64,000 nucleotides of DNA from positions 248,001 through 312,000 of the forward strand of contig LSRY02000007.1 of the NCBI GenBank assembly GCA_001643675.2, read 5' to 3'. Within the stretch, counting starts at the first letter, position 1; each line of letters starts with the position of its first letter. Under the pieces are notes generated by a model. That model ran no database searches and was not told the DNA's origin. It worked only from the letters and a program-made list of their open reading frames with translations. Below, in pieces: positions 1 through 64,000 of the stretch. Made by a program: the position numbers and the translations under genes. This DNA is from Monocercomonoides exilis PA203 (lineage: Eukaryota > Protista > Preaxostyla).

Positions 1-1137
1 CTGTGGAGAGAGATGGCAGTGGAGTGGGAGTGGATGGAGGAGGCTGTCCCGCCGAAGCTGCTGGCGCTGCTGTGTGCGAATATCGAGCAGAAGGAGAAGG
101 CAACACGAAGTGGGTCTTTTCAGAAGGCGCAGTTCGAATACGACGAAGACTCGCTCAAAGTGAATGTGGCGTGTGCGGTTGTCGGGAGATGCCTGGCGCT
201 GGCAGTAAGACATGCAGGCACAAACAACAAGAAGCTGCTGTCGATGCTGCTGAGTCTTGTCTACCATCTGCTGAATGGAGAAATGTTCATCTACAAAAAG
301 CATGTGAAGAGACAAATGGCAGCAGACAGCGCTGTCGAAGGAGATGTTGATAGAGAGTCTTCTTCTCGTGTCTCTGCTGATCCGTTTGGATGGATCAGAA
401 CTGGAGACATCCAAAGGGCAGACGCTGATGCGATGCTTTCTGCCATTTTGGGAGATGAATCGGATCGCAAATGCGAAAAAGGCGAAAGCGCCTCAACTTC
501 TTCGTCATCATCATCACCATCATCATCATCATCTTCTTCTTCTTCTTCTTCAACTTTATCTTCAACTTTATCATCATCATCATCTGAACAATCTGAACAA
601 GAATACAATCTTTTAGTTCCTCCACCCAATCCAACTCCTCCAACTCCTGCAAAGCCACAACCATCATCCATCCCGCACTTCCTCTTCTTCAGCCTCCCCC
701 ACCACATCTCAACGCTCCTAGCTGCCCATCTGTGCATTGCTGCTGGCGTGGTTGCAGCAGGCACAGGAAACGTGCATGTGCTGCGTGTGCTGTTCTATTC
801 GCTGAAGATGCTTCTGCCTAGCGGAGAGAGCGTTGCCGACATCGCCACCATCCTCAGAGGCCCTCCTCCTTCAGACAACCCTTTCCCTCCCCCAGCCCCT
901 TCCATGGACTGGGCTGTCCCGCGCATTGCCCACTTCCACCAGCTCCTTTTCGTCCACTTCGCTATGGGCTTGCTGTTTCTTTCAAGAAATGCCTGCACCC
1001 TGACTTCTGATAATGCTCTTGCTTCGGCTGGATTGGTACTCACTCTTTTTCCTAATTTCTCAACGGGTGTTGAATCACAGCAATACTATCCTATTTATTT
1101 TCGTTATGGATATGTATTGGCAATGAAGAAAAGATAG
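1..1137 (+). CDS. APC1: Anaphase-promoting complex subunit 1, C-terminal PC-repeat region (5' partial)
   Basis: Translated motifs VVGRCLALAVRHAGT, AAGVVAAGTGNVHVLR and FAMGLLFLS..TLTSDN..SAGLVLTLFPNF......YYPIYFRYGYVLA follow the APC1 PC-repeat pattern (GACLSLGFRFAGS, MVMAGSGNL, MAIGLLFLG..TLS..N.AIA.LL..LYPHF...LRHLYVLA). Frame is open from the window start; stop TAG at 1135-1137. Confidence 0.8.
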   Translation: MWREMAVEWEWMEEAVPPKLLALLCANIEQKEKATRSGSFQKAQFEYDEDSLKVNVACAVVGRCLALAVRHAGTNNKKLLSMLLSLVYHLLNGEMFIYKKHVKRQMAADSAVEGDVDRESSSRVSADPFGWIRTGDIQRADADAMLSAILGDESDRKCEKGESASTSSSSSSPSSSSSSSSSSSTLSSTLSSSSSEQSEQEYNLLVPPPNPTPPTPAKPQPSSIPHFLFFSLPHHISTLLAAHLCIAAGVVAAGTGNVHVLRVLFYSLKMLLPSGESVADIATILRGPPPSDNPFPPPAPSMDWAVPRIAHFHQLLFVHFAMGLLFLSRNACTLTSDNALASAGLVLTLFPNFSTGVESQQYYPIYFRYGYVLAMKKR

Positions 1138-1254
1138 AATTGTGTGCTATTGAATGTGTTTATAAAAATTTAGTTATTGTTTTTCTTGATCATGATATGT
1201 ATTAAAATTTTTGTTTTATTTTATCTTTAATTTTTCGGGAGCTTATAAACATAT

Positions 1255-3908
1255 ATGAGTCTGAAAACAGATGCCTTAGTTCCAATTGCATCTCGTATAT
1301 GTTTTCGGAAATTTTCTTTTCTAACTACACCTGGTATTTTACTTTATGTGAAAAAATGCCTTTCAGGGCTAATACTTACAGTTGGGATGAATACAGAAAT
1401 ATCTTTTTTGGGAAAGAAAAGAACCATTCATATTTATTCAGCTAATGTTGGAGATGAAGTTATAGAAAGAGGGCAGAAATTTAAGATAAATGAAACAACA
1501 GAAATATTGTTTTCTCAAGCGCAAGAGGAGAAACAAAAGCCTCAATCATCCCCAAAATCAGAAAATACTAAATTAAGTTCTATTTCTGGGCAAGAAAGGG
1601 TTATAAGTGTTATTAAGGAAACAATTTTGGCTTCTCTTACTGATCCACTATTTTTTGTAAAGTTTGGCTTAAAACCTCCCCGATCAATTCTTCTTTTTGG
1701 ACCTCCAGGAACAGGGAAAACAATGATTGCTAGGGCAACAGCACTCGAAGCTGGAGCAAATTTAATATCTATATCAGGAACTGATTTTAGTTATGGAAGA
1801 GATGCGAAGGATGTTCTTCAAACTGCTTTTTTAACAGCATTATCAACGCAACCATCTCTAATATTTTTTGATGAATTGGATTTAATCTGTCCATCAACTG
1901 GTACATCTTTTGGATCCCAAAGTGGAGGAAGTGGAACGCAGGGTTTATCGCAAAAAATCGTCAACGAGCTTTGCTCTCAACTTGATTCTCTTTCGCCAAC
2001 AGCTCGAGTAGCAATATTGGGGGCAACAAACAACGTGGATCGCATAGATTCTGCTCTTTTGCGTGGAGGAAGATTTGATCGTCAATTAGAGGTTGGTGTA
2101 CCAACAGAGGCTGAAAGAAAAGAGATATTGTTTTCCTTAATGAAAGGAGAGGTAAAGCATGATACGCTAGAAAACAAACAGTGCAAAAACGAACCTGGAT
2201 CCAAATCAGACGCTTGTTTACAGGTATCTCAAAGTGATCAGAGGTCGCCGTTTTCATTGAGTGATGAGCAGATTGCAATGGTGGCGGAACGGGCGCATGG
2301 CTTTGTCGCTGCAGATCTTTGCGCATTGTGTCAGGCAGCGTCGGTTTATGCCATTCACAGATTTCGAAGAGAGGAAAAAGCAAAGAAAGAGAAAGATTCC
2401 TGCTTATTTCATTCAACAGAAAGCAGCTCATCGTCATCAGCTCCCTTGACAATTCCTCGAGATACATCCTCTTTAGACGAAAATTCTTCAACTAATACTT
2501 CTTCATTAACACAGAAAATGGCTCATCTTACATTATCTCCGACTTCAGAAGATGTTTTCCCTTCTGTCACGTTGGACGATGTGTCACATGCATTTCAGAG
2601 CATTCGCCCATCGGCTATGAGAGACATCGCTGTGTCTGTTGAGCCTGTTCGTTGGAGTGACATCGGAGGCGAAGAAGACGTGAAAAAAAAAGTCAGAGAA
2701 GTTGTCGAATGGCCATTGCTGCATCCTGAAGCTTTTCAAAGGATGGGAATTAGAGCGCCTAGAGGAATCCTTTTGTTTGGGTGTGTTTTTTTTAATTAGA
2801 AAAATAATTGATAATGATATGTTTAAACACGGAATTAGTCCTCCTGGCTGCAGCAAGACAATGATGGCCAGAGCTGTTGCCACTGAAAGTGGAATGAACT
2901 TTCTGTCGGTGAAAGGACCAGAGCTGTTCTCAAAGTGGGTGGGAGAATCTGAGAAAGCTATCCACACACTGTTTAGTCGGGCTCGTACGCTGTCTCCTGC
3001 AGTGGTGTTCTTCGACGAGGTGGATGCCATTGCAGGAAAGCGGAAAGAAGGAGGAGGAGGGGTGACAGATAGAGTATTATCACAGCTTTTGATGGAAATG
3101 GATGGAGTGACGCCTCTTACTCGTGTTGTGGTTATGGCAGCCACAAACAGGCCAGATGTGCTGGATGCTGCGTTTCTTAGGCCTGGCCGAATTGATCGCA
3201 TGGTGTTTGTTCCTCCGCCAGACGAGGAAGGGAGAGCAGCAATTTTCAAAAGCAGAACAAAAAGAATTATTAATGCTGATACAGAAGATGAAAAAGATGG
3301 AATTGAATCAAAAAATGTGGAATCGAATGAAAAGAAAGACGAAAATCATGGCAAATTTGACTGGGCAACAAAAGGCATCAAGAAAAAAGATAACAAAATT
3401 CCAATTGATGATGATGTAGATATAGAACAGCTGTCAAAGATGGTTTGTGCTTTATTTTTTTAGATTATGAATCACTTTTTTTAAAACATGCACATTTTAA
3501 ACAAACAAAACATATATCCAAATGCTTTTCTCTTTCATACGTCTTAATGGAATAATCAACAAACATATCATTTTCATCCATATCACCATGTGGAAATTGC
3601 TAATTCAGACTGATTCTTTCTCCGGAGCAGAAGTGGTTGCACTTTGTAGAGAAGCATCGTTGTGTGCAATTCGCGAAGAGATGAATTCGCTAGAGACGCC
3701 CAGCAGTAATTGCGAACAGATTTCTGATTTACATCAACTTTCATCAGCTCAGGCTTTAATGCCTTTAGGTGCTACTAAAAAACAAGAAATGCGTGTTTGC
3801 ATGAGACATTTTATTGGAGCACTGAAAACAATAGCACCACAAATCACAAAAGAGATGATGTCTTTTTATTATCGATTTATTGAAGATAACAAAGACAGAG
3901 CAAAATAA
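1255..3908 (+). CDS. AFG2: AFG2/SPATA5 (Drg1) type-II AAA+ ATPase; exons 1255-2780, 2839-3442, 3609-3908
   Basis: D1 has [14 protein letters not shown] and [12 protein letters not shown] intron 2781-2838 rebuilds the D2 Walker A as [13 protein letters not shown], typical of AFG2/SPATA5. D2 also has [22 protein letters not shown] and LRPGRIDR. Intron 3443-3608 joins LSKM to TDSFSGAEV. An extra in-frame intron ending at 1366 is possible. Confidence 0.85.
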
Positions 3909-4212
3909 AAATAGGGAGGATATTTAATCCATGCATTTTATTTTATCTGTGCATCGATTTTTTTTGAAAAATTATGGCTTTTCAAATTGGAATAAAAAGC
4001 GGAAAAGCAAAATTTGTCAGGCTGAAAAACCTTTTCTTATCTAAACGAATATTCATATTTTTGATTTTTACTCGTCTGACATTGTTCCTTATGGTGGAAA
4101 ATCCAACAGTTGATAACGTGAAATAGCATATGGCTGATCCTTTTCAAAATTTTCTTTTTTTCTTCTGATTCCTTTTTTTTCAAGTTTTTCTTCCTTTTCT
4201 TTCTCTTCAAAT

Positions 4213-4248
<36 letters not shown>

Positions 4249-4748
4249 CTTTCTTTTCATTTCTTTTTTCCACATCTTTTTCAAATTCTTTCTTTATTTC
4301 ATCTGAAAACAATTTATCTTCATCAGCTTTCTATTCTTCTCCTTCTCTCCTTCTCTCCTTCTCTCCTTTCTCTCCTTTTTCTTCTTCTCCTTTTTTTTTT
4401 TTTTTTTTTTTTTTTTTGTTGTTGTTGTTGTTGTTGTATGTTCTCGAATGAATCCAATTTTGAACAAAACTTGAATGATTGGAAGCTTTTTGAAGGATTT
4501 TCAACTGTCTTTATGTTCATTAAGTGAGAGAAAACGAACCACATTTGGATGAAAACCTTTAATGACAATATGAAAATGAATCGTTAATAAATTTCCTCTG
4601 GAATTGTCACAACCGAAAAATTGATATGATTGAATCATTGAAGACCAAAAATTGAAATGTGTTTTTTTCGGTTCTGACAATATGCATGCTTTTGGATAAT
4701 TAACCTCTTATATGCACAGAGATTCAGGTACGACGCAATAAAAATCAT

Positions 4749-7700
4749 TTGTTAGTTGCAAAACACAACTCTTGTCTTATATTGGAATCAGTCGTTATTT
4801 TTCCACAACTATTTACAGCAGAATGTCCAATAAGCTTGTCAAACCGTTTTATTTGTATTCAAAACATATCGTTGCATTCAAATGAGGCTAGAAAGTCATT
4901 TCCAACAATTATTGAATATTGTTCAGCAGCTGAACCTTTGTTTCAAAACTGCGATGCATTTATGAAAAATAGTTATTTTTCATCATTCGATGTTAAATCT
5001 CCTTTTCCTCTTTTTGTGTCATCTTCAAGTGTAAAAAGCAGCATTGACCAATCCATTTTTAAAAACATATCTAATTCAAAAGAATTGTCAAACACCACAT
5101 ACGAAACTTCCAGTGTATCTTCAATAAGCTCTTGTGAATTCGCAAACGTTATTTCTCCATATGATGGGGGAATAATACATGGACTGAGAGGTCACAATTC
5201 CCAATGCATTTGCAACACTTCATTTTATTCAAATTTCCGATTGTCAAATGAGAATTTCAACAATAATCATTCAATGGCTAGTCAAAAAATCACTACAGGG
5301 GATATGATATGCAATGATTGTTGGTTTATAAATATCACAAATAGAGCTATTTATTTCTTATCTGAAGGAACGCTAAAGCTTTCAAGATGTGTTGGAAAGA
5401 ATTGCTTTGTTCCAGAAGCTTCAGGCTCAATGGGTTTTACAAATGGAAAAGGTTCAGTAATAATTGAAGAATCAAATTTTTTCAATTGTTCCTGTCCTCA
5501 TTCCGGTGGAGCATTCTGGACTCAGTGCAATTCTTTTTCCTGTTCTCAATCGAATTTCAGTGATGGGGAAGCTGGGCATCAGGCATTTGCACTCCATTTT
5601 GATAACACTAAAAATCCTGTTCAAATCAGTTGTTGCATATTCACAAATGGAAAACCGTTTTCTGAAACAAATACAGGAGGAGGTGCAGTAACTTTTATCA
5701 CAAATTCAAGCTGTTTTATACGAGAAAGTTCTTTTTCGAGCATTATATCTCGTTCAATTTCATCAGCAGTTGCAATAAGAGGTTCAACAAAGTTTCAAAG
5801 CAAACTCTTTTTCTGCTTTTTTGAGAAAAATGTTGGTGATATTTCATCTGATGTTTGTGCAGATGCTGCAAGCAAAAATTATATCCCAAAAGCAAACGTC
5901 GTTTTTTGCTTGTCATTTTCAACTGGTCCAAAACCACGTGTGATGATCGGAACATCTGACTGCAGTACATGGATTCCTCAAGGATTCAACATTTTGAAAG
6001 TTGATGTTGTGCATGGAGAAAATAATAGAATGTGCGGTCATGGATCAAGTGATGGCCCTTATTCCACATGCAAAACAATCGAGTACACAATTCAGGTGGC
6101 TGATCACATCTCAGGATTAACCACTCGCGTGGATATCGCTGCTGGAGCGTACACTGAAGAAGGAATGAACGTTAATAATCTCACAATGAACTTTTGTGGA
6201 GCCAGCAAGGAGTCAACAAGCATCTCTTCATCGATAATTACTTTATTTCAGATATCAACTGGTTCTGCTTCGTTGAACAAATTGAAAATTGTCCGGAATT
6301 CTTCAGCATCAATCTCCACACAACTATTTTCAATAACACAGTCAAGCGGACGATTGAATGTCAGTGATTGCATAATTACTGCAGAAGCAACAAATCATAA
6401 TCCATTCGCAACTTCTTTATTTTCATTTTCTTGTGGAGCAATGACATTTTCAGATGTAAAATTCAAATCGATGAAATTCATCTCTGTTTCTGCGATTGCC
6501 ATTGATGCAAAATCTTCTGAGAATCTGGTATTCCGCTCAGTTGATTTCGTTTCAATTGTTCGAAATGAAGGAAATGGAGCTGTTTTTGAAAAAATAGTTC
6601 AAAGAAATGAAGTTGTGACATTTTATGGAATGAATGCGAGCAATTGCCAATGTTTAAAGGGAAGCGGTGGCTGTTCCTGGCTAAGTGTTGAAAGTGGAGG
6701 AGAGGTAATTATCGGGAAGAATAGTGAAATTACAATGTTTTCTGGATGCACAGCAACAGTCAATAACTCAATTGGAGGATTCGGAGGTGCGTTGTTTTTT
6801 GATACAAAAAGAGGAGGAACAAATTTTGTTATACAGAATTTAACTTTTGGTACAGGAGGAAATGAAAACAAAGCAGATTTGGGAGGAAAAAACATTTTCA
6901 TTGATGCACAAAAAATGAGCTCAGTTGTCACATCAACAACATTTCATATTGTTTTGTCATCAGATAGCACAAAAAACACTGAGGCAATGGGGTTTGAAGA
7001 AGGATTCAGAGACATTCCGATTCCTTTAGCTCCATATTTGATGAGACCAAACGAGAAAGCACGCGTTGGCGGTTCTCAACAAAGAGATTTCAGTGCATGA
7101 GGCTTTTCATCATATCCATGTGAAACAATTAGCTATGCTGCCTCACTCAGATATTCTGGTGATCCGAAGACAATAATTTTGAACAGCGGATTTGTCTTCA
7201 AAGAATCAATGGAACTCAATGAAAATAATTGGACGATTGAATGTGGGATTATGGGGACTGAGATTAATATTCAAGGAAATGATCAAGTCCCTTCTGTTGG
7301 CATGATTCATGTGACAAAAACCACAAAGATGAGCAACATTTCGTTCTGTCTCCCTGCATCCTTGCCTTCCACCTCGACATTGATTGCATGCTCAGCAGAA
7401 TCCCTCGAACTGAAAAACTGCGGAGCAAAGTTGAGCAACAGTGGAAACAGCGAATTGGAATATTGCTTTGTGAGAGCTTCTCATTCAACGTTGGTTCTGA
7501 ATACATTCACCGTTAACACGCAACTGTCATTTGCCTCGAATAGCATGATAGTGTCGAGAAATGGCTGCAGTGTGAATCTGAATAACTGCTCCATTTCTGA
7601 AGTTGAAAAGTCAAATGGAAACGGAGGATTCTTTGAATCAGCAGGAAGAAATGAAGGAAACTATTCATGCAACATTATTGTTGATAACTGCACCATTTCC

Positions 7701-9610
7701 AGTTGCAAAGCTAGCGGCAACAATGCTTGTGGCGGAGGATTGTTTGTTGAGCTGAAAGAAAATGAGAAGCTCATTGTTAACGGTTCGACAACATTCGATG
7801 GATGCCTCACAGCTTGTGTGGAACACGATACAGGAAAGGGAGGAGCAGTGATGATATCAGTTAACGATGCATCTGCTTCATTCTCATTTGGAGAAAGAGT
7901 GCTCTTCTCTCAGAGCAAAGCAAACAATGCAACTTTCGGAAAAGATTTGTTCATTTCCTGCGGAACTGGAATTTTTCTAAAAGAGAAGACTAACTTCGAA
8001 TCACTTCTGTTTTTTGACAGTTCCATGGAACCTGATGATCTGAATCAAATGAGTGGAACGGAAAATGGAGAAGATGAACCAAAAATTCCAATATTTGTAT
8101 ATTTTTGTTCATTGGTATCTTCTATTCAAACAGATGGAAATGGTGGAATAGATCATCCATTTTGTGGTTTTAAGGGATTTATGTGTAAATCAATTGATTA
8201 CAGCTTTAAACACAGAATTAGTCCTTCAGTAAATGAAGTTGATGTTGATTCAACAAGCTTTATTAACAACGAGCTCATTGCGATGAATTGTCATTTCTGT
8301 TTAACATCGCAAACTTCAGGAGCATCTGTTTCATTTGATGATAAGGGTGACAATAACTGTGAAGCGCTCATTGTCTGCGAATTAAATTCAACAGTGGAGA
8401 TATCAAATCTTGAGCTTTCATTGCCAGACATACTTCAGCAAAAGCACATTTCTATTCTCGAGAGCTCATCAATACTATCATTGCTTTCCATTTCGTTTGT
8501 TTCAATAAATGAGTCAATATCTCGACAATTTGGAATCTTTCGAGTGTTGGGCGGAAATTTTTCAATGTTAGACGCATTATTCAAAGGAATATTCTTATTT
8601 TTTGGAAGATCTGCGATTGAGATCTGCAACGAACAAGTCAGTAATCTCAACAATTGTTCGCTTATTGGAGTGAAGCAGTACAACGGGGATGGAGGTTGCA
8701 TTTCTGTGAATTTGCAAATTCCAACACCAACATCAGTTTTTTTTGATAATTGTACTGTTTCAGGCGAATGTGCGGAAGGAAAAAATCTGAAAGGAGGAGG
8801 CATTTTTGCTTCACTGCAAAGCGGAGTTATAAGCATTCAGAATACGATGTTTGACGAGTGCAAGGTGCCTTCATCAGGAAGCGAAGCAAATGTAAAAGGT
8901 ATTGGAGGAGGGTTATATTTTTATGCAATGGATGATGAAACAGAACTTTCTTTGAATAAAGTTATGTTTCATGGTTGTTCGGGGTGGAAAGGCGATTGCA
9001 TGTTTGTGGACGGAAACAATTTGAGCTTCTTGATCAAAAAGGAAAGATTTTCATTTGAATGGGCAGAATTAGGTGAAAAGGATCTGATGGGCTTTGAACG
9101 AAGCACAACAAGCAGCAGTGTTGAACTTCTTCTTGGCGCATTTCTGACTCCGTTTGAAGGCAAAGGATTTGTGAGTGGGGATGGTGAAGGTCTTGATCAT
9201 TCAGGCTGCGGGTTGAGAGCTTATCCATGCAGAACAGTGCCACATTTGCTGAAAAGGCGCTTCCAAGCAATCTCTTCAACAACAGCAGAAATTACTTTTT
9301 CAAGTTCTTATTCAATCAAAGATGCATTTGCAATTCAATCATATTCAGCTTGCTTTGAAAGTGAAATGGAAGGAATGGAAACTGTTATTGAAGAAGATGA
9401 AACTGGAGTTGCTGATGGACTGATTGAAACAAGAAATACAGTTTCATTCAGTTGCATAAAATTTTCCTTGCCTTCTCAATTCACTGTTGAGCGCAGTTGC
9501 TTGTTCCTATGTTATTCATCATAATAACACTTCAAAAGTGCTCTGCGCAGCTTAAAGGCGGAGTCGGAAAAGTTGAGTATAACTTCGTTAAAGTTATGAA
9601 TGGAGAAGTG
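4749..9610 (+). pseudogene. Disrupted, truncated member of the Cys/Gly-repeat (GGA/GGG beta-helix-like) surface protein family
   Basis: ORFs 4749-7100 and 7179-9524 share a frame and are split by one TGA (7098-7100) at the Cys of the family motif DFSxCG..YPC. A frameshift near 9521 continues as ITLQKCSAQ..VEYNFVKV; similarity ends near 9610 with no TM or kinase tail. Modules resemble those at 12614-20823 and 35697-44975. Confidence 0.75.
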
Positions 9611-9759
9611 TTCGAGAAAACAATCTCCAACGCAAACAATTGAATTGAACTGTTTTGAAATTTCTAATTGAGAATATCAGAATATAATGAATTTGTATCA
9701 ACTTTTCATCCTAATTCAATGAAACAGCTTCACTTCAGATCAAAAATGATTGAAATACT

Positions 9760-9760
<1 letters not shown>

Positions 9761-9802
<42 letters not shown>

Positions 9803-10031
9803 AGAGAGAGAGATAAAGAAAAAGAGAATGAAAAAGAGAGAAGAATAGTTGATGTTTGTTTTGTTTTCCACTGAATAAAGATGTGAAGTTAAAATTAGAG
9901 ATCCTAAATATTGGAATGATTTTTTAAAAATAATTGATCAAACATTTGAAGTGTTTTTTAAATAATAATTATGTTGAGAGCAAATAAATAATGTGATGCT
10001 ACGAATTATATATTGAACAAAAAAAAAAAAA

Positions 10032-10095
<64 letters not shown>
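9761..10095 (+). repeat. Poly-A tracts and (GA)n microsatellite
   Basis: Poly-A at 9761-9799 and a pure (GA)n run at about 10034-10095. Confidence 0.9.
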
Positions 10096-10098
<3 letters not shown>

Positions 10099-10237
10099 AT
10101 GTTTGAAAAAGATAAAAAATATACCCATATTAAATTAGATTAATTGAAAAAATACTTATTACGGATTGAGAAAAGAATTAGATCTGAATAATATATAAAA
10201 GTGTTTTTGAATTTCTTCATATTTTCTTAAATAAAAA

Positions 10238-10777
10238 ATGGTACGCCTTTGTGAAATAATTATCAAGTAACAACAATTTCATTTGTTTTATTATCATCAA
10301 AGGTTCAAGCTCAAAAAGCGCCGGCAAATCCAACAGTTGTGAAAAGCGACAAACCAAAAAAAGCTATTAAATCAAGATCATTAAGAGCTGGTCTTCAATT
10401 TCCTGTAGGTCGTATCCATCGTTTTTTGAAAGACAGCTTGTCTCACAGAGGAAGAGTTGGAGCAACTGCTGCTGTTTACTCTGCTGCTATACTCGTATGT
10501 TATTAAAAATTCTTGTTGGAATTCTATAAATCTTTATTGTTATTTTCAATTTTAGGAATACTTAACTGCAGAAGTTTTAGAATTAGCAGGAAATGCTTCA
10601 AAAGGACTTAAGGTGAAAAGAATCACACCAAGACATCTTTTGTTGGCCATCAGAGGAGATGAAGAGCTGGATCAATTAATAAAGGCGACAATCGCTGGTG
10701 GTGGTGTGATGCCTCACATCCACAAGGCTTTGATTGGGCCAAAGGCTACCAAAGAAGATGAACTTCATCAAGCCTAA
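10238..10777 (+). CDS. H2A.Z: Histone variant H2A.Z, 138 aa; exons 10238-10240, 10303-10494, 10556-10777
   Basis: Spliced product M-VQAQK...[20 protein letters not shown]...[98 protein letters not shown] and IAGGGV.PHIHK are H2A.Z-diagnostic. Both introns are GT-AG, phase 0. Confidence 0.95.
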
Positions 10778-11005
10778 ATAAAAAATACATTTCATTGGCT
10801 TTGTTTTATTTATTTGTTTTTTTAATAAAATCGTTTTTTCAAAACGAAAAGTTAATTTGTGTTGAATATTAATTAAAAGAATAAAGCTTTCAATTTTTAT
10901 TATTATTATTACAAAAACGTTTCTTTTCACACAAGAGAATGAAGAAAAATTGATGAGAATAAAAAAATTATCACCCCTTTATATATTTTTCGCATTAAAG
11001 AAAAA

Positions 11006-11610
11006 ATGAGTGTTCTTCCTGGTGACTGGGATTGCCCTGTATGAACCACATTTGTCAAATAATACTTTGAAGGACTAGAAATGTGGGATTAATTTAAAAT
11101 TTAACAAATGAACAATTTTTAGAAATGCAAGGCTCATAACTTTGCACGAAGAACCACGTGCTACAGCTGCGGGAAAGGAAAATCGGTTCAGGAGGTGGCA
11201 AGATCACACAATTCTTTATCACTTTCAGATAAAAGTGTTCAAGAAAGGCGAGGCATGCTATGTTTATACAGTGTTCATTTTTATTTGACAAACATCTTTT
11301 GAAAAAATTTTTTCAGGAGATTGGTATTGCAAAAGTTTGTTTCAATGAATATTCCAATATTGAAGAATAATACATCAAATCGAAACTTATAGGCTGTGGC
11401 TATTTAAATTTTGCTTCTCGAACAAATTGCCAAAATTGTTCTGATCCAATCGACAAAAATCAAGAACGCATTAAAGGAGACTCGCCAAGTGATTCGAAAC
11501 GCATTCCTGTGGTAGAAATAAAAGAAGGTGATTGGATATGCACTAATTGTTCCACGCACAATTTTGCCAGAAGAAAAGAATGCTTCAAGTGTTCTGCTCC
11601 AAGATCATGA
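11006..11610 (+). CDS. Small protein with three RanBP2-type zinc fingers (ZRANB2-like, probable ssRNA binding); exons 11006-11038, 11123-11252, 11317-11334, 11393-11610
   Basis: Splicing gives PGDWDCPKCKAHNFARRTTCYSC, RGDWYCKSCGYLNFASRTNCQNC and EGDWICTNCSTHNFARRKECFKC, ending at TGA 11608-11610. Confidence 0.85.
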
Positions 11611-11774
11611 AAAGCTAATTATTAAGATCATAGAAAATGCAAATGAAAAAACGAATTTGATATTTTTTTGTAAAAAAAATAGAAAATAATGCATATTTCA
11701 ATCTTTTTATTTGAACTTTTTTCTTAATTGGTACCAAAATTTTTTGAAATGAAAAAAAGTTTAAAACACGTCAA

Positions 11775-11850
11775 TAAAAATAAAAATAAAAAATAAAAAA
11801 TAAAAAATAAAAAATAAAAAATAAAAAATAAAAAATTAAAAATTAAAAAT
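11775..11850 (+). repeat. (AAAAATA)n-type short tandem repeat
   Basis: About ten tandem A5-T-A units visible directly. Confidence 0.85.
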
Positions 11851-11969
11851 GAAAAATACTAAAAACAGACATTCTGATTCATACTAAAAATTAATGCTTC
11901 ATTATAATTATTAAATAATTCTAATGAAATTAGTTTTTTATTGAATCTTTAATAAATTTCTCTTGATAT

Positions 11970-12447
11970 GTGAGAAAATTTGGCTGACACTTTATGAAAT
12001 CACACTTTTGTTCGAGTTTTGATCAAAAATTTGGTTTCAATGGGATTTAAATTAAAATGAGTTGAAATTGGGAACACTTTTTGCTTGATATTGCTATCGC
12101 AAAAAAAAAATTTTTTTTTCCAATTCTATTGAGATTAATTCTTTTATCAAAACTCGAACGAAAGCATGATTTCTAAAAGGATCGGCCATATGGACTTTCA
12201 AGATTTTTTTGCATAAAGCATGATAAAAATTGTTTCACTTATATCATTTTCAAACTGAAGCAGATTTCAAAATAAATTTGATTTTCATATCTGTAAACAA
12301 ACATCATTGATATAATATCATTATGTTTTGAGACCTCAAACGTATTTCAAAAAATAATCCATTTATTTCAAATTTTTTGATCACAAAAAGTTCATCTATG
12401 ATGCATAATTTTTAAATGAAAATGCCTGAAGTTGAAAATTTTGTCAC
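11970..12447 (-). mobile_element. 268-bp non-autonomous element, copy A (ends GTG..CAC, ATAT flanks), interrupted by a nested MITE
   Basis: ATAT at 11966-11969 and 12448-12451. The reverse complement aligns along its length with 22442-22709. Removing the 206-bp nested element and one 4-bp site leaves exactly 268 bp. Confidence 0.75.
11982..12187. mobile_element. 206-bp MITE with ~65-bp imperfect terminal inverted repeats (GGC..GCC)
   Basis: Left arm ggctgacactttatgaaatcacacttttgttcgagttttgatc matches the reverse complement of the right arm (ggccgatccttttagaaatcatgctttcgttcgagttttgata). Flanks are ATTT (11978-11981) and ATAT (12188-12191). Confidence 0.75.
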
Positions 12448-12613
12448 ATATGAATTTTTCAAAGTCAACATTTTTGTTGTTGTATTCAAGTTGAAAGTTT
12501 GTTGTTGGCATGCATTTCCAATCATTGAACAAACCATTTTCAACTTCCTGTTGATCAAAACACCCATATTTATGAAAAACAAAAGTGCAGGAAAAATCAA
12601 AATTTATTCCTGC

Positions 12614-15600
12614 ATGCTGCCAATCATTCATCTTGTTGCAATTCTGAGCTTTTTCTTGAATGTCAATGCTTTTGAAGACAATTCTTTGAGAAATACAAAT
12701 GATGAATCATCCTTTTTTGGATTCTCCAAAAACGATGAATATTCATTATCCAGTCAAAAATCGAATATTTCACAAAACAACAACAGCGAAGATCGATCCA
12801 CTCATTTTCAAGAAGATGGAATATTGGAGTTTTCATGTTTGAAAACTTCGTTTTCATTGATGAACACTTCCATAACTTTCTCAAAGTTGCAGTTCCAAAC
12901 AAGAGGAGATATAAATGTTGTTGATGGAACTTTATCCAACGTGATTGTTCTTGGGTGCATGATATTGTGCAACGATGAGAAAACAAATGGTCTATTCAGA
13001 ATTGTTTATGGAAGAGCACTATTCAATAACATATCAATGAACACAAAATGCAAAAGCAATCAAATTCCACAATTATTGGTCTCTGAGCATTCAGCCAAAA
13101 AGAGATGGATTGGGAATGATTTTGTAGCAATCATGTTGTCATCTTCGATATTTAATGATCTTGTATTTGAAAAGGCTCCGATTATTGATTCCTCACATTC
13201 ATCTTTTTTATCTATTGCCAAATGTGTCTTCTCGAACATTTCTTCCACTCAAAAGAAGAATCCATTTTGTTCAGAAACATCGGAGCTTCAGAATGGAAAT
13301 AGGGTATTCGTCATTTCTGGATGTGAATTGCATGGTGTTGAAAACGTGTTTTATGGAGGAATAGGAGACAGAAATCAAGCATTGCATGTTTTCAACACAA
13401 GTGTGATGCATTGTGCCAGAACCATGAATTCAAGTTCAAGAGTGGAACTCAAAGAGGATTGGAGCTTTGAATACACCGAATTTGTCAATCAGCATGTTAC
13501 TGATTATTCAGCAACAAATGATGGATTTAATACATGTGGAGGAGCAATTTTGTTCAATGGCCAGTCATCTTCGTTGAATGTTATGAGTTGCATTTTCATG
13601 GTTTGATTTGTTTTTTGTTTTTAATCAAAAAATATAAAAGTTCTTGAATTAAAATTTTTTTGTTTGTTTTTTCTCTTAAAAATTTTTTTATTTGAGTTCA
13701 GAATTGTTCCTGCAGCAGATGGGGAGGAGGAATTTGTGTTTTTAATTCTTTGAGTACAAGAATAGGGAACTGTTCATTCGATCATTGTATTGGAATAAGA
13801 AACAATGAAAATTCAGGCTCTCATGGAGGGACAATTTTCATCGATAAATCACAATGTTATGATATCGTCCATTCAATTGTTAAAAACGGATATACAACTG
13901 AGTTTGGAGGTGGTATTTTCTTAAATTATAGGAGTACATCCATATCAACTGAGTGCAATTTTGATACTCTTGAAAATGGATTTCCAGTCCTTTTATTCAA
14001 CGTCACTTGTACAAATGAAACTTCAAAAACAAGTTATGGAGGAGCATTACACATTAGGAATTATCTTCCAACTTTTTTTATCATGAGTGAATGTGTCTTT
14101 CAGAATTGTTCTGTGAACTCTTCACGTGGAGGAGGTTTTTTCATTGATGTTAGTCCTCTTGAATTAAATTCAAAGTTTTGTTTCTATTGCTTCTTCTTCA
14201 ATAATTCTGCCTCACAGGCATCAGATGCGTATTTTTATGATACTGATGGAAAGATAAAAGAAAGTCCATTTGTCGAATGTTATTCATTGACAAGTGGAGA
14301 GAGCAGATGTGTGAGCTCCTCACAAGGCACAAAGAATGATTGGCTGCCAAATGGATTTCTTGTGAGATATGTCATTCCAGATGGAGGAAACAACAATGCG
14401 CTCTGTGGGTTGATTGTTGAGGATGGTTGCAGCTCATTGAAATTCACATTGGAAGACACATTAACAAAGAGCAGATGCAGAATCATGCTGATCGAGGGAA
14501 TATATGAGATGGCTGAATCAAATGGATTTGTTATATTTGGGAAGAGAATTTCTCTTCAAGGGAGAGGAAAGGATGAAACACAATTGAATCCAGTCCAGGT
14601 TGGAGCAGACAAAGTGTTTCTGAGTGTGGATGATGGGATATGCAAACTGTCATCTTTGAGCATTGTGTTTGACTCACATGAAAGTTCAAGATTGTTCCGA
14701 CTGAGCTCCTCAAATTCTCAGTTATTTCTTCAAGAGCTTGCAATCAGCACCCCATTGAATCAGGAAGGTCATCCCTCAAAAGAATATTTGAACAGTTTGT
14801 TTGAGGTGAATTTTGCCAACTTTCGAATGACAGACTGCATTGTCGAGAATGTGTTGTCCAAGGCCAGTCTCTTTCAAGAAGCTTCTTCTGCTTCATTATT
14901 GGTATCGTCTTCATCTTCTTCTCTTCCAAACAATGATGAATCCTTTGTTGTCAATTCCAACTTTTCACATGTGACAAAAACAGAAGGAGATGGAGCAGTG
15001 ATGTCAAAGACAATCAGTGAGGGAGAGTCATTTTGTCTGTGCAACACAACAATCGAGAACTGTGAGTGTTCGAGTGGGAGTGGAGGAGGGATCAGGATTG
15101 ACATGGCATCATCCACCAGCACCTTCAGAATGGGATCTTCTTCGTTTCCAACCACACTCAACTCGTGTTCATGCAGCAAGTGTGGAGGAGGATTGTATCT
15201 TTGGCTGGGGGATGGAGCTGCAGACTTTGTGATTTCATCAGTGAGTTTTGTGGATTGTGAGGCAAGAGAGGGAGGGAGAAATCTCTTTGTGAACGGGAGC
15301 AACATGAATGGCGAGACAATCAATTTGGAGAAGATTTGTGTTTCACTGAATGGACTGGGATATGAAGAGTTGATGGGATTTGATAGAAGTCTGAGTGAGA
15401 TGGGAATGTTTCCGTTGAATGTGTTTTTGGAGTCATTCCAACCGCCAGCACATGTTGGAGGAACTGAAGGAAACTGGGTTTTTGATTCGAATTTTTGTGG
15501 ATTCAGCTTCTTCCCATGCCTGACAATAATGCATGCGACTCAGATCAGATTTGGCTCATCACAAAGGCAGATTGTTGTTGGAGAGGGATATGAGCTGGAT

Positions 15601-18600
15601 GAGGAGATGATTATTGATGGACCAGTTTGGAACATCTCATGTGGGGAAAAGGGAATGGTTGTTGATGTGCATGCACCACAAACAGAGCTCTCCAATGAAT
15701 GGCTGGTGAGTGTTTCCACTGAGTGTTCAATATACAACATCTGCTTCTCCCTTCCTTCTTCTCTCTCAGATGCCCACTCTTTCATCACACTCCCCACTTC
15801 CACTTCCTTTCTCACTCTCTCAAACTGTTCATCAATGAATTCAACATCTGATTCGGGGAGTGAGATTGGATTCTGCTTTGTGAGTGTGGTTGGAGGGGAG
15901 TTGAAGATGGAAATGTTTGAGACAAAAGGAGCAATGGTGTTTTCATCACATTCGTTGATTGAAGGGAAGGGGAGCAGTTTTGTTGTGAATTGTGTTGAGT
16001 GTGTTTTTGAGGGAATCACAAAAGAGAATGGAGATGGAGCTTGCATTTGTGTTTGTGCTGAGGATGAGACAAGTGCTCATGAATCAGAAAAGAATCAACT
16101 GATAATTGACAACTGCACATTGAATGGATGTTGGACAAAGGGGAACAGAGCCAAAGGGGGAGGAATGCATGTGTGTCTGAGAGGCAATGATGAAATGGTT
16201 GCGAATGGGTCATCGAAGTTTGAAGGGTGCTGTGCAGGAAAGAGAGATGAAGGAGAGAAGGATGGATGTGGAGGAGGAATATTTTTATCATTGGAGGATG
16301 AAGCAACTCAGTTTGTTCTCCTGGATATGAAGTTTGTGGGGTGCTGTGCCTGGAAAGGGAAGAATGTGTTTGTGAATGGGAGCTCTCTGGATGAGGTTGT
16401 GGATTCCGCGCATTTCTGCTGGGAGATGAGTGAGAAGGAGAAGTCATCGATGGATGAGTTGTGTGGGTGGGAGAGAAGCAGCACAGGAGTTGGGTTTGTG
16501 ATTCCGCTTGTGGTGTATCTGTGGAGCAACTTCAGTGGGAGTGGGTTTGTCGATGGGGAGGAAGGAGGAGACTTCAGTGGATGTGGATATGCTGTTGCTC
16601 CATGCAGATCCATCTCCCATCTCATCTCCCTCAAATTCACCCCACTCCCTGGAAGTGCTTCCGATGATGAAGATGGATTGTCCATCTCAGTGTCTCACAT
16701 TTCCTCGCTCACCTCATCCCTTTCGCTTTCATCTTCTGTTGAATCAGAACACATCTCAATGAAATTCATTGGGAAAGACAAAGAGTCAGGGATTTGTGTG
16801 GGCGATGATCCAGTTGGAAATGAAGAATGGATGATCCATTCGACCATCCATCTTTCATTTGAGGTTCTCTCCTTCCACATCCCAACAGCATTTGCCCATC
16901 ATAGAACATTCATCAGATCCTCAACTTCCTCATCGCTTCTCGAAATGAAACACTGCTCTTTCACCCCTCAAAGTTCCAGTGAGCCTGTCTCATTCACTTT
17001 GTTGAGTGTTTCAGAGGGAAGCCTGTTGATTGACAATTGCACCTTGTCCTCGTTCTCAACCACTCACCCATTTCTCCTTGTTTCACTTCCTTCTCAGTCA
17101 ATCACCCTTTCCAATATGACAGTCTCGAATGTCTCGACATCTTCGTGCTCTCTTGTGACATTCGAAAGAACACCATCTCATCTGCCTGTGAATTCATCTG
17201 CTCACAATGAAGTGTCAGACAAGCCTTGTTGCTCCCTCCAAATCCAGTCATCCTCATTTGCCAACAACACATGCTCCGGTGACAGTGCAACCATTCTTTG
17301 CCTTGGTCTGTTCGATGCTGTGGAGAGTGTTGTTGAGAAGTGCACATTTAGCCGGTGTGTGAGCGAGGCGAGTGAAAGGGGAGGGGCACTGATGATGTGT
17401 GCGAAGAGCGAGGAGTCATCGGTGGAGGTGAGGCAATGCTCATTCACACTCTGCAGGTGCTCGACTGTGGTTGGGAGAGGAGGCGGAATGATGTTTGATT
17501 GTGTGGATCCCTCATCACCAACACCTTCACCAACACCAGCACCAGATGGCCCATCTTTTCTCCCACTGAAGATTTCAGAGATCCGATTCACAATGAATGA
17601 TGCACTGGTGGGGAAGGATATATTCATCAACTGCCAGTCGATCGAGCAGCAGATCAACGAAACACTCTTTGCCCTCGACTTCACCCAGGAGTCGCTCCAG
17701 TCGAACAAGTCCATCTGTGCGAGTGATGCTGACGAGCAGGATGTGGACTTGATCCCCTTGATTACCTTCTTGTATGCACCCCAGATCTTTGTGTCTCTCG
17801 ATTCGGCAGACACTCGCCAGTGTGGATTGCCAACAAACCCCTGCCAGAGCATCTCATCTGCTGTTCACCACATCCAGCCTGGACTTGTTAACATCATTTT
17901 CATCAACACCTCGTCCACCTTCCTCGCAGAGACAACTGTGCATGGGCTGTCCATCCTGCCTTCAACAAAGCAGCAGGCAACAGTCCAGCTGAGCACAACC
18001 ATTCCACACACAGGAGATGCCCAGAGTGTGGTTCTGTTTGAGGAGGATTGCACAGTTCGCAACTGCCTGATATCATTTGCCTCTTCGTTTGAGGCAGCAC
18101 ACTCAGCAGTATTCGCTGAAATGTCTGGATCGTTGGAAGTGTCTCAGTGCACATTCACAGCAGCCGATGCCTCGTTGGAGCTGGATTCACATGTGATGGC
18201 TGTTTGGGGAGGAGTTCTGAAGATGAGCGAGACATCATTCAGATGTCTGTCTTTTGCAAAACCCTTGCTTTTGTTTTCAGATGGATCAGAAATTGTGCTT
18301 TCCCAAATGACTCTGGACTTTCTCGCATCGACAGCTGATGTTGTGGCAGTTGGATTGAGTCCAAGAGTCTCGATTGAAAAAATGAACTGTTCCAACATCT
18401 CATTGAACAATGGCTGTCTGATCTCAACGAACAAAGAAGAGCTGAATGTGGGTGGAAATGGAAGAAGAAATGATGAAGATAAGGGAAGTTTCAAAATATC
18501 TGCAGCAGTTTTTGAGAACATTTCATCAAATGAGAATGATAACAACAACAGGAGCATCGTGAGAATTGAGAGGGGCAAGACAAATGCGAATCTGATCAAC

Positions 18601-20823
18601 TGCTCATTTTCTAATTGTTTGCTTTCAACTGAGAAAGGAAGCCAGTTGTCTGTTTCAGACAGTTCAGATGTGTCTGTTGTGTCGTGTCTGTTTGATGGCA
18701 AAACAACAGATGATCCAGTCAGCCATCAGAAGAATAACACTTTTGGAGGAGATGAAGAAGAAAATGACAAAGAACTTAACCCATTGTGTGGTTGGAATGG
18801 ATCAGTTGTGGATGTGAAGTCAAGCAATGTGACAATGAAAGATTCCACAATCTGCAACTCGAAGAAAGGAGGGATTTCATTATCAGGTGGAAGTGTGAAG
18901 ATTGAGAAAGGAGAGTTCATGGACAACAATCCATCGATTCAGAATTATCCATCATCAAGAAGAAACATGTTGTGTGAAGGCTCTTCGCAACTGAATGTTG
19001 TGAGTTTGAAGGGAGGTGATGGAGTGAAAGATAATTCCTCGTTGTGGATATTGGATGGAGGATGTTCATTGGAAGGGATTGCCGGAGAAAGGGCATCTCC
19101 CTTTTTCATTCCGAAGGTGGAGAGTGTTTCATCGGAAAAGTCAGGGGAGAAGGTGAATCTTGTGTTCAGAGGATCACTTCTCCTCCCTTGCAATCTTTCA
19201 TTCGAAACAGTTGCAGCAGAAGGAGACGAAGAGGTGGTTGAGAAGCATTTGTTTGATGAAAGAGACTTCATATCAGAAGAGGAGGTTCATATGTCTGTTC
19301 CTGTGGAAACAATTGAAGGGGTGGCAAGTGGAGCAGAAGTGAGAGTGTGCATTCTATTTGGAAAAGCTGATTCTCCATCCGCAACAGAATCATTCATTCT
19401 GAAAAACAAGAGTGTTTCAGAATTAAAAGGAGAAGAAAAAATTGTTGAAGGAGGAAAAGAAGGGAAATCTTCATGGGTGTTGATTGTAATTATTTCACTC
19501 ATTGTTATTTTGTTGATTGTTCTCATCGGTTTTATTCTGTTTGTTGTTCGATGGAGAAAGGCAAAGAATGAAAACAAAGATTTGAGAGAGATTGTGAATG
19601 ACACAGTGAAGAAGGATCCGAAAGCTTTTGAGATGGTGGCGATGGAGATGTCGCCGGAGGAGCAGTGGAGGAGAGCAGAGAGAGAGGCAGAGAAGAAGAA
19701 TGAAGAGAGAGCAAAGAAGAGGGTATATGAGAATAATTTGGGACATTCAGAATCTTCGGAGCATCTTCTGTCTGAGAGTGGCTCCACTGAATATATTCTT
19801 GGAAGAGATTCAGATAAGATCCCTCAATGGATGCTGGAGAAGGTTGATGAGAAAGAGGAAGAGTCCAGAAAGAGAACGCCATCGCCATCGATTTCGTCCA
19901 CTTCAACCACTGATTCAGATTCAACATTTGTTCGATCGGAAAGTCTGTGTCCAACAACCTCGTCCATGTCAAATCTGGTGGATGCAATAGCCTGTTCATC
20001 TGTGTTTGAAAAGCTGATTGTGGATCTGCGAGATTCGCTGTTCATGCTGCTTCATGGGAGGAATGAGAAGAAGGAGATGGCGATAGGAACTCTGAAGGAG
20101 AGAGAACACACCGCTGCACAGGTGTTGTTCTGGGTGGCGAATGGGGCACTCCACTCACTTGAGAATGAAGAAGACGAGCTGACCTCCCTTGCCAATCTGA
20201 GTCCTCACATTGTGTTGTTCTCAGAGCACATGATCATCTGCATTGCCAAGCATTCCGACTTCTCTTCAGATGATGATTCAGATTCCTCATCCATCTCCTC
20301 CGCCTCCTCCATCATCACATCTTCCTCTGACTTCTCATCTGCCAACAGGAATGGTCGAGGTTCACCACCACCTTCATCAGCCTTTGAGGATGAGGATGAC
20401 AACAGGAAGGAGTGCTTGAGGTGGAAGGCGCCTGAGCTGCAGATGAACAAGAAGATGGGAGCAACAAAGGAGTCAGTTTCATTCTCGATTGGGATGATGC
20501 TGTGGGAGTGCCTGACCCTGCAGATTCCATTTGGAGAATATGAGGCAGTGGTGGCAGGGCAGAAGATAGTGAATGGGGAGAGGCCAGACATGAAGGGGGT
20601 TTCAGGGAACACATTTGAGGCAGTTGTGAAGAGCTGCGTGTCGGAGAGAGGATGCGAGCGTGTGGAGCTGTATGTGCTGAAGAGAGAGTTCATCCAGCAC
20701 TTCCCTCCAGGCACAGTGATGGTGACGATGTCAGATGCGATTGGATACAACGAGTTGTCAGAGAATGAGGAATTGAGTGTGTCAGCGGAGGCAAGAAAGC
20801 TGGCCGAAAGCATGAACAAATGA
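12614..20823 (+). CDS. Type-I membrane receptor-like protein, ~2700 aa: signal peptide, Cys/Gly-rich repeat ectodomain, one TM, degenerate TKL-like kinase C-lobe; exons 12614-13600, 13702-20823
   Basis: Signal MLPIIHLVAILSFFLNVNA; phase-0 GT-AG intron 13601-13701; repeated GGA/GGG and CG....PC motifs; TM WVLIVIISLIVILLIVLIGFILFVV; kinase subdomains VIII-XI (RWKAPE, FSIGMMLWECLTLQIPF, GERP). Confidence 0.85.
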
Positions 20824-21431
20824 AGAAGAAGAGAAGGAGTTTGTTGTTTAATAATGAAGGGGGTGATTGATTTTTTTTCAATCTGAAAATGAAATGAAGA
20901 TTTTTTTATTCAAAAATGCATCATTTGTTTTCTGTTTGTGGCGTGCTTGCTACGACTTCAATTGGTTTTTTGATGCAATCTCATGTTTATTTAATTGTTT
21001 TTTTGAGGATGTGAAGCGAATTATTGGATTTCTATTAAATTATTATTCATGTTGAATTTTGAGTTATGAACACAAAACATTGTGATTTGAAATTTGATTG
21101 TTGAGAAAAGTGAATTCAAGTTTTGAAAAAAGGAATAGACCTATTTTCTATTGGAATGATCATATTTTTTTTTCCAAATAACATCATTACAAACAAAATA
21201 GAAATTGTTAATAAGTTCAGATAATGAATGAAAAATTCTATTTCCAAATGCAACATAGTCTTAAATACAATCATTGCAACAGCAGCATTTGAAAATGATT
21301 TCAAGATAAAAGATTCGTCGAATGACAATTCGATGAAGGAAATATCAACAAATCTTCGATTTATGAAAGAACATTATCAAAAAGAATTGCAATCACAGAA
21401 TATCGAGCAAACACAAGTCTCCAATATGGTA

Positions 21432-21468
<37 letters not shown>

Positions 21469-21499
21469 CAATCTCGTGGCACATGAACGAGATCTTCTT

Positions 21500-22830
21500 G
21501 ATGAGGAAAACGTTTCCTCGCTGAACAACTCTATTCAATGGAACCAGCATGTGTGAAAGGTTCAAAAGAGAAATAATTGCAATGAACCTCTCAATGTGCA
21601 GAGTTCACAGATATTATCAATATATTTATCATGATTTGAATTATCACAATAATATCTGTCCAAAATGCAAAGTGAAAAAAAGCATTCTTTAAAGAACATC
21701 TTTCTGCAAAATAAATAAAAAATTGGGCATTGCTCTTTTGATTTGTTCATATTGCTGGCTGGGAATTCAAAACAAAACTAGTTCTTTTCTTCTTTCTGTT
21801 GATAAGGACACAGTCGGATTCTGGGGAAGTGTGATTCTGTAAGCTTGTTCACAAATGTGGAAGGAAAGACAGCAAGTAATTGGAGGCGAGGGAACAACAG
21901 TTGAAATTGATGAAGCAGTTTGGCGAAAACGGAAGTACATGAGAGGAAGAAAGAATAAGCAAGGATGGATTTTCGGAGGTGTGGAAAGATTAGAAAGTGA
22001 TGAAGCGGGGAAACGGTTTATGGTTGTCGTTCCAAATAGAAAAAAGGAAACTTTGATTTTAATAATCCAGAAATACATTAAAGCAAGAATATTAATTATT
22101 TCCGATGAATGGCGTGCTAATTCTTCACTAGAAACAGTCAGATATAAGCATCAAGCTGTGTGCCACAAAAGTCGTTTCAGAGACCCAGAAACTAGTGCGT
22201 ATACAAATACAATTGAAGGGTTATGGCAACATTTGCGATGCACTTTCCCTCGATATGGAACAAGGATCAGACTTATGCATGACTATCTTTCACTGTTTTT
22301 GGTGAAATCAACATTTAATTTAACGTTCATTCAATTAATAAAATATCTGTGCTTTGAAAAGGAAATTGAACCTGTTCAAATGGATGATAAAGAAGAAGAA
22401 GAAAAAGAAATCACAGATGAAAATGAGGAAATCTCAGATATGGGACATAATATTTCACCGAAGGCATTTTCAATGAAAAATTTTGCACTTTTCATAAACT
22501 GTTTGAGATCAAATAACACAAATAAAATAGATATATTTTTTGACATCAGTGAAATGTTTCAAAACTTTATGCTTTTATTTCTAAAATGACAGTTTTCAAA
22601 TATGAAAATTAAACTTATTTTGAAATCTGAGAAAGCGAAATAAAGTTTTGAGCGAAGTAATTTTTCAATGCCTTGTGCAAAAAAAGCTTGAAAGTCCGTA
22701 TTTTCCCCCATATGGATAATGTTGTCAATGAAAATATCAATGTTGAATCTAATGAAGATTTCGAAGCAGGAGATGGGTCGAGAGTCTCTGAATATTTGCC
22801 TTTAATATTATTTTCTTTTGAAAAATAAAA
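21500..22830 (+). pseudogene. Decayed Merlin (IS1595/ISXO2-like DDE) transposase
   Basis: Core motifs GGEGTTVEIDE, RKYMRG, WIFGGVER, VPNRKKETL, IISDEW and DPETSAYTNTIEGLW. The same frame upstream has CPKC..KSI and an HTH-like TVGFW, broken by TGA 21522, TAA 21690 and TAA 21840. The acidic tail is interrupted at 22442-22709. No TIRs were identified. Confidence 0.85.
22442..22709 (+). mobile_element. 268-bp non-autonomous element, copy B (ends GGG..CCC, ATAT target duplication), inserted in the Merlin transposase
   Basis: ATAT at 22438-22441 and 22710-22713. Removing the element and one ATAT restores the frame EISD-MDNVVNENINVESNEDF. Confidence 0.85.
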
Positions 22831-23156
22831 TAATAATATTTTTGTCAAATTTTCTTAGCTTTTTTTAAATAATGAATCAGTCACTTTTTTGATGTTAATT
22901 TGAAAATGGTTATTTGTCATAATAATCTTTTTTTTTCATAATTTTCTCCATAAACACATTTCCGAAATTTGTCGTACTCATATTGCTTATATGCAATATG
23001 TCTTATTTTTTTCAGCAAAGTTTCAAAAAAAATTTGAATAAACCAATATGTTTGGATTATGCCACATAATGAATTGAAACTACATGAAAATAAACTATTT
23101 CCAAAAAAATAAATATTGATAACTATCTGATCATCAAAATTAGTATGAAAATGATC

Positions 23157-23254
23157 GGATGTGACTGAGTCACATCCAATTTGACTGCATCTTAATGGTA
23201 TCAACTTATCTTATTGGATGTTGACAGATCTAATATCACTTGATGCAGTCAAAT
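23157..23254. other. Perfect palindrome followed by a 13-bp stem-loop
   Basis: GGATGTGACT-G-AGTCACATCC at 23157-23177; ATTTGACTGCATC (23179-23191) pairs with GATGCAGTCAAAT (23242-23254). Function unknown. Confidence 0.7.
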
Positions 23255-24308
23255 CAATCAAGTTCTAATATCGTATAGTATTTAAATTAGAAAACGAAAA
23301 AGTTGATCTTTTGTTTTTAACTTGTTTTATTTTATATTCATGAAATTTCCAAAGAAAACTTTTAATATGAAAAAGCATGCAATATTTCATTTTTGAAAAA
23401 CGATCAATCATTCTTAAAACTTTTTCCTTTGTTTATATTTTTGTTATTTAATAATAATACGATGTGAGAAAACTGTCACAAAAAAAAAAGAAAGAAAGAA
23501 AGAAAAGAAAAAAAAAAAGAAAGAAAAAAATTCCTAAATTTTGAAAAATAACCAAAAATGTTAAAAAGAAAAGTTAAGAAACAATGCCAGCAAGGAAAAC
23601 ACTCGGTTTCAAAAGCTCGTGAAAGCAAGAGTTGAACATTGATCAAAAAATTTAACAAAAAAATTACAGATCTTTCTTTTGAAGAATAAAATAATTAAAA
23701 AACATTGCGCGTTCAACCATATAATAAATCATAATTTGTTTGGAAATAATTCTCGTTGAATTCAAGTTTCTATTTGCAGCGATGAAAGAAGAAATAATTA
23801 GGATCAAATAAAAACTGGGCCTTAACAAAAAAAATTGGTCACATTGTTTTGAATGACCAGAAACAACACTTTCCATTTCAATAATTTTTTTTTCGTCTTT
23901 GAAAATTCCAATTATCAATAACTTTTAAATTTGTTGTTTATATGTGAAAAAAAAAATGCAATCTTTGAATATATGATTATTAATCTTTCCATATTAAAAA
24001 AAGAACACAAACATTTTGAAATTTCTGATGTTATGCAAAAAAGTGCTTTATAAGTCAAAAACAGAGTGTGAATATTTCCAAAAACTCGAAAAACCAAAGT
24101 TATCAATGTTTTATATAAAATAATGATTCGCATTCGGAAATGTTGAATAAAACCTTAAAATTAAAAAATATTATGAAAATAAAACAAAATTATCATTGAT
24201 ATTTGCATTTTGAAAGCATTAAATATTTTGTATCTATTTGGTTTCAATTATTTAATCAAAAAATTTAAAAAATTTCAGAATAAAACAGAAAATGTTGGAA
24301 TTTGACTT

Positions 24309-27300
24309 TCATCCAAAAACAATTAATATTTCTGTTGCTTGTAAGCTATTTCTATATTTTCTAATGCTTTCCCCACTTCCGAACTCTTCAAAATAATCTG
24401 TTTCCTTTTCTTTTTCACCAATCGCATCAAACTTCGAACTCAATTCTTTCATTTCTTCTTTTGTGTCAGCACTTTCACAAGTCTCTCTACCATTCCTCTG
24501 ATCAGCACTCCATCTCACATCTTCAATTTGTTTCTGCTCTTTCTCCTGAAAAACATTTGCAATGAACGAAAAAACAAGCAAAAGCGATAAAAAGAAGCAA
24601 AGCAACTCCGCAAAATACAACAAAACAGCAACCATCCGGTTGCCATACCACGGTTTGTTTGGGTTGGTCTCTTTCATCTTCAGAACAGACTCAAAAGAAG
24701 CGAAAAGCTGTGAAAAGAACATGGAACACTTGCTTTTTTTGTGCTTTTCCTGCTTCATCTTCTCCCACTCTGATGATGTAGGATTCTTGCTTTCTCCGTC
24801 AATAGATGAAAAGTCAGCTGATTCACCTTCTTTTCCTTCTTCTCCCCTCCTCTTTTTCGTCAAAGCAGGCAACGGAGAAATGGAAGGCAAAGGCAAAGGC
24901 AAGGGTGAAGAATAAGGAGAGGGAGAAGGAGAAGGAGAATAGTTTAAAGCAGCTGAATAGGAAGCTGCTGCAGGGCGAGGCGGAGTTGTTGTGCTGTCGA
25001 GATGCGAAGTGAACGAAGACTGATAAACGAATGATGGACTGTTCTTGGGGTGGCTGGGCTTTATGCGACTTTCTTTGTTTGCAGGGCAATATTTCATTCC
25101 AATGACAGACGAGAAAGGAAAAGAAGTGCTCTCTGAATGTGAATGGTGTCGCAGTTCCATTGGAAGAGGAGAAAGAGAAAGAGAAGAAGAAGAAGAAGAA
25201 GATGGAGAAATAAGAGGTGTCAGCACAGAAGATGGCTGGGAAGCACACAGACAAGAAGATGGTAAATGGCTGAGTTCTGAATGTGAGAGTGTTGAAGAAG
25301 AAGAAGAAGAAGACGATGATGAAACAGATGAAGAATTGTTAGCATCGAAATGGTCGATGTATTTCTCTTTGAACATTGGTGAGTCGTAGAATGACCATCC
25401 CTTGTGCTTCGTCTCGCGTTCGTGCTCAGCCTCGTTCTCCATCTCGACACAAGAGAGAAAGCTTGAGTGTGTGTGAGTGTATGATAATTCTGAAGTGCTG
25501 TTAGAAGAAGAAGAGGAGGAGGAGGATGAAGAGGAAGAAGAGGAAGATGGAATAGAAGAAGCAGAAACAGAATGAGAAAGAGAAGGAAAAGAGAATGTGG
25601 AAGAAGAAGAAGATGATGATGAAGAGGAAGAAGCAGATGAAGCAGATGAAGTGTTGCAAGTGGGCAAAGAAGGCAGCGACTTGCGTGAGTGGAAGCTGAA
25701 CTCTGCTTTGTTCTTCAGAATGGGCAGAGGGGCAGATGAGTCAGCATCAGAAGCAGACACATTCACAGAAGCATCATCAGATGAAGAGCAGGTCTGCTCT
25801 TCTTCTTTTTCTTTGACTGATGATTGAGAAGATGATGAAGATGAAGATGAAGATGGAATTGAAGATGCTGAAGAAGAAGAAGAAGAAGAAGATGTTGTTG
25901 ATGGAAAAGAGGGAGAACACTTCAACATGCTATTCCCAGCATACACACCCCATGCAATCTCATTCCACATTCGATTGCGAGAAAGAAGCGAATCAGACGG
26001 CAAAGACGATGAAGAAGAGGCAGAAGAAGAAGATGATGACGAAGTTGTTTTTGTTGAAGAAGAAGAAGAATATGAATCCATTCCCATTGATCGATAAACA
26101 GACAAAGGAGAAGATGAGTCAAAACCTGTAACTTCGTTTAAGCTCAGCAGGAAATCAGCAGCATCTTTTTCTTCTGCTTCAGTCGTGTCTTTCCTCTTCC
26201 ATATCTCCTGATGCCTCGCTTTCCTCTCCTCTCTCTTCGCCACCTCATTCTCTTCATCCTCTCCTCCTTCTCCTCCTCTTTTGCTTCCTCTTCTCTCTTC
26301 CTCCTCCTTCTGCTCTTTCCTCCTCTGCTCAGCTGGCTCTAAGACAAGCTGTGCAAATGCTGCTGCCAGCGAAGGCGTGCCACGCGCTACACGTAGAATA
26401 GACTGAATGTCCTGCGAAGACAAATGAGGGGTGGCTGTGGAGGAGGCATATGAGGAGGCATCAGATGGAGAAGAGAAGGAAGAAGAATAAGAAGAAGAGG
26501 AGGAGGAGGATGAAGGTATACAAAGTGGATTAGAACTAATTGAATATGGTGATGATGAATCTGAACTGTTTGTGTTGACGAAAGAAGGGTGTGTGTCCAA
26601 AGGCTGTTGAACTGTTGCTTTTGTGGTTCGTTTGGGACTCAGAGGAGGTTCTTCAAAGGAAAGAGAAGAAGGAGAAGAGGAAGAGGAAGAGGAAGAGGAA
26701 GAATCTGAAGAGAAAGGAGAAGGCGAATTAGAAGGAGAAAGATATGAATACACAGCGCCATCGTCCACTGGCTGTATTGTTGTGCTTCGTGTTGCTATTT
26801 GCGGCTGCGGTGTTTTAATAATCGTCTCACAAATATCAAATGTGCTGTTATCTTCTTCTTCTCTTTCTTCTTCTTTCCCCTTTCCAAAGCTTTCTTTCTT
26901 TTCCTTTGATTCTTCTATTTTTTGTTTCTTCTCATTCTTCTCATTCCTTTTCTTCTTCTTCTTCTGCAGAAGATGTGGATTTCTCTTCAAAAACTCCTTT
27001 GTTGAGGCAGAGTTTGTTGTGATGGAGAAAGAAAGAGATGCTGCTGATGATGAAAAGGAGGGGATGAACGAGCGAAGGAGAGGAGTAAATGAAGAAGAAG
27101 ATGAAGAAGAAGAAGAAGAAGAAGAAGAAGAAGAAGAAGAAGAAGAAGAAGAAGAAGAAGAAGAAGAAGAAGAAGAAGAAGAAGAAGAAGAAGAAGAAGA
27201 AGAAGAAGAAGATGATGATGATGATGATGATGTAGAAATAAATGGAGATTTTGAAGAGCTTGTTTTGGATTTAATAGAAGGAGAAGGCATTGGATAAGAT

Positions 27301-30300
27301 TGAGATGAAAGAGAAGAAGAAGATTTTGAGTCAACATAAGGAGAAGAAGGAAGAGGACGTGAAGGAGAAGATTGAATGAGAGAGGAATAGCAGGAAGAAG
27401 AAGAAGAGGATGAAAGAGAAGGAGAAAGAGAAGAGGAAAAGGAAGGGGAAAACAAAGGCGAAGATGAGAAAGATGTTAATGGAGAAGAATGAGGAGAAAA
27501 AGAGGAAGGTGAAGAAGGTGAAGGAGGAGGCTGGTAAAGTTTGTTCAGAAACATTTCAGATTGTTTTGGCTCAGAAGACATTGGATGGACAGTGAAGATG
27601 GGAATCTCAAAGGAGAACAAAGAATTAGAGGAAGAAGAAGATGAAAGAGAAGAAGAAGAAGCAAAAGAACGAATTGCTTGGAAGTTTGAAGATTTTGTTG
27701 TTGGAACAGGAATTGTGTTGAATGCCAGCGATGTTGAAGATGTTGCTTGTTGCTTATCTTCCGTTTTGATGTTGTTTGACTTCTTATTTTCTTCCTTCAA
27801 TTTCTCCTTTTTCTCTTTGTCCTCATCTTTTGCCTTCTTTTCATCATTTTCATCTCCTTCTTTTGTTTTGTCTTTGTCTTTTCCCTTTTTCCCTTCTTTC
27901 TCTTTCTCTTTCTCTTTCTTTTCATTCTTCTTTTTATCCTTTGCTGTTCTGCTCATCCATCCAATCAGCCACGTCTTCCTCCCTTTTTTGTTTTTGCCTT
28001 CTTCTCCTTCTCCTTCTCCCTCTTCTTCTCCCTCTTCCTCTTCTTCCTCCTCCTCTTTTCTCCTCTTCTCTCTTTCCCTCTCCTTCTCCTGCTCTCTCTC
28101 GTTCCTCTCTCTCTTCACCTGCTCGTCAATCGCCCTCAAAAAGGGGGTGAATGATGTTGGATTGCTCGATGCTACTTTCGAAGGAGGAGTAATAGGAGTG
28201 ACAGGTGTATTAGGTGTATTAGGAGTATTAGGTGTGTCTGGTGAAGTCAAAGGAAAAGACACAGAAGAGTCCAACGGCTCTGAGACACACTCAGAATTCT
28301 CCTCTTTCATTTCACTTATCTCGCTTCTGTCTGAATGTGGAAGAGAACCTTTCGCTTTCTCTCTTCTCTTCTGCTCCTTCTGGTTTTTCTTCCATTCCTT
28401 CTTCTCTTTCTTCTCTTTTTCTTTTTCCTTCTTGTTTTTCGCTGCTCGTAAACTCTTCTCAAACTGCCTTTTCTCCTTCTGCCTTTGCATCTCCCTCCAC
28501 TTCTTCTCCATCTCCTTCCTCTCCTTCTCTCTCTCCTTCTCTGTCTTCCTCTTCTCTGCATACAAAACACTGCTTCCCTCGCGGTCTGAGGCAGTTGCTG
28601 GCAAAAACATGCAGTTTTTCAGCTTCTTCTTCTTCTTCGCCTCTTCCAAAGTGAACACAAAACACGACAGGCAGATGAGAGCGATGCCCAAATAGAACGA
28701 GAGAGGAAGAGGAGAGCAAAAAGAATGAGAAGAAGACAGAAGATCGGCTACAAGTGAATCCAAATAAGATGAATCGGAATCGACTGGAAAAGCTAAAGAC
28801 GATAAAGAAGTGAGTGACGATGATAAAGAAGAAGAGGAGGAAGAAGAAGAAGATAATGATGATAACGATGATGATGATGATGATGATTCCGGTTGTGGAG
28901 GCAATGAAATCAAAGGTGCTGTGAATGAATAAGACTTCAGCACAGGCACAGATGAAGCGGTTGTGTTGCCAGAGCGAGCGAAAACGCTCACATTTGCCTG
29001 TTTTTGTGTCAAAAGAGAAGAATTCTGGAAGGCCTCAGAATAAAACGAGGATGTTGAATTGGCTGGCTCGTCTTCAGAATAAACAGATATTTGAAGAGGT
29101 GGCATTGCTGTGGCTGTCTCAGAAGACAGAGGAGGAGAATGAGAAGAGCGAAGATGCGAGAGTGTTTCTATGTTGCACAGGTGTCTGTGAGAGAGGAGGA
29201 GAAGGAAGAGAAGAGTGAGGAAGCTGCGCAGGACGGTAAGTGACTGCATCTGTGTGGCTGAAGTGTGCTTGAAGACATAAAGATAGAGTGTGGATGAGAC
29301 AGTGTATGAGATGGCTGAGAGAAGGAGAGCACAAAGCAGAAGAAGATTGGATGAAATGAAAAAGGGCGAAGACGAATGAAATGAGGAGGAAATTGTACTT
29401 ATATTTTTTTCACTCAAAACACTGCTGTCCACAGATAGCAGACTGGAAGAGCAGGCAGGTGGAGCAGAAGACAACTGACTTTGCTCAAAGTTGAGGTGGC
29501 TTGTGTTCGAGTATGCCGATGCAGTCGATGAGTGAATTGAAGGAAGGTGAGAGTTCTGCATTGTGAGATTCCTTGAATACAAGACATACAGTCCAATGCA
29601 CATAACAACTAAGCAGCGCTTGATGTATGTCATGTACAATGTTGATATCCTGTTTGGTTTTATTTGCTTGAACGTAAAACGTAATAGCTTCCAAAAATAC
29701 TTTGGTATCAAAAAAACAATGTTCGAAAGTTTCATAATAAAACTTGTGACAAATGGTCCATAGGCAGCATGATTAGTGCGATGTGTTGCTGAGCTTACAT
29801 GCTCTGGAAGAGGATCATTTGCTGGTGCAGAATAGAGTGGTGCATCCATATCTATAACTGTGGGAGATATAAATGGTAAAGGAATACGATCATGACGGCT
29901 ATCCAAAGACGGTGATATAAATGTTGCATTATCACTCAAGTCCTTTTCGTCATTTTGCTCACAAAATAATTTAGCAGCTGTTTGTTCCTGTTCCGATAAA
30001 ATTTCAACAGATGTTAAAGGTTTTGCCCGATCATTGAACAAATTGAAAAAAGAAAAGGATCTGAAAAAATCAGGAATGTTAGTATTCTTGTGGTTAATTG
30101 CCAATTCCACGATAGAGTTTCTAATGATGTTTATCAAGAGCGATGCCAAGCAGAAAAACGATCCCTTTAAGGAAAAAATAAAATTTCCAAAAAATGTAAC
30201 AAAAGCTCCAATAAACAAAACGGTTAGGCAAAATATTGAAATAAATGAATATTTTTCTCCAAAAAGAATCCATGAGAACAATGCTTGATTTAAAGGTGCT

Positions 30301-30623
30301 AAAGAACGAATCATTTGGAAAGTTGGAAATGTAAGAGTCTCAATTGAAATGTGAAGCAAAATAAATGTTGTCACATCGATTAGCCCAACAAATAATGATG
30401 CTGTAAATGCCTTTACATAAGATGCTTTCTGAAACGGTGTATTTGGCCAAAAACGAATAAGAATAAATAATGCCACAAATGACGAGCAAATTTGAAATAT
30501 AGTTACAAATATCGGTGCCTTTAAAGTTTCTATTAAAAAGTTATTTAAAACAGCCACCGCAATATCAGCAATTAACCATAGAAAGAAAAAAACAGAATGA
30601 GAATTGCTGGATTGTTGACTCAT
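24309..30623 (-). CDS. SLC35/TPT-family (DMT superfamily) nucleotide-sugar-type transporter with large low-complexity insertions and tail, 2104 aa
   Basis: N-terminal helices VLNNFL..APIFVTIFQ, FPTFQMIRSLAP, WILFGEKYS and FSLKGSFFCLAS. Later helices LYVFKHTSATQMQSLTVLRS and FYLGIALICLSCFVFT complete an apparent 10-TM pattern. Single uninterrupted ORF. Confidence 0.7.
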   Translation of the reverse strand: MSQQSSNSHSVFFFLWLIADIAVAVLNNFLIETLKAPIFVTIFQICSSFVALFILIRFWPNTPFQKASYVKAFTASLFVGLIDVTTFILLHISIETLTFPTFQMIRSLAPLNQALFSWILFGEKYSFISIFCLTVLFIGAFVTFFGNFIFSLKGSFFCLASLLINIIRNSIVELAINHKNTNIPDFFRSFSFFNLFNDRAKPLTSVEILSEQEQTAAKLFCEQNDEKDLSDNATFISPSLDSRHDRIPLPFISPTVIDMDAPLYSAPANDPLPEHVSSATHRTNHAAYGPFVTSFIMKLSNIVFLIPKYFWKLLRFTFKQIKPNRISTLYMTYIKRCLVVMCIGLYVLYSRNLTMQNSHLPSIHSSTASAYSNTSHLNFEQSQLSSAPPACSSSLLSVDSSVLSEKNISTISSSFHSSSPFFISSNLLLLCALLLSAISYTVSSTLYLYVFKHTSATQMQSLTVLRSFLTLLFLLLLSHRHLCNIETLSHLRSSHSPPLSSETATAMPPLQISVYSEDEPANSTSSFYSEAFQNSSLLTQKQANVSVFARSGNTTASSVPVLKSYSFTAPLISLPPQPESSSSSSSLSSLSSSSSSSSSLSSSLTSLSSLAFPVDSDSSYLDSLVADLLSSSHSFCSPLPLSFYLGIALICLSCFVFTLEEAKKKKKLKNCMFLPATASDREGSSVLYAEKRKTEKEREKERKEMEKKWREMQRQKEKRQFEKSLRAAKNKKEKEKEKKEKKEWKKNQKEQKRREKAKGSLPHSDRSEISEMKEENSECVSEPLDSSVSFPLTSPDTPNTPNTPNTPVTPITPPSKVASSNPTSFTPFLRAIDEQVKRERNEREQEKEREREKRRKEEEEEEEEGEEEGEGEGEEGKNKKGRKTWLIGWMSRTAKDKKKNEKKEKEKEKEGKKGKDKDKTKEGDENDEKKAKDEDKEKKEKLKEENKKSNNIKTEDKQQATSSTSLAFNTIPVPTTKSSNFQAIRSFASSSSLSSSSSSNSLFSFEIPIFTVHPMSSEPKQSEMFLNKLYQPPPSPSSPSSFSPHSSPLTSFSSSPLFSPSFSSSLSPSLSSSSSSSCYSSLIQSSPSRPLPSSPYVDSKSSSSLSSQSYPMPSPSIKSKTSSSKSPFISTSSSSSSSSSSSSSSSSSSSSSSSSSSSSSSSSSSSSSSSSSSSSSSSFTPLLRSFIPSFSSSAASLSFSITTNSASTKEFLKRNPHLLQKKKKKRNEKNEKKQKIEESKEKKESFGKGKEEEREEEDNSTFDICETIIKTPQPQIATRSTTIQPVDDGAVYSYLSPSNSPSPFSSDSSSSSSSSSSPSSLSFEEPPLSPKRTTKATVQQPLDTHPSFVNTNSSDSSSPYSISSNPLCIPSSSSSSSSYSSSFSSPSDASSYASSTATPHLSSQDIQSILRVARGTPSLAAAFAQLVLEPAEQRRKEQKEEEERRGSKRGGEGGEDEENEVAKREERKARHQEIWKRKDTTEAEEKDAADFLLSLNEVTGFDSSSPLSVYRSMGMDSYSSSSSTKTTSSSSSSSASSSSSLPSDSLLSRNRMWNEIAWGVYAGNSMLKCSPSFPSTTSSSSSSSSASSIPSSSSSSSSSQSSVKEKEEEQTCSSSDDASVNVSASDADSSAPLPILKNKAEFSFHSRKSLPSLPTCNTSSASSASSSSSSSSSSSTFSFPSLSHSVSASSIPSSSSSSSSSSSSSSSNSTSELSYTHTHSSFLSCVEMENEAEHERETKHKGWSFYDSPMFKEKYIDHFDANNSSSVSSSSSSSSSSTLSHSELSHLPSSCLCASQPSSVLTPLISPSSSSSSSLSLSPLPMELRHHSHSESTSFPFSSVIGMKYCPANKESRIKPSHPKNSPSFVYQSSFTSHLDSTTTPPRPAAASYSAALNYSPSPSPSPYSSPLPLPLPSISPLPALTKKRRGEEGKEGESADFSSIDGESKNPTSSEWEKMKQEKHKKSKCSMFFSQLFASFESVLKMKETNPNKPWYGNRMVAVLLYFAELLCFFLSLLLVFSFIANVFQEKEQKQIEDVRWSADQRNGRETCESADTKEEMKELSSKFDAIGEKEKETDYFEEFGSGESIRKYRNSLQATEILIVFG
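27091..27231 (+). repeat. (GAA)n(GAT)n trinucleotide repeat encoding poly-Ser on the minus strand
   Basis: About 45 consecutive triplets inside the transporter ORF. Confidence 0.9.
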
Positions 30624-31503
30624 TTATTTATGATGGTTTGGATCGAATTTTTGTCGGAAACAAATAAAAATCCACTTATCTTATTCGATGATAACAAAAT
30701 GATTCCAGACAAATCGGTTTTTCACGGCCGTTCATAAAACACTAATTGAAGAACTTACAAAAAAAAATGGAAAAAAAAAAGTTATTGATTTGTGATTCTT
30801 TAATTTTTTGTTTTATAAATGGATTCAATGAAAAAATCAAAAATTTTTAAAAAGAAAGAAAGAAAATTGCCTTCTTTTATTGAAAAAATGGAAAAGTGTG
30901 ACATAATGGGGAAGTTCTTTTTTATCGAAAAAGCAACTTTCAAAAACAATTTTTATTTTGTATTGTTTTCATAATGATTAATTGTTATTAAATATGAGTG
31001 AAAAACGTATTTGAATTTTGTAATTAACAATTTATCGAAATACTGTATTTTTTCGGTGCAATTAGAACCGGTAGAGCCTGAACAAGCGCAAAAACTCTCT
31101 CAATCTGTTTCACTTTTTGAAGAATCTTAGTTTTTGATAATATCATCTGAATCAGCTATATCTGATGTGATTTCTTCGGTGTCATCTTCTCGAATCCTTT
31201 GTGGCTCAAATTTACAAACTATTCCGACTTAATGGGTAATTCTTTTTAAAAAGTTGCGAATGAAAAATATCCTGGTTGTTTTCAAATGTTCATTATTTGA
31301 TCATTTTTTTCTATTGAATTTCCTATCTCTATAATTTTGCAAACAAGAATATGCAATCCTATTCGATATGAGTATTAGTGCATTGTATGGAAATTTGATG
31401 GATTAACAATTAAAAACGATCTTGTTAAAATAATTTTTCTTTTTCCTGGGAATTCAATATTTGCGATATTTCAAAAAGAATAATCCATTCAGTGCCATAA
31501 ATT

Positions 31504-32244
31504 TTGACTCCTGTTACGAAGGAGCTGCCGTATATCTTTGAGATCGGGTACGTCTCACAGCTGCTTGAAAGGATGTTGTCGAGGAATATGGAATCGAACA
31601 AACCGTTTCTTCTGACAGTCAAAATGCTGCGCGAAAAATGCACTGCCTTTACACTTTCTTCTCGCACGAACCGTCTCGAAATTGTCGGCCCGTTCAACGA
31701 AGCGCTTGCTGAAAGGAATGCGTTCTTAAAAGAACATAAGGACCAACCGTGGAGAGCCCCGCAAATGCCCATATGGGAAAATATCTCGGATTTGGACAAT
31801 ATTATTTGCCTTCCGCCAGAATTATGCACATATGGTAATTTTGGATACTCGCAGACGCAATGCCACTCTTCTGTCAATATGGATGAAGAAATTCCAGAGA
31901 TTGAGAAGGAAGACGACACTGGAACGCATCTTCTCGGTATTCTGGATGACATCATTGAGGAGTCAGGATTGCGCGATCTGGTTGAGGCCATAATGTTGCG
32001 TCAGACTCTGCCTTTGTATTTGCTGCAGTCAAGGACAACTCCAAAACTTGAAAAAGCTGGTGGAAATATGTTTGGTGCATTTAACAGTCGTAACATTTAC
32101 AGCACTCCTGTCGTTTTCGCCAGACCCTCCGATGTGACAAAACCATTCGGACAGAGCTCTTGCGGATATGCACAAGCATTCGCAACACAAGGATTTGGAG
32201 TTACTGTATCATCATTTGGCGCATTTTCTCCTTTTCTGACATAG
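31504..32244 (+). CDS. Hypothetical protein (start uncertain; first ATG at 31573, or an upstream exon)
   Basis: 246-codon ORF of normal complexity and higher GC than its AT-rich flanks; no recognised motif. Confidence 0.5.
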   Translation: MTPVTKELPYIFEIGYVSQLLERMLSRNMESNKPFLLTVKMLREKCTAFTLSSRTNRLEIVGPFNEALAERNAFLKEHKDQPWRAPQMPIWENISDLDNIICLPPELCTYGNFGYSQTQCHSSVNMDEEIPEIEKEDDTGTHLLGILDDIIEESGLRDLVEAIMLRQTLPLYLLQSRTTPKLEKAGGNMFGAFNSRNIYSTPVVFARPSDVTKPFGQSSCGYAQAFATQGFGVTVSSFGAFSPFLT

Positions 32245-32759
32245 AATCAGTTGACTGAATATGTTATTGGGAATTGATATTGAAAATTGTGCAAATGAAT
32301 ACGATGAGAATATGAACGCACTCAAATTGGATTTGTTCGTTGTATTTATTGTTTGAAAAGTGTTATTTTATTTTTTAACCATTGAAAGATAAATTGGTTT
32401 GAATAGCTAAAAGAAATGTCATTCATTTTGAACAATATTTTTTTGAAATATATATATATATATATTTTGATTGTTATTTTTAATCAAATTCTACTGTTCA
32501 TACAGAAGAGAAATTGCAATTACTCCTTTTATGGATTTTTTTAAAGAAAAATTTTCTTTAATATAAAAATGAGATTAAAAACCGCAATTCTTTCTTTCTG
32601 AATAGATTTTTGGTTGGAGGCTTTGAATTCTTTCTATCTTTTCAAAATAGATGAATAAACTGAATTCTTTTGAAAATAGCATTATTGTGCAAAAAGAAAG
32701 ACAAATAATACTCGAAGAAAGAAGGTGAAACAAAGAAAATAATAATGTGATTTTTATTT

Positions 32760-34400
32760 CCCACTGATGGAGATAAGATTTATCGAGTGGTTCAATTTAT
32801 CTGCATAGAATTATTATTTGCAAATGAATTTTCAATTGTTCAAACAGCGATCACGGTGGAACGTTGTGCTTTGGAAATTGACTGAAAATCATCATCACAA
32901 AATCCAATTTCACGAACTGTTTCTGGTCAGGCAGGGGTTACTCATTTGGATTGCAATTAACCAAATTCAATCTGAACTTTTTTTGATAGCTTTGATGATG
33001 TCTGTTCAATGACAAGTTGGAGCGTGACTGGATGGTATTTTTGGATTAGTAGCACTCCAGAAAATGCACAATCCCTGTTTTCCAACTGCAATCATATCAC
33101 AAATTCTGGTGGAAAATCTGCTTATTCTTTAAAACTTGGCGATCCACCAAGTGAGTGACCATATCAATGATTTCTCAGAGATTATCAATTATTAAACAAT
33201 TAATTGACAACTTCATCAACACACGGAGGAGTCGAATTTTTTTCTGAAGCGTCATTTCTCTAGATGAACGGGCTCGAATTCATCGCTTTTTCCTTCTTTT
33301 GTGGCAATTCCATCAAAACTGGCAGAATGAATGATGTGTTCTTCAATGACATCAACATCATTCAATCACCTTTTCAGCAATGCTGCTCAACAATTCCAAC
33401 AAAAGCAGTCTGGAATGAAGGAACAGTTTAAGACGCTGAGTGTGAGGGCTGACTCTTCCTTTTCTCTCCTTTTTTCCCCAGTGAAATGTCTTTCTCATTT
33501 CTGTTTGTTTTTCTTTTTTTCTTTTTTTCTCTTTGCTCCTCATTTTCATTTTTCTCTCAAATTTAGTATTTTTGATTTCTTCTGCATTTCATTATCTTGC
33601 CTTGTTTGTTATTTCTTTATTCAAATTAATCCTCTTCTTTCCAAACACTTTTCTTTGTTTTGATCTCTCTTTTTTCTCTTTTCCAATTCAACTTCCAACT
33701 CAAATTTCAAATCCAAACATCTTCTTCTTTTAATTCAAAAACCCTCTTCCATCTTCTCAATTCCATTTCCTTTCCAATTCTCCTCTCAAAGCATGCTCTT
33801 TATTCTCATTCTCTTTCTCTTTCGCCTCTTCTTTCATTCTTCTTCTTCTCATTTTTATTTGAGAATATTTCCTTCAGCTGCAAATTTTCTTCTTCTTCTT
33901 CATTTCATTCATGATCTCTGATGATGAAACAGATCATTAGGAAATCCAATCAGATGATGTGAATGAAGATGCGGAAGAAGAAGCTGTGTGAAATGTTATT
34001 GATATTTGAAGAAGAAGAAGAAGAAGATGGTAATAATGATGAATGAATTGAATGAGATGATTAATTGTTTAAGATTGTGAAAATGTGTGTCAATTATTAT
34101 CAACTGATAAATTCATGAAATTCTAGCTTTCCATTTTTGTATCTTTTTCTTGCAAACAATTTCTCCTTATCCATCACGAGGTTAGCTCAATCATCCTCTT
34201 TCATCAACGAAAAATAGGAAATATGCGCCAATACCTTTTCATTCCACCTCTTCTTCTTTCACTTCCCTTCATTCTCTCAAATCATCTTTCCTCCAAAAGC
34301 TATTCTTCTTCAAATTTCAATGCAAGGAATCTTCATCAAACCTGATTTTCATCAAACCTCTTTCTCATTCCTTTCTGCTTTTCTTCCTCGTCAGATCTGA
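32760..34400 (-). pseudogene. Heavily decayed coding remnant (Lys/Glu-rich segments, possible WD40-like fragments)
   Basis: Minus-strand frames give protein-like runs (KEEAKEKENENKEH, DMIAVGKQGLCIFWS) broken by many stops and frameshifts. Confidence 0.3.
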
Positions 34401-35534
34401 ATATTCACTCTATCTTTCAAGGCACAGTATTAATAATTTCCGATAAAAATAAGCAAAAAAAAGCAATTCCAACCCGAATATTTTTTGTTTTTTATCTTTT
34501 CAATGATGAACTCGATAGAGAATGATTGTTTTTGTTAAATATAACTTTGATCATCAAACACTCTCGTTTATCCCTTCCTTTTTCAACTGCTTTGTGTAAC
34601 ATTTTCCAGCCATTAAGTTCAACAGATTTCCCACTTTCAAATGCATTGATTTCTGACTTTTTGAAAAAAAGGATCTCAATGGAAAATTTTTAATTTAAAT
34701 GGGCTTTGCTCTAAATTGGAAATGCTTCAACAAAAAAATAACCCAGAGACGACCATCGTTCAATGCTTGCGTTCTGCAAAGCTATCAAAAATCATCAGTC
34801 TTCCTTCTCTGCTTTGTTGAAGTCGCAAAGATTTATAATTTTATTCTTTTTGTTCATCTCTTCCTTTGATCCATTCAGAAAAATATTCACAAAGACCATA
34901 ACTCTCAGATATTAACAAATAGCTAATCAAAAAACAATATTCAATCACCATTAAACCATTCACACACTGATATCTCTATTTGAGAGCGCAAACTCAAAAC
35001 TATCCAAACCTCATCACATTGAGCTTTAACAATTATCCTCTTCTTATTCCGCTTCAAAAAAGTTAAAAATATCATTTTATCCCTAACAATTGAACGGAAA
35101 AAAAATTGACAAATAATTTATCAAAGGATTACTCGATTATAACCTGAAAAATTGCGTTTATTATTTCCTCATCGATTTAAAAGATATCGTTTTCATTATT
35201 CACCTTCAAGGCAAAAAAGGATTTCATTTATCAACTTAGCTTTGTCAAATTTATCGCACAAATGTGAGAAGTGGATCATTATATTTGGGAATCCAAATGG
35301 GATCATCGTTTTCAAAAAAATTCTGTTTGAGCTTTAATAATGTTTAATATACAGCTTTTTGAAGATGAATTACTCAACAAGAACAAAGGGATTCGAATAT
35401 CATTGAAAGGAAACGAGCAAATACAGAATTAAGGATTATCATTTTGATTCATGATTGAAATAATTGAAACAAAAAACAATCAAATAAGACAAAAGATATT
35501 TTTTGTAATTGAATAGAAACAATTGTCGAATTAA

Positions 35535-38500
35535 TATAAAAAAGTCAACATTTTATTGTTATTTCTTTCAAATGAAAGTTTGTTGTTCACATGCGTGACC
35601 AATCAAAGCAACAAATCATTTTCAAAATCGTTCTGGTTATTAACACCCATATTTAAGAAAAACAAAAGTGCAGGAAAAATTGAAATTCATTCACGCATGC
35701 TGCCAATCATTCATCTTGTTGCAATTCTGAGCTTTTTCTTGAATATCAATGCTTTTGAAGACAACTCTTTATCTAATGCAAATGTTGAACCATTCCTTTT
35801 CAGATTATCAAAAAATGATGAATATTCATTATCCAGTCCAAAAGCGAATTATTCACAAAGCAACAACAGTGAAGATCGATCCACTCATTTTCGAGATGAT
35901 AAAGTGTCAGAGTTTTCATGTTTGAAAACTTCATTTTCATTGATGAACACATCAATAACTTTCTCAAAGTTGCAGTTGCAAACAAGAGGAGACACAAATA
36001 TTGTTGATGACACTTTATCCAATGTTGAAGTTCTCGGCTGTTTGATATTGTGTAACGATGAAAAGACAAATGGTCTGTTCAGAATTGTCCATGGAAGAGC
36101 ACTGTTCAACAACATGTCATTGAACGCAAAAAGTCAAAACAACCAAATTCCACAATTAGTGGCTTCTGAACAATCGGCCAAAAAGAGATGGATTGGGGAT
36201 GATTTTGAAGCAGTCATGCTGTCATCTTCAACATTTTCTGATTTGGTGTTTGAAAAGGCTCCGATTATTGAGTCCTCACATTCATCTTCTTTGTCCATTG
36301 ACAAATGTGTCTTCTCGAACATTTCATCCACTCAAAAGAAGGATCCATTTTGTTCAGAAATTTCATCTCTTCAAAAAGGAAACGGAGCATTCATCATTTC
36401 TGGATGTGAATTACATGATGTTGAAAATGTGTTTTATGGAGGAATTGGAGACAGCAATCATGCTTTGAATGTTTTCAACACAAGTGTGATGCATTGTGCC
36501 AGAACAATGAATTCAAGTTCAAGAGTGGAACTGAATGACGATCGAAGCTTTGAATACACCGAATTTGTTGATCAGCATGTCACTGATTATTCATCAATAG
36601 ACATAGGATTTCACACTTGTGGAGGAGCAATTTTGTTCAATGGCCCGTCATCTTCTTTGAAAGTTATGAGTTGCATTTTCACGGTTTGAATTGTTTTTGA
36701 ATTATTATTATTGTTGTTGATAACTTTTCCTTTCTCTCTTTTTCAACCTTGAATTTAGAATTGTTCCTGCAGCAGATGGGGAGGGGGAATTTGCGTTGTT
36801 GATTCTTCAACCACAAGAATAGGGAATTGCACATTTGATCATTGCATTGGAAAAAGAAATAATAGAAATGCAGGTTCACATGGAGGAGCAATCTTTCATG
36901 GCCAATCACAATGTTTCGACATCACTCATTCAATTGCAAAAAACGGACATACAACTGGATATGGAGGTGCTGTTTTATTAGCTTTAGGAAGTCCTTCCAT
37001 ATCAACTGAATGCAATTTTAATACTCTTGAAAATGGATCACCTATCCTTTTATTTAATATCACTTACGAAAACGAAACGCTTGATAGCACATATGGAAGT
37101 GCTCTGTTGGTAGAAATCAATCCACCAACTTTTTTTATCATGAGTGAATGTGTCTTTCAGAATTGCTCTGCAAAGAATTCAAATGGAGGAGGAATTTGGA
37201 TTAATGTCAGCCCACTTGAAATGAATACAAAGTTTTGTTTCTATTGCTTCTTCTTCAATAATTCTGCTTCACAGGCATCAGATGTTTATTTGAACGATCT
37301 TGATGAAAAGATAAAAGAAAGTCCGTTTGTTGAATGTTATTCATTGACAAGTGGAGAGAGCAGATGTGTGAGCTCCTCACAAGGAACAAAAAATGAGTGG
37401 CTTCCAAATGGATTTCTTGTGAGATATGTCATTCCAGATGGAGGAAACAACAATGCGCTCTGTGGGCTGACAGTTGAGGATGGCTGCAGCTCATTGAAAT
37501 TCACATTGGAAGACACATTGACAAAGAGCAGATGCAGAATCATGCTGATCGAGGGAATTTATGAGACGGCTGAATCAAATGGATATGTTGTGTTTGGGAA
37601 GAGAATTTCTATTCAAGGGAGAGGAAAGGATCTGACTCAACTGAATCCAGTCCAGGTTGAAGCAGATCAAGTGTTTCTGAGTGTTGATGATGGAATATGC
37701 AAACTGTCATCTTTGAACATTGTGTTTGACTCACATGAAAGTTCAAGACTGTTCCGACTGAGCTCCTCAAATTCTCAATTATTTCTTCAAAAGCTTGTTA
37801 TCAGCACCCCATTGAATCAGGAAGGCCTCCCCTCAAAAGAATATTTGAACAGTTTGTTTGAGGTGAATTTTGCCAACTTTCGAATGACTGATTGCATTGT
37901 CGAGAATGTGTTGTCCAAGGCCAGTCTCTTTCAAGAAACCTCTTCTGCTTCGTTATTGGTATCGTCTTCATCTTCTTCTCTTCCAAACAGTGATGAATCC
38001 TTTGTTGCCAATTCCAACTTTTCACATGTGACAAAAACAGAGGGAGATGGAGCAGTGTTGTCAAAGACAATCAGTGAGGGAGAGTCATTTTGTCTGTGGA
38101 ACACAACAATCGAGAACTGTGAGTGTTCGAGTGGGAGTGGAGGAGGGATCAGGATTGAGATGACATCATCCACAAGCACCTTCAGAATGGGATCCTCCTC
38201 GCTTCCAACCACACTCGATTCATGTTCATGCAGCAAGTGTGGAGGAGGATTGTATCTTTGGCTGGAGGATGGAACAACAGACTTTGTGATTTCATCAGTG
38301 AGTTTTGTGAATTGTGAGGCAGGGGAGGGAGGGAGAAATCTCTTTGTGAATGGGAGCAACATGAATGGTGAAACAATCAATTTGGAGAAGATTCGTATTT
38401 CACTGAATGGGCTGGGATTTGAAGAGTTGATGGGTTTTGATAGAAGTCTGAACGAAATCGGATTGTTTCCGTTGAATGTGTTTTGGGAGCCATTCCAACC

Positions 38501-41500
38501 ACCAGCACATGTTGGGGGAGCTGAAGTAAACTGGGTTTTTGATTCTTGTTTTTGTGGATTCAGCTTCTTCCCATGCCTGACAATAATGCATGCTGCTCAG
38601 CTCAGATATGGTTCATCACAAAGGAAGATTGTTGTTGGAGAGGGATATGAGCTGGATGAGGAGATGATGATGGATGAACCAGTTTGGAACATCTCATGTG
38701 AGCAAAAGGGAATGGCTGTTGATGTGCATGCACCACAAGCAGAGATCTCCAACCAATGGCTGGTGAGTGTTTCCACAGAATGCTCAATATACAACATCTG
38801 TTTCTCTCTTCCTTCTTCTCTCTCAAATGCCCACTCTTTCATCACACTCCCCACTTCCACTTCCTCTCTTACTCTCTCAAACTGCTCATCAATGAATTCA
38901 GCATCTGAGTCAGGGAGTGAGATTGGATTCTGCTTTGCGAGTGTGGTTGGAGGGGAGTTGAAGATGGAAATGTTTGAGACAAAAGGAGCAATGGTGTTTT
39001 CGTCACATTCGTTGATTGAAGGGAAGGGGAGCAGTTTTGTTGTGAATTGTGTTGAGAGTGTTTTTGAGGGAATCACAAAAGAGAATGGAGATGGAGCTTG
39101 TATTTGTGTTTGTGTTGAGGATGAGTCAAGTGCTCATGAGTCAGAAAAGAAACAACTGATAATTGACAACTGCACATTGAATGGATGCTGGGCAAAGGGA
39201 AGCAGAGCAAAAGGAGGAGGGTTGCATGTGTGTCTGAGAGGCAATGATGAAATGGTTGTGAATGGATCATCGAAATTTGATGGGTGCTGCGCAGGAAAGA
39301 GGGAAGAAGGAGAAGAGGATGGATGTGGAGGAGGAGTGTTTGTTCAAGTGGGAGATGCAGAGTGTTTGTTGAGCATTGAACAAGGAGTGCAGTTTTCGAA
39401 TGAGAAGGCGAACATTGCGAGAGATGGGAAAGATGTGTTTGTCTGGTGTGGGAATGGAGTTCAGTTGGAATTCTTGATCAACACATCTTCATTCGGGTTC
39501 TTTGATCATTCAATTCTCCCATCAGATGGAACAAGGCTGAATGGATGTGAAAATGGAGAGGATGATCCTGTCATTCCTCTGCATGTGTATTTGTGCTCCA
39601 TGCCAAGTCCAGTGATGGTTGATGGAAGAGAAGGAGTGGATCACACGAAGTGTGGATTTTCTTTGTTCTGTTGCCGATCGATTGATTTCTGTGCCAACAA
39701 GAGGGTTTCACAAGCAATCAATGAGATTGAAGTTGCATCATCTTCCTCAATCAACACACAAATCTCAGTGTCTTTGTTCCCTCTTCTTCTCTCATCATCT
39801 TCTTCCTCTTCAAAAGAAAGTGAAATAACTGTGAATGTGAGTGACACTGGAGAAGCAACACAAGATGGCTTGATTCGGTGCAGCAACAGTCTGTCCATTT
39901 CAGGACTCAGCTTTGTTCTTCCAAGAGCATTCCAGCAGAGCAGAAAGGCGTTTCTTCAATCTTCATCTGCACTCAGCCTTTCTATCTGTTCCATCTCCTT
40001 TGCTGAAGAACCAGATTCTGAGGGAATTACCATTTCTGTAATATTGGTGGAAAGGGGGGATCTGACGCTCAATGAATTCTCAATGAATTCAGAAGTTGAG
40101 TTTTCAGCATCATCTCCAATCTCAATAACCAATGGGGGAAACATCACAATCAAGAAATCGGAGATCCTTGGGATCAAACACTCAGGTGGTGATGGAGGAT
40201 GGCTGAGTGTGACTGGGATGGATGAAGGAGCCAGGTGGATAACAGTTGATAATTGCACAGTGAATTCATCGTGTGTCCAGGGAAACAACCTCAAGGGAGG
40301 AGGAATGCTGATTGAGCTGGCAAAGGAATGTGAGTTGAAGTGCAACAACACAGAAATGACTGGTTGTGGAGTTCCTGAAGAAGAAACAGAAACAGAAAGA
40401 GAAAGAGAAAGAGAGGTCGGTGGGAGAGGACTTGGTGGGGGTGTGTTTCTATCATTGGAGGATGAAGCAACTCAGTTTGTTCTCCTGGATATGAAGTTTG
40501 TGGGGTGCTGTGCCTGGAAAGGGAAGAATGTGTTTGTGAATGGGAGCTCTCTGGATGAGGTTGTGGATTCCACGCATTTCTGCTGGGAGATGAGTGAGAA
40601 GGAGAAGTCATCGATGGATGAGATGTGTGGGTGGGAGAGAGGCAGCGCTGGAGTTGGGTTTGTGATTCCGCTTGTGGTGTATCTGTGGAGCAACTTCAGT
40701 GGGAGTGGGTTTGTCGATGGGGAGGAAGGAGGAGACTTCAGTGGATGTGGATATGCTGCTGCTCCATGCAGATCCATCTCCCATCTCATCTCCCTCAAAT
40801 TCACCCCACTCCCTGGAAGTTCTTCTTCTTCTGATGATGATGATGGATTGTCCATCTCAGTGTCTCACATTTCCTCACTCACCTCATCCCTTTTCCTTTC
40901 ATCTTCTGTTGAATCAGAACAAATCTCAATGAAATTCATTGGGAAAGACAATGAGCCAGGGATTGGTGTGGGTGATGATCCAGTTGGAAATGAAGAATGG
41001 ACGATCCATTCGACCATCCATCTTTCATTTGAGGTTCTCTCCTTCCACATCCCAACAGCATTTGCCCACCACAGAACATTCATCAGATCTTCAACTTCCT
41101 CATCGCTTCTCCAAATGAAGCACTGCTCTTTCACCCCTCAAAGTTCAAGTGAGCCTGTCTCATTCACTTTGTTGAGTGTTTCAGAGGGAAGTCTGCTGAT
41201 TGACAACTGTTCACTGTCCTCGTTCTCAACCACTTACCCATTTCTCCTTGTTTCACTTCCTTCTCAGTCAATCACCCTTTCCAACATGACAGTCTCGAAT
41301 GTCTCGATATCTTCGTGCTCTCTAGTGACATTCGAAAGAACACCATCTCATCTGCCTGTGAATTCATCTGCTCACAATGAAGTGTCAGACAAGCCTTGTT
41401 GCTCCCTCCAAATCCTGTCATCCTCATTTGCCAACATCACATGCTCTGGTGACAGTGCAACCATTCTTTGCCTCGGAGTGTTCGATGCTGTGGAGAGTGT

Positions 41501-44500
41501 TGTTGAGAAGTGCACATTCAGCCGGTGTGTGAGCGAGGCGAGTGAAAGGGGAGGAGCACTGATGATGTGTGTGAAGAGCGAGGAGTCATTGGTGGAGGTG
41601 AGGCAATGCTCATTCACACTCTGCAAGTGCTCGACAGTGGTTGGGAGAGGAGGAGGAATGATGTTTGATTGTGTGGATCCCTCATTACCAGCACCAGCAC
41701 AGGATGGCTCATTGTTTCTCCCACTGAAGATTTCAGAGATCCGATTCACAATGAATGATGCACTGGTGGGGAAGGATATATTCATCAACTGTCAGTCGAT
41801 CGAGCAGCAGATCAACGAAACACTCTTTGCTCTCGACTTCACCCAGGAGTCGCTCCAGTCGAACAAGTCCATCTGTGCGAGTGATGCTGATGAGCAGGAT
41901 GTGGACTTGATCCCCTTGATCACCTTCTTGTATGCACCCCAGATCTTTGTGTGTCTCGATTCGGCAGACACTCGCCAGTGTGGATTGCCAACAAACCCCT
42001 GCCAGAGCATCTCATCTGCTGTTCACCACATTCAGCAAGGATTGCTCAACACCATTTTCATCAACACCTCATCCACCTTCCTCTCAGAGACAACTGTGCA
42101 TGGGCTGTCCATCCTGCCTTCAACAAAGCAGCAGGCAACAATCCAGCTGAGCATAACCATTCCACACACTGGAGATGCCCCAAGTGTGGTTCTGTTTGAG
42201 GAGGATTGCACAGTTCGCAACTGTTTAATATCATTTGCCTCTTCGTTTGAGTCAACACACTCAGCAGTATTCGCTGAATCATGTGGATCGTTGGAAGTGT
42301 CTCAATGCACATTCACAGCAGCCGATGCCTTGTTGGAGCTGGATTCACTTGTGATGGCTGTTTGGGGAGGAGTTCTGAAGATGAGCGAGACATCATTCAG
42401 CTGGCTGTCTTTTGCAAAACCCTTGCTTTTGTTTTCTGATGAATCAGAAATTGTGTTTTCACAATTGACTCTGGACTCTCTCGCATTGACAGCTGATGTT
42501 GTTGCAATTGGACAGAGTGCAACTGTCTCAATTGAAAAAATGAACTGTTCCAACATCTCATTGAACAAAGGCTGTCTGATATCAACGAACAAAGAAGAGC
42601 TGAACATGAATGGAAATGGAAGAAATAATGATGAAGGAAATGGAAGTCTCAGAATCTCTATTTCATCATTTGTGAATATTTCATCAAATGAGAACAACAA
42701 TAACAATGAGAGTGTTGTGAGGATTGAGAGTGACAAATCAAATGTGAATCTGATTAATTGCTCATTTTCTTATTGTCTGCTTTCAACTGAGAAAGGAAGC
42801 CAGTTGTCTGTTTCAGAAAGTTCGAATGTGATTGTTGTTTCGTGTCTGTTTGATGGCAAAGCAACAGATGAGCCAATTAGCCATCAGAAGAATAACGATA
42901 TGGGAGAAGATGAAGAAGAAAATGACAAAGAGCATAATCCGTTATGTGGTTGGAATGGATCAGTTGTGGATGTGAAGTCAAGCAATGTGACAATGAAGGA
43001 CACCACAATCAGCACCTCGAAGAAAGGAGGGCTTTCATTGTTTGGTGGAAGTGTGGAGATTGAGAAAGGAGAATTCACGAACAACAATCCATCGATTCAG
43101 AATTATCCATCAGCAAGAAGGAACATCCTGTGTGAAGGCTCTTCAGAATTGAGTGTTGTGAGTTTGAAGGGAGGTGATGGAACATTGCCAAATATCTCGT
43201 TGTGGATATTGGATGGAGGATGTTCATTGGAAGGGATTGCAGGAGAAAGGGCATCTCCCTTTTTCATCCCGAAGGTGGAGAGTGTGTCATCTGAAAAGTC
43301 AGGGGAGAAGGTGAATCTTGTGTTCAGAGGATCACTTCTCCTCCCTTGCAATCTCTCATTCGAAACAGTTGCAGCAGAAGGAGATGAGGAAGTGGTTGAA
43401 AAGCATTTGTTTGATGAAAGAGGTTTCATTTCAGAAGAAGAGGTTCATGGATCTGTTCCTGTGGAAACAATTGAAGGGGTGGCAAGTGGAGCAGAAGTGA
43501 GAGTGTGCATTCTGTTTGGAAATCCTTCTTCACCATCATCAACTGAATCCTTCATTCTGAAGAACAAGAGTACCTCAGAATCAAAAGGAGATGAAAGAAT
43601 TGTTGAAGGAGGAAAAGATGGAAAGTTGTCATGGATATTGATTGTTTGCATAGCAATTGTTGTTGCATTGTTAATTGTGTCAATTGTATTCATTGTTCGA
43701 TGGAGAAAGCAAAAGAGAAGAACAAGGGAATTAGAAGAGATTGTGAATGACACAGTGAGGAAGGATCCGAAGGTATTTGAGATGGTGACAATGGAGATGT
43801 CACCTGAGGAGCAATGGAGGAGAGCAGAAAGGGAGGCAGAGAAGAAGAATGAAGAAAGGATCAAGAAGAGGGTGTATGAGAATAGCTTGGGGCATTCCGA
43901 GTCATCAGAGCATTTGTTGAGTGAGAGTGGTTCGACTGAATACATCTTGGGAAGAGATTCAGATAAGATTCCAGAATGGGCATTGGAAAAAGTTGATGAG
44001 AAGGAAGTCGAGGAAGAGACAAGAAAGAGATCGCCATCGCCATCCATCTCATCCACTTCAACAACTGATTCAGATTCAACATTTGTTCGAGGAGAGGATC
44101 TGTGTCCAACCACCTCATCCATGTCGAATTTGGTGGATGCAATTGCCTGTTCATCAGTGTTTGAAAAGCTGATTGTGGATCTGCGAGATTCGCTGTTCAT
44201 GCTGCTTCATGGGAGGAATGAGAAGAAAGAGATGGCGATTGGCACTCTGAAGGAGAGAGAACACACAGCTGCCCAGGTGTTGTTCTGGGTGGCGAATGGG
44301 GCACTCCACTCATTTGAGAATGAAGAAGACGAGCTCTCCTCCCTTGCCAATCTGAGTCCTCACATTGTGTTGTTCTCGGAGCACATGATCATCTGCATTG
44401 CCAAGCATTCCGACTTCTCTTCAGATGATTCAGATTCCTCATCCATCTCCTCCGCCTCCACCATCATCACATCTTCCTCTGACTTCTCATCTGCCAACAG

Positions 44501-45586
44501 GAATGGTCGAGGCTCACCACCACCTTCATCAGCCTTTGAGGATGAGGATGACAACAGGAAGGAGTGCTTGAGGTGGAAGGCGCCTGAGCTGCAGATGAAC
44601 AAGAAGATGGGAGCAACAGAAAAGTCGGTGGTGTTCTCGATTGGGATGATGCTGTGGGAGTGCCTGACCCTGCAGATCCCATTTGGGGAGTATGGGGCAG
44701 TGGTGGCAGGGCAGAAGATTGTGAATGGGGAGAGGCCAGACATGAAGGGGGTTTCAGGGAACACATTTGAGGCAGTTGTGAAGAGCTGCGTGTCGGAGAG
44801 AGGGTGCGAGCGTGTGGAGCTGAATGTGCTGAAGAGAGAGTTTATCCAGCGCTTTCCTCCCGGCACAGTGATGGTGACGATGTCCGATGCGATTGGATAT
44901 AACGAGTTGTCAGAGGAAGAGGAGCTGAGTGTGTCAGCAGAGGCGAGAAAGCTGATTGAAAGCATGAACAAATGAGGAAGAAGAGATGGAGGAATTTCAA
45001 ATTAAATATTGTGTGAAATGTACTTTTTTTTATCTGTGGATGAAATGTGGGTTTTTTTTCAAAAATGCATTATCTATGGTTTTCTGTTTGTGGCGTGCTT
45101 GCTACGATTTTATTTGGCTTTTTGATGCTATTTCATTTATATTTTATTGAATTTTTGTGGACAAGAATGTTGACTCTTAGATCTCTATTTTATTATTATT
45201 CATGTTGAATTTTTCGTTATGAGCGGAATTCATTGAGATTTGAAATTTGATTGTTGAGAAAAGTGAATTCAAGTTTTGGAAAAATGAATAAACCTATTTT
45301 CTATTGGAATGATCATTTTTTTTTTCCCAAATAACATCATCACAAACAAAATAGAAATTGTTAATAAGGTCAGAATATGAAAGAGAAATTCTATTTCCAA
45401 ATACAACATTGCATTGAATGCAATCATTTCAACTGAAGCATTTGAAAATGGTTTCAAGATAAAAGATTTGTCGAATGACAATTCGATGAAGGAAATATCA
45501 ACAAATCTTCGAATTAATGAAAGAATATTATCAAAAAGAATTGCAATCACAGAATATCGAGCAAATACAAGTCTCCAATAGGGTAT

Positions 45587-45650
<64 letters not shown>
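35535..45650 (+). repeat. Direct segmental duplication of ~12455-21470
   Basis: Similarity runs from aaagtcaacatttt upstream of both ATGs, through the genes and ~600 bp of 3' flank, to a poly-T tract in both copies. Confidence 0.9.
35697..44975 (+). CDS. Paralog of 12614-20823, ~3070 aa, with one additional ectodomain module; exons 35697-36683, 36759-44975
   Basis: Near-identical signal peptide, same 987-nt first exon, same phase-0 intron position (36684-36758), open frame 36759-44975, TM helix and the same kinase C-lobe. Confidence 0.88.
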
Positions 45651-45655
<5 letters not shown>

Positions 45656-45958
45656 TTGTTTGGAGAATGAAAATACTTTATTCTTTAATAAGTGTTCCAA
45701 TTTTAACATATAATCTATTTTCATTCTTTTTCTTTTTCTCGATTAATATCAACAAAACATATTTTTTTTCGTTTGTTCTGTTATAAAAAATTACGTTTTC
45801 CATTTGAATAATAAAGAAGTATTCTCATTTTTAAAATTTATCATCACAAATTTGAAAATTCAGTCTTTTGATTTATTTATTTAATTGCAATCAAATAGAA
45901 AATTTGACACTTTTGAAAAATTGACAAATTATCATAAAAACACTTTTTTCGAAGAAAT

Positions 45959-46229
45959 GGAACGATACAAGCACTTTCAAGTTTTTTTTACACACAAATC
46001 ATGAAAACATTGTTTTTCTTAAAACTAATGAAAGCTTTCTCAGAATTAAAAATGAAGGAAATTCTCAAATTTTATAATCAAATATCAATTGGATCATTAA
46101 ATGCTGATTTTTGACTTTATTTGTTTTGGTCAAAATGAAACCATTTTGTTCATATTTTTTTATCACAAAAAGTTCTTCCATTGTGTGAAATTCTTTAATG
46201 AAAAAGTCTGAAGTGCCTCATTTTTCCTC
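45959..46229 (-). mobile_element. Diverged copy C of the 268-bp element (271 bp)
   Basis: Blocks colinear with copy A: actttcaag.ttttttt, atcacaaaaagttc, aatgaaaa.g.ctgaagt. Flanks are AAAT and ACAT. Confidence 0.6.
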
Positions 46230-46753
46230 ACATGATCTTTATTCACTTTTAAATAAATGTTTGCTCATTTTTCTAAAAAAAAATAAAAGAAAATCAACTT
46301 TGTTAATTTCCTTCTTTTGCCAAATGAAGAGATAAAAATTTAATAAAAAATTATCTTAACAATTTTTGAGATTGTCGTTCGCATCGACCATTACATTTCA
46401 TGTTATATTTGGGAGATTACTTTTGAAATCATATTTTTTCCTTCAAATAATTCGGTTGTATATTTTTAATATCACTAATAGAACACTGAAAGGAGAAAAG
46501 GATTATAAAAGACATCGTCGTTTTTAATTCAGAAAAAACAAATGTCAAAAAAAAATAGTTCTGATTATTTTTTGCATTTAAATACAAAATCTCTTCCCAG
46601 TGACAAGCAATCTTCGAAAAATCAACACTCCGAAAAAAGTTATGAATCAAAAATAATTATCTATTTATCTTCTTTTTGTTAATATTTTCAATCTTGAATA
46701 AAAGTCTTTTGACACCAAATAATTTTAGAAATAATTTCCAAAGTCGAATAATA

Positions 46754-47464
46754 CACCAAAAATTATTCAAAGTCGGAAAATTTTCATTCAAAGTTGAAAT
46801 AGTTCCAAACGAAATTGAAAAACTTTCAAGCAAAGTCGAAAGTTCGAAAAACTTCAAATTAAAAGAATAAAATAAAGCAAAGCAAAGTCAAAAATTCATT
46901 GTCATTGTTTAAATATCAATGATATTTGTTATTTAACGATTTTTCATCTTTTTTCCGATTTTTTTCTTTGGTTTCTTATGTCCAATCACAAAATTTTAAA
47001 AGAAGAGAGAAATACAGACACATTTTTATATTATTTCAATTGAAAGAATACTGCTTTTCAAAAGATTTGCCAAAATTTTATATTTGTATTTTTTCACAAT
47101 TAATGAAAAATGATGTTTGCAATATTGGCTCTCTTAATTCGCGTTTTTAATATCAAAAAACTCATCTCTTATTGAAGGAAACAAATGTTCAAAGTAATGT
47201 TAAGATTTTATTTTTGAGTTTATTATGGTTTGAAATCATCAAAATTTGCAGAAAACAACAGCACAAACATTGCTGATAATAATCACAAAAACAAAGTTAT
47301 AATAATTTTCTTTAATTGAATTCTCTTTATATAATATTTATTTTTCTATTTTAAAATTTCGATTTCGATTAAAAGTTTTTCGATTTCGTTTGGAACTTTT
47401 TCGATTTCGAATGAAAATTTTCGACTTTATTTAAAAGTTTTCCGTCTTTGTATAATTTTTGGTG
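46754..47464. mobile_element. Foldback-like element with ~100-bp inverted arms built of ~21-bp subrepeats
   Basis: Left arm caccaaaaattattcaaagtcggaaaa..agttccaaacgaaattgaaaaacttt matches the reverse complement of 47350-47464 (caccaaaaattatacaaagacggaaaa..agttccaaacgaaatcgaaaaacttt). Confidence 0.7.
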
Positions 47465-47834
47465 CAAATGGTGAAAATCATCACAGACAAAATAAATCTC
47501 TCTCTCTCTCCCTCTTAATTTTATTTTTTTATTTATTAATTTGTATGCTTTTTTCCAATGAAAAATCAACATTTTGATCAAAAATATCGTTAACCTAGAT
47601 GATGTGAGGAAAAAAAATATCCCTCACTTGTTTTCTAAAATCCTTCTATAAACAATTCATCAAACATTCTTCAAAGAATTTATAAATAATGAAATTGAAA
47701 TTAACATTCAAACTCAATCACAAGAAACAAAAAGAAAATAACTTCAAATTCAAAAATTCAGTGAAAATTAAAGTACATCATCAGTGAACGAAATAAAGAT
47801 TATATATCAATGAATCATTTGGATTTGAAGTCAG

Positions 47835-49340
47835 TTATAAGAAACATTTATAACTGGAAAAAAAAGCCCAAGTGCTTGACAAAGTTCTCATATTTTCCAT
47901 CCAATCACATGAACTGTAAAGCAAACTGTTCGATTTTTCTTCGAAATCTTCTTCCTCAAACCATTCGTAAACCAACTTTGCGTACAATTGCTCAAGTCCC
48001 AAATTATTCTCCATCAACCAACAAAACTGATGTATCACCTGTCTTGAAATTTCATCATATTCAATGCAATTCCCCATAACTTGATGCAAAATCCATTTTA
48101 GTCTTCGAGATTCTATTTCAAGTTTAATCACTTCGAGACCTCTGAAAGCAAGAAATTTTAGCTCGGCCTTCATAATATGCAATTTTGCCCTGTTCGCTCC
48201 CTTTAAGGAGAACAGCTTTCGGATGGATGCGAATAAATTGCTTGAGCTTAAATACCATTTTCCCCAATGGCTTTGTGATGCTAAGTTCAACAAAAAATAA
48301 AAAAAATCGTTGAATAATGCGTTATTAAATTTCATCTCGAAACTACGCTTTTTAGCTGATTCATAAATTGGATAAAAATTTGTCGCTACTTCAACAATCT
48401 CCTCCAGTGTTTGCTTTAATCGTAAGCTATCTTCAACATCCACAGTATAGTTTGTATTGCATTTGTAAAGAAGAAGATATAAAAAAGTCGCTCTCCACTG
48501 TGTTTCCTTCAAAAGTGCTGAAATAGGCGCTTCTTTCGCTTTTTCTTGTGAAGGAAATGGGATTTTAAATGGGCAATCTGGATCAACTTTGACATTTACT
48601 CCAATTAGCTTCTCATTGCAAGCAATTAATAGAGGTTCTAATGCAGTTTTTATATTAATTGAACAAAGAACATCTTGAGGTACTAAAAGAATTAAAAAAA
48701 AAAAATCCAATATTTAAAAAATGGAAAGCTATCCAAAACAAACCATGAAGTGTCGTGATGCAATAATAAAAATGTAAGATATCTCGAATGTTGAATGGTT
48801 CATCCAATTTTCGTGAAAAAATTATAAGTTTGTCCATTAGAACTTCAGATAAAACTCTACAGTAATAATCGTCAAATTGCCTCCAAGAAAAGAGGCAGCC
48901 GATTGAAAGCGATAGCCAGTGTATAAACTCAAAGTTGTACTTTGAAGGTTCCTTTTTGTAGTCAAATACGCTTTTGAATAAACTCTCTAAAGCAGGCGTA
49001 TCCATAAATAAAGAAGTTAGTTTATTTTGTGGAGTAGGCATGTCGTAATCAAGCATGTTTGCTACAATAACGTAAAAGCACTTGAGCAAATGGTTTTTTT
49101 TCTCCAAACATTTTTCTTTATCTTGAAGATACTCCAAAATAGGTTGAAAGTCCAGAATAGAAAAAGAAGATTTCTCGAGTAAAATGTCTTCCTGCATAAT
49201 CTGCTTGAAGAATAATTCGATATCTTCATTATTTAACTGACATTTTCCATTTATAAATTCTTGTAGCGTTTCTTTTTTCCAAAAATTATTCAATTATTAA
49301 AAAATGCAGAACTCCATCAAAGCAAACTTATGATTTCCAT
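47835..49340 (-). CDS. Hypothetical protein; exons 49340-49328, 49271-48744, 48682-47835
   Basis: GT-AG intron 48683-48743 joins the two long ORFs (TTLH-VPQDVL). GT-AG intron 49272-49327 supplies the start MEIIK. No recognised domain. Confidence 0.65.
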
Positions 49341-49534
49341 TTCATTAACTAAATATCACTTTTGTAAATAAAATATCAAAACAGGCGAAAGATATACAAA
49401 GAGAAAGCCTACAGAATATAAAATTAAATTTCTAAGATAATTCACATTTACCATAACTTAAATATTTTCATAAAAAATTAGTTTTATTTTAGCTATTTGC
49501 AAAGCTAACAAATAATAATAAGGTTGCTGCAGTT

Positions 49535-52500
49535 ATGGCTGCGCAAGGTAATATGTCAAAAGATCTATTTCAAACAGTTCGTGACATTTCGTTTGAAAAG
49601 GTGCTTGAACATATAAAAGCTGGCAACATACTCTCAATACGTGATGTAAAGCTAATAGTGCAAAATGCTACAAGTATTTTTTCTTCTGAAGAAAATTGCG
49701 TGAATGTAAAAGATGAAAATATTCGTATTATTGGAGATACACATGGTTTTTCCATTTTTGTTCATTTGTTTGTGGAAACGTTTCGTAATTTATTTTCTTT
49801 AATTTAAAAGGAACACTGAAAAACATTGATGACATTTTTTCAACTGAAATATTAAATCAATATTCTCAAGTATTTCTTGGGAATTATGTCAATCGTGGCG
49901 AAAATTCATGTGAATGGCTTTTACTTCTTTATACAGCAAAAATATGCTATTCTTCAAAGACTTATCTTCTTCGCGGAAATCACGAATGTGAATTGATGTG
50001 CAGACGTTTTGAATTTTATAAGGAGTGCACTCAGAAATACAATGAAGAGATTTTTCAACTTTTCTTGAGTTCTTTTCATGCACTTCCTCTTGCTGCTGTC
50101 GCAAGTGATGGGAGATTCTTTTGCGTTCATGGCGGATTATCTCCACGTATTGGAACGGTTTATTTTTTGAATTGAGAATATTATATCATATATTAATTTT
50201 TTATTTTGTTTACTTGCTACTTTCAATTTAGTTGGAAGAACTGTCAAAAATAAACAGACACACAGAAATTGAAAAAGATGATGCCATTGCTGATCTTCTT
50301 TGGAGTGATCCACTTCCTTTGAGCTCTCCAATGACAGCTGAAGAGAAAAATGTTTATTTTCTGCCAAATACAAAGCGTGGGATTGGCTTTTTCTTTGGGT
50401 TTGTTCTGCTTTTATTTTCTTCAATTGTATCTATTTGCTGGATTATATTCTCTATTTCTATTTGGGTATTTTAATTTGAATTCTACCTTTTTATTTAAAA
50501 AAAAATATCCAATCTGAATGCTCATTTTTAGGCCTAAAGCGATTGATGCCTTTCTCGGAAACAACCATTTCATCGCTCTTATCCGCTCTAACCAATACTC
50601 TCAGCGTGGTCTGCTGTTGGCACACACAAAAAGCGCAGGGTTTCCGTCTGTGGTGACAATTTTCTCATCGCCGAATTTTCTGGGGCTGATGAAGAACAGA
50701 GGATACATTGCAATTGTGAAGGACCAAGTGTTGAGCTTCACGAAAATGGTGAGTGCACAAGCAAATTCAAATACTTCCGCTCAAACACCATCAACTCAAC
50801 AGTCTGCAACAGCAACAACAACAACAGCAGCAACAACAGCAGCAACAACAGCAGCAACAACAGCAGCAACAACAACAACATCATCATCATCATCATCTCA
50901 ATCTTCATCTCAGATGCCTCCATCTAATTCCAATTTAGTGAGTGAAAGGACTCTTCCTCAGTCAAATGAGCAAGGCATTGCATCATTCATCGAAGCCAAT
51001 TCACTCCACCGCCTTTTCCCTTTCGCAAAATCGCCTGTTGAATCTCTGCTCCGGCTGTATCTCCAAAACGTGCCTCAAAATGCACTTTCGTCTGGACAGC
51101 CTTCAGAAAACACACAACAAACAACGAAATCTTCGGAAGGGCAACAAAACACGTCTTCTGAAGCATCGCAGCAGACATACACAAATCCAAATGCACAAAT
51201 AAGCCAGCCGAATGCTGCTAATGTTAACAATACTCCTTTTTCTCTGCCTCCACCGCCGCCTCCTCCACCTTCTTCTGTATCTGCTGCAAGTGCTGCTACT
51301 TCTAATGCTTCTTCTTCTGTTCCTTCTTCTTCTTCTGTTCCTTCTTCTTCTTCTTTATCTTCTTCTTCTTCTTTGGTTGATTCTCTTCCACCGTATTTGA
51401 AGTGGTTTCTGCAGATGGCAAGCACGTTTGAAGGAGTTGCAGCACTCGATGCAATCAATCAGAGATGGCCAGAAGGAATCAAAGAGGAAATGAAAAGCGA
51501 AGAGAAAGAAGAGAAAGAGAAAGAGAAAGAGAAGGAGAAGGAGAAGGAGAAAGAGAAAGAGAAAGAGAAAGAGAAGGAGAAGGAGAAGGAGAAAGATAAG
51601 GTGAAAGAAAAAGAAAAAGAAAAAGATGAGAAAGATAAAGAAGTGAAAGAAAAAGAGATAGAGAAAGAAAAGATGAAAGAAAATGAGAAAGAAAAGGAGA
51701 AGGAGAAAGAGAAGGAGAAAGAAGAAAAAGAAAGAAAAAGAAGGGAGGACGAGGAAGGAGAAATGAGAAGAAAAGAAAAGAAAGAAAGAAAAGAAAAGAA
51801 AAGAAAAGAAGAAAACGAAGACAAAGAAAAAGAAAAAGACAAAGACAAAGAAAAAGAAAAAGAAAAAGAAAAAGAAAAAGAAAAAGAAAAAAAGATCCAA
51901 AAAGAAGACGAAGAAGCGAATATTGAGAAAGAAGAAAAGCAATCAGAAGCACGCAACACAGAAAAGGATGTTGCAATCCCTCAAACAGAAGAAAGGGACA
52001 AGAAAGCTGAAGAATCGAATGAAACAAGTGAAAATGCGAAGAAGGACGATAAAGAGAACAAAGAAACACAAAGTCAGAAAACAATTCTGACAACTGTGGA
52101 AAACATGCCTGAAGCAGCGAATGATAAAAATGAGAATGAAAAAAAAGAGAAAGAAGAGAAAGAAGAACAAAAGGAAGCAGAAGAAAATTCGAATAATCAA
52201 AACAAAACGAATGAAACAGCAGAACATTCAAATGAAATGGCAAAAGAACCAGAAAATTTGAAGAAAGAATCAAACGAAAAGGACAGCAATGCTTCTTCAG
52301 CAGACGCAACATCAGAAATTGCACAGGAAGAAACAGAGAACAACAACACTTCCATTCCATCGACATCACCTGAGATTCATTCAGAGAATGAAACAGCTGA
52401 GCAAAAGGATTCCAATCAACAATCAACAGATGAAAGAGAACAAACATCAATGACAGCAACAGCCTCAGAAACGTCAATTACAACAACTGCAACATCTTCT

Positions 52501-55500
52501 TCTTCTCCTTCTCCTTCTTCTTCTTCTGAGCCATTTTCAAGTGACACTAAAGAAATTCCACAATCTTCAGATACTTTGAATCCAACAGAGCCATCAAATG
52601 TATCAGAGCCACAAGAATCCCTCTCTTCTTCAGAGTCATCCAGCAATGCTCCTTCAACTTCTCCTTCAACGCCATCAACTTCATCTTCCTCTCCATCAAC
52701 TCCTCCTTCAACGCCATCAAGACAGCAGCCCACAACACCCACAACACCCTCTTCTCTCTCCTCCTCTCCTTTTCTGTCTCCCAAATTCTCCACTCCAAAA
52801 TCTCTTCCTCAGCCACACAGAAGAAGCCGGCTGCTGCCAAGCAGAGAGACTGAGCCGTCGCCAGTGAGAGAGGCAGCGATGCAGATGAGGAAGCACAACT
52901 TGGCGATGAAAGTGCTGATTGCACAGAAGGAGAGAGAGAGGGAGATGGAGAAGAAGAAGGACGAGAAGGAGAAGGAGAAGGAGAAGGAGAAGGAGAAGGA
53001 GAAGACGAAGAAGAAGAGAAAGGAGGAGAAGGAGGAGAAAGAGAAAGAGGAGAAAGAGAGAAAAGAAGAGAAAGAAAAGGAAAAGGAAAAGGAAGAAGAT
53101 GAAGGTGAAAGTGATTCCAAGGATGTTAAGGAGGAGAAAGAGGAAAAAGAAGAAAATAAAAAAGAAGAGGAACAAGATGACAACGATGAGAATGAAAGAA
53201 AAGAGGAAGAAAAAGATAAAAATGCTGCAGCTGAAGCACAAAATGAAGTTAACAAGACAAAAATATCTGAAAATTCGAAGGATTCTTCAACAAATAAAGA
53301 AAAAGAGCAAAGCTCATCTCTTTCTGAGAAAGAAAAAGAAGGCACAGCATCAACAGAAGTTACAAAAAGCAGAACCGAATCAGCAGAAAAACCAAATGAA
53401 AGTGAAGGCAAAGAAAAAAGAGAAGAAAAAGAAAAAGAAAAAGGAGAAGAAAAAGAAGGAGAAAAAGAAGAAGACCTGGATTCTGATGTGATTGTTGTTG
53501 GCAGCTTCTTTTCATCTGCCAAATATCTCCGAAAAAGCTCTCTGCAGAAACAAGGCGATTTGACACGTGGAAAAAGAAATCATTCAAAAGAGAAAGGAAA
53601 AACAGAATTGAAATCAAAGAAAAACGAGAAAAGAAGCAAAAATAGTGTTCCAATTGAAGAAGTTATTGAGGTTGTCAGTGATGATGAAGCAGCATCAGAA
53701 CAGTCAGAAAATAAAGTGGAGAAGACAAAGGAACAAGAAACATTGAATAACAATGACATTTCTGTTGGATCTGAGAAGAGCGTGAATGAAGATGGAATGA
53801 AAGAAAAAGAAGAAGAGAATGAAAAAACAAAGCAAGCAATTGAAGAGAAAGATAAAATGGAAGTTATAGAGAAAGAAAAGAAGGAGAAGGAGAAAGAGAA
53901 AGAGAAAGAGAAAGAAAAGACTGAAGAAAAAGAAAGTGAAAAAGGAGAAGTTCAATCAAAAGCAAATGAATCTGAATCAAAAATAGAAGAGAGCAAAAAA
54001 GAAATAGAAAAAGAGGAAGAAAAAGAAAAGGGAAAAGGGAAAGAAAATGAAAAAGAAAAAGATGAAAATATAGCGAAGACTTCAGCAGAAACGAAAAATG
54101 AAAAGAAAGAACAAGACAAAAATGAAAGAGAAAAGGAAAAAGTTAAAAAAGAGAGAAAGAAAGAGAAAGAAAATGGAAAGAATAAGAAGAAGAGTGAGAG
54201 TAAAAGAAAGACAAAGAAAGAAGAAAAAGTTGAGAATAATGAAGATGATAGGAAAAAGGAAAAGGAAACGAAAAATGAACAAGAAAAGAAGGAAGGAAAA
54301 GAAGAAGCTGAAAAGAAAGAAGGAGAAAAGAAAGGTGATGTTGAAATGAAAGAAAGAAAGGAGCAGAAAAAGGAAGAGGAAGTTGAAAAGAAAGACGAGA
54401 AAATGGAAGAAGAGATGGAAGAGAAAGAAGAAGAAATAGAGAAGGAGAAGAATGAAAAAGAAGAAAAAGAAGTAAAAGAAAAGGAAGAAAAAGAAGAGAA
54501 GAAGAAAGAGGGAGATATGAAACCATCTGTAGAATCAAAGAAAAGCAAAAATGAAGTCAAAAGAAAAAGACCATCAACAAGAAAAAGTAAGAAGAAAGAA
54601 GAGAAAAATGAAAAGAAAGAGAAAGAGGAGGAAGTGAAGAATAATGAAATGAACAAAGAAGAAGAAGAAAGAGATGTTGAGGAGATGAAAGAGAAAGAGA
54701 AAGAGAAAGAGAAGGAAGAAAATGAAGAGAAAAAGAATAACGAAATAAATGAAAAAGAAAAGAATGCTGAGAAAGAGGAGGAACCGAAAGTGGAAGAAAA
54801 GGAAGAAGAAAAAAGAACTATTATGAAAGAAGTCGAAAAGAAAGACGAAACAATTCAAACTGAAACAAAATTTGTTCGTTTTCCTCTTCCTCTGCCAATT
54901 CCATCTTCATTTCTGGCTGACTCATTTTTGGATGATTTGTTCTCATTCGCTCATCCAACATCATTTGCTTCTTGTGCAAATGCAAAACATACCACTCATC
55001 AATTGAACAATGAAAACAAACAAAAAGGTTCTGCTATTAATCATTCTAAAGAAGAAGCAGCAGCAAAAGAAGCAGAAGAAAAAGAAGAAGAGAAAGAGAA
55101 AGAAAAAGAGAAAATCCCTGAAAAAACAGAAGAACCAAAGAAATCCAAAACTCATCCACTGTTTTCACCAACTTCGCCTCTTCTTCCGACACCTGCAGAT
55201 GCCAAATCGAAGAGCACAAAGCAAAAAGATCCATTTGCCCCACCAGTGAGAGAAGTGAGACAGACACACTCAACTCACAAGAGAGAAACAGCATCGTCTG
55301 CAGACATTCACGATGCACCTCAGCCACTTGCTGTAATTTCATCATCATCATCATCATCTTCTTCTTCTTCTTCTTCTTCTCTCTCATCACCCTCTCCTTT
55401 CATTCCTCTCTCCTTCTGCTCTCCTTCCTCCTCTCGTTTGGTGTCTGTGCTGGCTGTCGTCACCGAATGCACCCTTCCAAAGCCAACACGCACAAAAGAC

Positions 55501-58500
55501 GGACACTTCATGCAAATTGGCGAAGTCTCATCTTCCTCCAAGTCAAATTCTGACTTCCATAAATTGCTTTCATCTTCTTCATCTTCATCATCTTTCTCCT
55601 CTTCTTCAGCTTCTTCATCTTCTTCAATGCGATTCAACCTCCATCAGGATACCCAACAGTCGTGGAATCAGCTGTTCACTGAGCAGAAAAGAAACGATGA
55701 CTGGTTTGTGACGCTCAGCATAACTGATCCATCCATCTGCCCTTCGCTTCTCCCTCAGCCTTCTGCTTCTGCTTCTGCTTCTGCTTCCTCTTCATCCCCC
55801 TCTTCTTCTCAAGTCTTCTCCTCTCAAAATCTCCAATTCTCCCAATCAATCACTCCAGGCCTTTCACAAGATCTTACTTCCACACAGCCATCCACAAATG
55901 TCTCTTCTCTTCCTCTTCTGTCGTCTCGCCGCCTTGTCGTGAACATGTTCTTCCAAAAGCACGAAATCCAGTTGATGAAGCAGCTGTCACCAGGAAGTGT
56001 TGTGTGCATACAGGACATGCGAATACAGAAGCACCGGAATGAAGTGCAAGGTGTCATCAACACGAAATGGAAGACATCAAAAGTGGCTGTGATTGACAAG
56101 GAGAAGATGGAGGATGAGTGGAGGAAGATGAGTCAGATGAAGCAAAAGACAGCCAATGAGGGAAAAGGCGATAAAAAGGATGAAAAGGGAGAAAGTGCAT
56201 CTTCTTCTTCTTCCTTCTCCTCTTTTTCTTCTTCTTTGAATACTGCATCATCTCTCTTGCATTCACTATCAAATCCATCTCCTCTTCTGTTTGCATCACA
56301 AGCTGACTTGGAAGCAGTGCTTCGTGTTGTCCATCCACAATTCCCATCTTCTGCTGTTCCTCTGCTGCTGTCTCTGATCGCATTCGCTTCTTCTCTCCTT
56401 CCGCTTTGTTGTGTCAGACACGCTGCTTATTTGCATTCTGTCGAAGACACAAAGAAACTTGCATTGTATCTCTCACAAAACTTTTTGGAAGGCAAAAGAA
56501 CAGAAAATGATTCGAAGGGAATGATGGCAATTGACAACAGGGAAGAAGAGAAAGCAAACGAAAAGACAACAAATGAAAATGAAGCCATTTCAACAGAAAC
56601 AGTAAATGCAGAAGTTTCTTCAGAATCCAATCTCTTTTGGCGCAATGAAGGAACGTCCATTCAATCCATCAGAACTTCATCTGATCATTCATCTTCATTG
56701 CCATTTGCTGCTCCCTTTTCTTCTGCGTCGTATGCCTCTCTCTTCCCTTCACTCCCTCCTCCGCCTGTGTGTGTCGATGCAGCTGGCATTGTGGTTCGTG
56801 TGAGCTTCCCTTTCATCTGCCTCTTCGATCCAACCTCTCCCTTTGGACACGAACTGGCTGTTGTCGAACTTCCAACTTCTTCTCCTGTCGAAAGAGATTT
56901 CTCGTCTGCTGTTGCATCCTGTGCTGTCGAAGGAACATGCTTGAGACTTGTCAATCTTGAAGTGTCGCTGTCAAAGAAGTATCTTAACTCTTCTGTGAAT
57001 GTGGAAGGTAAAAATAACAAAGAAACAAGAAAGTCAAATGAAGGAATGAAAATTGTGAATGAAAATCAAAGAAAAGCATTGTCACACACTTCAAAGAGCA
57101 CGCGATTTGCAGCTTCTTCATCGTCTCTTCTCTTCTCTTCATCGTTATCTTCTTCTTCTTCTTCTTCTTCTTCTTCGCTTTCAAGTATTTCTCCAATGAG
57201 CCAAACTGAATTGGAGTCATCTTACAGAGAAGCCGTTTCTATTGCTCGACAGCGTATTATTGCATTGAGAATAAAATGTGCTCATCTTCAAAGAGAAAAA
57301 ATAAAACAGACAAGAAAAAAAGGAAATGCACAAGAAATGGAAATTGAAGATGCAGATGAAATGAATAATTCGAAAAAAGAGAAGATTGAAAATAAATCCA
57401 AAGAAATGGAATCTGAAGAAAATATTGTTGAAACATCCAATCAACAGCAAGTGGAGCCAAATAAAGTTAAAGAATTATCCAATAAAAATAATGCAATCGT
57501 TAATTCGGTTGAAAAGGATTCATCATCATCAGTTCAAAATGACTCGATGGAAAAAGAAGAAAAGTCTGAAAGAAACGCCATTTGTCAGCAGACACAAACA
57601 TCTGCAAGAGACATTCCATTCACAAAACTTGATCCAATTCAATTTCCTTCTTTGGAAGGCGCATCAAACAACCAGTTTGTCGATTCACTTCCGATTTTGC
57701 CAAAAGAAATCTCACAACAAATTGAATGTGATCCATTGTGTTATGATGTCATTGATCTTTCTTCTGTTTCTGCCTCTGCTTCTGCATCCTCATCATCATC
57801 ATCTTCTTCTTCTTCCATTCTTCCACCAGTTCTTTACACTTTCTCTTTAACTGACTCGTCTGCTTCATTGATCAACCTCCGTACTCTTCTTCTCATTCTC
57901 TCTCATTCCCCTTCTGCTTCATCTGAGTTTCCAGTCAAAAAAGAAGAAGAAGCACAAGTATTTTCTGAGAAGCCATCTGAAGAACTCCAAAAAGAATTGT
58001 TTACACCTTTTTCTGCATCTTCCCTTTGGACAGAATCTGAAAGTGTTTCTCTTCCATCGTGTGAATATTCCCTTATGAATGTGTTTGAAGGAGAAGACGA
58101 TGAGCTGTTTTCTGAGATTGAAGAAGAACATAAATCTTCTCCTGCTTCTTCGGAGCTTTTATCTTCTTGCAATGAAAAAGAAGGTAAAGCAGAAGAAGAA
58201 ACAGTATCAGGTCCTGCTTCATCTTCCTCTTCCTCTGAATCCAATGAGAATGCTGATAAAAGTGCATCATCACAATCATCAACAACTTCCTCTGCTCTTC
58301 ACGAAGAATCCCAAAACAATGAGCTGACACAACTTCCAGCTGACTATTTGACTGAGACTCAGATGGAAACACAGCTTCCGCCAAAGATTCCTTCTCCTCG
58401 GCCTTCTTTGAATGCGAAGTGGGAAGCAGCGATTCTTTCTGTGAAGAAGAGCATCCAACAAGAGCTGCCATACACATTCATTGAGCTCAATGATAAGGAG

Positions 58501-60492
58501 AAGGACAAAGAAAACACACAAGAGAATGAAGCATCTGAGGAGACGAAGAGCCAAGAGCAAGACAATGGAGCAATTGACAACAAAGAAATACACAAGAGAT
58601 TGGAGTTGGCGATTGTGAAACACAATTTTGAGAGTATTTTTGATGGCAGCTTTGAGGAATTTGTGAACAATCTGAGATCGAAAAAAGACAACGACAAAAA
58701 GGAAGATCCTGAAAATGAATCGCAACAAGCTCAAACAAAGAAAAAGAAAAAGTTGAAGACTGGAGATGAAGCAGAGCAGAGCCAACATTCATCAGAAGAC
58801 AAAGAAAAATCCTCATCTGACTCAACTTCCTTTGATTACAATGTTTTATCTCTTTCTTCCATCATTGAGACGCCTCAATTAAAGCGTGTATATCTCTCTC
58901 TTCTTCGATACTATCTATTCCCAATCACTTCAATTGTGCTTCCTGACACACTTCACTCTTCTGCTTCTGCCTCTTCATCAACAGAGCCTTCATCATCTTC
59001 ATCTTCTCCTTCTTCTCCTTCTTCTCCTTCTTCTCCTTCTTCCTCTCCTTCTTCACAAGACTCCACAGCTTCTGCTGCTGAGATACTCACATTTCACATA
59101 CCACTCACAAAACTGATGCCTTTCTCGCAATCGTTGCTGAGCCAGCCTGAAAGTGCCAGCATTTCTCAGACAAGCACAAAAGAGCAGGCAGCTGAACCAG
59201 CAGCGTTTGACAAGGAATCAACGATTGTCACCTCCCAGTCATCTGAGCCATATGTCCTCACACCCTCTGCTAATTCTGCCTTCAGCCTTCTTCCTCCTCT
59301 CCAGCGCTTGTCTTCACCTGCAGCCCCGCCTCTGTCTATGATTATGTCGCAGCCTCTTTCATACTCTCAGTCATCTCCTCCGTTTTCTGCTTTTTCTCCT
59401 CCAACTCCAGCCATTTCTCAGACACTTTCACAGCTGAATTCTGCATCTACGCTGTGCTTTGTGGTCAAAGCAGCCATTCAAGAAGTTCGACTCCATCATC
59501 TTCCCTCTGCTTCTGATCAGCCAATTAACAATTCGACTATTCCTTTTTGCTGTCTGCCGTTCTGCCTAAAATGCAATCAGCTCTGCCAATGGATAGATGC
59601 AGATGATGAAGTTGGGAAAGAAAACAATGAAAAGAATGAACACGAAAGAGAATCGGGTGAATCAAACGTGATCGTAAAAGCAAGTGCTGAACCACAAGTT
59701 CGAAGGAAAAGAGGAAGGCCACGAAAAACTGACAATAATTTAAGCGAAGCTTCAAAAGCGGATAAAAGAGATAATTCTTCTGATGCCTCGATGAAGCCAA
59801 CAAAGAGAAGGAGGAGCCAAGTTATTGATTCATCAATAAAAACGACTTCATCATCTTCTTCATCTTCTTCATCATCTTTATCAACATCTGAAGAAGAGCT
59901 TTCTACAAAGAGAATGATGAATACCAATTCCTCTCCCCCAAACAGTCAAAACACAAAGAAATACAAACAATGCTTCAAATGTCCTTCTTGTAATTTGCAG
60001 TTCCATCCAACGTCGATGTCAGAAGAAGAGGAAAAGAATGTTAAATGGGAATGGAACGTATCATTTCTGTTGTATGATCCATATTCTATTGATCTGTTTC
60101 CTACGTCTGTGCAAAGTCATTCTTCGACTGTATCTTCTCAGGCAGAACCTGAAGCAAACTCATCACTAAATAATGAATTTTCGACTCTTCATTCATTGAA
60201 ATGTTCTCTTTCTTCTGATTCTGCATCTCTTTTCTTTGGCGCACAGCCAACAAACCTCTTCACTTCAACAAGCACCGCCAATCGTGTTGCATTTTGCTTC
60301 CAGAAATTCCATGTCTTTGATTTTGGAGACGCTCTTCATTCTTCTTTGGACAGAGACAGCCGCAAAGCATCAGCACATTCTGGTGGCTGCAGCTGCAGGG
60401 CTTGTTTGGCCAGGCGCCCCAGGTCGCTCTTCGGCATCTGCCACTCAGACTCCTCTTATTCCATTATAAGCACCTCGGTTTCTATGAAATGA
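49535..60492 (+). CDS. Fusion: calcineurin A-derived pseudophosphatase + charged linker + POT1/TEBP-alpha-like OB-fold module, ~3561 aa; exons 49535-49745, 49811-50157, 50232-50398, 50532-60492
   Basis: Three GT-AG introns assemble GDTHG, GNYVNRG, RGNHE, VHGGLSP, DLLWSDP and GFPSVVTIFSSPNF. The last exon is one stop-free 9.96-kb frame holding the end of the phosphatase domain, an autoinhibitory-like [15 protein letters not shown] and three POT1-like OB segments. Confidence 0.8.
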
Positions 60493-61244
60493 GGTTCCAA
60501 TTTGTAAAAAAAAAAAATAAAGTTGTTTCGTTGTTTTCTGTTTATATTCCACAAATAGTATGAATCGTGAAGTCTTTCAGATTTTTTTTAATTTTTGGAG
60601 CAAAAACGACAGATATTTGAAACTTTATGGGATCTTTTTTCAATTTCTTTTTCTGATTGAAGTGAATCCCTAAACAAAAATGTTTTTATTTAAACATAGT
60701 AAAAATAATTAAAAATTTAAAATTCCACACAAAAATAGAAACGATGATACGAAGAAAAACAAATAATTTGTTCTCCGCAGAATGAAATAGCTCTCATAAA
60801 GAGAGAAAAAAGAAAAAGAAAAAGAAAAATCATCTTCGGTCATTTGTTCTCCTAATTACACTCTAAAGCTCAGCAATACGCATTGTTCTCGCAAATCTTA
60901 TGTGCAAGTTTAATAATCTTTGATAATTGGTTTTTGGGAATGGTATGCTTAGCATCCTTTTCGGAGTCAAAAAATGCTCCCTAAGCAAACGAAGCAGCCC
61001 CTTACCAAAAGCCATTTATCAAAAAATATCAACACTTGATAAAATACATCGATAACTATTTCCTGCATTGAAGAAATCAATCTTTCTTTCAATCTATCGG
61101 AAGAAAAGATCTAACAATTGGTGAAATGTGTAGATTTCAGAGAGATGGAGTTAGCTTATGCAGGAAAACAGGCGTTTCGCAGAGCAAGTGATGAGACTGC
61201 GATGGCATCGACCTAGATGACGTTATAATCATGCAGGACTGTAT

Positions 61245-63033
61245 TCAATTGGGTAATTTGATCCTGGTCCTGAAGTTATACTGCTTCCGAGTTAAATGGG
61301 AAGAATTGTATGAAGAATACTCGCGGAGCGAGTCTTGAGAAGAATGTGAAGTGTGACATGGAGAATATGTGATAAAACAATTGGTAAAAGTTGAGGGAGA
61401 GTTTGATGAATTTGAGAGATGTGAAGTTGGTGATAAAGTCATGCATCCTGATGAAGAAGGTATACACGAATATGCTACCTCTTTTCCAACTTCATCATCG
61501 TCCTCTGTCAGAACTTGTTCCAATGGCAACGGTGATTCCTCATTAAAAATGTCACTTCCATCAATGCTGGAACTACTTCCTTGATCATCCATTGATTCGT
61601 GCATGGAATCTGCTCCAAAAGCGCTTAAATCGCCAGGCGCACAACTTCCACTTTCGTCGCAATGAAGATTATATGATGGAATATCGCAGAAGTTTCCAGA
61701 TTTCTGAGATGATTGTGATGAACCGCAATCCTCTTTTCTCAAAAACAGGCAGCTTCCTCGTTCAGAAGAATCATCAATCAATGATTGAGAAACATAGTCA
61801 GATTTCTCATCTTCTAAATTTTGCCCTTCTGATGAATCGCTTTTTTCGTCTTCGCATTCAGCCTCTTCTAAATAATCATCGTTGCTTATATTTTCTTCGT
61901 CCATACACTGCAGTTGGAACATATATAAGTGAATATAACACATATAAAAAATAATAGAATCGTTCCAATTCATGAACGAAAGTTGAAACCCAAATAAACA
62001 AAAATAAACTATTAATTTTGAACAGAATGCAAAAACACACTCCAGGAGAGGTTGTATAATTGGGTGTTGGAGGAGTATGATTAAGTTCAACCTGACCAGA
62101 AAGAGGTGAAGTTTCTGTGACTAACGATGAAAATTGAGGAGGCGAAGGATTTCGAAATTGAGGATGATCATCTGATGGCGAAGAAGGTGAAATCCTTGGT
62201 GGAGTCATTGCATTTTCAGGAGGATAGTATGAAACCAGAGGTGACAAAGGTGATGATAAAAGAATATCTTTGCAACTTTCACAATAAGATTGAATAGTTT
62301 GATCATCAGCTTTTCGATCTCTTGAAAAAGATAAGCAAAGAAATCCTTCTCTTGGAAAAATACTTGTAAGCGGCATAATATCTTCTTCAGAGAAGAAGAG
62401 TGTAAAATTTAATGCTGTCAAAATCTGAATTTCGTTATGATATATTCTAGCGGGCTCAAGATTCAATACTCGGGCAATATTTCCAGATTTTATTTGATCA
62501 TCATGCAGAGCTTTACAAGAAATTAAAATGCATAGTATCATTAAATAAAATAGTTCCGAATCTTGAGTAATTGAAAGAACTGGTCCTGCAATCCTCATGT
62601 ATCGATGAAGAATAATTAATGAAGTCAAAAATAATTCCTCATCCAATTTGAAGAAAGAAATCATATTTCCAAGGTGCGAATACATAACCGTTGGATCATA
62701 TGATGGAAGAAGTGTTATCAGCAACATTGACGCACGTTGTGCAAGGACAGACATTGTTAATTGCGGAGAAAATAAATCACCTTGTTGTGGTTGGATAAAA
62801 CGCTCATAAAAAAAATTGCGCGGAATCATCATCAAATTATCTCTTGGGACAGATACGGCTGGATTGGGCAAAATCAAATTTGGGGAATTAGTGGGCTCAA
62901 AGCGGACAAGGTCAGTTTGAGGGCTCTGATTGTGCCAGTGGAGCATCTTCGAAGAAAATGATTTCGTTGGATATGTTTGCACATATGTATTCGAAGCGAA
63001 AACAGTTTTTGAAGATGGATTACTGGTGATCAT
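61245..63033 (-). CDS. PHO80/Pcl-like cyclin with acidic Ser-rich tail; exons 63033-62041, 61907-61245
   Basis: Cyclin box FLTSLIILHRYM..LCILISCKALHDD..IARV..IYHNEIQILTALNFTL. GT-AG intron 61908-62040 joins SPG to CMDEE in phase 0. Confidence 0.75.
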
Positions 63034-63271
63034 AAACAGCCTCAAAAATGTACCCTTCGCGCAAGAAGAACAATATAATGGTTTAAAATCCCACTATTTG
63101 ATAAAATCTTAACTTTGTTAAGTCCGTTATTATTGATGAATGTTAACGTATGACTGGTGATGGATGAAATGCAATATTGGTTTTACAGATACTGCTAAAA
63201 AAATTTTTTTCGTTTATGTTTTTTATGGTTAAATGCCATAATTTAATTGTCAATAACTATTTGTATTTGAT

Positions 63272-63793
63272 ATGGCTTCATTAACATTCCTTGGAAATCC
63301 AGTAAAAACTAATGCCCAATTCCCAGCTGTTGGAACAGAGGCTCCAGAATTCACTCTCACAAGAAGCCATGACAATTCTCCTTTCAAAAGCACAGATCTT
63401 CTTGGACACGGGAAATTGACAGTCATTTCTGTTTTCCCTTCTGTTGACACACCAGTTTGCAGCAAGCAGACAAAAGAATTCGTAACAAGCAAATTTATCA
63501 AAGAACATGGAGTTCAGCTTATGAATATTTCAATGGATCTTCCATTTGCCCAGAACAGACATTCTGAATCATGCGGATTTACTGATCCAACAACAATGTA
63601 CAGCGACCATATCAAAGCTGAATTCGGAACAAAATACGGAATGCTTTTGCCTGACATGCGTCTTCTGGCTCGTGGCGTGTTTGTTGTTGACAAAGCCGGA
63701 AAAATTGCATATGTTCAGGTGCCAACAGAAATTAGCCATGAAGTTGATTTCGCTGCATTATACGCAAAGTTGGAGGAGTTGGAAAAGCAATAA
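63272..63793 (+). CDS. tpx: Thiol peroxidase (Tpx-subfamily atypical 2-Cys peroxiredoxin)
   Basis: PSVDTPVC peroxidatic motif, ISMDLPFAQ.R...CG with the resolving Cys, FGTKYG and LLARGVFVVD; intronless, 173 aa. Confidence 0.92.
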   Translation: MASLTFLGNPVKTNAQFPAVGTEAPEFTLTRSHDNSPFKSTDLLGHGKLTVISVFPSVDTPVCSKQTKEFVTSKFIKEHGVQLMNISMDLPFAQNRHSESCGFTDPTTMYSDHIKAEFGTKYGMLLPDMRLLARGVFVVDKAGKIAYVQVPTEISHEVDFAALYAKLEELEKQ

Positions 63794-64000
63794 AAAGATC
63801 ATTTGTAACATTTATCAGATTGACGTGGTTCGTTTGAAGTTAATACGTATCCAAAATCTTTTTTGTTGTTTGCAGCTTTGATACGTTGATTTTTTTTTTT
63901 TTTTTTTTTTTTTTTTCGAAGTGATTTCGTTACATATTTTTTGTTAAACAATAATCAACAATATAATCTGTAGTTATCTCATAATTATTTCTTTTTGATT

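What the first reader, a model, noticed from the sequence alone, without database searches (positions are those of the whole stretch)
49729..50680. The calcineurin domain looks like a conserved pseudophosphatase
Seen: GDYVDRG is GNYVNRG (49879-49899), RAHE is RSNQ (50584-50595) and SAPNY is SSPNF, while GDxHG, GNHE, HGG and LLWSDP are intact. Known: the first Asp of GDxVDRG and the His of RAHE bind the metals, and the second Asp pairs with the catalytic His. Inference: the conservative D>N and H>N changes remove catalysis but keep the fold and the phosphate-binding Arg. This fits a phosphoprotein reader or trap rather than random decay.
Basis: partly seen in the sequence, partly recalled or inferred. 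Interest (0 to 1): 0.8.

Follow-up and report, generated by a model that had tools for sequence, protein, structure and literature searches.

The report
Calcineurin-like domain with a disabled active site
A gut protist encodes a calcineurin-type phosphatase domain in which three invariant catalytic residues are replaced. The rest of the fold is kept, and the domain sits at the front of a giant protein that ends in a probable telomere-binding module. It is most likely an inactive scaffold, but its conservation in other species could not be tested.

Summary
A four-exon gene (49535-60492, + strand, 3561 codons) starts with a PPP-type phosphatase domain. It reads GDTHG, GNYVNRG, GNHE, HGG, LLWSDP, RSNQ and SSPNF. 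Exons 3 and 4 match calcineurin A far better than PP1 or PP5.

All ~28 other PPP loci read at these positions in the same genome keep D..DRG and GNHE. The genome is very probably Monocercomonoides exilis, which also has two canonical calcineurin A genes. Of 54 columns that are at least 90% conserved among the nearest database PPPs, this domain differs at six. Four of the six lie in the catalytic centre: D118N, D121N, H281N and Y311F. This looks like a targeted loss of catalysis on a preserved fold, not general decay.

"Conserved" is not shown. Three word-index protein searches (exon 4, exon 2 and the tail's paralogue), one exhaustive HMMER search (exon 2) and a metagenome scan found no orthologue. 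Reads could not be consulted.

The regulatory tail (CnB helix, calmodulin site, autoinhibitor) is not detectable. The domain is joined in one reading frame, through a ~1350-residue low-complexity linker, to a POT1/TEBP-like unit. That unit has a stand-alone paralogue without a phosphatase domain.

VPS29, with the same bridging Asp-to-Asn change, is the best precedent. I therefore favour a scaffold or docking role. "Phosphoprotein trap" remains speculation.

The joined spliced protein was never built or searched; all work was exon by exon.

The parts
49535..49745 (+). Exon 1: N-terminal part of the phosphatase domain, ending in GDTH + first base of Gly (GDxHG intact, D90 and H92 equivalents kept)
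   Evidence: Translation. The sequence shows donor GT at 49746. G67, D68 and H70 agree with the conserved columns.
49746..49810 (+). Intron 1 (65 nt, GT..AG, phase 1)
   Evidence: Read from the sequence. Splicing restores the 20-residue spacing between GDxHG and motif II seen in calcineurin. Left unspliced, the frame stops at 49807.
49811..50157 (+). Exon 2: GNYVNRG (49879-49899; D118N, D121N, R122 kept), GNHE (49975-49986), HGG (50128-50136)
   Evidence: Pfam Metallophos 55.1 bits against a cut-off of 21.5. Aligned to calcineurin A at 1e-24 to 3e-27.
50158..50231 (+). Intron 2 (74 nt, GT..AG, phase 0, 16% GC)
50232..50398 (+). Exon 3: LLWSDP (50295-50312) and the second phosphate-binding Arg (50376-50378, R254 equivalent)
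   Evidence: The full-length match is to calcineurin A only; PP1 aligns over just the first 27 residues.
50399..50531 (+). Intron 3 (133 nt, GT..AG, phase 2)
   Evidence: Read from the sequence. The Gly codon GG|G is restored across the junction.
50532..50748 (+). Start of exon 4: last part of the phosphatase core with RSNQ (50584-50595; H281N, E282Q, A280S) and SSPNF (50665-50679; Y311F). It ends after the strand equivalent to beta-14.
   Evidence: Calcineurin A at 1.6e-8 against PP5 at 0.08. Alignment to the genome's own canonical calcineurin ends here.
50749..54798 (+). Low-complexity linker of about 1350 residues, rich in S, E, K, T and A, in the same open frame
   Evidence: Zero stops in this frame, against 36 and 97 in the other two forward frames between 51500 and 55300. 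No Pfam family. No calcineurin regulatory segment detectable.
54799..60492 (+). POT1/TEBP-like unit (OB folds, C-terminal CxxC pairs), collinear with a stand-alone 1417-aa paralogue on contig C11; stop codon at 60490-60492
   Evidence: Collinear BLASTP segments. Pfam POT1 20.4 bits, below the 29-bit cut-off. ESM Atlas nearest clusters are POT1, score 0.93. A low-confidence model of the paralogue's OB1 hits hSSB1, Oxytricha TEBP-alpha, S. pombe Pot1 and human POT1.

Best explanation
The N-terminal ~330 residues of a 3561-residue protein form a calcineurin-A-type metallophosphatase fold that has lost its catalytic machinery. Three residues are replaced by Asn: the Asp that bridges the two metals (D118), the Asp that positions the general-acid His (D121), and one His ligand of metal M2 (H281). 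In addition, Y311 is Phe, the acidic substrate pocket is neutralised (E282Q, probably E237P), and the CnB-binding, calmodulin-binding and autoinhibitory segments are not detectable.

The M2 site is left without any carboxylate ligand. Metal affinity, and with it phosphoester hydrolysis, should therefore be lost or reduced by orders of magnitude.

The fold itself is maintained. It most likely serves as a non-catalytic scaffold or docking module, tethered by a long disordered linker to a POT1-like single-strand-DNA-binding unit.

Shown: the substitutions, their uniqueness within the genome, the preserved structural columns, and the single reading frame. Inferred: loss of activity, the scaffold role, and the telomere context.
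For: - Motifs and codons are as described, aligned to solved calcineurin A.
- This is the only PPP locus read in this genome with changes in motif II.
- 48 of 54 highly conserved columns are kept, and 4 of the 6 differences lie in the catalytic centre (Fisher p = 0.012).
- Its similarity to database PPPs is comparable to that of the organism's own canonical calcineurin in exon 2, and only moderately lower in exon 4.
- All three introns have GT-AG ends, and the frame stays open for 3561 codons.
- VPS29 has the same bridging Asp-to-Asn change. It binds metal with Kd above 250 uM, shows no phosphatase activity and acts as a rigid scaffold (PMC3101248).
- PP1 D95N is used as a loss-of-function mutant (bioRxiv 10.1101/2023.12.21.572751).
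- Kinetoplastids have PPP-type pseudophosphatases (PMC2994645).
Against: - No orthologue was found, so selection on the altered state is untested.
- No activity, metal or expression data exist.
- Asn can ligate metals: N150 does so in all PPPs, and PP1 H248N keeps M2.
- Yeast Ppn2, classed as a pseudophosphatase by motif, is active (PMC13216928).
- PP1 without M2 could not be purified, so a metal-free PPP core may be unstable.
- The conserved-column test is modest (p = 0.07 if Y311 is not counted as catalytic).
- The reference set was chosen by similarity to this very exon.
- The joined domain was not folded.
Confidence: 0.55

Rival explanations
1. Phosphoprotein reader or natural substrate trap. 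The domain still binds phosphorylated Ser/Thr through R122, R254, H151 and residual metal but cannot hydrolyse it. It would recruit or shield phosphoproteins near the POT1-like unit.
For: Both phosphate-binding Arg residues, the general-acid His, and D90, H92, N150 and H199 are kept. Engineered calcineurin D90A and PP1 H66K are used as substrate-trapping forms (PMC13022171; PMC10066265). The same idea has been proposed for kinetoplastid kSTPs (PMC2994645).
Against: In PPPs the phosphate is held largely by the two metals, and their shared carboxylate ligand is gone. The acidic pocket that recruits basic substrates is neutralised (E282Q, probably E237P). VPS29, the natural case with the same Asp-to-Asn change, is not a phospho-reader. 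There are no binding data.
Confidence: 0.15
2. It is still an enzyme: a phosphatase or other phosphoesterase with an unusual all-neutral metal site and changed substrate or metal preference.
For: Seven of ten catalytic residues remain, including the general acid and both Arg. Asn is a competent metal ligand, and PP1 H248N retains M2. Ppn2 carries a non-canonical motif II and is active.
Against: The bridging Asp is described as present in all active enzymes of the fold, and VPS29 with Asn at this position is inactive. D95N in PP1 is a loss-of-function allele. Here three hits are combined.
Confidence: 0.15
3. Recent neutral decay: a domain that became dispensable after fusion and is starting to erode, with no function of its own.
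For: Conservation of the altered state is unproven. Each change is a single-base substitution. A fungal-looking calcineurin copy on a metagenome contig carries the same N..N pair with signs of breakage nearby.
Against: There is no stop, frameshift or broken splice site in about 330 codons and three introns. Only 2 of 43 non-catalytic conserved columns are changed. The regulatory tail is already unrecognisable while the core is well kept, which suggests a long period of constraint on the core.
Confidence: 0.12
4. Artefact: assembly or base-calling errors, or a wrong gene model.
For: The assembly is nanopore-based (PMC8767320), and reads could not be checked.
Against: Five separate substitutions in different codons, all in frame, are not the indel-type errors typical of nanopore data. 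The assembly was polished with ten rounds of Pilon. The exon junctions restore canonical PPP spacing.
Confidence: 0.03

Closest known systems
Calcineurin A (PPP3C / PP2B catalytic subunit)
   Same: Same fold and subfamily signatures. Exons 3 and 4 match calcineurin A specifically. GDxHG, GNHE, HGG, LLWSDP, both phosphate-binding Arg and the GFPS...SxPN region are kept.
   Different: D118N, D121N, H281N, Y311F, E282Q. No detectable CnB-binding helix, calmodulin site or autoinhibitory segment. It is fused to a giant tail. The genome has separate canonical calcineurin A genes.
VPS29 (retromer subunit with a metallophosphoesterase fold)
   Same: Natural replacement of the metal-bridging Asp by Asn in a preserved fold. 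VPS29 has low metal affinity and no activity, and serves as a protein scaffold (PMC3101248).
   Different: VPS29 is a small, distant member of the superfamily, conserved across eukaryotes. The domain here is a bona fide PPP/calcineurin-type domain in one lineage, and its scaffold role is only inferred.
Kinetoplastid kSTP PPP-type pseudophosphatases
   Same: PPP-family proteins with mutated catalytic motifs, proposed to be substrate traps or scaffolds (PMC2994645).
   Different: They are a different lineage, not of calcineurin type, and no fusion to a DNA-binding module is described. I did not compare sequences.
Engineered inactive or trapping PPP mutants (calcineurin D90A and H151Q; PP1 H66K, D95N and H248K)
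   Same: Single changes at the same set of residues abolish activity while the fold and substrate docking persist.
   Different: Those are laboratory alleles. This is a natural triple change, and H248N alone in PP1 does not remove the metal.
POT1 / TEBP-alpha telomere end-binding proteins (for the C-terminal unit)
   Same: OB-fold topology, sub-threshold Pfam POT1 matches, and paired CxxC motifs near the C-terminus.
   Different: Below curated thresholds, with no PDB sequence match. From memory, no known POT1 carries an N-terminal phosphatase-like domain. A literature search for POT1 with pseudophosphatase found nothing.

Membership tests
PPP / Metallophos superfamily (PF00149) | Significant match to the family profile | tested here: met
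   Exon 2 scores 55.1 bits against a cut-off of 21.5. There were 8285 PPP hits in the exhaustive search.
PPP / Metallophos superfamily (PF00149) | Three signature motifs GDxHG, GDxVDRG, GNHE | tested here: not met
   GDTHG and GNHE are present. Motif II reads GNYVNRG, with both Asp replaced.
Calcineurin A subfamily | Catalytic core closer to PP2B than to other PPPs | tested here: met
   Exon 4: calcineurin 1.6e-8 against PP5 0.08. Exon 3: calcineurin 0.004 over its full length against PP1 0.5 over 27 residues. Exon 2 does not discriminate.
Calcineurin A subfamily | CnB-binding helix, calmodulin-binding segment and autoinhibitory domain after the core | tested here: not met
   BLASTP to the genome's own canonical calcineurin stops at the end of the core. 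A phmmer search of 50932-51522 against PDB, which includes full-length calcineurin, gave no calcineurin hit. Sequence methods only, so a very diverged helix cannot be excluded.
Calcineurin A subfamily | Complete set of metal-binding and catalytic residues | tested here: not met
   D118N, D121N and H281N.
Pseudophosphatase (operational class) | Phosphatase fold with substitutions at residues essential for catalysis | tested here: met
Pseudophosphatase (operational class) | Lack of catalytic activity | not testable with these tools
   Needs an enzyme assay. The precedents cut both ways: VPS29 is inactive, while Ppn2 is active.
Pseudophosphatase (operational class) | Altered state retained under purifying selection | tested here: inconclusive
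   No orthologue was found. The indirect column test favours constraint on the fold.
POT1 (PF02765), for the C-terminal unit | Profile match above the curated cut-off | tested here: inconclusive
   20.4 bits here and 24 bits in the paralogue, against a cut-off of 29. Supported by the Atlas features and a low-confidence fold match.

The most novel reading that the evidence does not exclude
An oxymonad has turned a calcineurin catalytic domain into a catalytically dead, selectively maintained module and fused it to one of its two POT1-like telomere end-binding proteins. This would create a telomere protein that docks or traps phosphoproteins, or calcineurin partners, at chromosome ends. The combination of a PPP-type pseudoenzyme with a telomere-capping protein has not been described.
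Probability: 0.2. Interest if true: 0.8.

Novelty: new variant of a known kind. Interest (0 to 1): 0.5.

Why it matters
Pseudoenzymes of the PPP family are rare. A 2026 survey states that none is reported in humans (PMC13216928), and the kinetoplastid ones are uncharacterised.

This is a natural calcineurin-type domain with a triple, active-site-focused substitution and an otherwise preserved core. It would give a clean system to ask what a PPP fold does without catalysis. Its fusion to a POT1-like unit suggests an unexpected link between phosphatase-like docking and chromosome-end biology in a mitochondrion-less protist.

If the domain proves active instead, it would show that the "invariant" bridging Asp can be dispensed with.

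Tried and rejected
- **Orthologue hunt, all negative.**
  - The exhaustive HMMER search with exon 2 found nothing above 55% identity.
  - The word-index search with exon 4 inside the giant ORF found nothing.
  - The word-index search with exon 2 reached at most 53% identity.
  - The metagenome contig scan reached at most 57% identity.
  - The search with the POT1-like paralogue found nothing.
- **Joined protein.** All evidence is exon by exon, so there is no structure model of the domain.
- **Pfam on the 3319-residue tail:** nothing.
- **Rfam on the window:** nothing.
- **Profile of the two OB1 regions against PDB sequences:** nothing.
- **Calcineurin regulatory helix** suggested by a neighbouring note: not recovered.
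- **A first regular-expression count of motif II** missed variants lacking "RG". The column-based recount found several N..N variants in other PPPs, so the double change is rare but not unique in nature.
- I then worked by coordinates only.
- **Classic PP1 mutagenesis paper:** looked up by an id recalled from memory and not held.

Full report
**Observation**

The stretch 49535-60492 on the + strand is one gene of four exons.

| Part | Coordinates | Note |
|---|---|---|
| Exon 1 | 49535-49745 | |
| Intron 1 | 49746-49810 | 65 nt |
| Exon 2 | 49811-50157 | |
| Intron 2 | 50158-50231 | 74 nt |
| Exon 3 | 50232-50398 | |
| Intron 3 | 50399-50531 | 133 nt |
| Exon 4 | 50532-60492 | runs to the stop codon |

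All three introns begin GT, end AG and are very AT-rich. This fits the intron statistics published for the organism. The two Asn codons of motif II are AAT and the Asn of RSNQ is AAC.

**Which family**

- Exon 2 matches Pfam Metallophos at 55.1 bits against a cut-off of 21.5.
- Against solved structures, exon 2 matches calcineurin A and PP1 about equally.
- Exon 4 matches calcineurin A at 1.6e-8 and the next family, PP5, only at 0.08.
- Exon 3 aligns over its whole length only to calcineurin A.

The alignments put the altered residues opposite human calcineurin D118, D121, H281, E282 and Y311. They also show D90, H92, R122, N150, H151, H199 and R254 retained. In a gapped loop, E237 appears replaced by Pro. 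Together with E282Q, this neutralises the acidic pocket that recruits basic substrates (PMC13022171).

**Is it more than chance?**

The window lies on contig C69 of an 82,301,135-base assembly in 101 contigs. Those figures match the nanopore assembly of Monocercomonoides exilis (PMC8767320), the organism other agents of this scan also named.

A six-frame search of that genome with exon 2 found 31 PPP-like matches. I fetched them and read the residues aligned to the motif positions. Every one that covers motif II keeps D-x-x-D-R-G, and every one keeps GNHE. The window's gene is the only exception.

The genome also has canonical calcineurin A on contigs C35 and C5. These carry GDLHG, GDYVDRG, GNHE, RGHE, SCPNY and a recognisable CnB-binding helix region. 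The two copies are 86.7% identical in DNA.

**Decay or targeted loss?**

- There are 54 such columns, and the gene agrees at 48.
- The six differences are D118N, D121N, H281N, Y311F, a Pro-to-Ser at 49951 and a Gly-to-Asp at 50280.
- So 4 of 11 catalytic-centre columns are changed, against 2 of 43 others (one-sided Fisher p = 0.012, or 0.07 if Y311 is not counted).
- Piece by piece, its similarity to the reference set is comparable to that of the organism's own active-looking calcineurin in exon 2 and somewhat lower in exon 4.

Both tests share a caveat: the reference set was selected by similarity to this exon 2. With that caveat, the pattern is of a preserved fold with a selectively dismantled active site. 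There is no stop, frameshift or damaged splice site.

**What the substitutions should do**

This part rests on literature and inference.

- The bridging Asp is the only carboxylate ligand of metal M2. With Asn there and Asn in place of H281, M2 would be held by Asn, Asn, His and Asn.
- VPS29 is the natural precedent. Its central bridging Asp is Asn, metals bind with Kd above 250 uM, no phosphatase activity is found, and it is a rigid scaffold (PMC3101248).
- PP1 D95N, the equivalent of D121N, is used as a loss-of-function allele.
- Against a simple reading, PP1 H248N still binds M2, and PP1 that cannot hold M2 could not be purified (PMC10066265).
- Yeast Ppn2, a motif-defined "pseudophosphatase", is active (PMC13216928).

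I therefore rate [quoted passage not shown] as most likely. Residual or altered enzyme activity and a phospho-trap role remain as rivals.

**Regulatory tail**

After the strand equivalent to beta-14, the sequence runs into low-complexity Ser/Thr/Ala/Gln. BLASTP against the genome's own canonical calcineurin stops at the end of the core. A PDB search with 50932-51522 found no calcineurin. A neighbouring first-stage note proposed a retained CnB helix and autoinhibitory motif. I could not recover either.

**What it is attached to**

Exon 4 is a single 3324-codon open frame.

- Between 51500 and 55300, the other two forward frames hold 36 and 97 stops while this frame holds none. The continuity is therefore not a by-product of purine-rich composition.
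- From about 54799 to the end, the protein is collinear with a 1417-residue single-ORF protein on contig C11.
- That paralogue has no phosphatase domain, and no PPP match lies near it.
- Both paralogues give sub-threshold Pfam POT1 matches: 20.4 and 24 bits against a cut-off of 29.
- The ESM Atlas features place the OB1 region nearest to POT1 clusters, with a score of 0.93.
- A low-confidence AlphaFold model of the paralogue's OB1 (pLDDT 53) has OB topology. It hits hSSB1, Oxytricha TEBP-alpha, fission-yeast Pot1 and human POT1 at E of 1e-4 to 5e-3.

This is suggestive, not proven. An in-frame ATG near 54817 sits where the paralogue starts, so an internal start giving a stand-alone POT1-like product cannot be excluded.

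**Conservation**

No orthologue was found.

- The exhaustive HMMER search of 1.84 billion representatives with exon 2 gave no hit above 55% identity.
- The word-index searches with exon 4 in its giant frame, with exon 2 and with the POT1-like paralogue gave nothing closer.
- The metagenome scan reached at most 57% identity.

The "conserved" of the finding's title therefore remains untested, and no dN/dS could be computed.

Among the nearest database PPPs, a column-based recount found a few other domains with Asn at both motif II positions. These are P0087, P0015, P0154 and P0157. One of them is a fungal-looking calcineurin copy whose other motifs are canonical but whose GDxHG region is not readable. 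The N..N state thus recurs in nature, in at least one case possibly in a decaying copy.

**Limits**

All searches were exon by exon, and the domain was not folded.

**Verdict**

The domain is very probably a disabled calcineurin-type fold kept for a non-catalytic role.
- Its conservation and any phospho-reader function are open.
- It is a new variant of a known kind (PPP-type pseudophosphatase), made more interesting by its fusion partner.

Noticed in passing
L055:1507-5760 (genome contig C11:205006-209259, minus strand): A 1417-aa single-ORF paralogue of the C-terminal ~1900 residues of the window's giant protein. It is POT1-like, with OB folds and C-terminal CxxC pairs, but has no phosphatase domain. 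The organism therefore has two POT1-like genes, and only one is fused.
   Followed up: partly
L015 (C35:163759-166974) and L014 (C5:1331276-1334491): Two canonical calcineurin A genes with intact catalytic motifs and a CnB-binding helix region. They are 86.7% identical in DNA over 2.7 kb including introns, which indicates a fairly recent duplication.
   Followed up: partly
window 54817 (in-frame ATG): An in-frame Met lies where the stand-alone paralogue's protein begins. An internal transcription or translation start could yield a POT1-like product without the phosphatase-like domain.
   Followed up: no
Genome-wide, e.g. C28:141403-141531, C33:130968-131177, C22:749889-750065, C47:812745-812927: At least seven PPP-like matches lie inside giant open frames of 2715-8292 codons. 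All keep the D..DRG and GNHE residues. Phosphatase domains embedded in giant proteins seem common in this genome.
   Followed up: no
L056:2005-3008 (ENA metagenome contig): A fungal-looking calcineurin A gene with GNYINRG (the same double Asp-to-Asn) but canonical RAHE, SAPNY and CnB helix. Its GDxHG exon is not readable, so it may be a decaying or RIP-mutated copy.
   Followed up: partly
P0087 (829 aa, ENA): A PPP protein with GNYVNHG, intact GNHE, HGG and RGHQ, and a long tail that looked to me, by eye only, like EF-hands and a kinase-like end. It is another natural N..N variant of unknown origin.
   Followed up: no
window 50790-50900: An ACA/GCA-type trinucleotide repeat that encodes a Thr/Ala run followed by a Ser run, directly after the phosphatase core. 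It lies where canonical calcineurin has its CnB-binding helix.
   Followed up: no
window 13750-20823, 24309-30623 (-), 37107-44975: Three more giant open frames (2357, 2104 and 2622 codons) in the same window. An AAA ATPase lies at 1255-2799 and a cyclin on the minus strand at 61876-63045.
   Followed up: no
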